Origin: Pseudomonadota bacterium
GTDB lineage: Bacteria > Pseudomonadota > Gammaproteobacteria > Burkholderiales > Burkholderiaceae_C
Assembly: GCA_023410975.1 (NCBI GenBank)
Contig: JAEYPG010000150.1
Coordinates: forward strand, 1-57,523
Direction: 5' to 3'
DNA: 57,523 nt
A model generated the notes under the pieces. The model was not told the DNA's origin and did no database searches. It saw nothing but the letters and a program-made list of their open reading frames with translations. This document shows, in pieces, positions 1 to 57,523 of the stretch. Made by a program: the position numbers and the translations under genes. How positions within the stretch are numbered: position 1 is the first letter of the stretch; each line of letters starts with the position of its first letter.

Positions 1-728
1 GGGCAAAGATGGCCAACGTCGCTGTCAATACGGCCAAGGTCGCGAAGACAGTACGCAATGGGGTCAAGGTGGCGAAGGCAGCACAGCTCGGCCAGCGATC
101 AACCATCATGCCGCCCCCGGTCATCGACAAGCTCGGTGGCCTGGAAATGTTGTCGCTGGGCTACTGGGGAGAGCGCCTGGGAACCCTGCTGGGTGGCGGC
201 CCGTCCGAGATCGAGGTGGTGGACCCGCAAGCGCTGGCCGAGCAGCAAGCCGCGCTGGTCGGCCTGGATGCGCAGGCTCAAGACTTGCGGCGCCGTCTCG
301 CACGCAACGAAGCCATCGCAAGCGAGCGTCAGCTCACTGGCTGGGCGATGGAGCACAACCAGAAGGAGCAGGCTCGTCTCCAGGCCGAGCTGGCACAGGT
401 CCAGTTGCGAGCAGAGCAAAGGCACCGGGATGCCCAGAAGCAGCTGCAGCAGGAGCGCAATGCCCAGATCTGGCGCCAAGCCGAGCGAGCCGTCACGCAC
501 TGGCTTCGCGGCTTCGACCAGCAGGCCGAGGCCATGAGCGAGCTGATGCGGGCCCATGTGCGCGGTCATTGGGAGAACCGCGTCGATGCACTGGTCAGCG
601 AACGTCTGGCCGATATCGACGAGCTCGCTGCTCAGGCCCAAGCAGGCGTTGAGGACAAGAAAGCCATGCTTGCACGCCTGCGCCAGGAAGCTCATGACAT
701 CGAGCGCGCCATGGCAGTACTGATCTGA
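1..728 (+). CDS. C-terminal part of a helical/coiled-coil protein, probably a dynamin-like GTPase (5' end outside the window)
   Basis: Frame is open from the window edge. Long Q/E/R-rich helical stalk-like sequence after a Gly/hydrophobic segment (LSLGYWGERLGTLLGGG). A dynamin-like GTPase lies downstream in the same operon. No GTPase motif is visible in the window. Confidence 0.45.
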   Translation, partial: AKMANVAVNTAKVAKTVRNGVKVAKAAQLGQRSTIMPPPVIDKLGGLEMLSLGYWGERLGTLLGGGPSEIEVVDPQALAEQQAALVGLDAQAQDLRRRLARNEAIASERQLTGWAMEHNQKEQARLQAELAQVQLRAEQRHRDAQKQLQQERNAQIWRQAERAVTHWLRGFDQQAEAMSELMRAHVRGHWENRVDALVSERLADIDELAAQAQAGVEDKKAMLARLRQEAHDIERAMAVLI

Positions 729-767
729 GGTACTGCTGCCTTGTCGGCCCAGGGCCGGTGGCATGCA

Positions 768-790
768 GTGGGCTGTGTCCACGGCCCACC
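768..790 (+). other. Intergenic GC-rich hairpin (possible mRNA stabiliser or attenuator)
   Basis: GTGGGCTGTG..CACGGCCCAC inverted repeat between the stop at 728 and the start at 810. No strong U-tract. Confidence 0.35.
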
Positions 791-809
791 TTACTGACAA
801 AGGTTTCTT

Positions 810-1271
810 ATGAATCTCCAGAGCGTGCTGGGATCCGCCAGCGAAACAGCGGTGGTTTACCGCTATCTCGACCTGTTGGCTGCTCGCAGTTCGGCCCTGG
901 AAAGGAGCATGAATCTGAACGAAGTGCACAGGCTGCAACAGGAAAACAGGCAGTTGCGCGAAGAGCTGGCGCGAGTGCAGAAACCATCAATACAGCAGCT
1001 ACTGGTGTTCCTTCCACTCATCTATCGCAACTTCTGGGGCACGGTGCGTCCCCATGACCTTGCGCTGCTGGCTGGTGAGCTTGACGTGCCACAGATTCCG
1101 TCGCCATGCCCGGAACCGGGGTCGGAAACACTCTCGCGTCTACGGCGTGAATTTCTCGCGCTGCCTGCGACAGAGCAGTTGCGGTTGGTAATTTTTTGCC
1201 AAGGCCTGCCTTATCCGTTGACGGTACGCCCTGAAATGCGTGCATTTCTGGAGAAAAAGAATGAAGTCTGA
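810..1271 (+). CDS. Hypothetical protein with N-terminal coiled coil
   Basis: 153-aa ORF preceded by AAAGG. Its stop overlaps the next start (1261). Confidence 0.75.
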   Translation: MNLQSVLGSASETAVVYRYLDLLAARSSALERSMNLNEVHRLQQENRQLREELARVQKPSIQQLLVFLPLIYRNFWGTVRPHDLALLAGELDVPQIPSPCPEPGSETLSRLRREFLALPATEQLRLVIFCQGLPYPLTVRPEMRAFLEKKNEV

Positions 1272-2010
1272 CGACGAAATTCGACTGGAGAAACTTCGCG
1301 CGAAATATTTCCCACCGGAAATCAAGTACAGCGATCTATTGCTGCTTCTTGCCAAGGATGAAAGTGTGCGCGAAGAGATTCGGCGCGTGGCATCCGAGGC
1401 TGCGTGGCACACGACGGAGGTAGATGTTTCCGATGCTGCTGCGATATCGGATAGGGGTTCGTCGGCGAGGCCCCATGAGGAAAAACTGTTTGAGGTGCAG
1501 GCGCCTCTTGCCCCCTCTTGCCGTGCAATACCAGTCGCCGCACCATTGCTAGCTGCATCACGGCCAGCTGTCGACCCGCTGAAGGACGCGATGGCGCCAG
1601 AGCTGGAGTTGCTGGCGTATGTGTGCGCAGATGAACAGTTGCGCAAAGCCTGGCTGGGAAATGCTGACGAGGACGAGGGACGACAACTCGTGCGCTTGAT
1701 CGCCGTGGCATCGCAGTGGGACCAAATCCTGCGCCTGTGGGAGCGGCTGGCCGAGCGCTGCAAGGAGGCACAGCGCTCGGCTACTGCAGCTGAACTGCAA
1801 ATCCTGAGTCACTGTCTGGCGGTGCACAACTTGATTTGGCGCGGACCACAGGCCCGGTTGCAAGCAGCCGTTGTTGGCTCTCCATGCGATGAACGCCTGC
1901 ACGAGCGTGGTACCGCAAATGGTCTTGTGGTGACTGCACAGTGGTTGCCGGGGTTGCTCAATGCCGCTGGGCAATTGCAGAAGCGGCCGCTGGTGGCAAC
2001 CAGACAATAA
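1261..2010 (+). CDS. GrpE-like protein (helical region + GrpE beta-domain-like C-terminus)
   Basis: ATG 1261 with GGAG RBS. C-terminal VGSPCDERLHE...GLVVTAQWLPGLLNAAGQLQKRPLV resembles the GrpE consensus GxxFDPxxHE...GxVxxxxxxGYxxxGRxxRPAxV. Lies directly upstream of an Hsp70-like gene. Confidence 0.55.
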   Translation: MKSDDEIRLEKLRAKYFPPEIKYSDLLLLLAKDESVREEIRRVASEAAWHTTEVDVSDAAAISDRGSSARPHEEKLFEVQAPLAPSCRAIPVAAPLLAASRPAVDPLKDAMAPELELLAYVCADEQLRKAWLGNADEDEGRQLVRLIAVASQWDQILRLWERLAERCKEAQRSATAAELQILSHCLAVHNLIWRGPQARLQAAVVGSPCDERLHERGTANGLVVTAQWLPGLLNAAGQLQKRPLVATRQ

Positions 2011-2036
2011 CATTGTCGCATTGAATAGACAGAAAA

Positions 2037-4817
2037 ATGTCTTCTCTCGGAAATATATTTAAAGCCTTGACGGAAACAATTTCAGCGGCTGCTGCTATGG
2101 TGCTGTCGGGACAACGGCAGAACTGGGCTGCCGTCTTGGTGGAGAAAGCAGTCGCAAGTGCAGAGACGGCTGCGCCTGCCGGATCGTTGCTCCGCGTGGA
2201 GCTGCGATCTGAATTTGTCAAGATACTTGGCCGGTATTTGAATGAACAAATTCTCCAGGCCGCCAAGGCAATGGCGAAGCAGCGGTTTTGGTGGGTAAAT
2301 TCGGGTGGGCAGAGAATTTTTGTGTACGACCGAGATTCCAAGCTGCTCTGGGAGGCTAGGCCCGACCCTCAAGAGAAAAGTTTACTTCGTGACGCCAGTA
2401 AGGTGGCGAGTGAACGGTCCACGGGTGGCCTTTCGGCGTGGAGATTGCCAACAGAAGCAGAAATTACGAAATTTTCGGGGGATAGGGCCAATCCGCTTCG
2501 CGCCGGTCGGAATGCTCGTTTGCTTGATGAATATGCTTGGTGTACATCGAAGTGCAGGATAGATCTGGACGACTTCTCCACTCGATATTCCGAGCAGGAG
2601 TCAGGCGCTATAGTCGCCTGCAACGACTTTGCGGCCAACGCTGGGCTAGAGGAGTTCATTGTCGCGGCTGTTGGACGACAATGGCAGGTATTTGCCTGTG
2701 GCGTGGATAATGCCGAAAATGTCATCGGGCCAGTGGATTCCAAAAACCTGCAGGCGGTCTATCGAGAGATAGACAATATTCCAGTCCGGCTGCCTGTACT
2801 GGATGCTGCTCAGTTCACCGACCCTCACAAGGGTCTGTGGGAATTCTGGGGCATGGACCCGCAGTGGCTGGTGGCACATAGCGTGCGGGCGCGTAATCCA
2901 GCACTCGACGTGCGCGACTGCAACGTGGCCATTGATTTCGGTACCAGCAGCACCGTCGTAGCCTACGACGACAACGATCAGCTCAAGCTCCTGCGCATCG
3001 GCGTCGGTGACTACTGGGAGCAGGAACGGCCGGCGCATTACGAGAATCCCACGGTACTGGAGTTCATCGATATCCGTGCGCTGCTTCGCTCCTGGCAAGA
3101 GCGCGCCTACCGTCCTGGCGTGGAATGGCAGCACGTGCGCTGCTCGCATGCCGCACTGCAGAATTTTCGCGACAACAAGAGCAACCCTCGCGTGGTCGGC
3201 AGTATCTTGGTCAAGCTCAAACACTGGGCGCTGCGCGAGGCTGACAAGGGAAGCCTGCGGCTGAGGGACCGCTCTGGCCCTGTAGGGGTCGAGTACGAAG
3301 TGGCGCCATTGACACAGCGGGAGCCGGTCAAGGGGCAACCACTGACTGTTGACTCCCAGGATCCGCTGGACCCCATCGAGTTGTACGCATGGTTCCTTGG
3401 CATGACCATCAACTGGCGTGGTCGTGGTCTGTTCCTGAGGTACTACATGACTTTCCCCGTGGCGTACCCGCGGCAGGTGAAGGACAGGATCCTGGCCTCG
3501 TTCCGTCGCGGCCTGCAGCGCAGCCTGCCAGCGACGCTGGTGGACCAGCCCGTATTTCAGAGCTTCAGCGTCGAGGAACGTGCGTCCGAGCCCGCCGCCT
3601 ATGCGGCTTGCGCCATGCGCGCACTTGGTATCCAGGCGACACACAAAGGCGTGGCCTATGCGGTGTTCGACTTCGGCGGCGGCACCACAGACTTCGACTT
3701 CGGCTATTACCGGCTGCCTGATGCCGATGAGGAAGATCAGGGGAAGGAACAGGTTTTCGAGCACTTCGGCGCAGCCGGCGACCAACTCCTGGGCGGCGAA
3801 AACTTGTTGGAGAACATGTGTTATATGGTGTTCCGCCACAACCTGAATGTCTGCCGCGAAAACCGGATTGCCTTCACCCGTCCGATGGGTGCCGAGGACT
3901 TCGCGGGCTCGGAGATGTTCTTGGAACAGACGCAGGCTGCCTCAACCAACACAGTGATGCTAATGGCGCGTCTGCGACCGCTGTGGGAAGAGGGCGGTTT
4001 GGGGGCGAACTCCACCGGCATGGAAACCATCGATCTACTGGATCGCGACGGTGGCAAGAGGCCGTGCCAGCTGGCAGTCCCGGTAGACCAGCTCAAAGCG
4101 TACCTGGCTCAACGGATCGAGCAGGGAGTACGTAACTTCCTGGCTGCGCTCAAGAACGCGTTCGCTGAGCGCCGACCTGACCATGTCCATGTGCTGCTGG
4201 CTGGCAATGCCAGCCGCTCGCGCTGGGTACTCGATTGTTTCGGGCTGCCCGGCGGCAGCGGTGATGCATCAACAGCCGAGCGAGTTGGTCACTATACCGA
4301 GTCGTTGTTTGACGGGAACCCTCCAACCTTGACCGTACACGAACCACTCGCGGCGCAAGAGGCAAACCTGTTCCATCCAACCGCCAAGACCGGGGTGGCG
4401 CTTGGCCTGCTGCAGTTGTGTCCTGGAGGTTCTGTCAAGGTCATCAACCGTGCCTTGCAGTACGCCAGCGACGAAGCGCCTTTCGCGCACCATGTCGGTC
4501 GGGTCCGGCAGGGCACCTTCCAAGCGGGTCTGCTCCAAGGAGCGGTGTATCGCCGGTGGCACGAGCTGGGCGTACCCAGTGAGCGCGTCTTCAACCTGTA
4601 TCACACGCAATCCCCCCGTGCAGCATCCGGCCAGGTTCAGCAGGGTGAGTCAGGCCTGTACAAGAAGCGGTTGGACCTGGCAAGCGAGGTCAAGGGCCAC
4701 AAGGTCTTTGCGCAAGCCGTCGGCCCCTCCGAGATCGAGATCTGCACCGCCGTGTCGACCGTGGCTATCGAGCAAGGTGACTTCGAAAACATGATGACGA
4801 TTGCACTCGAAGGTTGA
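2037..4817 (+). CDS. DUF1566/Lcl-like domain fused to an Hsp70/actin-fold (ASKHA) ATPase
   Basis: Phosphate-1 VAIDFGTSST, connect SEPAAYA, phosphate-2 VFDFGGGTTD, LGGENL and adenosine-like VLLAGNAS. N-terminal DxxxxLLWE...GGLSAWRLPTEAE is typical of DUF1566. Confidence 0.8.
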   Translation: MSSLGNIFKALTETISAAAAMVLSGQRQNWAAVLVEKAVASAETAAPAGSLLRVELRSEFVKILGRYLNEQILQAAKAMAKQRFWWVNSGGQRIFVYDRDSKLLWEARPDPQEKSLLRDASKVASERSTGGLSAWRLPTEAEITKFSGDRANPLRAGRNARLLDEYAWCTSKCRIDLDDFSTRYSEQESGAIVACNDFAANAGLEEFIVAAVGRQWQVFACGVDNAENVIGPVDSKNLQAVYREIDNIPVRLPVLDAAQFTDPHKGLWEFWGMDPQWLVAHSVRARNPALDVRDCNVAIDFGTSSTVVAYDDNDQLKLLRIGVGDYWEQERPAHYENPTVLEFIDIRALLRSWQERAYRPGVEWQHVRCSHAALQNFRDNKSNPRVVGSILVKLKHWALREADKGSLRLRDRSGPVGVEYEVAPLTQREPVKGQPLTVDSQDPLDPIELYAWFLGMTINWRGRGLFLRYYMTFPVAYPRQVKDRILASFRRGLQRSLPATLVDQPVFQSFSVEERASEPAAYAACAMRALGIQATHKGVAYAVFDFGGGTTDFDFGYYRLPDADEEDQGKEQVFEHFGAAGDQLLGGENLLENMCYMVFRHNLNVCRENRIAFTRPMGAEDFAGSEMFLEQTQAASTNTVMLMARLRPLWEEGGLGANSTGMETIDLLDRDGGKRPCQLAVPVDQLKAYLAQRIEQGVRNFLAALKNAFAERRPDHVHVLLAGNASRSRWVLDCFGLPGGSGDASTAERVGHYTESLFDGNPPTLTVHEPLAAQEANLFHPTAKTGVALGLLQLCPGGSVKVINRALQYASDEAPFAHHVGRVRQGTFQAGLLQGAVYRRWHELGVPSERVFNLYHTQSPRAASGQVQQGESGLYKKRLDLASEVKGHKVFAQAVGPSEIEICTAVSTVAIEQGDFENMMTIALEG

Positions 4818-4823
4818 GACGGC

Positions 4824-5162
4824 ATGGATGCTGGAAACGATGCCATGGTTCAGGAGGCGCAAGCACAGGAGCGCCGGTTCCTGGAAGAACTCATGGCACC
4901 TGGGGTAGGGAAGCACACCGACGCTTTTCTTAAACGGCTGGCCATGTCAGCCGCGCAGACGCGCAAGACGGCGGAGCTGCTTGCCATGCAGGCCGAACTG
5001 CTCAAGGAACAGGCCCGGGTTGCCGAGCAGCGGGAGGCTCTCGTCCAGGCCAAGGCCCAGCTGTCGCAGGGCAAACGTTCGCTGACGCTGGAGAAGAAGC
5101 GGCTGCAGCAGGAAGCCGAGGAAGCGGCTCGCTACAGGACCCGCGGGAAGAGGTCCAGATGA
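4824..5162 (+). CDS. Small coiled-coil protein
   Basis: 112-aa Q/E/A-rich ORF. ATGA overlap with the next gene. Confidence 0.7.
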   Translation: MDAGNDAMVQEAQAQERRFLEELMAPGVGKHTDAFLKRLAMSAAQTRKTAELLAMQAELLKEQARVAEQREALVQAKAQLSQGKRSLTLEKKRLQQEAEEAARYRTRGKRSR

Positions 5163-5881
5163 TCGAGGACGTGGTATCCCGCCTGCGCCGGCAGTTGACG
5201 GCAGACGTGAAGCGCATCCACGTGTCGGGACACGGTGCCAGCGCCGCGGTGGCCCTGCAGCGGCTGCAGGCCGTGGCGGAACACTCACCGGCCATCCTCG
5301 GATTGCTGGCCGAGCCCTGGATCGCTGGGATGGTTTCCGAGGAGGTCATGGCGGTGCTCCTGCATTGCGCCCGCATCCATCTGTACGCACGCGTCCTGGA
5401 CGACGCCGTCGACGAGTGCCTTCCCGTGCATCGCCTGAACCTGCTGCGCGCGCAGCCGATGTACTGGGAAGCGGTGCAGGGCATCGGCGCGCTGGCGTCA
5501 AGGGACGTGTCTCGGGAGGCCGTGCAGCTGGTTGCCGAGACCGTCGCGGCGGTGCAGCTGGATGACCGGCGCCGCGAGCCTGCCCAGTGGGGCGCCAAGA
5601 ACCATCACTTGCTGCTGGTGCCGTTGCTGTTGTCCGGAGGCAGCGCCTCGTACCGCACCTGTCGAGCGGGACTTTCGACGCTGATCGCCCTGATCCAGGC
5701 CGGCGACGAGTGGCGGCAGTTCGAGCTTGATGAACTACAGCGACGTGACGAATTTCTCTCGTTTCTCTGCGGTTGCCTGGACAACAACATGCTCGGCATG
5801 CTCAGTGCGCATGGCTGGCGTGGCGCCGCCGAGCGCATCGTCTGGAATGCGCGCCAGTTGCTGGCCGCGCTGTCCGCGTGA
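5159..5881 (+). CDS. Class I isoprenoid synthase / prenyltransferase-fold protein
   Basis: All-helical pattern. First Asp-rich motif LYARVLDDAVDE (DDxxD), KN motif, and degenerate second motif LIQAGDE (cf. FQIxDD). Confidence 0.55.
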   Translation: MIEDVVSRLRRQLTADVKRIHVSGHGASAAVALQRLQAVAEHSPAILGLLAEPWIAGMVSEEVMAVLLHCARIHLYARVLDDAVDECLPVHRLNLLRAQPMYWEAVQGIGALASRDVSREAVQLVAETVAAVQLDDRRREPAQWGAKNHHLLLVPLLLSGGSASYRTCRAGLSTLIALIQAGDEWRQFELDELQRRDEFLSFLCGCLDNNMLGMLSAHGWRGAAERIVWNARQLLAALSA

Positions 5882-5902
5882 GCCTTCTATCTTTGAGTGA
5901 CC

Positions 5903-7417
5903 ATGAGCCCTTCAAGCGATCAGGATATGGACAACTTCCCGCGCTCACAAGCGTTGGGGCAATGCGTAAGGGAATTTTCCGAGCGGGCGCTGGCCGGTGC
6001 CGCCTTGACTGACGGCGTGCTGACCGCTCGCGTGGTCGGAGAGTTCTCGGCGGGAAAAACCCGTCTCATCAGGGAGCTGTTGGGCGAGTTGCTTCCCGAG
6101 ACGCTGCTGCCGGTGAGCTCTCTGGAACGGCAGACCCGCCTTCAACTTGAAGTAACCCACGGGGACAAGCCCGGGCTGGCGCTGATCAAGCGAGACGCCG
6201 ACTTCCGAGCGGCCGAGGTCGTCAAGGCTTTCGAGCGCTTTCCCGGCCGGGGCGAGGTGCTGGACTACGATCCCATGCAGTACCGTCTGCGGCTTTCGGT
6301 GCCGGAGCCGCGGTTGATCCTGTCCGACGGTGATGGCTTCACCGCAAATGATGGGCCGAAGCGGCTGTTCCTGATCGATACGCCGGGGTGGAACTCCGGT
6401 GATGACGAACTGGCCGAGCGCGAAGCGTCTTCCGTCATCATGGGGCACCATAACCTGGCGCTGGTTTATGTCTGCCAGGCCTCGCGGCTGGACGGAGTGC
6501 TCAATGCCAAGCGGCTGCGCGAGTTTGTCGAGGCCTTGGCTGCGGCTGAATTCCTGGACCAAACGAAGCTGCTCTTCATCATCACGAGCTGTCCGGCTAC
6601 AGAGGCAGCCGGGCTCGAAAGCAGGGCACGAGGTCTGGTCCTGCGTCTCTGGAGCGAACTGGGACATGATCCAGACGATCTCGGCCTGGACGTCTTCTGC
6701 GTGGACTTCCAGGAGATGTCGGCTGTAGCGCTGCAGAACTTCCGCGAGAGCTTCTGGAAGAGCTTGCTGGGGCCGCTGAGCCAGAGCGAAATTTCAGCAG
6801 ATCCCATGGTCAACGCGCTGCGCAGGTGGCCGCCGCATTGGGATATCCGGCCGCAACTGCGCAGTTCTGCCCAAATGCTTGCACGGGTCGAGATCCTGCT
6901 GCGCAAGGCGCTCCAGGATGACGAGTTCGTCGCAAGCATGAGCATGTACCGCCTCATGGGTCTGACCCAGGCTGAACTGCGCAAGCGCGTCATGTCGGCC
7001 TGGCTCAAGCAGCTTGACTGCGACGCCTCGGCTCTGGAGGATTGGACGGTGGAGCCCTTGTCCGAGGATCATCCCTTGGCCAACTGGTGGCAATCCTACT
7101 GGCTACCTGCCCTGGCGCAGGCACTGGCCCCGATCCGAAACTTCTTCGCGCAGGCCCGGCAAGCCATCGATGCTCTCACGCCCGAGGTCAAGGACCTCAA
7201 GAAGCACCTGCACGCTGCGCTGGCACATTCGCATGCCGAAGCCGTTCTGGCGCTTGACGGCAGCTTCGCGTGCCTGATCAGGACAGCACAGGAACTGTTG
7301 GGCGAGCCTGCAGCCGAAAAACGCGTCGCCACGCTACTGACCTTGTCGATGCTGCAGGCCCGCTACGAGGACTACTACGCCCAGCACGTCATAGAGCTGT
7401 CTGGAGAGGCTGCGTGA
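5903..7417 (+). CDS. Bacterial dynamin-like GTPase
   Basis: G1 VVGEFSAGKT, LLPVSSLERQT (G2), G3 LIDTPG, followed by a helical C-terminal half. G4 appears degenerate (IITSC). Start could be 5897, 5903 or 5927. Confidence 0.8.
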   Translation: MSPSSDQDMDNFPRSQALGQCVREFSERALAGAALTDGVLTARVVGEFSAGKTRLIRELLGELLPETLLPVSSLERQTRLQLEVTHGDKPGLALIKRDADFRAAEVVKAFERFPGRGEVLDYDPMQYRLRLSVPEPRLILSDGDGFTANDGPKRLFLIDTPGWNSGDDELAEREASSVIMGHHNLALVYVCQASRLDGVLNAKRLREFVEALAAAEFLDQTKLLFIITSCPATEAAGLESRARGLVLRLWSELGHDPDDLGLDVFCVDFQEMSAVALQNFRESFWKSLLGPLSQSEISADPMVNALRRWPPHWDIRPQLRSSAQMLARVEILLRKALQDDEFVASMSMYRLMGLTQAELRKRVMSAWLKQLDCDASALEDWTVEPLSEDHPLANWWQSYWLPALAQALAPIRNFFAQARQAIDALTPEVKDLKKHLHAALAHSHAEAVLALDGSFACLIRTAQELLGEPAAEKRVATLLTLSMLQARYEDYYAQHVIELSGEAA

Positions 7418-7881
7418 TGATGGACCTTCTTGTGCGCAGCCTGCCGGAGCAATTTATCCGCGATGTCGCCCGTACCAATGCTGCCCTTGATCGGCAACGA
7501 CATCGCTTGCGCGAGCTCGAGCAGCTATACGCCTTGACGCTCCGTGACAATCGGCGGCTCAGGGCTGAAAACGAAACTCTGCTGAAGCAGGTCGGCGACC
7601 TGCAACTCGAGAAGGTCATGTGCGAGCACCATCTTGACAAGGTGATGCAGGAGCTCAGAGCGGAGAACCAGGACTTGTTGAGAGAAGTCGTAGACCTGCG
7701 GCAAAAGCGGATCGTGTACGAGCGCGAGCTCATCAGACTCGCACAGGGAACTGGTGCATCGATCCCTACCTCAACCGATGTACCGCCGGGCAGGAAGACC
7801 TGTTCGAGGTGCGGCCACTTGGAGTTCGGGAGGCTTGTCCGCTGCCCGGCGTGCAACAACGCGGGTAAATGGTGGCGATGA
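7417..7881 (+). CDS. Coiled-coil protein with C-terminal zinc ribbon
   Basis: TGATG overlap with the dynamin stop and GGAG RBS. Heptad region, then CSRC...CPAC. Confidence 0.7.
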   Translation: MMDLLVRSLPEQFIRDVARTNAALDRQRHRLRELEQLYALTLRDNRRLRAENETLLKQVGDLQLEKVMCEHHLDKVMQELRAENQDLLREVVDLRQKRIVYERELIRLAQGTGASIPTSTDVPPGRKTCSRCGHLEFGRLVRCPACNNAGKWWR

Positions 7882-7960
7882 CGTCCATGGCCTCAATGCC
7901 AGGCACTCGTTTTGATAGCCGTGGCATCCACCAGGCCCGCACCATGCCCTTTTCAAGTCG

Positions 7961-8398
7961 ATGATGAGCCTGCTTGCCACGAGCCTGCCGGAAAGGTACC
8001 TGTCCGAGATTGCCAAGGTCAGGGGTGTAGGTGCACACACGTTGCTCAACAAGTTGCGTGACCAGCAAAGCCGGCTTGAAAACCTGGAGCTGGCCAATGC
8101 ATCGCTGCTCGAGAAGATGCAAGGCATGGAATATCACCTTGTACGGCTGGTCAGCGCGCACCAAAGCATAAGGGTCCCCCTGATATTCGAAAACGATGTC
8201 GTCTTCCCAGTCCTGATCGAAGAGTGGCTTGTGTGCGAAGGCCAGTACTTTGACAACTCGCAGCCGGTATGCAGGACGAACCGAGGCGTCTTCGGGTGGA
8301 GCCTCACGGGCATCCTGGAGCGGGTCCTCACGCGGGCTGGCGAGCAGGTGGTCAACGCCGGGGACGCCATTGGCAGTGTCATCGTGCTCCAACGGTAG
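7961..8398 (+). CDS. Coiled coil + biotinyl/lipoyl-like domain lacking the acceptor Lys
   Basis: IEEWLVCEGQYF...PVC...GILERVLTRAGEQVVNAGDAIGSV matches the lipoyl barrel-sandwich hybrid pattern. No ETDK or MKM hairpin. Confidence 0.55.
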   Translation: MMSLLATSLPERYLSEIAKVRGVGAHTLLNKLRDQQSRLENLELANASLLEKMQGMEYHLVRLVSAHQSIRVPLIFENDVVFPVLIEEWLVCEGQYFDNSQPVCRTNRGVFGWSLTGILERVLTRAGEQVVNAGDAIGSVIVLQR

Positions 8399-8754
8399 CT
8401 GGAACACGCGGCAAATTGGCCATGTCCTGGCGGCGGCGTTCCTGCCCCCGGGCGGACGCAGCGCCACTGCATCGTGGCCCGAGTACGAATCGTCACTCCT
8501 GCCACGAACGCAGGCCGTCCCTGGCCTGCGGCATTGTTCCTTGGCGGTTCATGGACGCCGTCCTCTCGTTCGGCCCGAGCGAACGAGACAGCCCACCGTC
8601 CGGCTGGTCATGGATCTCGGCTGCCCTGCCTGGCAAGCCGGGTAGACCGCTGCACGCTGTAGTCGGGGGCCATCTGCCTGGCTGAAGAAGGCGGGGCGGC
8701 CCGTGAAGCTGCCTCCGTGTTTTCGTCGGTGTCCGGCCATGACGGTCCAGCGTG

Positions 8755-8771
8755 GCGACACGACCTGTCGC
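8755..8771. promoter_or_regulatory. Palindromic operator GCGACA-cgacc-TGTCGC upstream of recC (putative WYL-regulator site)
   Basis: Perfect 6-5-6 inverted repeat ending 77 bp before the recC ATG. Same motif occurs twice at 31525-31590. Confidence 0.65.
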
Positions 8772-8847
8772 GTCCATATGTTTCAATGGTTGCTGAACGT
8801 ATTTCGACCACGGTGCCGACGCTGGCTCAACCAAGGAAACCGCCCCG

Positions 8848-11800
8848 ATGCCTGCCTCCCTGCCCACCGGCCTGATGCTCATCCACGGCAACCACCCGGA
8901 GGAGCTGCGCCAGTTGCTGGTGTCGTGGCTGCGCAGCCACCCGCTGGCCCCGCTGGAGACCGAGACGATCCTCGTGCAGAGCAATGGCATCGCGCACTGG
9001 CTGCGCCTGGCGCTGGCGCAGGACGCCGAGGGCGAGGGCAGCGGCGAGGCACCCGGCTGCGGCATCGCCGCCGCGCTGGAGCTGTCGCTGCCGGCGCGCT
9101 TCCTGTGGCGCGCCTACCGCGCCGTGCTCGGCGCCGAGGAGGTGCCCGAGCAGTCGCCCTTTGACAAGCCGCTGCTGGTGTGGCGGCTCATGCGGCTGCT
9201 GCCGCAGCTGCTCGAGCAGGAGGTCTATGCACCGCTGCTGCGTTTCCTGGCCTCGGACGAGGACCTGCGCAAGCGCTTCCAGCTCGCCGAGCGCCTGGCC
9301 GACCTGCTGGACCAGTACCAGGTGTACCGGGCCGACTGGCTCGCGGCCTGGGCTGCAGGGAACGACGTGCTCGTCCGTGCCGATGGCACGCGCCAGCCGC
9401 TGCCCGAGGAGCAGCGCTGGCAGGCGAGCCTGTGGCGTGCGCTGCTGTCGGACGTCGAGGGCGAAGGTGCCGGGCTGCCGGCACAGCGTGGCCGGGCCGC
9501 GGTGCACGAGGCCTTCCTGCAGCGCGTGGCGCAGTGGGGCGACGGCGAGCGCCCGGCGGGCCTGCCGCGCAGGCTCGTCATCTTCGGCATCTCCGCCCTG
9601 CCCAGGCAGTCGCTGGAAGTGCTGCACGCGCTGTCGCGCTGGACGCAGGTGCTCATGTGCGTGCACAACCCCTGCGAGCACCACTGGGCCGACATCGTTG
9701 CTGACAAGCACCTGCTGCGCGCCACGCGCAGCCGGCAGCAGCGCCGCGAGGGCATGCCCGAGCAGATTGCCGAGGAGGGTCTGCACCTGCACGCGCACCC
9801 GCTGCTGGCGGCCTGGGGGCGGCAGGGTCGCGACTTCATCGGCTTGCTCGACGAGTACGACAGCGATGCCGAGCGCGCGGGCTACCGCGTGCACTTCGAG
9901 GCCATCCGCCAGCGCATCGACCTGTTCGCCAGCCCCGGCCAGTCCTGCCTGCTGCACCAGCTGCAGGACGACATCCGCGACCTGCGCCCGCTGCGCGAGA
10001 CGCGCCAGCGCTGGCCGGCGGTGCAGCCCGATGACGGCTCGATCCAGTTCCACGCCGCGCACAGCCCGCAGCGCGAGGTGGAGGTGCTGCACGACCAGCT
10101 GCTGGCCGCGTTCAACCAGGATCCCGGCCTGCGCCCGCAGGACGTCATCGTCATGGTGCCGGACATCGACGCCTACGCGCCCCACATCCAGGCCGTGTTC
10201 GGCCTGGCCGAGCGCGGCGACGCGCGCCACATCCCCTTCCACGTCGCTGACCTCGGGCGCCGCCAGCATGACCCGCTCGTCAGCGCCCTGGCACGGCTGC
10301 TGGAGCTGCCCAACGCGCGCGTGGCCGCCAGCGACGTGCTGGCGCTGCTCGAGGTCGAGGCCGTGCGCCGGCGATTCAGCATCGAGGACGATGCCGTGCC
10401 GCTGCTGCAGCGCTGGATCCAGGGGGCCGGCGTGCGCTGGGGCCTGCACGCGGCACACCGCGGCCAGCTCGGCCTGCCCGACACGTCCACCGCCAACACC
10501 TGGCTGTTCGGCCTGCGCCGCATGCTGCTGGGCTACGCGGTCGGCGGCACCGGCGGGCCCTGGCGCGACATCGAACCCTTCGACGAGATCGGCGGCCTGG
10601 AGGCGGTGCTGCTCGGGCCGCTGGCCCGGCTGCTCGAGCGGATCGAGGCGGCCTGGCGCGTCCTCGGCGAGGACGCCACCGCCCAGCAGTGGTGCCAGCG
10701 CCTGCGTGCCCTGGTGTACGATTTCTTCGACCCCGGACAGGGCAGCGACGCCTACACGCTGCAGCAGCTCGACGAGGCCCTGGAGCGCTGGCAGGAAGGC
10801 TGCGAGGCGGCGCGGCTGGACGCCGCGCTGCCGCTTTCGGTCGTGGCCGAGCACTGGCTCGCGCAGATCGAGGAGGGGGGCTTGTCGCAGCGGTTCCTCG
10901 GCGGCGCGGTGACGTTCGCGACGCTCATGCCGATGCGCGCCATCCCCTTCCGGTACGTGGGCCTGCTGGGCATGAACGACGGCGACTACCCGCGCACGCG
11001 CACGCCCATGGATTTCGACCTCATGGGGCGCGACTACCGCCCGGGCGACCGTTCGCGGCGCGAGGACGACCGCTACCTGTTCCTCGAAGCGCTGCTGTCG
11101 GCGCGCGAGCGGCTGCTCGTGTCGTGGGTCGGCCGCAGCGTCAACGACAACACCGTGCGCCCACCCTCGGTGCTGGTGAGCCAGCTGCGCGACCACCTCG
11201 CGGCCGGCTGGCGCCTGGCCGGCTGCGAGGCGCGCTCGCAAGCCCTGCTGGAGGCGCTCACCGTCGAGCACCGCCTGCAGCCCTTCAGCCCGGACTACTT
11301 CGCGTCCAGCCCCGGCAGCCGGCTCTTCACCTATGCCGGCGACTGGCGCCAGGCCGACGACCGTCCCGTCCCGGGCGGGGAGAGCCTGCCGCCGCTGGCG
11401 CGCACCGAGCCCCTGCGGCTCTCCGAGCTCGGCAGCTTCCTGCGCCACCCCGTCAGGGCCTTCTTCCGGGAGCGGCTCAAGGTGAGCTTCGACCTGGAGG
11501 ACGCCGCCAGCGAGGACCAGGAGCCCTTTGCGCTCGACGGGCTGCAGATGTGGGCGCTGTGGGACGAGCTCATCGGCCTGCAGGCCCGGGCGCTGCGGGA
11601 CGGGCAGCCCCGGCAGGCGGCACTGGACGAGGGCCTGGCGCGGCTGCAGCGCCGCGGCGTGCTGCCCTGCGGCGCCTTTGGCGAGCTGCTGGCCGAGCGG
11701 CTGGCCGAGCCTATGGAAGACCTGTTCAGCCGCTATGAGCAGGCCCTGGAGCGCTGGAGCCAGCCCGCGCCGCACGACGAGGAGGTGCGCTGGCGCTGCA

Positions 11801-12381
11801 CGGCCCATGGGCTCGCCATCGACGACCGGCTGCACGGGCTGCGCCTAGACGGCTCGCTCCAGCGAGCCCGCGTGGTGCTGCAGACCAGCGACGCGGTCAA
11901 GAACGGGCACTACCAGCATCACCACCTCGTCCACCATTGGGTGGCGCACCTGGCGGGCAACCTGGGAGACCAGCCGCTGACGACGCTGGTGGTCAGCAAG
12001 GCCGGCAACGTCACCTTCGCGCCGCTGGACCCGGCCGAGGCGCGCGTTCACATGGACGCCATCCTGGGCGCCTGGCACGAGGGCATGCGCCGGCCGCTGC
12101 CGCTGGCCGCAAAGACGGGCTTCGCCTGGCTGTCCGACGCGGCCAGCGATGGAAAGAAGGACACCGCGGCCCTGGTCTACGAGGGGGACGGCCGCTGGCA
12201 TGACGGCGAAGTGCAGTCCTGTGCCTACCTGCAGCGGGCCTGGGCCGACTACGCGAGCCTGAGTGCCAGCGGCGAGTTCGCGCGGCTGGCCGGCTCTCTC
12301 CTGCAGCCGCTCTACGCCGCATCGTTCGCCGGCAACAGCAACCCGAAGCAGGCTGCCACTGCGGCCGGAGAACCCGCATGA
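8848..12381 (+). CDS. recC: Exodeoxyribonuclease V gamma subunit RecC
   Basis: 1177 aa. ILVQSNGIAHWL, LADLLDQYQVYRADW, HSPQREVEVLHDQLL, TLMPMRAIPF, DRSRREDDRYLFLEALLSAR. Confidence 0.96.
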   Translation: MPASLPTGLMLIHGNHPEELRQLLVSWLRSHPLAPLETETILVQSNGIAHWLRLALAQDAEGEGSGEAPGCGIAAALELSLPARFLWRAYRAVLGAEEVPEQSPFDKPLLVWRLMRLLPQLLEQEVYAPLLRFLASDEDLRKRFQLAERLADLLDQYQVYRADWLAAWAAGNDVLVRADGTRQPLPEEQRWQASLWRALLSDVEGEGAGLPAQRGRAAVHEAFLQRVAQWGDGERPAGLPRRLVIFGISALPRQSLEVLHALSRWTQVLMCVHNPCEHHWADIVADKHLLRATRSRQQRREGMPEQIAEEGLHLHAHPLLAAWGRQGRDFIGLLDEYDSDAERAGYRVHFEAIRQRIDLFASPGQSCLLHQLQDDIRDLRPLRETRQRWPAVQPDDGSIQFHAAHSPQREVEVLHDQLLAAFNQDPGLRPQDVIVMVPDIDAYAPHIQAVFGLAERGDARHIPFHVADLGRRQHDPLVSALARLLELPNARVAASDVLALLEVEAVRRRFSIEDDAVPLLQRWIQGAGVRWGLHAAHRGQLGLPDTSTANTWLFGLRRMLLGYAVGGTGGPWRDIEPFDEIGGLEAVLLGPLARLLERIEAAWRVLGEDATAQQWCQRLRALVYDFFDPGQGSDAYTLQQLDEALERWQEGCEAARLDAALPLSVVAEHWLAQIEEGGLSQRFLGGAVTFATLMPMRAIPFRYVGLLGMNDGDYPRTRTPMDFDLMGRDYRPGDRSRREDDRYLFLEALLSARERLLVSWVGRSVNDNTVRPPSVLVSQLRDHLAAGWRLAGCEARSQALLEALTVEHRLQPFSPDYFASSPGSRLFTYAGDWRQADDRPVPGGESLPPLARTEPLRLSELGSFLRHPVRAFFRERLKVSFDLEDAASEDQEPFALDGLQMWALWDELIGLQARALRDGQPRQAALDEGLARLQRRGVLPCGAFGELLAERLAEPMEDLFSRYEQALERWSQPAPHDEEVRWRCTAHGLAIDDRLHGLRLDGSLQRARVVLQTSDAVKNGHYQHHHLVHHWVAHLAGNLGDQPLTTLVVSKAGNVTFAPLDPAEARVHMDAILGAWHEGMRRPLPLAAKTGFAWLSDAASDGKKDTAALVYEGDGRWHDGEVQSCAYLQRAWADYASLSASGEFARLAGSLLQPLYAASFAGNSNPKQAATAAGEPA

Positions 12382-15300
12382 CGACCGCAACCGCCCTGGA
12401 CCCGCTGCGCTTTGCGCTGCGCGGCAGCCGACTCATCGAGGCCAGTGCCGGCACCGGCAAGACGTTCACCATCGCGGCGCTGTACCTGCGCCTCGTGCTC
12501 GGCCACGGCGCGGCGGACGAGGCATTCAGCCGGCCGCTGACGCCGCCGGAGATCCTGGTCGTCACCTTCACCGACGCAGCCACCAAGGAGCTGCGCGACC
12601 GCATCCGGGCCCGGTTGGCCGAGGCGGCCGAGTGCTTCCTGGCTGATGCGGCGGGGGTGTACCCGCGTCCCCGAGGCGAGGACCTGCTGCACGACCTGCG
12701 TGCGGAGTACCCACCGCACGCCTGGCCGGGCTGCGCGCGCAGGCTGCAGCTGGCCGCGCAGTGGATGGACGAGGCCGCGGTGTCGACGATCCACGGCTGG
12801 TGCAACCGCATGCTGCGCGAGCATGCCTTCGACAGCGGCAGCCTCTTCACCCAGCGCCTGGAGACCGACCAGTCGGAGCTGCTGGCCGAGGTGGTGCGCG
12901 ACTACTGGCGCTGCTTCATGGTGCCCCTGGACCAGGACGCGGCGCGCCGGGTGGCGGGCTGGTGGGCCTCGCCCGCGGCGCTGCAGGAGGCCGTCGCCGC
13001 AGTGTTGCCGCACGTGGGTCGCCTGGCCTCGTCTGCGGCGCCGCTGCAGGCCCTGGCTGCGGCCGACGCGGCGCATGCACAGCGCCTGGCCGAGCTCAAG
13101 GCGCCCTGGCGGGAGTGGGTGGACGAGTTGCAGGCGTTGATCGAGGAGGCCCGCGAGCGAAAGCTCTTCGACGCCCGCAAGCTCAACCGTGCCAACAGCG
13201 CCAATTGGCTCGCCGCGCTGGCCGCCTGGCGCGACGACCCGGCCCAGGTCCAGCCTGCCCTTACCGCCACGGCCTGGGAACGCCTGACACCCGACGGCCT
13301 GCAGGCGATCTGGAAAGACGCCGCCGAACCGCCCCGGCACCAGGCGCTGGACGCGCTTTGCAGCTTGCGCGATACGCTGGGGGAACTGCCCACGGGCCGT
13401 GAGGACCTGCTGCGCCATGCCGCCCACTGGGTCGCCACGCAGTTCGAAGTGGAGCGTGCCCGGCGCGCCCAGATGGGCTTCGACGACCTGCTGACGCGGC
13501 TCGACGACGCGCTGCGCGGCCCCAACGGCGCGCGGCTGGCCAGCGTGATCCGTGCGCAGTTCCCGGTGGCGCTGATTGACGAGTTCCAGGACACCGACCC
13601 CGTCCAGTACCGGATCTTCGACGCCATCTACCGCGTGCGCGACAACGACCAGGACACCGCCCTGGTGCTCATCGGCGACCCGAAGCAGGCGATCTACGCC
13701 TTCCGCGGCGCCGACATCCACACCTACCTGACCGCGCGAGCGGACACGGCCGGGCGGCTGTACACGCTGCGGCGCAACTTCCGCTCCACGCAGGCCATGG
13801 TGGAGGCGACCAACCGCTGCTTCGACGCCGCCGAGCAGCGCCCGGGAGCGGGGGCATTCCTGTTTCGCACGGCCAGCGACAACCCAGTGCCGTTTTTGAC
13901 CGCCAGCGCGCATGGCCGCGACGACGCCCTGCTGGTCGAGGGCCGCACGGCGCCAGCGCTGACGGTGTGGCGCCTGGCGGCCCCCGGTGACGCCAAGCGG
14001 TATGACAAGGGCGCCTACATCGAGGACATGGCACACGTTTGCGCCAGCGAGATGGTGCGCCTGCTCAACCTCGCGCAGCGGGGCCAGGCCGCTTTCGCCG
14101 GCGCCCATGGCGCCGTGCGCCCGCTGCAGCCGGGCGACATGGCGGTGCTGGTGAACAACCGCGCCGAGGCCGCCGCCGTCCGCCAGGCGCTGGACGAGCG
14201 CGGCGTGCGCAGCGTCTACCTCTCCGAGCGCGACAGTGTCTACCAGCGGCCCGAGGCCCTGGAGATGCAGCGCTGGCTGGCCGCCTGCGCCGCGCCGCAG
14301 GACGGCCGCGCGCTGCGGGCAGCTCTCGCCACGCCGACGCTCGCCCTGGACTGGGCGACGCTGGACCGCCTCAACCACGACGAGGCGGCCTGGGACGGCT
14401 ACGTGCTGCAGTTCCGCGGCTACCAGGAGTGCTGGCGCCGCCAGGGCGTGCTGCCGATGCTGCGCCGGCTGCTGCACGACTTCCGCGTGCCCGCACGGCT
14501 TCTGGGGGCGGGTAGCGGCGGGGAGCGCCGCCTCACGGACTTGCTGCACCTCGCGGAGCTGCTGCAGCACGCCAGCACCGCGCTCGACGGCGAGCATGCG
14601 CTGATCCGCCACCTGGCCGAGCAGCGGCAGCAGGGCGCTGGCGCCGGTGGCGACGCGCGCCAGCTGCGGCTGGAAAGCGATGCCGACCTGGTGCAGGTCA
14701 TCACCATCCACAAGTCCAAGGGCCTGGAGTACCCGCTGGTCTTCCTGCCCTTCGCCTGCAGCTTCCGCGCGACGCGCAAGGGCGACGCGCCGCTGAAGTG
14801 GCATGACCAGGAGGGCCGGCTGCAGCTGGACCTCGCCGGCCAGGGTGGCGCAGTCACGGCCGCGGACCGCGAGCGGCTGGGCGAGGACCTGCGCAAGCTC
14901 TACGTGGCCCTGACCCGGGCGCGCTACGCGACGTGGATCGGCACCGCGCCGGTCGAGGGCCTGGGGCACTGCGCCTTCGGGCACGTCGTCGGGGGCGATC
15001 TGCGTGCAGGAGTCGATGCGCTGGCCAGCGGTTGTGCGCACATCCACGTCATCGACGACCCCGAGCCGGCTGAAGAGCGCTTCGCGGTCCAGGCGCCAGC
15101 CGCGGCGGCCGGCGGCGCGCGTGTGCCCGAGCGCCGCCTGCACGAGAACTGGTGGATCGCCAGCTACACGGCACTGCATACCGCGGACAGGGCCGGTCCC
15201 GAGACCGCGCAGGAGGAGGTGTTTCGCGAGGCCGCAGCGGCGCATGCCATACCGAGCGTGCCATTGTCCCCACGGTCCCCGGCGGATGCGGGACCTTCTG

Positions 15301-16046
15301 CCGGACTGCTGCATGGCTTCCCGCGCGGCGCGGCGGTGGGCACCTTCCTGCACGACCTGCTGGAATGGGCCGCCAACCAGGGGTTCGCGCGCATCGTGGC
15401 GTCGCCCGAGCTGCTGCGCGACATGGTGGCCCGGCGCTGCGCGGTGCGCGGCTGGCAGGCCTGGATCGAGCCGCTGTGCGCCTGGCTGCGGGACCTGCTG
15501 CAGCGGCCGCTCGCGGTGCCCGACGCGCCGCCTCTCACCCTGGCCTCGCTGGGCAGCGTGGCCGCGGAGATGGAGTTCTGGGTGGGCGTGCACGCGGTGG
15601 ACACCGCGCGGCTGGATGCGCTGGTGTGTCGCCACACGCTCCCGGGCGCCAGGCGTGCGCCGCTGCAGTCGCTGCAGCTCAACGGGATGGTGCGCGGCTT
15701 CATCGACCTCGTCGCCGAGCATGACGGGCGCTACTACGTCGTGGACTACAAGTCCAACTGGCTCGGGCCCGACGACGGCGCGTACGCCGCGCCGGCGCTG
15801 CGCCGGGAAGTCGCCGAGCGGCGCTACGAACTGCAGTACGCGCTGTACCTGCTCGCCCTGCACCGGCTGCTCAGGCTGCGGCTGCCCGACTACGACTACG
15901 ACCGCCACGTGGGCGGCGCCCTGTGCCTGTTCCTGCGCGGCAGCCAGGCCAGCGGCGGCGGCGTGCATGCCGAGCGTCCGCCCCGGACGCTGATCGAGGC
16001 CCTGGACCGCCTGTTCACCCGCTGCCCCACCAAGGAGGTCGCATGA
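12378..16046 (+). CDS. recB: Exodeoxyribonuclease V beta subunit RecB
   Basis: IEASAGTGKT, LIDEFQDTD, IGDPKQAIYAFRGAD, TIHKSKGLEY, LYVALTRA. Nuclease motif GFIDLV...VVDYKSN and QYALY intact. Confidence 0.97.
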   Translation: MTTATALDPLRFALRGSRLIEASAGTGKTFTIAALYLRLVLGHGAADEAFSRPLTPPEILVVTFTDAATKELRDRIRARLAEAAECFLADAAGVYPRPRGEDLLHDLRAEYPPHAWPGCARRLQLAAQWMDEAAVSTIHGWCNRMLREHAFDSGSLFTQRLETDQSELLAEVVRDYWRCFMVPLDQDAARRVAGWWASPAALQEAVAAVLPHVGRLASSAAPLQALAAADAAHAQRLAELKAPWREWVDELQALIEEARERKLFDARKLNRANSANWLAALAAWRDDPAQVQPALTATAWERLTPDGLQAIWKDAAEPPRHQALDALCSLRDTLGELPTGREDLLRHAAHWVATQFEVERARRAQMGFDDLLTRLDDALRGPNGARLASVIRAQFPVALIDEFQDTDPVQYRIFDAIYRVRDNDQDTALVLIGDPKQAIYAFRGADIHTYLTARADTAGRLYTLRRNFRSTQAMVEATNRCFDAAEQRPGAGAFLFRTASDNPVPFLTASAHGRDDALLVEGRTAPALTVWRLAAPGDAKRYDKGAYIEDMAHVCASEMVRLLNLAQRGQAAFAGAHGAVRPLQPGDMAVLVNNRAEAAAVRQALDERGVRSVYLSERDSVYQRPEALEMQRWLAACAAPQDGRALRAALATPTLALDWATLDRLNHDEAAWDGYVLQFRGYQECWRRQGVLPMLRRLLHDFRVPARLLGAGSGGERRLTDLLHLAELLQHASTALDGEHALIRHLAEQRQQGAGAGGDARQLRLESDADLVQVITIHKSKGLEYPLVFLPFACSFRATRKGDAPLKWHDQEGRLQLDLAGQGGAVTAADRERLGEDLRKLYVALTRARYATWIGTAPVEGLGHCAFGHVVGGDLRAGVDALASGCAHIHVIDDPEPAEERFAVQAPAAAAGGARVPERRLHENWWIASYTALHTADRAGPETAQEEVFREAAAAHAIPSVPLSPRSPADAGPSAGLLHGFPRGAAVGTFLHDLLEWAANQGFARIVASPELLRDMVARRCAVRGWQAWIEPLCAWLRDLLQRPLAVPDAPPLTLASLGSVAAEMEFWVGVHAVDTARLDALVCRHTLPGARRAPLQSLQLNGMVRGFIDLVAEHDGRYYVVDYKSNWLGPDDGAYAAPALRREVAERRYELQYALYLLALHRLLRLRLPDYDYDRHVGGALCLFLRGSQASGGGVHAERPPRTLIEALDRLFTRCPTKEVA

Positions 16047-18124
16047 CGCCCGCCCTGACCACGGCGCCACTGGCCGACACCACGGCCATGCTGGGCCTCA
16101 TCGATCGCTGGGCCCGGCATGCCTGGCTGCGCGAGATCGACGCGGCCTTCGCCGCCTTCCTCGTGCGCGAGGCCCCCGACGCCCCGCCGCTCGCGATCCT
16201 GGCGGCGGCACTGGCGAGCTACCAGCTCGGCCACGGCCACGCCTGCCTCGACCTGGAGCAGACCCTGCGCGACCCGGGCCGCGCCCTGTCGTTGCCGCCG
16301 CCCGGCGACAACGACCTGGCCGGGGAAGAACCCCTGCCGTTGCCGGCCGACGTGCTCATGGGTCTCACGGCCAATGATTGGCGCCGCGTGCTGCAGGCGC
16401 ACCCGGCGCTCGTCGGTAACGCCGTGGGCGACACGCCGCTGGTGTGCGTGGGCACCCGGGTCTACCTGCGCCGCTACTGGTCCTACGAGCAGGACGTGCG
16501 CGCCGGCATCGACGCCCGGCTGGGCAGCACGCGTCCCCTGTCCGACAAGACCCTGCGCACCACGCTCGAGCGGCTGTTCCCGCGTGACCCCGCGGTTCCC
16601 GGACCGGACTGGCAGAAGATGGCCTGTGCGCTGGCCGCGCGCAGCGCGTTTGCCATCGTCACGGGCGGGCCTGGCACCGGCAAGACGACGACCGTGGTGC
16701 GCCTGCTGGCGCTGCTGCAGGCCCTCTCGCTTGCTCAGCCTGAAGCCCGTGCCCTGCGCATCCGGCTGGCCGCGCCCACGGGCAAGGCGGCCGCACGGTT
16801 GAGCCAGTCGATCGCCGGGGCGGTCACGCGGCTGGCGCTGGACGGGCTGCCGGACGCCGAGGCGGTGCGTGCGGCCATCCCGTGCGAGGTTTCGACCCTG
16901 CACCGCCTGCTGGGCAGCCGCCCCGATACCCGCCACTTCCGCCACCACGCGGGCAACCCGCTGCCGGTGGACGTGCTGGTCGTGGACGAGGCGTCGATGG
17001 TGGACCTGGAGATGATGGCCGCGCTGCTGGACGCGCTGCCACCGGCCGCGCGCCTGGTGCTGCTGGGGGACAAGGACCAGCTGGCCTCGGTGGAGGCGGG
17101 CAGCGTGCTGGGCGAGCTGTGCCGCCGTGCCGAGGGCGGCCACTACACGCCGGGCATCGCGGCCTGGCTGGCCGATGTCGCCGGCGAGCTGGTCGCGCCG
17201 CACCTCCTCGACCCCGACGGCACCGCGCTGGACCAGGCAGTGGCCATGCTGCGCCACAGCCACCGCTTCGGCGCCGACAGCGGCATCGGCCGGCTGGCCA
17301 GCGCCGTCAATGCCGGGCGGGTGGACGAGGTCTACCGCGTCCTGGCCCGCGGACACGCCGAGCTGGCGCGCCTGAGCCTGGGCGAGCGCCAGGATGCCGC
17401 CCTGCGCCGGCTCGCCATCGACGGCGCCGATGGCCCGCCGCGCACCAGCGCACAAGCACAGCCCCTCGTGGGCTACCGGCACTACCTGCATGTGCTGCGC
17501 GACGGGCGTCCTGCGGCCGGCGCGGCCCAGTCCGAGATCGACGCCTGGGCGGGCGCGGTGCTGCACGCGCACGGCCAGTTCCAGCTGTTGTGCGCCCTGC
17601 GCCGCGGCCCCTGGGGCGTGGAGGGGCTCAATCAGCGCATTGCCACCTGGCTGTGCGAGGAAGGGTTGCTTGCCGCCGCGCACGGCTGGTACGCCGGGCG
17701 CCCGGTGCTCGTGACGCGCAACGACTACGGCCTGGGGCTGATGAACGGCGACATCGGCATCACGCTGGAGCTTCCGGGGGACCGGGGCGGCAGCTCGTTG
17801 CGGGTGGCATTCACCGCGGAGGACGGCACGGGCATCCGCTGGGTCCAGCCAAGCCGGCTGCAGGCCGTGGAGACCGTCTACGCCATGACCGTCCACAAGT
17901 CGCAGGGCTCGGAGTTCACCCATGCCGCCCTGGTGCTGCCCGACCGCGCCAGCCCCGTGCTCACGCGCGAGCTGATCTACACCGGTATCACGCGAGCCAA
18001 GAGCTGGTTCAGCCTGGTCGAGGCCGGGGAAGCCCGAGTGCTGGAACAGGCCGTGCGGCGCCGGGTGCTGCGCTTTGGCGGCCTGATGGCCGACGAGCGT
18101 GCCCGCGTTGTCGGGGGCAGGTGA
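16043..18124 (+). CDS. recD: Exodeoxyribonuclease V alpha subunit RecD
   Basis: ATG 16043 with AAGGAGG RBS overlapping the recB stop. DWQ, TGGPGTGKTT, AAPTGKAA, TLHRLLG, VDEASM, GDKDQL, AMTVHKSQGSEF, YTGITRA. Confidence 0.96.
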   Translation: MTPALTTAPLADTTAMLGLIDRWARHAWLREIDAAFAAFLVREAPDAPPLAILAAALASYQLGHGHACLDLEQTLRDPGRALSLPPPGDNDLAGEEPLPLPADVLMGLTANDWRRVLQAHPALVGNAVGDTPLVCVGTRVYLRRYWSYEQDVRAGIDARLGSTRPLSDKTLRTTLERLFPRDPAVPGPDWQKMACALAARSAFAIVTGGPGTGKTTTVVRLLALLQALSLAQPEARALRIRLAAPTGKAAARLSQSIAGAVTRLALDGLPDAEAVRAAIPCEVSTLHRLLGSRPDTRHFRHHAGNPLPVDVLVVDEASMVDLEMMAALLDALPPAARLVLLGDKDQLASVEAGSVLGELCRRAEGGHYTPGIAAWLADVAGELVAPHLLDPDGTALDQAVAMLRHSHRFGADSGIGRLASAVNAGRVDEVYRVLARGHAELARLSLGERQDAALRRLAIDGADGPPRTSAQAQPLVGYRHYLHVLRDGRPAAGAAQSEIDAWAGAVLHAHGQFQLLCALRRGPWGVEGLNQRIATWLCEEGLLAAAHGWYAGRPVLVTRNDYGLGLMNGDIGITLELPGDRGGSSLRVAFTAEDGTGIRWVQPSRLQAVETVYAMTVHKSQGSEFTHAALVLPDRASPVLTRELIYTGITRAKSWFSLVEAGEARVLEQAVRRRVLRFGGLMADERARVVGGR

Positions 18125-18275
18125 ACGTGGGCGCGGCCGACGGGGAGCCGCGCTGGAGCGCATCGCGGCTGCACCGGAAGGCAAGGTGACGAGGGCGCCA
18201 GGGGCCCGACGCCGTCCGTACCGCCAGGCAGCAGCGGGGATGTGCATTGAAACGATCAACGACGAGGGAGCATTG

Positions 18276-19772
18276 ATGGTGGAAGCAGGACAGGCATTGG
18301 AGCCGGGCGATGACGGCACGCGGCGCGACGACGTACAGGTCCGCGTAGCGAGCCTTGCCGAGCTGCTGGAGGGAGCCGATCTGCCGCTGGCCATAGACAC
18401 CTACCAGCGTGGCTTCGTCTGGGACGAGGACAAGATCGCGCAGCTGGCGGACGACCTGCGCGACTACGAGCGCTTGCCGGACCCCAAGCCGCCGTACTAC
18501 ATGGGCAGCGTGCTGCTGCATCGCGACATTCGGAACGAGCGACGGTTCGTGATCGACGGCCAGCAGCGGCTCACGGCGCTGTGCGTGCTGTACCACTGCC
18601 TCACGGGCAAGCTGCCGGCAAACTGCGCGCTGACGTACTCGCCGCAGTCCGCGCGTCGCATCCAGCAAGCGGCGGCCTATCTGAGAGCGAACGCGCAAGG
18701 CATCACCGCAGACGTGCTGCGGCGCATCGAGTTCACGCTCGTGTGCGTGCCGAACATCGACCTGGCATTCACCTTCTTCGACACCCAGAACAACCGTGGC
18801 GTCACGCTGCATGCCACCGACCTGCTCAAGGCCTACCACCTGCGTGCGGTGGACGGCGCGGGTGGCTCGCGCAAGGACGAGTTGCAGGCGTTGTGTGCCC
18901 GGCGCTGGGAAGGCGTGCAGCGCGGCGACAAGGTCCTGTCGCACGAGAAGGAATTCACGGCGGCCCTGTTCACCAAGTTCCTGTGGCGGGCGCGCTGCTG
19001 GACGGGGAACCAGGCGTCCCACGGCGGGCACGACGCGCTCCTGCACGAGTTCGAGAAGCAGTCCTGGGCACCGGAAGGCGACGGCTCGACCGTTCCGCTG
19101 TACCGATCGCGTCACAACCGCCTCGGCACGGCGCTGGTGGTAAAGGACGAAGGCGCAAGCGAGATCCAGGCGGCATCGATCCCGCTGAGCCCGCACGCCT
19201 GCGACCTGCCGTTTGCCATCCGGCAGCCCGTGCACAGCGGCCTGGGTTTCTTCCTCTATACCGACAAGTACGCGGCATTGCTGCGCAGGCTGATGACCGA
19301 GGAGGTGGTTTCCACCGAGGTCCACCGCGCCCGCGATGTCTACCACGGCATGGTCGAGAAGAACTCGCTCTACCTGCGCGAGATCTTCCTGCTGGCGTTG
19401 CTCATGTACAGCGACCAGTTCGGCGACGAGAGGCTCTGGGAGTTCTCGCTGTGGCTGGAGCACGCGCTCGGCGCAGTGCGGCTCGACAAGCAGCAGGTGC
19501 GCCAGGAAGCGGCACAGAATTTCTTCAGGTCCGGCGGCATGAACCTGCTGGACATGATTGCCAGCGCCTACCGACCGGAGCAGGTGACCAGCGAACTGGC
19601 CTCGCCGCGGTATGCCAAGCCCGCGGTCTACGCAAGAGAGTCCATCGACGCGGACGGCGGCGGCGTGCAGTCGGTCTACAAGCGGGCCGTGCTGCGGTAT
19701 TACGGACGGGAAGGATCGCTCTCGGAGAAGGTGCAATGGCTCAAGAACAAGACTGCGCAGGCGGCACGATGA
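18276..19772 (+). CDS. DUF262 (GmrS-like, ParB/Srx-fold) protein without an evident HNH domain (TgvA-like)
   Basis: YQRGFVW, YYMGS, IDGQQRLT, FDTQNNRG..L..DLLK. Start moved to ATG 18276 (GAGGGAG RBS). Confidence 0.85.
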   Translation: MVEAGQALEPGDDGTRRDDVQVRVASLAELLEGADLPLAIDTYQRGFVWDEDKIAQLADDLRDYERLPDPKPPYYMGSVLLHRDIRNERRFVIDGQQRLTALCVLYHCLTGKLPANCALTYSPQSARRIQQAAAYLRANAQGITADVLRRIEFTLVCVPNIDLAFTFFDTQNNRGVTLHATDLLKAYHLRAVDGAGGSRKDELQALCARRWEGVQRGDKVLSHEKEFTAALFTKFLWRARCWTGNQASHGGHDALLHEFEKQSWAPEGDGSTVPLYRSRHNRLGTALVVKDEGASEIQAASIPLSPHACDLPFAIRQPVHSGLGFFLYTDKYAALLRRLMTEEVVSTEVHRARDVYHGMVEKNSLYLREIFLLALLMYSDQFGDERLWEFSLWLEHALGAVRLDKQQVRQEAAQNFFRSGGMNLLDMIASAYRPEQVTSELASPRYAKPAVYARESIDADGGGVQSVYKRAVLRYYGREGSLSEKVQWLKNKTAQAAR

Positions 19773-21760
19773 ACATCGAATCAAACCTCTATTCCCTCAG
19801 GCAGATCACAGAGCAAAAGGAACAGTGGCACTTTCGCGTGCCGCTGTACCAGCGCCTGTACGTGTGGGGCGACGACCAGGTGCGCACGCTGCTGGAAGAC
19901 CTGTGCAACGCCCACGCTCGTGGCGAGCCGCTGTTCTTCCTGGGGGGCACGCTGATGGTCGAGCAGGAGAGCAGCAACGGCCGCTGCTTCGACCTCGTGG
20001 ACGGGCAGCAGCGATTCACCACGCTGTGGCTGCTGTGCCGCGTGTGGCGGCACGCGCTGGACGCCTTCATGCGGGTGAAGCTTGGTGACGGCATGGTGCC
20101 GCGACTGCAGTTCGCCATCCGTCCGGAAGTCAACCGCTTCCTCGCGGATCTGGCCGGCGGCGCCCATGGCGGGATGGACGAGGCCGATGCCGCGGCCACG
20201 GCCACGGCGAGGATGCGCACCGCGATGGACCTGATGGAATCCGTCTTCCAGCAGGCGGCCCGCGAGCGGAGAGTGGAGGATCGCGAGCGCTACCGTGCCG
20301 AACTGGCCGAATACGTCTTCACCCGGGTGCGCTTCGTGATCACGACCGTACCGCGCCAGACGGACCTGAACAAGCTGTTCGAGGTGATCAACAACCGCGG
20401 CGCGCAACTGCAGCACCACGAGGTCCTCAAGGCGCGGCTGCTTCAGGCGCTGGAGGAGAGCGAGCGCAGCAGCTATGCCTTGCTGTGGGATGCCTGTGCC
20501 GGCATGGATGATTTCATCGAGGACAACCTGTGTGCCCTCTCCAGCCTGCCCAAACATCGCGTCACGGCGTTGTACGAGGCGAAGCAGCTGCTCGATGCGG
20601 CCTGCGTGAGAAGCGTGCTCGATGACCGGGACGGCGATCGCGGCGCGCACCATGCCCGCTCGCTGCACGAGATCCTTGGATGCCCTGCGGACGGGCCTGC
20701 CGGCGATACCGAGAGCCAACAGGGCACGACGGCGCCTTCGGGCGTGCGCAGCATGTTCGGCTTTCCCTTGTTCCTGCAGCACGTCCTGCGCATCTGGCTG
20801 GCAGAGCAGGCACCACAGCGGCAGCTGGAGGATGTACCGCGCCTGCTGGATCGGGATCTGCTGGCGCTGTTCGACAACAGCTTCTTCCCCCATGTGCGCG
20901 ACGCCGGCGACGCGCGCTCCTTCATCGACCTGTTGTGGCGGTTGCGCGTGCTGTTCGACCAGCACTTCATCAAGTGGGTGGACCAGGGCGAAGAGGAGGT
21001 CCACCTGATCAGCGCCATCAGCGTCAGCACGAGCGCGAGGAGCCACAACCGCTACATGAACCGCTCGCGCGAGTCGGACACCAGCCGCGAACTTTCGCTG
21101 CTGCAGAGCATGCTGTACCACTCGCAGGAGATCACGACCCAGTACTGGGTCACCCCGCTGCTGATGTACGTGCACCGCAACAGCGACAGGCGTCCCGAGC
21201 AGATCTTCCAATACGTGCGCCACCTGGACAACCACCTGCTGGGATCTGCGACCGAGGAGCCGCTCGTGCGGCGCACCCGCTCCTTCATGGCAGACCCGTG
21301 GCAGTGCCGGGATCTGGTGCATGCCTCGGAGCTTAAGAAGCCCGCCGGCACGGAGTTCGCGCACTACTGGTTCTACAAGCTGGAATTCGTCCTGTGGTAC
21401 CTGTTGCGCCACGAGGAGCCGGGCTGGAGCGACTTCCGCATGACGGCCAAGAGTTCGGTGGAGCACGTCTCGCCGCAGACACCGACGCAGTGGGACGACA
21501 ACCGGGTCGATGAGGCACTGCACCACTTCGGCAACCTTGCTCTGGTGTCGCGCAGCGTCAACTCCGAGTACGGCAACCTGCCCTACAACGAGAAGCGGCA
21601 GCGCTTCCACAACCGGAACAAGGCCCGCGTCGATTCGCTGAAACTGGACCTCATCTACCGCAACAGGCAATGGAGCGATGAACTGGCTTTTGCGCACCAG
21701 GCTGAAATGATCCGGTGCATGGACCGCTACTGCGACGAGACGCCCAGGATGACGCCTTGA
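19769..21760 (+). CDS. DUF262-DUF1524 GmrSD-type modification-dependent restriction endonuclease (TgvB-like)
   Basis: PLYQRLYVW, VDGQQRFTT, FEVINNRG. C-terminal SVEHVSPQ...FGNLALVSRSVNSEYGN His-Me motif. ATGA overlap with the upstream gene. Confidence 0.88.
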   Translation: MNIESNLYSLRQITEQKEQWHFRVPLYQRLYVWGDDQVRTLLEDLCNAHARGEPLFFLGGTLMVEQESSNGRCFDLVDGQQRFTTLWLLCRVWRHALDAFMRVKLGDGMVPRLQFAIRPEVNRFLADLAGGAHGGMDEADAAATATARMRTAMDLMESVFQQAARERRVEDRERYRAELAEYVFTRVRFVITTVPRQTDLNKLFEVINNRGAQLQHHEVLKARLLQALEESERSSYALLWDACAGMDDFIEDNLCALSSLPKHRVTALYEAKQLLDAACVRSVLDDRDGDRGAHHARSLHEILGCPADGPAGDTESQQGTTAPSGVRSMFGFPLFLQHVLRIWLAEQAPQRQLEDVPRLLDRDLLALFDNSFFPHVRDAGDARSFIDLLWRLRVLFDQHFIKWVDQGEEEVHLISAISVSTSARSHNRYMNRSRESDTSRELSLLQSMLYHSQEITTQYWVTPLLMYVHRNSDRRPEQIFQYVRHLDNHLLGSATEEPLVRRTRSFMADPWQCRDLVHASELKKPAGTEFAHYWFYKLEFVLWYLLRHEEPGWSDFRMTAKSSVEHVSPQTPTQWDDNRVDEALHHFGNLALVSRSVNSEYGNLPYNEKRQRFHNRNKARVDSLKLDLIYRNRQWSDELAFAHQAEMIRCMDRYCDETPRMTP

Positions 21761-21928
21761 ATCCTTGGCGTCAGGTCCTGAGCGGTGTGCTGCTGTCCCC
21801 AGGTCTGCGAATGCCGTCAACGAGCAAGCGCTGTTGCCGCAGGACAGCAGCGCGTACCACTTCGGCCATCCCGGTACCTGATGGTATCGACAAAACCAGT
21901 TTTGTTGTCAAATCAACTAGATCAATAA

Positions 21929-22636
21929 ATGAAAAAACCAACCAGTTCGAATAACGCGATCCTTGTGCTTGAATGCCCTTGGGAACTTGACTCTGGAGAC
22001 GCGAATCGGTCAAGCGTGCTGCCTTTCGTCGAAGGCGTCGCCAAGCATGCCGGTAGCACCGAAGTGTTCCATGCAAATTTCTACGACTACAGGAGCTTCA
22101 AGCAGGCCCTGGAATGCCTCTGCAAGACACGGTACGCCAATACCACTGTCTATGTCGCAGGGCATGGCTCGAGAATCCATATCGGCGGCGTGAAGGTGCA
22201 GGATGTCCTGTTTGACATCGGGCAGAAGTCAAAGAAATTCAACATCACCGGCGTGCTGCTCGGAGCCTGTTTTGCAGGGAAGAACAACTTCCTCATGGAG
22301 GCATTCCTCGAAGGCACAGGGCTGAGGTGGTGTGCAGGCTACTCCAGCGCCGTGGAGTGGCTGCCCGGTACGCTGGTTGACTGCTCGATTCTCTCCAGGA
22401 TGTGCGAGATGGACCCGGAGGACGCCGAAGGTCGTGACTCGCTGGTCGAAATGCTTGGGGATGCCCTCGCACCATTCTCGCAAACCTATCCCATCGGGAG
22501 TGATGATGAGGAAGACGACGTGAGCCTGCGCGATTGCGTGCAGTTCGTCGTGCAACCCGCCGGACAGGGCTGGAAGGCAAGAACGGTGACCGACGACGTC
22601 TTTTCTTCGCACCTGGAGTGCCAAGTGGACGATTGA
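21929..22636 (+). CDS. Caspase/CHAT-fold (DUF6642-like) protein
   Basis: Strand-HG (VYVAGHG) followed by strand-C (VLLGAC), the His-Cys dyad layout of clan CD peptidases. Confidence 0.55.
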   Translation: MKKPTSSNNAILVLECPWELDSGDANRSSVLPFVEGVAKHAGSTEVFHANFYDYRSFKQALECLCKTRYANTTVYVAGHGSRIHIGGVKVQDVLFDIGQKSKKFNITGVLLGACFAGKNNFLMEAFLEGTGLRWCAGYSSAVEWLPGTLVDCSILSRMCEMDPEDAEGRDSLVEMLGDALAPFSQTYPIGSDDEEDDVSLRDCVQFVVQPAGQGWKARTVTDDVFSSHLECQVDD

Positions 22637-22803
22637 TTTCCGCAGCCGGTCGGTCGCGAACTGCGTGCAAGGAACGCGAGCATCGACGGCAGCCGCATCC
22701 GGAGCGTGGAACCTGCGCGAGCAGCGTCCGGTGAGGCCGGTGAGCCGGGGCTGCGACGGCGCCGCCTGTCGCGCTCTGTACCGTCGTCACGCGGTCGAGC
22801 CAT

Positions 22804-23688
22804 ATGCCGAACCACAGCCGGCAGCCACGTCTCTGGTGCACGTCGGGCAGCAACAAGCCAAACGGGGTCGAGGGCGACCGGCGTCTTCAGTTGCCTGACG
22901 AGCGCCGGTGCCAAAAACTGGGAGTACACGTGATCAAGGCAATCTCTGAGATACAGGAGCCGCAGTGGCTTGCGGACGTTGAACGGGACAACATCAATAG
23001 CCGTTCCTTGCCACTGGACGGCCTCTTGCAAGACTCGCTCTACTACCCCGCATCCGGCTTCGACGGCAACCCGATTCGGCGCCTTGCAGGAAACGTGTTC
23101 AGCTTCGTGTACGTCGATTACGGCATGAAGCGTGAAGCGCTCATGAACGCATTGGAACGTCCGGGGTTCCATGGCTACGAGCTGCTTGCCATGCGCGACG
23201 TGCGGCAACACGAGCTGTCCTCACGGCCTTGGCAACTACCTGCGCTGCTTCCTCAGGATGGCGATCCCTGGAGTTACCAGGACTACATCAAGGAGCCGTT
23301 CTGCATATGGGCCGTCTTCCAGCGGTTTCGCAAGATGCCGGACAGTCACGGCCCGCGGCGCTTCAGCCTGCTGTACTTGTGTGCGGATGGCGTGGCGGCG
23401 TTCCAGGCGCTTTACGTCGCCCATGCGATGAAGCCAAAGATCGTTGCCATCATCCAGCCAGGTCATGGCTTCGGAAGGAACTGGACAAACTTCACCGATC
23501 CGCAGCAGGTGTTCGCTCGGACAGTCCTGGGTAACCCGGCTGGGCGGCCACAAGTGTTGCTCCATGGAGGCAGTGGCGGCCGTGACTTCTACAGGACGTC
23601 GTGTTGGCCCGATTATCCCCGGCTGCTGAGGTTTGTAGGCAAGAAGGGCGGCCGCGATATCGGAATATTCGGTGGTCCGGGCCATTGA
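22804..23688 (+). CDS. Conserved hypothetical protein (LYYPASGxD motif, Rossmann-like); start uncertain, possibly GTG 22930
   Basis: Long ORF with ordered globular composition. LYYPASGFDG...FVYVDY resembles a methyltransferase-like motif I/II. Confidence 0.6.
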   Translation: MPNHSRQPRLWCTSGSNKPNGVEGDRRLQLPDERRCQKLGVHVIKAISEIQEPQWLADVERDNINSRSLPLDGLLQDSLYYPASGFDGNPIRRLAGNVFSFVYVDYGMKREALMNALERPGFHGYELLAMRDVRQHELSSRPWQLPALLPQDGDPWSYQDYIKEPFCIWAVFQRFRKMPDSHGPRRFSLLYLCADGVAAFQALYVAHAMKPKIVAIIQPGHGFGRNWTNFTDPQQVFARTVLGNPAGRPQVLLHGGSGGRDFYRTSCWPDYPRLLRFVGKKGGRDIGIFGGPGH

Positions 23689-23835
23689 CATGGTTGCCGA
23701 TAGGCGGCGTGATGTTGTGTGCGTCGGGCGCGCACGCGGGATGTGGCCCTGTCGCATATCAACTGACCTCAGCATGCGAAAGCGGCCAGCGCGTCGATTC
23801 GCGCTGCCAGGACGTATGGCGTTGAAGGAAGTCCT

Positions 23836-24573
23836 TTGCCAAGATTGACCCTGAAATCCGGACCACTGCTCATCGCATGTTTCGCGGCGAAAAATTCTAC
23901 CGATGAGCGCGACGCCTGGATCGATGAGAACGTGACGGCCCAGGCCCACGAGTGGCTGGGCGAGCCGGTCAGCGTGGATGAACGGGTCACCCTGGCCGAC
24001 TTGCTTGGGTTGCTGGCGTGCAGCCCGCTGTTGCAGGAGGTCTATCGTCGGTCTTACGCGCAGGAGATCAGTGCTGAGGCCTGCAGGGGCAGCGCGCCGG
24101 TCACGCGAGAGGACCCGGACGATGGCATCGAGGACCTGGAGCTGTGCCAGCACTGGAGCCTGGACACGACCACGCGCACGTACGAGCCGCTGCACCGTCT
24201 GACGCTCCATGGCATTGGGGTCGTACTGCAGCATGACCGGCCCGAGCTGGGCTGCAGCGCCGGCCAGCGTGTCCAGTGGGCCGTGAAGGCCTCGCCGCTG
24301 CGATCGCTGCTGGCGCTGCCGCTACGCGTGTCCCCTGTGGTTGTGGTCAGCGAAGCCGGGGACAAGGGCAACGGCCGTGACATCGATGAAGCGTTGCATC
24401 CGCACGTGACGCTGGGGCAGGTGCTGCACTCGGTGCTGTGGGAGCTGTCCTTCTTCGGGACGCCAGACGACACCAGCACTTGCGAATTGGCAGCACGTCT
24501 GGAAGCCGCAGAGCAGGCGCCGCTGCGCACGTTCACGTTGGAGGAATTCGATGAATGGCTGGACAAGCTGTAG
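23836..24573 (+). CDS. Hypothetical protein, paralog of 31829-32653
   Basis: Shares GIExLEL, LxGxGxxLxxD, LPLR and TLGxVLHxVxxxLSFFG blocks with 31829-32653. Start uncertain. Confidence 0.7.
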   Translation: MPRLTLKSGPLLIACFAAKNSTDERDAWIDENVTAQAHEWLGEPVSVDERVTLADLLGLLACSPLLQEVYRRSYAQEISAEACRGSAPVTREDPDDGIEDLELCQHWSLDTTTRTYEPLHRLTLHGIGVVLQHDRPELGCSAGQRVQWAVKASPLRSLLALPLRVSPVVVVSEAGDKGNGRDIDEALHPHVTLGQVLHSVLWELSFFGTPDDTSTCELAARLEAAEQAPLRTFTLEEFDEWLDKL

Positions 24574-24643
24574 CCGCACATCAATGCCAACGAGCACCGA
24601 CGTGCCGTGCCCGGGCACTTCCCCAGTACCCCATCCAACGCCC

Positions 24644-25633
24644 ATGTCATACGCCCTCCACAACCGTCTCGTGATCGGACTGGCCTCCAGCGCCTTGTTC
24701 GACCTCACGCAATCCGACAGGGTGTTCCGGGAGCACGGCGAGCAGGCCTACCGCTCCTTCCAGCGCGAGCACCAGCACGTGCCGCTGGCGCCGGGGGTCG
24801 CCTTTCCGTTCATCCGGCGGCTGCTGACCATCAACTGCATCCAGCCCCAGGATCCACCCGTGGAGGTCGTGCTGCTGTCGAGGAACGACCCCGACACGGG
24901 CATGCGCGTGATGAGATCCATTGCCCACCACAACCTGGGCATGACACGCGCGGTGTTCCTGCAGGGATCGTCGCCGCACCGCTTCATTCCCGCCTTCAGC
25001 ATCAGCCTGTTCCTCTCGGCCAACGAGGCCGACGTGCGGCAGGCCACCCTGGCGGGCTACCCGGCCGGCCAGGTGCTGAGCTCAAACCATCTTGACGTGG
25101 TGGACGACACCGGGCTGCGACTGGCCTTCGATTTCGATGGCGTGATCGCCGATGACGAAGCAGAAGCCGTGTACCGCAAGAGTCGGAACCTGGACGCGTT
25201 CAACGAGCATGAGACCCGTAACGTGGACGTGCCGCTCAACCCGGGCCCCCTCAAGGAGTTCCTGCACAAGCTCTCGGGCATCCAGCGGCTGGAAGAAGCC
25301 CGGGCGCAGGAGGAGCCTTCCTACACGCCCATGCTGCGCATCTCCATCGTCACCGCTCGCAGCGCGCCGGCGCACGAGCGCGTCATCAACACGATGCGCA
25401 GCTGGGGCATCACGGTCAACGAGGCCTTCTTCCTGGGCGGCGTCGAGAAGCGCCGCGTGCTCGAAGTGCTCGCGCCGCACATGTTCTTCGATGACCAGCA
25501 GGCCCATCTGATTCCGGCGTCGGAGATTCTCCCGGCCGTCCACGTACCTTTCGGGATTGCAAATCAGTCGCCAGCTCATGTGGCGGCATCTACACCCATG
25601 ATGTCAAAAGAAAGGATGGAAGTTTCACCATGA
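24644..25633 (+). CDS. 5'-nucleotidase (cN-I-like, HAD superfamily)
   Basis: LVIGLASSALFDL, SRNDPDTG, RLAFDFDGVIADDE, VTARSAPAHER, FFDDQ. Confidence 0.9.
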   Translation: MSYALHNRLVIGLASSALFDLTQSDRVFREHGEQAYRSFQREHQHVPLAPGVAFPFIRRLLTINCIQPQDPPVEVVLLSRNDPDTGMRVMRSIAHHNLGMTRAVFLQGSSPHRFIPAFSISLFLSANEADVRQATLAGYPAGQVLSSNHLDVVDDTGLRLAFDFDGVIADDEAEAVYRKSRNLDAFNEHETRNVDVPLNPGPLKEFLHKLSGIQRLEEARAQEEPSYTPMLRISIVTARSAPAHERVINTMRSWGITVNEAFFLGGVEKRRVLEVLAPHMFFDDQQAHLIPASEILPAVHVPFGIANQSPAHVAASTPMMSKERMEVSP

Positions 25634-26103
25634 ACCAAAGATTGGGCAGTATTTCGCTTGCTGGATGCAGGCTTATCTCCTTGGAATCAATTCCCAGAAT
25701 CGTGGGTGGAGATGTCGATCTTAGCCATTGTGGGCTGCTGTCGCTGAAAGGCTTGCCTTCCAAAATTGGGGGGGATTTGATTTGCAGTCACAATCGGATC
25801 AGCTCTATTGATGGTGGCCCGATCGAGATAGATGGCGATCTTTACCTGCAAGGCAACAAGATCAGTTCGCTCGAAAACGTGCACAAATCCATCGGCAAAG
25901 TCCGCTGCATATATGCCAAGGGCAACCCAAATTTGTCCAGAGTGCTGCATGTGTATTTTGTCAAGGGGTGCGAGCGCCTCGAAATCGACTGCGGCGACGT
26001 AATGACCATAGTCAACAAACATTTGTACCTAGGAAAGGCTGGCTTGGTTAAATGTCAGATGGAACTGATTAATAGCGGTCTTGACAAATATGCAAAGATG
26101 TGA
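25630..26103 (+). CDS. Short leucine-rich-repeat protein of phage type
   Basis: About 22-aa repeats LxSLxxxPxxIGGDxxxSxNxI, four units. AT-richer than its neighbours. ATGA overlap with the nucleotidase. Confidence 0.75.
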   Translation: MNQRLGSISLAGCRLISLESIPRIVGGDVDLSHCGLLSLKGLPSKIGGDLICSHNRISSIDGGPIEIDGDLYLQGNKISSLENVHKSIGKVRCIYAKGNPNLSRVLHVYFVKGCERLEIDCGDVMTIVNKHLYLGKAGLVKCQMELINSGLDKYAKM

Positions 26104-26218
26104 GGGCGCAAAGAAATAAATTCAATCCGCTCTGCGCAATCATTATGAGATTGAGTCATCTACTCGTGTTGCTGTGGACGCCTCAACCTCTTGAAGTCAT
26201 CTTAACCACTTGACGATC

Positions 26219-27379
26219 ATGGCAAGCATTTCATCGCTGGCTCCTTTCTCGCAGAAGTTTCTCTTCATCTCAAAATCGGGTGATCAGGAAAACCGGTTGT
26301 TGTCCTTCGTTATCGATGGCAACCTGAATTGGCATTGGAAAAATGTCTGGGAATCTGCTCTTGAAAAGAAGTTTTCTCATGGACGGGACGCCCAGAACAC
26401 GGATCGCGCCGGGTTGTTTTCCCTGTCTGGCAATAGTATCGTCGCCAAGCAACCGAAATGGGATCTGAATGACGTTTCCGATAAGGCTTCTATATCCGTT
26501 GAAGACGGATGGGGTGCTTCCCAAGACAACGGCAGCAAAGAGGCCCCGCCAGTCAAGGGTGGCATTGCCCACTCCCCCGATTGGCACAATGAGCTTCTGG
26601 CCTGCTATCGGTCAGCACATTTTTATGACGGCAAAGAATACGGCATCCATATCAGCAAGGCCGGAGCACTGGCGGCCGCAACAAGGGTTCACGAACGATG
26701 CCCCGGCCAAAATATCAACGTAGTCCTGCTTTCAGTTGTTTTCTTCCTGTTTGCGCATGAGTTGTGTCATGCATGGATCGAAGACATCTGTTCGCTGACC
26801 GATTTCATTGAGGGCGGCACAAAAGATATAAAGGAGCGTCGCTATCATCGCGCCCAGCAGCACTGCAATGGTTACATACTTATGGAGGAAGCGCTGTGCA
26901 ATACTGCGGCATTCGCGTGGCTTCGGCACTTTCTGTCTACAGGCGCTGGCGATCATTTGAATGGAAACGATAAATTTAGTGCGAACAAAATTCTCAATGC
27001 ATTTAAGGGTTGGCTAGAAGATCAGCCGAACGGATACAAGGATTTTGTGGTTTTGCCGGAAATTCCAGTTGATAGCAATAAATTCATCATAAACATGATG
27101 CGACTGATCGTTGAAATCTACGATTCTGCAAAAGAACTGAATTTCTGGAAGTATGTTTCCACTGCCGCAACGCAAGCCACACACTCTTCATGCAGCGCTG
27201 ACAACAAGCCCACAGAAAAACAGCCGGCCTGGAAAGACTATATTTCTCATGCCGCGACGGAAGCCATAGGTCTGTTCTTTGGTTGTGACGTCAAGCCTGA
27301 CGCGAGCTTAGGTGAAAGACGCCGCAGTCATATGGATGCCTTGTGGGTTGGGGAGGTGCCCGTATACCTCAAGGATTGA
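26219..27379 (+). CDS. Hypothetical protein with zincin-like HExxH motif
   Basis: FLFAHELCHAWIE followed by MEEALCN (third-ligand Glu). Low-GC ORF. Confidence 0.6.
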   Translation: MASISSLAPFSQKFLFISKSGDQENRLLSFVIDGNLNWHWKNVWESALEKKFSHGRDAQNTDRAGLFSLSGNSIVAKQPKWDLNDVSDKASISVEDGWGASQDNGSKEAPPVKGGIAHSPDWHNELLACYRSAHFYDGKEYGIHISKAGALAAATRVHERCPGQNINVVLLSVVFFLFAHELCHAWIEDICSLTDFIEGGTKDIKERRYHRAQQHCNGYILMEEALCNTAAFAWLRHFLSTGAGDHLNGNDKFSANKILNAFKGWLEDQPNGYKDFVVLPEIPVDSNKFIINMMRLIVEIYDSAKELNFWKYVSTAATQATHSSCSADNKPTEKQPAWKDYISHAATEAIGLFFGCDVKPDASLGERRRSHMDALWVGEVPVYLKD

Positions 27380-27438
27380 GGCTATAAATTTTACGTAGCC
27401 CAACTTCTGCGTTTTTAACCTGTGCGCCGCAAAAAATT

Positions 27439-37083: not shown

Positions 37084-37564
37084 GCTTCTTCAAAGCCCGC
37101 TGTCGAAAAGCGCGTCGTCACCGCCATAAAAGCGCGCTTTCTAACCGCCACCGACACCTGGTGCCGGACGCAACCGTGTACGAATGGCTCCTGGATGAGG
37201 CGGCTCACGACCAGCCGAGCCTTTGTATGGCGGAATAGGGATTTTGAATCAAGAGACTTGGTGCTGCTTGCTACGGTCACCTGCGCAATGCCGCCTCATG
37301 CCTGCTGCGGTCCGTGGCACTCACGCAAGCACGAATGCATATGGAGGTGCTCATGACGGCAGTTGCCGACTTTGCGCTGATGGCGCCCCGTCCGCAGTGC
37401 CGACTGACAGGAACACACCGGATGGCCTCCGGCAGCGCTGGCTGGCGGTGTACGCAGGTGACCGCACCTGGGGCAGGCCGGGCTGTGCACGGCTGGATGC
37501 GGCGTAGGGACAGGGCATGCCTGCTCCACAAAGGTAAAGCAGGCACGGGGACCGCGCGCCGGGC

Positions 37565-37996
37565 TCAGCCGTGTCCCGCGCCCGAGGCATGCCACTCGCA
37601 CAACACTTCCTGGCTTGGCGTGAATCTCAGTGTTCCCGGGCTGCCACAGCGCACGCAGGTGGCCAACGCCAGATCCTCGGCGGTGCGTACCAGGTCATCC
37701 AGGCCGTCGCGCAGGCGCTGCTCCTGCGGGCTGACGACCCGGCCCTCCACCCACGGCGACAGCGCAAAGTAGAAGCGCAGGCCGCCGAACTTCTCCTTGA
37801 TCTGCCGGACCTGGAAGGTGGCAGCCTGGTGATCATCGAGCCGGGCATCGAATGCAGCGCACAGCGTGTCGAGGATCCGCAGCCACCCCGGCGGCACATG
37901 GCTCATCGCCAAGGGGCGAGCGCCCTTGAACAGCCGCGGGTACCGCTCGATCAGGAGATCGAGGAAGTCGTCGTCGCCAGCCTGCTGCCTCGTCAT
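37565..37996 (-). CDS. Phage/plasmid-type conserved hypothetical protein (QIKEKFGGLRFY motif, C-terminal CxxC...CxxH)
   Basis: VPPGWLRIL, QIKEKFGGLRFY, TCVRCGSPG, LCEWH. AAGGA RBS. Confidence 0.8.
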   Translation of the reverse strand: MTRQQAGDDDFLDLLIERYPRLFKGARPLAMSHVPPGWLRILDTLCAAFDARLDDHQAATFQVRQIKEKFGGLRFYFALSPWVEGRVVSPQEQRLRDGLDDLVRTAEDLALATCVRCGSPGTLRFTPSQEVLCEWHASGAGHG

Positions 37997-38063
37997 GGGG
38001 GAGTCCTTCCATTGAGCTCAGACAAGCGTGCCGTCCTCCGGCCGAGCCTGGTCCATGCCGTCG

Positions 38064-38606
38064 TTAGCAACTGCCAGACGTTCCCCCTCGGCACGCAGAC
38101 AAACTCTCCGTCGACGGTTGCACCCCAACAATCAATAGTTTTTCTGGGATTTCTTTGATTCGCCGCCCTCTTTCGTTGGCAGAAGTCGTATTCACATCAT
38201 TCGCAGCAGGTTCTGGGGTGTTGAAATAGTTGCTGGCATATAAATCCAAGATCTCCTGCCACTCGTCACCTGCTTTGTCAAAGTTGAGAATTAGAATAAC
38301 ACATCCATTAATTTTCCCTGCGTAGATTTCACTCACTGCGTGAGCTATATTTATTATCAAGTTGTCGACTGGATCTTGAGAACGATCCAGTTGGAATAGC
38401 TTGAATTTCTTTTCATTTGCAAATTCTTCGACGCATGCGGTCATGTCTTTGTCTGCCGAGCCAGATAGGATCGGAATTTGCAATTCTTGCAGAGACGGTT
38501 CTCTGATGATTTCTTGGCCGTCGCCTTCGAGCTTCCCGCGGCGGACGACTTCAACGTTCGCCTCGTAGGCACGAACAAGCATTGTTTTTATCTTCTCGAG
38601 GTCCAT
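38064..38606 (-). CDS. Low-GC hypothetical protein resembling a degenerate AAA+ (MoxR-like) domain
   Basis: AGGGG RBS. PILSGSADKDMT (eroded Walker A), CVILILNFDKA (eroded Walker B), IPEKLLIVG. Confidence 0.5.
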   Translation of the reverse strand: MDLEKIKTMLVRAYEANVEVVRRGKLEGDGQEIIREPSLQELQIPILSGSADKDMTACVEEFANEKKFKLFQLDRSQDPVDNLIINIAHAVSEIYAGKINGCVILILNFDKAGDEWQEILDLYASNYFNTPEPAANDVNTTSANERGRRIKEIPEKLLIVGVQPSTESLSACRGGTSGSC

Positions 38607-39613
38607 TTGGTTTTCCCCTGAAATCACGATGAATATAGCGTGTCCAACATGTTGAAGATATTCGTTGAGAGCCATGGCGGTACACAACATTGAATAACTT
38701 TTGTTGGAGTGAGTCGCCTGCAATGGCGACACTAGACACAGTGTACCTGCGATAGGTTGTGATGGCAACGATTTGGCCCTATCACTTGCCATGCGCTGCG
38801 AGCAGTTTTCTGCCATTGCTACTGATCGGCGCATTGACGCTCAACTCCACCAGGCTTTCAGAGGGGCCAGCATGGGACAGCTGTTTTGAGAGGAGCCGTC
38901 GGCTGGTAAGGCTCGTCAACTGCGTATTCGGAAGCTGCATGAAGTTGGCTGGACGCAGGCGCAGATTGCCGGGCGCTTGGCGTCATGCCGGGTGCAGTTT
39001 CGCAGTGAACGCTCCGAGCCCGCGAATGCAATGGCATTGCAGGGTTGCGCAAACGCAGCGTCCCCGAGGCTGCGTACAACAAACGCCGAGTTCAACAATG
39101 GTCCAGTTGCTGGTTTGGCTGGACAAAGGAGCGTCAAGCGCCAAACGCAGGCGGCGCAGCAGGCACTGGGCATTGCGTCAGCCTATCTCCCGCAAGGCCG
39201 GATGCCCGCCCGGGTCGTGGTCGCCGGCGCTGCGCTGGTGACAGCCGCCCTGGTGAGCATCCTGGCGCAGCTCGGCCGCGGCGACTCCCCGTGATGGCGC
39301 TTTCCGCGTCCGGCCCCGGTGGCTTTCCTGTCAGCGGCTCCGGCATGGCCTTGCGCCTCGATGGCCTGCCTTCAAGGGGAAAGTCGCTCGCTTGGCGGGC
39401 ATACTGCCGCCCCATGCGAAACGAGGTCCGAACCACAGGGACGGTGTGCCTTGCAATCGGGGGCCCGCCAAGTGTCGCGATGGATGCGCGCTTGCGCTCG
39501 GCGATGCTGTGCCTGCAGGAGCTCCGGGGCGCGCCGACCCTCGAGGCCTGCCACGCGGCAGCCGTCCTGGCCGGCGTGAGCCTGATCGACGCGGATGACT
39601 ATTCGCAGGTTTG

Positions 39614-39776
39614 GGCCATGTGGACACATCGCTCCGCATGAAAATCAAAGGCTTGGCAGAAAGGATGTGTCGCCCGCGTCGCTGGCCATGTGGACACATC
39701 GGGCGTCGTCGTGTCCACACGTTCGCGAGCTCTCGATCGGCCGAGGCCCTCTGGTGGCTTGCCGGATGTGTCCATG
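39614..39776. repeat. Cluster of direct and inverted TGGACACATC-type sites
   Basis: GGCCATGTGGACACATCG at 39614-39631 and 39684-39701. Inverted GTGTCCACA at 39711, GATGTGTCCA at 39765, partial GATGTGTC at about 39664. Confidence 0.7.
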
Positions 39777-39939
39777 CCGCCAGAACCAGCCACAACGCTG
39801 TTTTGAGCCCGAACCCGCTAGTAGACGAGTGCGACGACGGTGCCTGCTGCTGTCCGCGGTGTCCGTGGCGCTGCACGGCGGCCAACTGGCGCGCGCGTCC
39901 GGACAGCGCCAGCAGCGCCAATTTCCAGGGGAGGTTGTG

Positions 39940-40554
39940 ATGGAGCGCGTTGCCGTCCTCGACTTCGAGACCACGGGCCTGAGCCCGGACATGGGTGACC
40001 GGCCCACCGAGATCGCCATCGCGCTGGTGGAGGGCAGCCGCATCGTCGAGCGGTTCCAGAGCCTCATGAACCCGGGTCGGCGCATTCCGGCCTTCGTCAC
40101 CGAGCTCACCGGCATCACCAACGCCATGGTGGCTGCGGCACCCATGGTGGGCGAAGTCATGCGCGAGGCCGCCCGCTTCGTCGGCTCCCTGCCGGTGGTG
40201 GCGCACAACGCGTCGTTCGACCGCAAGTTCTGGGTGGCCGAGCTGCAGCGGCTGGCGCTGGATGCCGACAGCCCTTTTGCCTGCACTATGCTGCTCTCGC
40301 GCCGCCTGTACCCCGAGTGCACGAGCCACAAGCTCGGCGTCCTGGTGGAAGCGCTGCAGCTTCCAAAGCCTGGCCGCGCCCACCGCGCGATGGTGGACGC
40401 GGAGATGGCCAGCCACCTGTGGTGCCGCATCCATGCCGACGTGGCCCGGCGCTGGGGCGTCACGCAGGTGAACCACGCGCTCCTGTCGCGTGCGCAGGCC
40501 GCGCCCCGCGCGCAGATCGAGCGGTTTTTCTCGCAGCAGTGCCAGGCTGCCTGA
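39940..40554 (+). CDS. DEDDh 3'-5' exonuclease (DnaQ-like)
   Basis: VLDFETTGL, VAHNASFD, HRAMVDA. GGAGG RBS. Confidence 0.92.
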   Translation: MERVAVLDFETTGLSPDMGDRPTEIAIALVEGSRIVERFQSLMNPGRRIPAFVTELTGITNAMVAAAPMVGEVMREAARFVGSLPVVAHNASFDRKFWVAELQRLALDADSPFACTMLLSRRLYPECTSHKLGVLVEALQLPKPGRAHRAMVDAEMASHLWCRIHADVARRWGVTQVNHALLSRAQAAPRAQIERFFSQQCQAA

Positions 40555-40580
40555 GCATTCAGGCAGCCACCCCCGCCACG

Positions 40581-41198
40581 ATGAGTACCGAACCCGTCAT
40601 CCATCGCAAGCAGCGCCGTGTCGTGATCGTCGCCAGCGAGCAACGCCAGGCCGCATCGGTACCGGCCATTGCTCAGACAAAGGCGCACAGGCCGGTCCTC
40701 ACGCTCAAGGCCAGGGCCTCGACGCCGGTCGCTGCGCCACCACACGCCGGGGAGGCCGACAGCGCGGGCGTGCCGCCCGCCAGCGGCCGGCAGGAGCCCT
40801 TGAGCAGCGCCGAGCGCCAGTGCCGCCAGGCGGCCAAGGCCGCTGCCGCGCTCCGTGTGCTCGCGGAGCACTTCCCATGCCTCTTCAACAGCGTGCGGCC
40901 CATGGCCATCGGCACCGGCAAGGTTCTCGACGCCGAGCGCAAGGCCGGCCGCCTGCCGCTGGGCTGCATCCCGCTCAAGCTGGCGCTGGTCGCCTGGGCC
41001 ACCTCCGACGCCTACTTCGAGGCCGTCGCAGCCGGCGGCGCGCGCTTCAACCTGGCCGGTGGCACTGAGGGGGAGGTGACGCCCGAGCAGGTCGCCTACG
41101 CCCTCAAGAAGCTCGGGAAGCGCCGTGAATCAGCCGCAGCCGGGCAGACACTGGCGGGCGACGACGGGGTGCGCCCCGCGGGCGGGCCTGCGGCTTGA
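40581..41198 (+). CDS. ProQ/FinO-domain RNA chaperone
   Basis: FPCLF..RPMAIG, LKLAL..W...DAY, GGARFNLAGGTEGEVTPEQ. Confidence 0.8.
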   Translation: MSTEPVIHRKQRRVVIVASEQRQAASVPAIAQTKAHRPVLTLKARASTPVAAPPHAGEADSAGVPPASGRQEPLSSAERQCRQAAKAAAALRVLAEHFPCLFNSVRPMAIGTGKVLDAERKAGRLPLGCIPLKLALVAWATSDAYFEAVAAGGARFNLAGGTEGEVTPEQVAYALKKLGKRRESAAAGQTLAGDDGVRPAGGPAA

Positions 41199-41348
41199 TC
41201 CCGTTCAGCCTGGTTGTGCCGCGCCGGCATCCGTGATGCTGCTGCTGGCCCACCGGGCGGCCAGGGTAGCGATGCGGACATCGGTGGTCGAGCGGCCGCC
41301 GTGCCGAGGCACGCATGATCGGTGCGGGTGCCCCAGGGGAAAAGGAGC

Positions 41349-41834
41349 ATGATGGATCGGAGTGGGCTGCTGGACGCCTGTCGCCGCGACAGTGCTCGTC
41401 TGGCCAGGGCCTATTGCCTCGGCCGCATCGGGCGCGGCGTCATCGAGCTGTGGCCCGAGAGCAGGCTCGAACCGTCCACGAGCACAGCAGCAGCCCCGTT
41501 CGATGCCTCACCCTGGCTGGACCACGAGCTGTTCGGACTGCTGCCGCTGGGCTGGCACGCAGCGACGGACGGGCACGGCACCGTGCTGGTGCAGTGCGCG
41601 CCGGAACCCGGCGAGCTGGTGATCGAAGCCTGCAACCTCATCGAGCGCATGGCCGCGGGCATGGAGTCTGCGCCGGCCGACTGGAGCCGGCTGCCTCAGG
41701 ATCAACGCTCGCAGCTGCTGGCCGCGCGGTTGATGATCGAGGCCGACGCCGCGCGGCTGATCGCGCAGCGCGTGATCTGGCGGCTGGCAACGCTGCAGCC
41801 CGACGCACGGCATACCGGGCCGAGCGAGCGCTAG
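41349..41834 (+). CDS. Hypothetical protein
   Basis: AAGGAG RBS, 161-aa ORF with GC3-rich codons. Confidence 0.6.
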   Translation: MMDRSGLLDACRRDSARLARAYCLGRIGRGVIELWPESRLEPSTSTAAAPFDASPWLDHELFGLLPLGWHAATDGHGTVLVQCAPEPGELVIEACNLIERMAAGMESAPADWSRLPQDQRSQLLAARLMIEADAARLIAQRVIWRLATLQPDARHTGPSER

Positions 41835-42292
41835 ATATCGGTTCTGGACAGCCGGTGGCATGCGACCCAGCACGTGGCTCGGTGCGATCCTCGACTGCTC
41901 ACCGACAACATGGCCGGCATGAGCAGCATCGGATCGCACGGGTGCGTGTTGGCGCTTTCGTCAAACCGGCGCTTGCCGTTAACCGAGACGCTCCAATGAA
42001 CTGAAATGATGCGTGCGCATCAATGGAGATTATGTGAAATTGGATGCGGGCGCATCTACATTGATCGTGACCCATGCCGCCAGGACGAGGGCAACTCAGG
42101 CTTGTGCCCGGAAGTCCGCTTGGTGCCCGTTGCGGTCCCAGCCAGCCGGTCGATGAATTACTGCTCTGCAGCGAAGGACTAAACCGCTCGCGCGGTAGGG
42201 CTCCGGCAAGGTATTGGCGGCACATCGAGGTAGCGGTTCTGCGAAGTTGACGGGCGAGGCAATCCGCCTCGCTCATCGACTGGAGCAGAGCC

Positions 42293-43168
42293 ATGGACGC
42301 TACGACACCCCGCATCTCGCCGCTGCGTCAACGGATGATCGACGACATGTGCATGCGCAAGTTGGAGCCCAAGACCCAGAGCGGCTACATCCGCGCCGTG
42401 TGCAGGTTCGCCGAGTTTCTGGGCCGCTCGCCAGACAGCGCTACTGTTGAGGATCTTCGGCGCTTCCAGTTGCGGCTGGTCGACACCGGTACATCACCCA
42501 TGACGCTCAATGCGACGCTGTGCGGCCTGAGGTTCTTCTTCGACGTCACCCTTGGCCGGGGCGAGCTGATGGCCAAGATGCAGCCGGTGCGGGTGCCGCA
42601 GAAGCTGCCCGTCGTGCTCAGTCCCGAGGAGGTTGCGCGCCTGATCGCCGCCGCGCACAACCTGAAGCACCAGACAGCGCTCTCGGTTGCCTACGGCGCG
42701 GGCCTTCGCGTGAGCGAGGTGGTCGCGCTGAAGGTGGGCGACGTCGATAGCCAGCGCATGACGCTGCGCGTGGAACAGGCCAAGGGCCGCAAGGACCGCT
42801 ACGCCATGCTCTCGCCGCTGTTGCTCGAGCGGTTGCGTACGTGGTGGCGCGTTGCCCATGCACAGGGCAAGATGTTGCCCGGCGGTTGGTTGTTCCCGGG
42901 GTTGAACCCCGTCGAGCCGCTGACAGCGCGGCAGCTCAACCGCGCCATCCACGACGCCGCCGAGGCCGCGCACCTCGACAAGCACGTGTCAATGCACTCG
43001 CTGCGGCATGCCTTTGCGACCCACCTGCTGGAGCAGAAGGTCAACATCCGAGTGATCCAGGTCCTGCTCGGCCACAAGCAGTTGGGGACCACGACGGTCT
43101 ACGCCCACGTCGCCACCGAACTCTTGCGCCAGGTGGTCAGCCCGCTGGAGGTTCTGCCGACACCGTAG
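42293..43168 (+). CDS. Tyrosine recombinase (IS91-associated)
   Basis: YGAGLRVSE, KGRKDR, HSLRHAFATHLLE, LLGHKQLGTTTVY. Confidence 0.95.
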   Translation: MDATTPRISPLRQRMIDDMCMRKLEPKTQSGYIRAVCRFAEFLGRSPDSATVEDLRRFQLRLVDTGTSPMTLNATLCGLRFFFDVTLGRGELMAKMQPVRVPQKLPVVLSPEEVARLIAAAHNLKHQTALSVAYGAGLRVSEVVALKVGDVDSQRMTLRVEQAKGRKDRYAMLSPLLLERLRTWWRVAHAQGKMLPGGWLFPGLNPVEPLTARQLNRAIHDAAEAAHLDKHVSMHSLRHAFATHLLEQKVNIRVIQVLLGHKQLGTTTVYAHVATELLRQVVSPLEVLPTP

Positions 43169-43177
43169 GTCGCCTTC

Positions 43178-44365
43178 GTGGCGCGACCCGCCCTCGAAGT
43201 CGCCGACATCTTCCGCACGCACGGCCCGCTCTGGCGCCATGCTCAGCATGGCCACCTGAGCCTGGGCCAGCTCAAGGTCATGTCGGCCATCGAACAGTGC
43301 CGCAGCGCGGCGCTGGGCGGACACGTGCTGCGCTGCGAACGCTGCGGCATCGATGAGGTCTCCTACAACTCCTGCCGCAATCGTCATTGCCCGAAGTGCC
43401 AGAGCGGCGCGGCCAAGCGCTGGCTCGAGGCGCGGCGGGCCGATCTGCTGCCGGTGGAGTATTACCACGTGGTCTTCACCCTGCCGGCGCCGATCGCCGA
43501 CATCGCGTACTACAACAAGGCCATCGTCTACGGGCTGCTGTTCGACGTCGCGGCCGAGACGCTACTGACCATTGCTGCCGATGCGAAGCACCTCGGCGCT
43601 GCCATTGGCGCAACGCTGGTGCTGCACACCTGGGGGTCGGCGCTGACACACCATCCCCACGTGCATGGCATCGTGCCTGGCGGCGGCCTCTCGCCCGACA
43701 GCACACGCTGGATCGCCTGCCGGCCGGGGTTCTTCCTTCCGGTACGCGTACTCTCGCGGCTGTTCCGTCGGCGCTTCCTCGAAGAGCTGCAGCGGCAGCA
43801 CCGGGCCGGCCAACTGCACTTCTTCGGTGAGCATGCTGACCTTGCCGAGGCCGGCAACTTCGCTCGTTGGATCGCGCCGCTGCGCCAGTGCGAGTGGGTC
43901 GTCTACGCAAAGCGTCCCTTCGCCGGCCCCGAAGCTGTGCTGGCCTACCTCTCGCGCTACACGCATCGAGTCGCCATCTCCAACAGCCGTCTTGTCGCCC
44001 TGGACGAGCACGGCGTGACGTTCCGCTGGAAGGACTACCGTGACAAGGGCAGGACGCGTCACAAGGTCATGACGCTCGATGCCGGCGAGTTCGTGCGGCG
44101 CTTCCTGCTGCACGTGTTGCCCGGCGGCTTCCATCGCATTCGCCACTACGGACTGCTGGCCAACGGCTGTCGTAAGGCCAACCTGATGCTGGCGCGGCAA
44201 CTTCTGTCGGCACCGGTGAATGTCCAGGCCGACACGGCCGATGTCGACATCGGCGCCATCGCGGCAACCTTCATCTGCCGGCACTGCGGCAACGCCATGT
44301 TCGTGCTGCAGACCTTCATGCGATCGCAGCCGATTCGCGCGCCGCCTCCACGAGCTGGACCGTGA
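43178..44365 (+). CDS. IS91-family rolling-circle transposase
   Basis: Zn domain SCRNRHCPKCQ, HVVFTLP, HUH motif HPHVH, YLSRY (Y2), RIRHYGLLAN. Confidence 0.95.
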   Translation: MARPALEVADIFRTHGPLWRHAQHGHLSLGQLKVMSAIEQCRSAALGGHVLRCERCGIDEVSYNSCRNRHCPKCQSGAAKRWLEARRADLLPVEYYHVVFTLPAPIADIAYYNKAIVYGLLFDVAAETLLTIAADAKHLGAAIGATLVLHTWGSALTHHPHVHGIVPGGGLSPDSTRWIACRPGFFLPVRVLSRLFRRRFLEELQRQHRAGQLHFFGEHADLAEAGNFARWIAPLRQCEWVVYAKRPFAGPEAVLAYLSRYTHRVAISNSRLVALDEHGVTFRWKDYRDKGRTRHKVMTLDAGEFVRRFLLHVLPGGFHRIRHYGLLANGCRKANLMLARQLLSAPVNVQADTADVDIGAIAATFICRHCGNAMFVLQTFMRSQPIRAPPPRAGP

Positions 44366-45005
44366 ACTCCTTTGCCTGCCACCCCAAGCGCATGCCGGCT
44401 CATCACCAAGCGGAGCCAGCCGGGCATGCTCGCGTGCGACGCCCAGTTCTCCACCCTCGAAACCCGGCACTGACTCGCATCGCGACGTGCTCTTGCGCCA
44501 CACGCGCTACCGTCACCCTGATCGCTGCCTTCCCGGCCGGCCGAGTCACCATCACACCTGCAGTACTGGTGCCCCAATCGCCATAGCTTCGGTGTTTCCT
44601 GCACCGTCGCGGTATGGCCCGCGGTTTCCTCCTTCGAGGTTTATCCAACACCTGCCCTCAGGTTGCTGCCACGCCAGCGTTGTTATCGCGCGCGGGCAGG
44701 TGTCGGACAAACCTTAACGAAAGCGGCCGTCCGATTATTAACATGGTCTGCACACAATTTCTATCAAAATTTATGCGAACTGATTCAATAAAAGCGCTCA
44801 GTGCAAATTTCTTGAAAGGGGTGACTTTACACTGTCGCTGGTCGGCGCCCGAACAGAAACAGGCTGCCTGCACAAGCCAATAACGTAGGCTAGGGATTGT
44901 GTTTTTAAGCATGAACGATTAGCGTAATCGGCAAACCTCAAGCTGTATTGCATGGGTCTAACGCAATATCTTTAAACGTGTATTCAAAAGGAGTTTGGAG
45001 CTCGT

Positions 45006-45482
45006 ATGGAAAGAACGACAAGGATTAATATCGGAACCATGAACGCGCCAGGTGGCTACCTGGGAATTACCTACATACCGGAACAAAGCTCCATACATTT
45101 ATTTGCCTTTACTGGGGATTCTAGAACGAAAGGTGTTAGCCTTATTCTTGGTGATAGCAAGCTCCAGGAACTCAAATCGTTGATTACGAAGCTGGAGGAA
45201 ACAATTGAAGAAGAAAACAAAAGACGACTTGCGGCACAAGCCAAAACTCCACCTGCGCGTATTCATCTGGAAGAAAGTGGAGTTGTAATTCAATTAGAAG
45301 ATTCCAGTACTACAATTCCATTGGCTATTTATAGGGAAGCTTTTGAGTTTGTTAGAGATGGAAAAACAATCCTTGCGGCGTCACACATCAGTAAGTCTTT
45401 GGCGTGGATCGATAATGAAGGAGCAAGAGCTGTCGCCCAAGCAATATGCGACCATCAGAGATTGCATGGGCGAAGGAAATAG
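45006..45482 (+). CDS. Hypothetical protein (low GC)
   Basis: GGAG RBS, 158-aa ORF in AT-rich DNA. Confidence 0.7.
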   Translation: MERTTRINIGTMNAPGGYLGITYIPEQSSIHLFAFTGDSRTKGVSLILGDSKLQELKSLITKLEETIEEENKRRLAAQAKTPPARIHLEESGVVIQLEDSSTTIPLAIYREAFEFVRDGKTILAASHISKSLAWIDNEGARAVAQAICDHQRLHGRRK

Positions 45483-45622
45483 GCGATATTCCGGCTGTTT
45501 GTGATATGCCTGCTATTGAGTGCCCTAAGATGACATGGTCGACTGTGAATCTAAGGCAAAAAGTAGGCGACTGACAGTTTTGTTGCCACTTTTACTGACG
45601 TTGGTGAGCTATACTGTGCACC

Positions 45623-46201
45623 GTGGCTTTCTATCAGAACATGAAAGATATTGATTTTGATAGCGGCGGACCCTTGTCCGATGATCCAGAGGATGTTTAT
45701 GCTGACGCCAAGCACCCTCAAGTCGAAGCAACAGCAACAAAAGCACTTCGCCTTGCTTTGGCAGAAGCAAAGGAACATGCTTTCTCGACAGCCGATCTTT
45801 GGGACGTATTTATAGAATTCTTGCGGCGATATCAGTATGGACAGTTCATGGATGGCTTGACTTCTGATATTAAGGATGATTTAAAAAATTCGATTGCTGA
45901 AGAGTACTATATAGAGCTGCGCGCAGAAGCATTAGCTAATCTAAAAAAAGACCTCAAAGAGGAGTACGAGGAAAAGATTTATTCTGAAATCTACGATGAA
46001 ATGGAGGCTCGCCTTCAAAAAGAAATTGAAGAAAAACTGCGTCTAGAGATAGAGGAGGATCTTCGAGGGAAAATCAGAGCGCAACTTATGAGTGAGCTAA
46101 AGCCCCAAGTGGAGAACGCTCTTAAGGTTGAGTTAATGGGTAATCCAGATTTCGTTGATGAGGCAAAGAGGGAAATTAAGAGGAAAATACTAGGTCTTTG
46201 A
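45623..46201 (+). CDS. Acidic coiled-coil hypothetical protein (low GC)
   Basis: 192-aa E/K-rich ORF in AT-rich DNA. Confidence 0.7.
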   Translation: MAFYQNMKDIDFDSGGPLSDDPEDVYADAKHPQVEATATKALRLALAEAKEHAFSTADLWDVFIEFLRRYQYGQFMDGLTSDIKDDLKNSIAEEYYIELRAEALANLKKDLKEEYEEKIYSEIYDEMEARLQKEIEEKLRLEIEEDLRGKIRAQLMSELKPQVENALKVELMGNPDFVDEAKREIKRKILGL

Positions 46202-46520
46202 GGCGTAATTTATTATTATTTTAACCTGACAAGTGTTAATTTGGTTATTGAGGATCGATAAATGCTCGTAATAAGTAGGCGCGATTGCGTGGCATCAGCG
46301 TGAAAAGGGTGCAAGGTCCAATGCGCTGCGTAATGAGCGTAATGAGCGTCATGCGTCCTACGGTGCAGACCAGCGCAGCGGTCAATCATGGACGGCCGGT
46401 TCTGGCCGTTTGGCAGTGTCCGCTGCAGACTACCCTGCAGCGAACGCTAACACCCTCCTGTGGTCCATGATTTGCAGCGTCCGGCCAGAAGTGTAAATTC
46501 CCAAACATCGGGCTCGTTGT

Positions 46521-47285
46521 TTATTGTTCAGTACTGCTCCACGGCATTTTTTTCCTTGCTGAAAATCTAACCTTTTCGCAACCTCTTTCAACTTGAAGCG
46601 TGCGCCGCAAAGTTTCTTCTACATCCCCGTTTAGCTTAAGTCTCCTTGGCGTGCTATCCCAATCCGCGTGAGGATCAAACAACTCATGGAATCGATTAGG
46701 CCTGCCTCCGGATGGGTGCGGCACACCAATGACCTTCCGCTCAGGAAAAAGAAAGGCTGCGGCCCTATAAGCTTCGTCGCCAGCAGCAATGATGGGCCAT
46801 GTAGGCGGCACCTCTTTCACCTCTCTAACAAGAAACTTCCACGCACATGCTCGCTGCATGCGAACTGGCACAGCTTTTTCTCCTCTTAAAATTTCACATT
46901 TGGCTATTTCCGTCCATAATACATGAAGAGGCTTGTCATCAAATGCAGACCTAATAAACTCTCTAAGGCGTGTGTAGAAATTTATATCTCTAGATGCGTT
47001 CATCAAATATTTAACTGTTGCCTCATACAACTCTCTACCCGCTTTACCCACATAATCGTTCAGTTCTTCAGCGCTTGCTCTGCCGGGGTTCAGCCCTAAA
47101 ACTATAACACCTGAATCAGCGTGATCTACTGCTTCAAACCATAAGCAGCGTGCTGGCGGGCCCTTATCAAGCATCGTTAGTCTATTTGCTGCCGGTTCGT
47201 TGCATGCTCTGCAATCAACCAATTCGGCGCCAATCTGCCAAATTTTTTCCTGAATATGCTCAACATCAATGATAAAGTCAGTCAC
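46521..47285 (-). CDS. Uracil-DNA glycosylase superfamily protein
   Basis: VIVLGLNPG (motif A), WTEIAKC, IIAAG, GVPHPSG (motif B). N-terminal CxxC. Confidence 0.7.
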   Translation of the reverse strand: MTDFIIDVEHIQEKIWQIGAELVDCRACNEPAANRLTMLDKGPPARCLWFEAVDHADSGVIVLGLNPGRASAEELNDYVGKAGRELYEATVKYLMNASRDINFYTRLREFIRSAFDDKPLHVLWTEIAKCEILRGEKAVPVRMQRACAWKFLVREVKEVPPTWPIIAAGDEAYRAAAFLFPERKVIGVPHPSGGRPNRFHELFDPHADWDSTPRRLKLNGDVEETLRRTLQVERGCEKVRFSARKKMPWSSTEQ

Positions 47286-47587
47286 GTGTGTCTCGTCTTT
47301 CCTGAATAGTCAAGTTCGCCTCATTGTGCACAAATTTTCGCCGGATTGAAAAAGAGGGGTAAAATGTCCGGCCGCATCTGCTAATAAATGGATTTGGCGG
47401 TTGATGGCCAACTTCCAAAGTAGTTTGCGGGACAGATCTGACGGCTGCTTTTGCTGTAAAGCAGTTACTTGGCGACCGCAACCAAGCGGGAAGCGATCAC
47501 CTTTCAATAGGCCATTAATCGCCTTTACCCTGCGATGCATCATTGCCACTTGCGCATGGCCCAGTGAGAGCAGAGGCGGCTATAGGC

Positions 47588-47917
47588 TTACTGGTTTCGA
47601 CGATCTTGCACCCAAGAGTAAAAACGCGTCGCCGCCGCGATAGCTCCAGCTGCAGTAGCTATTCCTGCAACGATCGGTGCCGCGGTCACAATCAGAGGAG
47701 CACTTGTCAGCCCAACAGTCACGGCCAAAGCCGAAAATCCAGTTGGAGCGACCACTCCAGCTACTGTCGTAACTGCTGTAGCAACAACTCCTGTAGCGCC
47801 CGCTATGGCAGTCGTGGATGCAGCCAAACGTTTGTGCTCCACTTCTCTTTTGATTGTTTCGTTCAATTTTCCCTCTGCTCCGCCCTCAACAATGGCGGTA
47901 AACAAGTGTAAGGCCAA
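47588..47917 (-). CDS. Small Ala/Thr/Val-rich putative membrane protein (start uncertain)
   Basis: Two long hydrophobic small-residue segments. Confidence 0.45.
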   Translation of the reverse strand: MALHLFTAIVEGGAEGKLNETIKREVEHKRLAASTTAIAGATGVVATAVTTVAGVVAPTGFSALAVTVGLTSAPLIVTAAPIVAGIATAAGAIAAATRFYSWVQDRRNQ

Positions 47918-48249
47918 AGCACTAGCTTGCTCAACTGGTTTTTATCAAACTAGAAGATCCGGTGGACGCGCAAGAAAGCTTGCGGATCAACGAAATACTA
48001 ATCAATCTGCCTCAATCTTTTGAGCGCGGACAATCATGAAGCAATGAGAGTGGTTTTTTCTTATGGCTTCAGACAGCGAAATTTTGCCATCACTAGCGCT
48101 TTGCCGAAGAAGACCGACGGACCGCTTAGGGCACGAATAGGCCGGATAGTGCTGAGGAGTGAAAGCCCGCAACCAGCCTGAAGGCGGCGCTCAACCCATA
48201 GAGTCGAAGTAACGCAACTGGCCGAAAGCGGTCACTGACGCAACCATTT

Positions 48250-49173
48250 TCATGCAGCGGCCTTGAATTCCTGGAATCGCATCGCCAGCCGGTCCTGATC
48301 CGGTTTGTCATGGCTGCGCTGCGGCAAGTGCAGCCGACTGCCATGCAGCCGCTTGAGCGCCTCCAGCATCGGGCCATCGTTCTGGACACGCAGCCGCTCA
48401 GCGACGTGCACGATGTAGTCCTGGTCGATTCCAATGAGATGGGCGCCGAACGCGGCGTGATGGATCTTGGACAGCGGAATGCCGTTGGGCACGACAGGCT
48501 GCCCCCAGTCCTCCTGACGGTCGGCAATGATGTGGGCCGCATCCAGCAGCATGGGCTCTAGCAGCCCGGAAAGCGCGCAGCGTCCCTGGTAGGCCGAGAT
48601 CACGGCGTCCCTGAACGAGGCCTGGTGCAGGCGCTGCTTGACCATGCGCAGTGCATAACGGCGCTCGACTGCCTCGCCACCAAGGCGCTGCTCGCCCGGC
48701 AGGCCGAAGGCCACGCGCGCCTTCAGGCCCTGCCGGTCCCAGCCCGCAATGAAGGCCGGCACGATGGCGTGGTAGCGGCCCGGCGAGATGCCCAGGAAGT
48801 ACAGCAGCGGGATCTGCTGCTCCCAGGCCTCGCGCAGCCAGCGGTTGTCCGCCGCATCGGCATTCGTGCCCATGAAGGCGTAGTCGATGCTCTCCTCGCC
48901 CTCGTAGAGCTGCCGGTGGACCTGACGCTGATCGTCGTACCAGATGCGGTTGCCGGCACGCGGGTAGACGGTGCGGATGGACAGCAGGTGGCGCATGCAG
49001 CGCGGCTTGAAGATGCCGCGCTGCGGGTTGACGAGCGGGACGCGCTGGCCCTGCCAGACAAATCCGGCCTTCAAGTGCTCCGAGGTCAAGGCATCGTGGC
49101 GCTCCTGCGGGGCGCGCACGTGGTCGAAGGCGGCCCGGCGCAGCACGGCGTCCTCGGTGTCCTCCAAGCTCAT
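48250..49173 (-). CDS. HNH endonuclease (putative restriction nuclease with N-terminal recognition domain)
   Basis: RLHQASFR..V..AY..RCALSG, LDAAHII, NGIPLSKIHHAAF. ATGA overlap with the upstream gene. Confidence 0.88.
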   Translation of the reverse strand: MSLEDTEDAVLRRAAFDHVRAPQERHDALTSEHLKAGFVWQGQRVPLVNPQRGIFKPRCMRHLLSIRTVYPRAGNRIWYDDQRQVHRQLYEGEESIDYAFMGTNADAADNRWLREAWEQQIPLLYFLGISPGRYHAIVPAFIAGWDRQGLKARVAFGLPGEQRLGGEAVERRYALRMVKQRLHQASFRDAVISAYQGRCALSGLLEPMLLDAAHIIADRQEDWGQPVVPNGIPLSKIHHAAFGAHLIGIDQDYIVHVAERLRVQNDGPMLEALKRLHGSRLHLPQRSHDKPDQDRLAMRFQEFKAAA

Positions 49174-50888
49174 GCTGCAGTTCCTTCCCTGGGGCCGCGT
49201 GCCGAGGGTACCCATCGCTCCACCCCGCGCTGCAGGGCGGTGATCTCCACGGCTTCGCGCAGTCGGATGAACAGGTCTTTTTCCCATGCGACCGGTCCGC
49301 CAATGCGGCGTCCGAGCAGGTGTGCCGCCTGGCGGTCGAAGGCCTGCGGCGCCTCGTCGCGCAGCAGCTGCCAGCCGTGGACGACACGCGAGCGGCAGTC
49401 CTGCATCAGTTGTGCCGCGGGCAGCCGATCGGACTTCTGGGTGTTGACGCGCGCGTCCACCGGCAGCAGGTTCCACAGGTCGTTGCTGCCCCAGAGCGAG
49501 AACGGGATGACATGGTCCACCGCGAAATCCGCGGTGAGCTTGCGGCCCGACCAGGTACAGCGCTCGACGCCATGACGCAGGAAGACCTGGCGAGCCAGGC
49601 CCGTGGCGCGCTGCGGCTCGGCGCGCGCCAGCAGCAGGGGCAGCACCTCGCCACTTCGAATGCCTTGCCGATGGCCAAAGCGCTCGGTGAGCTGCGCCCA
49701 GCGCAGCACCACGGCGTCGTTGATCCAGTGGCCCAGGAGGCTCAGCTCGCGCCAGAGCCCGGCATCCATCAGCACCTGATCCTGCGTCCGGTCGAACTCA
49801 AAGACGATCCCCGTCTCGAGCGCGCCGCCGGCGAACTGCACCGGACCGTCCCGGATGGTCTGCCCGATGACGCGCAGCGCGGCTTCCATGGCACGCTGGC
49901 GCTCAGGCGGCAGCCGGCCGCGGGCGAGGTCGAGTTGCCACGCGGCGAGCCCGCCATGCTCACCAGCCTGCGCGTACGGCGCCATGAGTGCGGTCAGGGC
50001 CTGGCGGAACTTGACCGGTTTGCCGCCCGCGCCCTCTGCCTGCGATTGCGGGATGGGGCGCTGCGACGCGAAGATGGGCCAGTAGTAGCCAAGCCACTTT
50101 TCGGCCAGGCGCCGCAGCGGCACCCCTGCCTGCCCATCAGCGTTCCAGGTTGCGCAGCGCGGCTCCTGAAGCGCCAGCTCCGCCAGGGCGCGGAAGAGTG
50201 CGAGCTTGTAGGTCGCGACCTTCTCGTCGCGGTTGAGGATGCCTTCGATCTGGTCCACCGCGCGCAAGGCGGTTCCCGAGCGTAGCTCCAGCAGCAGCGT
50301 CGCCCAGCGCGTGCCGGCCCGTCCCAGCGCATCCTCGCTGTCCCAGCGGCCGATCTGCTGGAAGCCCAGCCGCTCGAAGAGCAGCTGCACGTACGCGGGC
50401 GCATAGGCCTTGAAGAGCCGTCCCTGCGCGTCTCGTTCCCCTGCCCCGACGTCGGTACGCGACAGGGGCAGCGACAGCAGCAGCCGGCCGTGGGGCCGCA
50501 GCAGGCTCTTCAGCGCCCAGGCGGCATCAAAGAGTTCCGCCTCGCTCACGTGCATCAGCACCGCGCTGCACAGCAGGCCATCGAAGTTGCCGCCGAACGG
50601 CTCGCCCAGCGCCGGCAGCGCAGCGGCGTTCAGGCGGCCTTCCAGCTCCGGATGCCGCGCCAGCGCCTGCGCGCGCAGTTCCGTGCACGGCTCGACACCG
50701 AAGGCCTGGAATCCGTTCGCCAACAGGCCTGCCAGATCCCGGCCGCTGCCGGCGCCAACGTCCAACACCCGGCTGCCCGCGGGAAAGGCCAAGGCAAAGT
50801 AGCGGGCTACAGGGCTGGCCACCGCCTCGTAGCGTTCAGCGATCTCGCGCGCGCTGCTGGCGTAGACGTCAAGGGTGAGCTGGTCCAT
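49170..50888 (-). CDS. Class I SAM-dependent methyltransferase fused to an HNH nuclease
   Basis: VLDVGAGSGRD, GVEP, FDGLLCSAVLMH. TYKLALFRAL. C..SG...VDHVIPFSLWGSNDLWNLLP....N..KSD. Confidence 0.88.
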   Translation of the reverse strand: MDQLTLDVYASSAREIAERYEAVASPVARYFALAFPAGSRVLDVGAGSGRDLAGLLANGFQAFGVEPCTELRAQALARHPELEGRLNAAALPALGEPFGGNFDGLLCSAVLMHVSEAELFDAAWALKSLLRPHGRLLLSLPLSRTDVGAGERDAQGRLFKAYAPAYVQLLFERLGFQQIGRWDSEDALGRAGTRWATLLLELRSGTALRAVDQIEGILNRDEKVATYKLALFRALAELALQEPRCATWNADGQAGVPLRRLAEKWLGYYWPIFASQRPIPQSQAEGAGGKPVKFRQALTALMAPYAQAGEHGGLAAWQLDLARGRLPPERQRAMEAALRVIGQTIRDGPVQFAGGALETGIVFEFDRTQDQVLMDAGLWRELSLLGHWINDAVVLRWAQLTERFGHRQGIRSGEVLPLLLARAEPQRATGLARQVFLRHGVERCTWSGRKLTADFAVDHVIPFSLWGSNDLWNLLPVDARVNTQKSDRLPAAQLMQDCRSRVVHGWQLLRDEAPQAFDRQAAHLLGRRIGGPVAWEKDLFIRLREAVEITALQRGVERWVPSARGPREGTAA

Positions 50889-51285
50889 GCCGGGGAACAC
50901 CAGGCGTTCATCGTGGAAGTCAAAGCCTCGGCTGCACCAGGAGCGCGCATGCAGCACCGCGGGGAAGCTTCCCGGCCGGCCTGGTCAGTCGGGGCAGGCA
51001 TACCCCTGCCGCTTGCCATGATATTCGACGCCGCCCACGGGCCAGGATGAAGGCGCACCCGGCTGCGACAGCTACAGCGACCCGCCAGCGCGCGTGTTGC
51101 TTCCTCTACGACACCGCGCCGGACGCGAGCCATGCGGGGTCGTGTGGCAGCAGGGCATCACGGCTTTGGCCCGCCACCGTGCAGTCCCGTGGGCCGTTGC
51201 GCGGCCTGGGCCATCAAGGGCAGAGGGACAGACGGTGCAGCGGGCGGCGGCAGCGCCAGGACCAAGGCCGTGACAGCCACGACCG

Positions 51286-51549
51286 TCAGCCGCGCCAGGC
51301 TGACATCAGTGCAGCCAAGGCATCCCTGTAAAGCCGGACGCGCCAGTTCCGGCGCATGTAGCGCGGCGCCTTGCCGTGAAACGCAGGTACCTGCTGCACG
51401 CCCAGCAAGTAGCCGCGCACCTCTTCGTTGACGGTGACGGAGGCCAGGATGTGGCCGTGCTTGTCCGCGGCGTGCATGATGGTGCCGCGCCAGTCGCCTT
51501 CAGCAAACCAGTGCGGTGGCAGCTCAACCGGGAGCTTTGAAGTGGTCAT
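51286..51549 (-). CDS. Small hypothetical protein
   Basis: MTTSKLPVELPPHWF..., 87 aa downstream of 51582-52250. Confidence 0.5.
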   Translation of the reverse strand: MTTSKLPVELPPHWFAEGDWRGTIMHAADKHGHILASVTVNEEVRGYLLGVQQVPAFHGKAPRYMRRNWRVRLYRDALAALMSAWRG

Positions 51550-51581
51550 GCGAAGCCGCGGCTGGCGCGCACGCACAGGCC

Positions 51582-52250
51582 TCAGTGCACCGGCGCGCTG
51601 TCGATGATTTCGGCAAGGTCCCAGGCGTGGACGGCCTCGGGCGGTGGCTGGTTCGTCACCGCGACGCCCATGCTGGTCACGCGCGTTATCACGCGCAGCT
51701 CGCCGATGCCCATGCTCAGCAAGATGTCGGCGACCAGGGCACCGGGGAGATCTTTCGGGTCCATCGCGGTCACGGCCGACTCCGGCACGAAGCACGCCAC
51801 ATCGAACGTGCCGGGCACTGCGGCGCTGGGCTCGGCCATGAAGCGCACTTGCTGAACCGGGACCTCCTTGCCCAGGATTTCCAGCGAGTTCAGCTCGCGC
51901 GCCATCTCCTTGGGCGTTGGCGGCATGAACGCGCAGACCTCGATGCGCGGTGGCATCGCCGGTGCCGAGGCCACGAGTGCCTGCACTGCCTCGATGCCGT
52001 CGGGATCGTGGTTGCAGCTGATGGCAATGCGCAGCACGGCGCTGTCGTGGGCCGGCACCTGATCCACCTCGACGGTCAGCAGCGGATCGATGTCGGCAGC
52101 GGCGTCGCGCAGCCGCTGCACGGTCCGGCCGATGCGCTGCAGGCCCTCCTGGAATCCCTGGTCGGTGCGCGATGCATCCAGCAGCTCGCAAAGTTCGACC
52201 CCGTGATCCACCACCGTTTTCCAGAAATCGCGTGCCTTGCCCTGGTCCAT
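51582..52250 (-). CDS. Hypothetical protein
   Basis: MDQGKARDFWKTV...IDPLLTVEV...LVASAP. GC3-rich codon pattern. Confidence 0.7.
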   Translation of the reverse strand: MDQGKARDFWKTVVDHGVELCELLDASRTDQGFQEGLQRIGRTVQRLRDAAADIDPLLTVEVDQVPAHDSAVLRIAISCNHDPDGIEAVQALVASAPAMPPRIEVCAFMPPTPKEMARELNSLEILGKEVPVQQVRFMAEPSAAVPGTFDVACFVPESAVTAMDPKDLPGALVADILLSMGIGELRVITRVTSMGVAVTNQPPPEAVHAWDLAEIIDSAPVH

Positions 52251-52309
52251 GGCCTGTTGCCGTGATGAGGGGTTGAGTCCGAGCCACCGGTCGTTCGCCT
52301 GTGGGGGCG

Positions 52310-52789
52310 ATGATGCCTGCGGATGCATGGCACGCTTATGGCATGCCTGACGCCTTCGATTCCCAGCCACCGCAGCAGTTGCGTGCCTTCTATGACCGGT
52401 TCTCGGCGCGGTATCACGCGCCTGGCGTGTGCCTGTCCGGCTTCAGGTTGAGGTGGATCGCCTATCGCAGCGAGGAACTGGATAAGGGCATCGAGCGCGC
52501 GGTGCTGGACTTGGCCTGGGGCGAAGAAAACGTCACCCGGCAAGTCCAGTTCGTCGCGCGCGCCCTTGAGGAAGTCCAGGGAGCGTGCACCTTGACCTTC
52601 GTGGAGGTCGGGTGCAAAGGGATGCTGTGGGGCGAAGGTGAGGAGCTGCTGGCGCCGGCGGTGCTGCGGATTTCGATGTGGCGTACCGACCACCCATGCG
52701 GGCTGATCGGCCGCATCGAGCTGGATGCCGAGGGCCGGCCCGCGGGTTCGGCGCAGGCGCCGTTGCCGCTGGTGCGCATGGCTGGCTGA
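52310..52789 (+). CDS. Hypothetical protein
   Basis: Divergent ORF of about 160 aa after a GGGGG RBS-like run. Confidence 0.5.
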   Translation: MMPADAWHAYGMPDAFDSQPPQQLRAFYDRFSARYHAPGVCLSGFRLRWIAYRSEELDKGIERAVLDLAWGEENVTRQVQFVARALEEVQGACTLTFVEVGCKGMLWGEGEELLAPAVLRISMWRTDHPCGLIGRIELDAEGRPAGSAQAPLPLVRMAG

Positions 52790-52842
52790 GCCAGCGGTAC
52801 CAGGAAGCTTCGGGCAGATCGACGCTGGAGAGTCCAGCAGCG

Positions 52843-53049
52843 TCAGGGCTGGCGTCGCTCATCGTCGTCGGTGCCCGACGCGCGCTCCCAGAAGGCGCAG
52901 CCGTTCTCAGGCTGCCCCACCACCAACGACAGGCGCGGGTGCCGGCAGAAGCAGTTGATGTCGCTGTCTGGCAGCGGCCCGCCGTAGTGGTGGCACTGCC
53001 AGCACGCGTGCGGCTCGGCCTGGACGGCGAAGTAGTTGGAGGTGTGCAT
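52843..53049 (-). CDS. Small Cys-rich protein (CWQCHH...C...GCAFWER)
   Basis: 68-aa ORF with a metal-binding Cys pattern typical of mobile-element proteins. Confidence 0.6.
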   Translation of the reverse strand: MHTSNYFAVQAEPHACWQCHHYGGPLPDSDINCFCRHPRLSLVVGQPENGCAFWERASGTDDDERRQP

Positions 53050-53294
53050 GGGCAGAAGATTGCAGCAGCTCCAGCAACTCGCCAGGGGCGCTCGGTGTCG
53101 AAGGTAGTGCGAGACCACGGAATCAGCCGCGCGTTGGTCATCGCCATCACGGATGCAGTGCCGGCCTGACTACGCCCCAAGTCTCTCCTACATGGCATGG
53201 AAGTCCTTTACCTCTACGGCCGGGCAATGCGCCAGGTCGAACCGGATGCCGACCACAAATGCGCGGGCGCCCCCGGCGGCGTCGGACGACGGAC

Positions 53295-53741
53295 ATGGAC
53301 GCACTTGCCCGCGGCGATGACACAGCTCCCACCGCGACCGGGGGCGCTGCGATTGTCGCGATTACCAGGGCAGCCCGCGGCCACCAGCACAGCGCGCTTC
53401 TCGGGCAACATGGTGAAGTGCGATGGTTCCCGGAGATGCTGATGAACCAAGAGAAATACCTGAGCCACGTCCTTCCGCAAACCGTGCGCGACTGGATCGC
53501 CAGCGCCCAGGCCGCCGGCATGACCGGGGTGCGCATCGACTTCAACGGCAACCGCATCGTGCACGTGCGACCCGACCACGTGCAGCCCGGCGGCACGCTG
53601 GTATGGGACGAGGGCGGCATGGCTGTCTACCTGCCCATCGACGCGAGCCCGGCCGACGCATCGCGCGAGCTGCGGGCAGCCGGCAGGGACCAAAGCGAGA
53701 TGATCGAGCGCAGTAGCGCCGCTGACGATCTGCGCTCCTAG
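53295..53741 (+). CDS. Hypothetical protein (start uncertain)
   Basis: GC3-rich ORF with globular composition. Confidence 0.5.
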   Translation: MDALARGDDTAPTATGGAAIVAITRAARGHQHSALLGQHGEVRWFPEMLMNQEKYLSHVLPQTVRDWIASAQAAGMTGVRIDFNGNRIVHVRPDHVQPGGTLVWDEGGMAVYLPIDASPADASRELRAAGRDQSEMIERSSAADDLRS

Positions 53742-53894
53742 GCCCGTCTGGCAGGCCCTGTGACGTTCTATCGCGTCCCAGCGGCTTTCGGCGCGCCGGT
53801 CGTGCGCTCAATCACCTCGCGCCGATCCGGGAAGTGTGTGATGACATCCATTACTGGTGGACCAGCCACGCGGCCTGCGCCGCCGCGGTCACCG

Positions 53895-54284
53895 CTACCA
53901 ACGCCTCCAATTGAGCAGCGCCAGCATCTTGCGCAGGCGGAGCTCCACCGGCCCGTAGTTGATGGCCGTCAGCGAGTCGGTGGTGCCGCAGCGGCGGTCA
54001 GCAGCCCGCAGCATGCGTGCCCTCAGGGACCGGGGATGAATGGGGCCGCGACTGGGCTTGACGAAGACCCAGCGCGGGCCGGTGTCGATGAAGAAGTCGC
54101 CGGTAGATGGCAGTCGGGCTTCGCGCTCGCACCTGGCCCGGTACTCGTCCATGGTGGCCAACAGCGGCTCCGGCCTGCTGGAATCAGCAGCTTGCAGTTG
54201 CGAAGGCACCGGCGCATCTCGGGATGCCTGCTTTCGGAGGTAGGCCGGGATGAAAATTTCGTCGTCGAGCACGTCCATGTTCAT
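53895..54284 (-). CDS. Small protein with an N-terminal FtsZ C-terminal-peptide-like motif
   Basis: GAGGAAAA RBS before ATG 54284. MNMDVLDDEIFIPAYLRKQAS vs FtsZ DYLDIPAFLRKQAD. Confidence 0.6.
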   Translation of the reverse strand: MNMDVLDDEIFIPAYLRKQASRDAPVPSQLQAADSSRPEPLLATMDEYRARCEREARLPSTGDFFIDTGPRWVFVKPSRGPIHPRSLRARMLRAADRRCGTTDSLTAINYGPVELRLRKMLALLNWRRW

Positions 54285-55032
54285 TTTTCCTCGGCCGCCA
54301 TGGTGCGGACCGATGGTGCCGACGTTGGCGCCGATCATGCCGCCAGCAGTTTCTCAAAGTCGGCCTGCTGCTGCGCTTGGTCATCAAGGCCGTGCGCCTT
54401 GCGCTCCTGCTTTGTGAGCACCGTGGTGGCGTTGGCCACGCGTGCACGAATGCGGCAGTTTCATGCGCATCGACGATTATGAAGCCGTACCAGCACGCGC
54501 AACATACCCGAAACCAGCCTCACCCACCCCAACACCCCACCCCTCCTGCCCCGCCCTTTTCCCCTCTATCCCCTCCTCGAAGCCCAGGGCCGCGAAAAAG
54601 GTCCAGGCTCAACAGGCAGGCGGGCTTCCCCTGACGCCCCCTCAAAGCCATGGCGCGCGCAGGAGAGAGACGGCGGGGCCTCGGCCGGACTCAAAGGGTT
54701 CAGGGTCGCGGGGGAGGCTGGGGTTGGGTCGGATGTTGGATGCCGGTATGTTGTACGGGGCACGGTACGACGTCTGGGCCGACAATGGACGCAAGGTGAT
54801 GGTTTCTGTGCGAGAACCGGCTTCAAAGCTCTTTGCGGCGCCGTCGTCTGCACCCGTGCCGCGGAAGCCCAAGCAGCCGCAGCCGCGTTTCTGCACAGAA
54901 CCGGTCACGTTGCCTCGCATGCTTGCCTGTCGCCGAAGGAGCAGCGTGGCAGCCCCTCCGTTGGCTATGCCAGCTCCAGCGTTCAGCAACAACGCTGAGC
55001 TTCGTCCCCAGGTACTGCCTCAAAGCGCCAAA

Positions 55033-55281
55033 TGCATCTGTTTCTGCGTACGGGACACCAGCTTCGAAGTGGCAGCCACCGCGCCGCGCCGTGCATGCGA
55101 AGCCCTGTCAAATGCATCTGTTTCTGCGTACCGGACCCCGTCCAGCGTATGGCGAGCAGCGCGCGCGGGGCGCGTCGAAGGTGAAATGCATCCGTTTCTG
55201 CGTGCCCACCAGCACGCTGGCCGACAGAGCAAGCCTCGACCTGAACCCGGTCCAGGACCACGAATGCATCCGTTTCTGCGT
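55033..55281 (-). repeat. Four dispersed iterons downstream of repA (TGCATCYGTTTCTGCGT on +)
   Basis: Copies start at 55033, 55113, 55187 and 55265 (spacing 80/74/78). Confidence 0.92.
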
Positions 55282-55341
55282 CCGTGCAAAGTACCAAGCA
55301 AGATCGGGCCCGCAGGCTCCCGGGGCGAGCGTTCCTGCCCT

Positions 55342-56391
55342 TCAGCCCTTGCCCTTGAGCTTCGGGACGTCCGGAGCAGACGGCAGGATGACAAGCTTGG
55401 TGCGCTCGACCTGGACCTTGGGCTGGTAGAACACCTGCACCTTGGCCAAGGCCTCAAGCCACTTCTGCTTGAAGGAACGGGTGGCCTGCGCCGAGGTGCC
55501 GAACTGCGCCGCCATGCCTTCCCAGGAAAGCTCCATCGGCTTCTCGATGAACGCATTCACCCAGGTCAGGAACGAATAGATGTCCATGGCCATGGGCGAC
55601 TTGTGCAGCGCCTTGAGCACATGCAGATCCACGGGAACCGCGCTGCGCACGATGTCGCGATAGAACTTCTCGGACAGGTTGATCTGCGAGGACCAGGCCG
55701 GCGCGCGGTCGGTCGAGGCATCTTCAGCCCACCACGGAATGGCATCGTCGAGCTCGACGTCGTCGGCAATGGTGAACTGGCCATTGCGCCACTTCTGCGC
55801 GTCCCGGTCCGAGGTGGTGATGATGCGGGCCGTGAACAGGCGCTGCATCGCGTCCTTGAGCAGCGTGTTGGTGCCGCGCACGCCGCCGGTGCTGTTCTTC
55901 ATGCCGATGGCGCGCATGAAGCTCGCCTGGCTGTCGGTCAGCGTGATGATGCGGCTTTGCTGGCGCATGGCCTCGCTGCACAGCCAGGCGACGATGAGCC
56001 GCGGCGTGGAGCCGTAGGGAAAGCCGTAGGAGTGCGTCTCCGTTTCCCTCACAGTCCTGCCGCCTTTGACCTTCTCCACCGTCTTCGTGTACGAACCGGC
56101 CTGGATGATCAGCGAGAAGCTCTGGAAGCGCCGGGCAAAGCCATTGGGATGGTCCTCAACCTTCGGCTCGCGGTACGGCAGCGTCGTCTGGACCAGGGTG
56201 CGGGTGATGAAACCCCGGGTGTCCGTTCCGTTGCCCAACGCCTCGAGGCGGGCCTCGTTTTCCAAGTGCAGCCGCTCGAAGGTGCTCAGCCGTTGCTCCG
56301 CGACCTCTTCAGGTGCGCGGCGACCATTCTTGATGACGAGCGACAACTGCCGCTGCGAAGGAGCGCCGCGAGTTGCCTTCTCGTCCGCCAT
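55342..56391 (-). CDS. repA: Plasmid replication initiator RepA (RepA_C family)
   Basis: LVQTTLPYREP, GFPYGSTPRLIVAWLCSEA, AVPVDLHVLKAL.KSPMAMDIYSFL. Flanked by iterons. Confidence 0.9.
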   Translation of the reverse strand: MADEKATRGAPSQRQLSLVIKNGRRAPEEVAEQRLSTFERLHLENEARLEALGNGTDTRGFITRTLVQTTLPYREPKVEDHPNGFARRFQSFSLIIQAGSYTKTVEKVKGGRTVRETETHSYGFPYGSTPRLIVAWLCSEAMRQQSRIITLTDSQASFMRAIGMKNSTGGVRGTNTLLKDAMQRLFTARIITTSDRDAQKWRNGQFTIADDVELDDAIPWWAEDASTDRAPAWSSQINLSEKFYRDIVRSAVPVDLHVLKALHKSPMAMDIYSFLTWVNAFIEKPMELSWEGMAAQFGTSAQATRSFKQKWLEALAKVQVFYQPKVQVERTKLVILPSAPDVPKLKGKG

Positions 56392-56454
56392 ACAAAGCTT
56401 TCGTGTTCTTCCTCTCGAAGCCCGCTAGTTTCCCCGTGCCCTGAAAGCTTGTCC

Positions 56455-57055
56455 ACGCAGAAACAGATGCATTTCCGCCCGAGCGTGGCTCGGCAGCAAC
56501 CAACCGTCCGGCACGCTCAGGTGAGCTGCATGCCTGCCGTCTCACCTGAACAACTTCCCTGTGGGCAAGTCGGGGGACGACAAGAGTTATGCACGCAGAA
56601 ACGGATGCAGTTGGACGCAGAAACAGATGCATCGACACGCAGAAACGGATGCAAAGAACGCAGAAACAGATGCATTCGTACGCAGAAACGGATGCAGCAA
56701 GGCATAGTTAGTTCAAGTGGATCAACGACTTAGAACCGTCTTGTATTGGTATTAGGGTTCTAGGGATGTACTTCCTGTACCAAGGCGGCCTGCAACCGTG
56801 GACAGCTACGCTGCCCACCGTTCCAGGCCGCTCCACCAGCCAGTAGAAATTGAGCCGGTGCTGAAACCCGGCCATCAGTCCAACGAGGCGTGGCCAGCCG
56901 AGCTTTCCAGACTGCGCGGTCCGCGCGTCTGTGCAGCACGCAGAAACGGATGCATTTCGCGGTGCGGGCCGATCCCGGACAACGCCAACTTCCGTCATCA
57001 CTAGGCGCCTCCTGACGTGCTGCTGCATGCCCAGGGGCACGCAGAAACAGATGCA
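56455..57055 (+). repeat. oriV iteron array (8 x ACGCAGAAACRGATGCA) with adjacent AT-richer segment
   Basis: Copies at 56455, tandem 56593/56615/56637/56658/56680 (21-22-bp period), 56938 and 57039. AT-richer stretch about 56705-56780. Confidence 0.93.
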
Positions 57056-57171
57056 TTTCAAGGCTGCGGTGAGACGCCGATAGGTCTAACCGCCACTACC
57101 CACCGCCCTTTACGACAGCACCGCTAGGATGGCTGCCCCCGACAGCTTGCCCTTCCCCTGCTCCAAACCCT

Positions 57172-57397
57172 ATGCCTTCCCGCCCCTTTGCCCAAGTCGA
57201 CGTGTTCACTGGAACCCCGTGCCTCAGTAACCCGGTGGCCGTGGTGCTGGACGGCCGCGGCCTTGATACCGCCACCATGCAGCGCTTCACCGACTGGACG
57301 AACCTGTCGGAAGCCACCTTCGTGCTGCCGCCCACGAAGCCCGGCGCGGACTATGCGTTGCGCATCTTTTGCCCCGGGCGCGAGCTGCCCTTCGCGG
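57172..57397 (+). pseudogene. PhzF-family epimerase 5' fragment, interrupted before the GHP motif
   Basis: QVDVFT...NPVAVV...NLSEATF...RIFCPGRELPFA|G. Similarity ends at TGTCAC. Confidence 0.85.
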
Positions 57398-57523
57398 TGT
57401 CACGCGTCGGCGTAATCCGGCCACCCAGAGTCGGCATATACCGGCCAGCTTTGCCGGTGCCGAAGGGCGTCTCGAACGACCCCATTGAGGAACTTATTTT
57501 GATGCGTTGACGGGCTTGGCTTG
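57398..57523. mobile_element. End of an insertion sequence (IS21-like), continuing beyond the window
   Basis: Begins TGTCAC. Internal repeats GTCGGCGTAATCCGGCCA / GTCGGCATATACCGGCCA. Truncates the PhzF-family gene. Confidence 0.7.

Follow-up and report, generated by a model that had tools for sequence, protein, structure and literature searches.

The 5′ end of the window, by which we mean the whole 57,523-nt stretch of DNA analysed, carries nine tightly spaced ORFs on the plus strand, raising the question of whether they belong to one system and what such a system would do. An earlier note, made from the sequence alone, had described at least nine co-oriented, mostly near-abutting or overlapping genes at the head of a defence island. 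The gene packing is real: the successive junctions from 3–728 through 7961–8398 measure +81, −11, +26, +6, −4, +15, −1 and +79 nt, and coding periodicity (GC1 > GC2 < GC3) is present in all nine ORFs. The features are as follows.

3..728, plus strand: C-terminal 241 residues of dynamin B (w1), whose N-terminal 512 residues lie at C264:6755–8290
810..1271, plus strand: w2, 153 aa, family-less; a short coiled coil, then a conserved C-terminal domain
1261..2010, plus strand: w3, GrpE-like; listed ORF start GTG 1240, database form ATG 1261
2037..4817, plus strand: w4, 926 aa, lectin-like and Hsp70-like (fold searches, motifs)
4824..5162, plus strand: w5, 112-aa coiled-coil protein (positional homologues in L002 and L013)
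5159..5881, plus strand: w6, 240 aa, all-helical, DDAxDE motif (ESM Atlas model, positional homologues)
5897..7417, plus strand: w7 or dynamin C, 506 aa, divergent dynamin-like P-loop GTPase (borderline Dynamin_N, G1/G3 motifs)
7417..7881, plus strand: w8, 154 aa, coiled coil and CxxC...CxxC zinc ribbon; listed ORF from GTG 7270
7961..8398, plus strand: w9, 145 aa, beta-rich C-terminal half (coding periodicity)
8399..8837, no strand: right-hand edge of the acquired segment (congener DNA comparison, GC3)

An operon split by an assembly gap

The nine ORFs make up the rear two thirds of a longer operon, whose front portion is found on a second contig of this genome, C264. That contig encodes dynamin A and residues 1–512 of dynamin B, preceded by a WYL regulator and a NERD-UvrD helicase; C264 and the start of the window share an exact 13-nt overlap, through which the reading frame is continuous. 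The combined gene order is thus WYL-domain regulator, NERD-UvrD helicase, a 121-aa ORF, dynamin A, dynamin B, w2, GrpE-like w3, lectin-like/Hsp70-like w4, coiled-coil w5, isoprenoid-synthase-fold w6 and dynamin C, ending with two variable small proteins (w8 and w9). Defence-type genes do surround the unit: on the upstream side lie the WYL regulator and the NERD-UvrD helicase, on the downstream side genes resembling GmrSD/HEC-06 and PDC-S26. Its head, however, is outside the window, with four more genes on C264.

Two bacterial dynamins and a divergent third

The product of 3–728 had been read as a probable dynamin C-terminus, and this is borne out: over 240 aa it shares 58% identity with the end of a 748-aa Dynamin_N protein of locus L002, and the Dynamin_N ORF continues on C264. 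A search of the own genome recovered dynamin B in two pieces, residues 2–512 on C264 and 510–747 in the window. Its orthologue L002:4791–7037 scores 55.1 bits against Dynamin_N, and DynA and DynB encoded on C264 score 80.3 and 67.8 bits, respectively. The L002 orthologues match members of the paired bacterial dynamins, namely Nostoc BDLP 2j68 (8.7e-16), Campylobacter Cj-DLP1/2 5owv, IniA 6j72 and B. subtilis DynA, as well as mitofusin; as in those pairs, the genes lie in tandem and encode ~750–790 aa. These sequence matches mark both DynA and DynB as genuine bacterial dynamins.

The assignment of 5897–7417 as a dynamin-like GTPase is borderline. Dynamin C carries G1 (GEFSAGKT) and G3 (DTPG) motifs, NKxD being absent, and has orthologues in L002, L013, L016 and L003, the L002 one covering positions 3–127 of the 168 of the Dynamin_N profile; however, it reaches 26.7 bits against a Dynamin_N cut-off of 27, and its profile retrieved no dynamin from the PDB.

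A private Hsp70-like/GrpE-like pair and its small partners

The w4 protein begins with a helix region, followed by a lectin-like (Lcl_C/DUF1566-like) domain at ~84–225, a divergent Hsp70-type nucleotide-binding domain at ~295–810 and a C-terminal beta domain at ~819–923. In Foldseek its best matches are all full-length DnaK/Hsp70 (E 2.1e-12, ~675 columns), and in VIA Hsp70-family chains take ranks 1–6 (Z 16.5–15.2), followed by actin, MreB and FtsA; residues 318–513 of the model are poorly predicted. The Hsp70 signature motifs D-F-G-T-S, E-P-x-A-Y-A-A, D-F-G-G-G-T-x-D, G-G-E-N and G-N-x-S-R-S do not vary across the 19 sequences compared. There is no Pfam HSP70 match, and NCBIfam DnaK/HscA give 13–16 bits versus cut-offs >600. 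Fold and motifs together confirm w4 as a very divergent Hsp70-type protein with predicted ATPase function. The Hsp70 half of the DUF1566–Hsp70-like fusion proposed earlier is therefore upheld, but the DUF1566/Lcl_C half falls below threshold (20.5 bits, cut-off 34.9); among the matches listed, Lcl_C is precomputed on 15 of 120 w4 homologues.

The neighbouring w3 has a helical N-terminal part, a disordered linker, and C-terminal helices with a small-beta domain (AF2 model, pLDDT 86.5). GrpE tops two fold searches of this model, albeit at weak scores: GrpE/GrpEL1 take ranks 1–9 in Foldseek against the PDB (E 5.6e-3 to 0.63, none ≤1e-3), and GrpE takes ranks 1–3 among 48,161 chains in VIA-align over model residues 151–249, with Z scores of 5.7, 5.5 and 5.2 that lie under the program's own caution line of 8. 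Sequence tests for GrpE, including Pfam, were negative; the profile–profile comparison with real GrpE gave E 0.023, equalled by 1 of 20 shuffles. The w3 family counts 105 members, all without a name, and the ordinary GrpE of this genome is encoded elsewhere, on C203. The GrpE-like label thus stands on fold and finds no sequence counterpart, and the models lend moderate support to w3 as a GrpE-like partner of w4. At the fold level (Foldseek, VIA), the claim of a private Hsp70/GrpE-like pair holds.

Like canonical DnaK–GrpE(–DnaJ), the pair unites an Hsp70 fold bearing phosphate-1, phosphate-2, EPxAxAA and LGGE-type motifs with a neighbouring protein (w3) of GrpE-like C-terminal fold. Unlike it, Pfam HSP70 and GrpE are unmatched, w4 carries a lectin-like domain added at its N-terminus, and a J-protein is absent, so that w2 or w5 may fill that role. 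No Pfam, NCBIfam or PADLOC family matches w2 above cut-off, yet it is the constant companion of the GrpE-like and Hsp70-like genes, with homologues directly 5′ of the GrpE-like gene in L002, L013, L014 and L015 (32–54% identity). Homologues of w5 occupy the equivalent position in L002 (E 5.6e-13) and L013 (E 2e-7), the slot being filled in L016 by a 416-aa coiled-coil protein. In L016, w2 and w5 were identified by position alone and w3 is detectable by profile only (hhalign E 3.4e-4 over 99 columns).

An isoprenoid-synthase-like fold and two accessory genes

Support for a class I isoprenoid-synthase-like fold in w6 comes entirely from the ESM Atlas model (pTM 0.83), with TM scores of 0.69, 0.65 and 0.62 to the farnesyl-diphosphate-synthase, GGPP synthase small-subunit and terpene synthase clusters, respectively. 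All four sequences compared retain the motif LDDAxDE unchanged, w6 having homologues in the equivalent position in L002, L013 and L016, and D81, D82 and D85 are invariant in all 36 family members. This Asp-rich motif is single, the second metal-binding motif being absent. The DDxxD/prenyltransferase-fold proposal thus keeps its fold and its motif, with no sequence support for a prenyltransferase identity: isoprenoid-synthase Pfam models match 0 of 36 family members, hhalign against isoprenoid synthases gives E 0.16 and 0.28 (within shuffle range), and none of the 55 representatives of the family, the only ones among 1.84 billion, links to known isoprenoid synthases.

The ATG of w8 at 7417 overlaps the dynamin C stop, and the CxxC...CxxC of the coiled-coil zinc-ribbon protein expected at 7417–7881 is readable in the translation. 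The lipoyl-like character suggested for 7961–8398 found no backing from any tool, w9 matching 0 Pfam families and a database family search returning none. The two N-termini are alike (first 20 residues of w8, hhalign E 3.1e-4). Neither gene has a homologue in any other locus examined and, as far as sequence comparison goes, both are lineage-specific accessory genes outside the conserved system.

Gene order is conserved and the effector module varies

The order dynA–dynB–(w2, GrpE-like, Hsp70-like)–w5–w6–dynC recurs at 33–61% identity in all four dynamin-carrying (type A) loci examined from a family of at least 867 members: the own genome (C264 plus window), L002, L013 and L016. The 2037–4817 protein is thus syntenic in 4 of 4, as expected of one conserved multi-gene unit, with the correction that, of the nine genes proposed as a system, the core order recurs but the last two are not conserved. 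A unit of w2-like, w3-like and one or two w4-like genes is also found without dynamins, with a HerA/mad8-like ATPase, in L014 (a cut contig, where only the 226-aa partner is visible), L015 and L096. L015 is a mobilizable Acinetobacter plasmid, whose triad is accompanied, besides the HerA-like ATPase, by a WYL regulator and a HEPN protein, and flanked by IS3, integrase and HipA genes.

These dynamin-free triads, the stand-alone dynamin pairs described as common in PMC6104087, and the lack of conservation of the upstream helicase and of w8/w9 in other loci would suit adjacent but independent modules, in which chance or island dynamics had brought an Eleos-like set of dynamins and a distinct Hsp70-like module together in one island. 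We find this improbable: the triad is sandwiched between dynA–dynB and dynC in all four dynamin-type loci examined, the module borders overlap or abut (w1/w2 +81, w6/w7 +15, w7/w8 −1), and w6 (4 of 4 loci) and dynC (5 of 5) are seen only alongside w4.

In a quick tree, dynamin-linked w4 nests with HerA-linked w4 (SH-aLRT 100), separate from a stand-alone clade. The stand-alone w4-like gene is chromosomal and vertically inherited in another class (19 of 23 genomes of one family, 15 of 15 of the good-quality ones), where its neighbours encode a hybrid histidine kinase, a cell-wall amidase and RNA-modification functions. The Hsp70-like family therefore cannot be seen as a mobile defence gene alone; a housekeeping origin fits, and guilt by association is weakened. 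This clade speaks for a machine of membrane maintenance or envelope stress that plays no part in immunity, an accessory fitness island in which dynamins would repair or reshape the inner membrane under stress and the chaperone pair would assemble or recycle them. So do the dynamin-type loci, which carry no recognisable toxin or nuclease effector, the MscS channel and MotA/ExbB-like membrane protein 3′ of the unit in L002 and L016, and the bacterial dynamins IniA and DynA, reported to respond to membrane-damaging drugs. Set against this are the plasmid-borne coupling of the triad to HerA and HEPN, with IS elements and toxin–antitoxin genes on either side, the WYL regulator at the head of the unit in three loci (own genome, L002 and L015), the defence-type neighbour genes, and the sporadic distribution and foreign composition detailed below; we regard this alternative as rather unlikely, though as the strongest of the three.

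The operon is horizontally acquired

None of five congeners carries the operon, and a true homologue was found in 1 of 60 relatives; across the class, 2 of 400 genomes have one. Its GC content is 0.58–0.64 versus 0.68–0.74 in adjacent DNA, and its GC3 0.61–0.83 versus 0.92–0.94 in recC and recB, recC lying 449 nt beyond the last operon ORF (7961–8398). DNA similarity to the congeners (5 of 5, query window 7400–10400) starts no earlier than query position 1439, i.e. window 8838, 10 nt 5′ of the recC ATG. The operon is horizontally acquired and accessory. Patchy distribution, foreign composition and the variant on a mobilizable plasmid beside an integrase and IS elements would also be expected of a function serving the mobile element itself (entry exclusion, membrane remodelling for transfer or inter-element competition) rather than protecting the host from phage. 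We give this only a slim chance: no conjugation, replication or integrase gene occurs in the window's segment or C264, and one viral-contig scan returned no family member, its 16 confirmed loci all being short generic Hsp70 matches.

Comparison with known systems

No PADLOC, Pfam or NCBIfam model covers the operon's composition, and full-text searches of the published literature found no description of a dynamin trio combined with an Hsp70-like/GrpE-like pair, in line with the earlier statement that no named system with this full composition is known. The closest dynamin system is LeoABC of ETEC, which we take to be the anti-phage system called Eleos (PADLOC names LeoA and LeoBC). The resemblance lies in one operon of three dynamin-family GTPases, two long and one shorter, in an accessory or island setting, and the large dynamins here match PADLOC LeoA, weakly in bits (E 1e-10 to 2e-13, 38–48 bits); LeoBC, however, was matched once only (20.8 bits, L016), and Eleos is without the Hsp70-like, GrpE-like, w2, w5 and w6 genes, the five that sit here between dynamins. 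Published work describes LeoABC as three dynamins (PMC4159319), operon pairing of bacterial dynamins as usual (PMC6104087) and DynA as shielding B. subtilis from phage at the membrane (PMC12998192). No description was found of a paired-dynamin operon with an Hsp70-like/GrpE-like insert, or with a third short dynamin and an isoprenoid-synthase-fold protein.

Two conflict systems come near from the chaperone side. The GAP1-N2-type DO-GTPase systems (Kaur, Burroughs, Iyer, Aravind 2020, PMC7159879) likewise join paralogous TRAFAC GTPases to HSP70-family and GrpE proteins, with a constant NTPase core, variable partners and a predicted conflict role. They differ in consisting of DO-GTPases, GAP1 and FNIII-repeat proteins, with frequent DnaJ fusions, and in occurring chiefly in actinobacteria and firmicutes; "dynamin" goes unmentioned in that paper's text, whereas here the GTPases are Dynamin_N, a J domain was not found and the hosts are proteobacteria. 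In the CoCoNuT type III McrBC systems (Bell et al. 2024, PMC11090510), the corresponding component is CnuD/Hsp70-like NBD–SBD, a similarly divergent Hsp70-like ATPase in a GTPase-based defence operon, with HEPN frequently alongside; its partner, in contrast, is a McrB-type GTPase with coiled-coil nucleases, its ATPase motifs are described as degenerate, and GrpE and dynamin have 0 occurrences each in that text, whereas w4 keeps its catalytic motifs without variation and has a GrpE-like gene next to it.

A chaperone-like switch may govern a membrane effector

The reading we prefer, at about an even chance, is that of one horizontally acquired operon of ~13 genes, split by the assembly gap, in which a triad switch and a dynamin effector take part in anti-phage or mobile-element conflict at the membrane. 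The operon would be kept silent by the WYL regulator until a signal arrives. The triad of w2, GrpE-like and Hsp70-like proteins would then form a self-contained ATP-driven sensor or switch: the N-terminal lectin-like and C-terminal beta domains of w4 may bind a trigger or client, and w3 would reset w4 through nucleotide exchange. Such a switch may govern an exchangeable effector module, which in other loci would be the HerA-like ATPase with a HEPN RNase and here the three dynamin-like GTPases, tethering, sealing or deforming the inner membrane, possibly aided by w6 through binding of a prenyl-diphosphate lipid. The operon probably contributes to defence or to protecting the membrane. A defence role is plausible, and the most likely one would be a membrane-level part in conflicts with phages or other mobile elements.

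An operon carried across two contigs

The window is itself a complete contig (C548). Nine co-oriented ORFs occupy its start, mostly abutting or overlapping as the earlier note had described, but the whole unit comprises about 13 genes, the front of which lies on another contig of the same genome, C264. The latter was located by searching the genome with the two large dynamins of a Malikia locus (L002) that carries a related operon.

Genes of the operon in the window (position, strand, description)
3-728, +, w1, C-terminal part of dynB; ORF with open 5' end
810-1271, +, w2, ORF; small coiled-coil protein without family
1240/1261-2010, +, w3, ORF; GrpE-like protein
2037-4817, +, w4, ORF; Hsp70-like protein
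4824-5162, +, w5, ORF; small coiled-coil protein without family
5159-5881, +, w6, ORF; DDxxD protein
5897-7417, +, w7 (dynC), ORF; dynamin-like protein
7417-7881, +, w8, ORF listed from a GTG at 7270; the ATG at 7417 overlaps the w7 stop
7961-8398, +, w9, ORF

Genes on contig C264, including the front of the operon
C264, histidine-kinase gene, end only
C264:1125-2069, WYL regulator (WYL 47.7, WCX 41.0 and HTH_11 27.3 bits, all above cut-offs; PADLOC WYL, E 1.1e-27)
C264:2222-3859 (locus L127), NERD plus UvrD-type helicase (weak match to the PADLOC 'NERD+UvrD' model, E 1.5e-12)
C264, 121-aa ORF, lying with the helicase between the WYL regulator and dynA
C264, dynA, complete (Dynamin_N 80.3 bits)
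C264, dynB, residues 2-512, up to the contig end

The junctions from w1 to w9 measure, in order, +81, -11, +26, +6, -4, +15, -1 and +79 nt, followed by 449 nt to recC, and the coding pattern GC1 > GC2 < GC3 is present in 9/9 ORFs. No membrane-spanning stretch is predicted in any of the nine proteins, and none reaches a curated cut-off of Pfam, NCBIfam or PADLOC, the closest being Dynamin_N on w7 (26.7 bits vs 27) and Lcl_C on w4 (20.5 bits vs 34.9). No RNA sequencing run covering window 1-8398 was listed, and for DNA runs the share was only ≤0.13.

C264 ends with the same 13 nt with which the window begins, and the dynB reading frame is continuous across this junction (residues 2-512 on C264, 510-747 in the window); the probable dynamin C-terminus proposed at the window start is therefore correct, and corresponds to the C-terminal stalk region of dynB. 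The helicase and the 121-aa ORF are absent from the Malikia locus, and may thus be a small defence gene of its own, brought under the control of the WYL regulator.

Two dynamins and a divergent dynamin-like GTPase

Both large dynamins are recognized by Dynamin_N far above the Pfam cut-off of 27 bits (dynA 80.3 bits, dynB 67.8 bits), and dynA is 64% identical to the L002 dynamin over residues 1-770. For dynC (w7), called a dynamin-like GTPase in the earlier note, the motifs G1 (GEFSAGKT) and G3 (DTPG) are present, but the Dynamin_N score is borderline, just under the cut-off, NKxD was not found, and a profile search of the PDB returned no dynamin at E ≤ 0.1, the rows obtained being spurious RBP2b matches. 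We call dynC a divergent dynamin-like GTPase.

An Hsp70-like protein paired with a GrpE-like protein

The Hsp70-like identity of w4 is borne out by its fold and by its motifs. Fold searches ran on an AF2 model with a mean pLDDT of 69.9, poor between residues 318 and 513. All top Foldseek matches are DnaK/Hsp70 (E 2.1e-12, ~675 columns against full-length DnaK), and VIA, a fold search independent of Foldseek, placed Hsp70-family chains at ranks 1-6 (Z 16.5-15.2, rmsd 3.8-6.9 over 289-382 residues), with actin and MreB (Z ≤14.5), and likewise FtsA, ranking below them. Five motifs are invariant in 19/19 sequences of the w4 family (D300-F-G-T-S, E518-P-x-A-Y-A-A, D545-F-G-G-G-T-x-D, G586-G-E-N and G723-N-x-S-R-S) and align to those of DnaK: phosphate 1 (DxGT), EPTAAA, phosphate 2 (DLGGGT), LGGEDF and the adenosine motif. 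Family models do not detect this relationship: Pfam HSP70 gave no match on w4 at E ≤ 0.01, and the NCBIfam DnaK/HscA models scored 13-16 bits vs cut-offs of 620-822. Since the VIA alignment with BiP extends to residue 926, the beta domain at the C-terminus may be the equivalent of the substrate-binding domain. The N-terminal domain (~84-225) is well modelled; Lcl_C/DUF1566 (PF07603) stays below its cut-off of 34.9 bits both there and on two w4 paralogues of an Acinetobacter plasmid locus, L015 (28.6 and 29.5 bits), and is precomputed on 15/120 listed w4 homologues.

The w4 family is large: of 8,000 candidates scored, at least 867 proteins fall at E ≤ 0.001, and the source names among the 120 listed homologues are 'hypothetical protein', with the exception of one UniRef 'Molecular chaperone DnaK'. 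Single-sequence scans of genome contigs and of metagenome contigs gave 2 loci each. Against viral contigs, the w4 alignment returned 16 loci and no family member, all being short generic Hsp70 matches that span some 80-150 residues of the 472-655 stretch. No DnaJ family, which would mark a J-domain co-chaperone, was detected by Pfam scans of the nine proteins in the window and of neighbours in L002, L015, L016 (the operon of a related genome, G057) and C264.

For w3, the ranking of folds points to GrpE at low scores, but sequence comparison gives no such link. Pfam has no match, a PF01025 search of the genome detected only the canonical GrpE gene on contig C203, profile searches of the PDB returned only spurious coiled-coil and VPS13 rows, and the E-value of 0.023 from hhalign against a 12-sequence GrpE alignment was equalled by one of 20 shuffles. 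The w3 model (pLDDT 86.5, built from 29 sequences) has GrpE or GrpEL1 at all of Foldseek ranks 1-9 (E 5.6e-3 to 0.63). With VIA-align, the three best of 48,161 chains are GrpE (Z 5.7, 5.5 and 5.2; rmsd ~4 over 77-86 residues; w3 residues 151-249), and the ESM Atlas gave the same weak lead. Because the methods agree on this order, although at low scores, and an Hsp70 is encoded next door, we read w3, with moderate confidence, as having a GrpE-like fold (in GrpE itself, a helical bundle with a small C-terminal beta domain). A family search yielded 105 proteins, all unnamed. Complex prediction for w4 290-815 with w3 100-249 scored 0.13 vs a mark of 0.32, a value that says nothing either way. As a candidate GrpE, w2 was rejected (hhalign E 0.66).

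A DDxxD protein and the small coiled-coil proteins

The prenyltransferase fold proposed for w6 is retained as a fold-level lead only, because no sequence method links it to class I isoprenoid synthases and the second Asp-rich metal-binding motif is absent. The L-D-D-A-x-D-E motif is invariant in a 4-sequence alignment, and 36/36 sequences have D81, D82 and D85; this first metal-binding motif (DDAxDE) is the only one conserved, the site of the second showing only Q180 and E184 as invariant and A181 as nearly so. The ESM Atlas model (pTM 0.83) neighbours clusters of farnesyl-diphosphate synthase (TM 0.69), GGPP synthase small subunit (0.65), UbiA (0.63) and terpene synthase (0.62), rows that count as leads. 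Synthase Pfam models matched 0/36 family members at E ≤ 1, and hhalign against synthases (E 0.16 and 0.28) remained inside the shuffle range. An ankyrin-like short motif suggested by a PDB profile match was discarded, as its E-value weakened from 5.7e-4 (4 sequences) to 0.29 (36 sequences). The 100 proteins found in the w6 family search are all unnamed.

At the end of the operon, w8 terminates in a CxxC...CxxC zinc ribbon, as expected for the coiled-coil zinc-ribbon protein described, and its first 20 residues resemble those of w9 (hhalign E 3.1e-4). No family was found for w9, and nothing supports its description as lipoyl-like. Neither protein has a homologue in any other locus compared. Three small proteins lie between dynB and w2 in Malikia (L002:7125-7556, 7574-8089 and 8091-8744); their N-termini carry a common strong motif, each has a coiled coil, and the C-terminal domain is either lipoyl-like (weak Biotin_lipoyl) or a zinc ribbon, the third protein also starting with an OST-HTH domain. 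The architecture of w8/w9 and of this trio is the same (short N-helix, coiled coil, then zinc ribbon or beta domain). An N-terminal docking motif common to both sets failed a non-circular HMM test (w9 4th, E 4.4; w8 outside the top 12), and the reverse search returned nothing; no significant sequence similarity was found.

Three genomic contexts of w4

We compared 27 loci using 24 query proteins and distinguished dynamin-linked (type A), HerA-linked (type B) and stand-alone (type C) contexts of w4. The order dynA-dynB-(w2)-(w3)-w4-(w5)-w6-dynC is conserved in four type A loci, i.e. the present genome, L002, the metagenome contig L013 and L016. In L002, a WYL regulator comes first and the three extra small proteins stand between dynB and w2. 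The order in L016 is that of the window, with w4 38% identical, w3 recognizable by profile only (E 3.4e-4), and coiled-coil proteins of 222 and 416 aa in the w2 and w5 positions; this distant locus also has a 772-aa protein without P-loop motifs between the two dynamins (L016:4881-7199) and a MotA/ExbB-like membrane protein after dynC (L016:18048-19999), where L013 has a double-AAA ATPase. A further, cut contig (L003) shows dynC-w3-w4.

Type B is represented by L014, L015, L096 and L017. The last three have a HerA/mad8-like ATPase, a 226-aa membrane protein and two w4 paralogues; in L014, again a cut contig, the 226-aa partner and the two paralogues are seen, but not the ATPase. Genes like w2 and w3 are present in L014 and L015. 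In L015, the unit is preceded by a WYL regulator and followed by a HEPN protein; it is carried by a mobilizable Acinetobacter plasmid and flanked there by IS3 copies, an integrase and HipA-type genes. In L017 (L017:9139-15038; G329:C3), both w4-like genes beside the HerA-like ATPase are split into two or three ORFs each, and may be decaying copies.

Type C consists of 19 loci (L077-L095) with a w4-like gene of 36-42% identity and none of the other components nearby (for example L093:8750-12133, encoding a protein of ~960 aa). The neighbourhood is chromosomal and conserved, and includes genes for an amidase, a methyltransferase and a pseudouridine synthase. Upstream of the w4-like gene lie a hybrid histidine kinase (PAS-HisKA-HATPase-REC-Hpt) and, in 10/19 loci, a conserved 140-aa protein that belongs to no known family and was rejected as a relative of w2, w3 or w6 (hhalign E 0.13 or worse). 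The gene is found in 19 of the 23 genomes of one family, including 15/15 of good quality, and this clade is vertically kept. In a quick w4 tree (SH-aLRT only, midpoint root, two mis-picked L096 rows of very long branch ignored), the type A sequences of the window, L002 and L013, together with L003, are nested with type B in one clade (support 100), apart from type C; L016 has a long branch and its placement is unresolved.

From the comparison of these contexts, we therefore conclude that the constant element is the triad w2 + w3 + w4 and that its NTPase partner is exchangeable. The existence of the type C clade, and also the absence of a toxin-type effector, speak for the main rival explanation, a non-immune membrane-maintenance machine, which we regard as less probable.

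Distribution and genomic setting

A true homologue was found in none of five congeners and in one of 60 relatives (G057), the two further matches there being short generic Hsp70 matches. Homologues occur in 2/400 genomes of the class and in 52/400 at the level of the phylum, where type C accounts for all 19 loci examined with their flanks and L096 adds one of type B. In 5/5 congeners, DNA similarity begins at or after window position 8838, which is 10 nt upstream of recC. GC content is 0.58-0.64 in the operon vs 0.68-0.74 next door, and GC3 0.61-0.83 vs 0.92-0.94. By distribution and composition, the operon is accessory and foreign. Low-GC patches (0.48-0.51) at 26-28 kb and 44-48 kb of the window suggest further acquired DNA.

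Downstream lie recC, recB, recD, a GmrSD-type protein, a 5'-nucleotidase and a PDDEXK_4 protein.

Defence-type genes downstream of the operon in the window
18581-21760, GmrSD-type protein, 1059 aa (GmrSD_N and GmrSD_C; PADLOC Orf5/HEC-06/SspE-like)
27439-28938, PDDEXK_4 nuclease (matches PADLOC candidate PDC-S26)

Given these neighbours, the defence-island setting ascribed to the operon is reasonable, but recBCD itself is no island gene. The genome has three RecC paralogues, in the window (8848-18124), at G000:C395:12805-16335 and at G000:C145:3952-7344 (100%, 71% and 48% identity, respectively). The window recC DNA is 84% identical to one contig of the congener G004, but against a second G004 copy and those of the four remaining congeners its identity is just 67-68%; the window recBCD set may itself be an extra copy.

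Comparison with known systems

Taken together, the observation made in the earlier note was largely right and its interpretation is partly supported. Its statement that it knew no named system of this full composition is supported: the composition matches no Pfam, NCBIfam or PADLOC model, and no description was found in the literature searched. In the full texts searched, no paper joins bacterial dynamins with an Hsp70-like/GrpE-like pair; the supplementary tables of two comparative-genomics papers, outside this coverage, might list such neighbourhoods.

Among the closest described systems, LeoABC/Eleos has three dynamins. With PADLOC models used without cut-off, the large dynamins match LeoA weakly (38-48 bits), w7 and its orthologues give 13.5-16.3 bits with LeoA, and LeoBC was matched in L016 only (20.8 bits). 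The DO-GTPase systems with GAP1-N2 have an HSP70 and GrpE theme in the accessible portion of their description (PMC7159879), where the word 'dynamin' is absent. These systems comprise a DO-GTPase pair and a GAP1 protein. The operon GTPases matched Dynamin_N, and no other family was reported for them among the models of the Pfam copy used. CnuD is an Hsp70-like protein of the CoCoNuT systems (PMC11090510), in the accessible text of which neither 'GrpE' nor 'dynamin' occurs. A 2026 preprint (10.64898/2026.10.19.760177), as far as its available text goes, mentions dynamins among immune GTPases and, separately, HSP70-like NTPases as candidates for switches. The operon combines two known kinds of accessory system, dynamin-based and Hsp70/GTPase-based, and very probably represents a conserved, undescribed unit of dynamins with an Hsp70-like and a GrpE-like protein. 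Extended to a role in conflict, this whole statement has about an even chance of being right.

A possible mechanism

Bacterial dynamins protect membranes and limit phage, and we know of no account of what activates them. For Hsp70-like ATPases, a role as switches of conflict systems has been predicted, to our knowledge never together with dynamins and never with a test. We propose that the triad would act as a portable ATP-driven sensor and switch. In this scheme, w4 would bind a trigger or client via its putative lectin-like N-domain or its beta C-domain and w3 would reset it by nucleotide exchange, with w2 or w5 perhaps standing in for the missing J-protein. The output in type A would be a dynamin trio that tethers, seals or deforms the inner membrane, w6 perhaps recognizing a prenyl-diphosphate lipid, and in type B it would be HerA and HEPN. 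WYL regulators are known to head defence operons, and PADLOC files WYL models under CRISPR-associated signalling; here, the regulator would keep the operon off until a signal arrives.

More speculatively, and with some doubt on our part, the operon might exemplify a new class of immune or membrane-guard machine, in which an Hsp70-type ATPase, a GrpE-like exchange factor and a lectin-like sensor form the trigger that loads or unloads the dynamin trio on the inner membrane, w6 marking the site via a prenyl-diphosphate lipid, and in which the same switch is portable to unrelated effectors (HerA and HEPN). Such a machine would be a bacterial counterpart of the eukaryotic Hsc70-driven coat and dynamin cycles.

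While its function is a proposal, the operon is well suited to direct test, and three of its proteins (w2, w3 and w6) found families that carry no annotation at all. It offers a compact, clonable case for asking whether a private Hsp70/GrpE pair controls dynamin assembly, and also whether one Hsp70 switch can drive different effectors.
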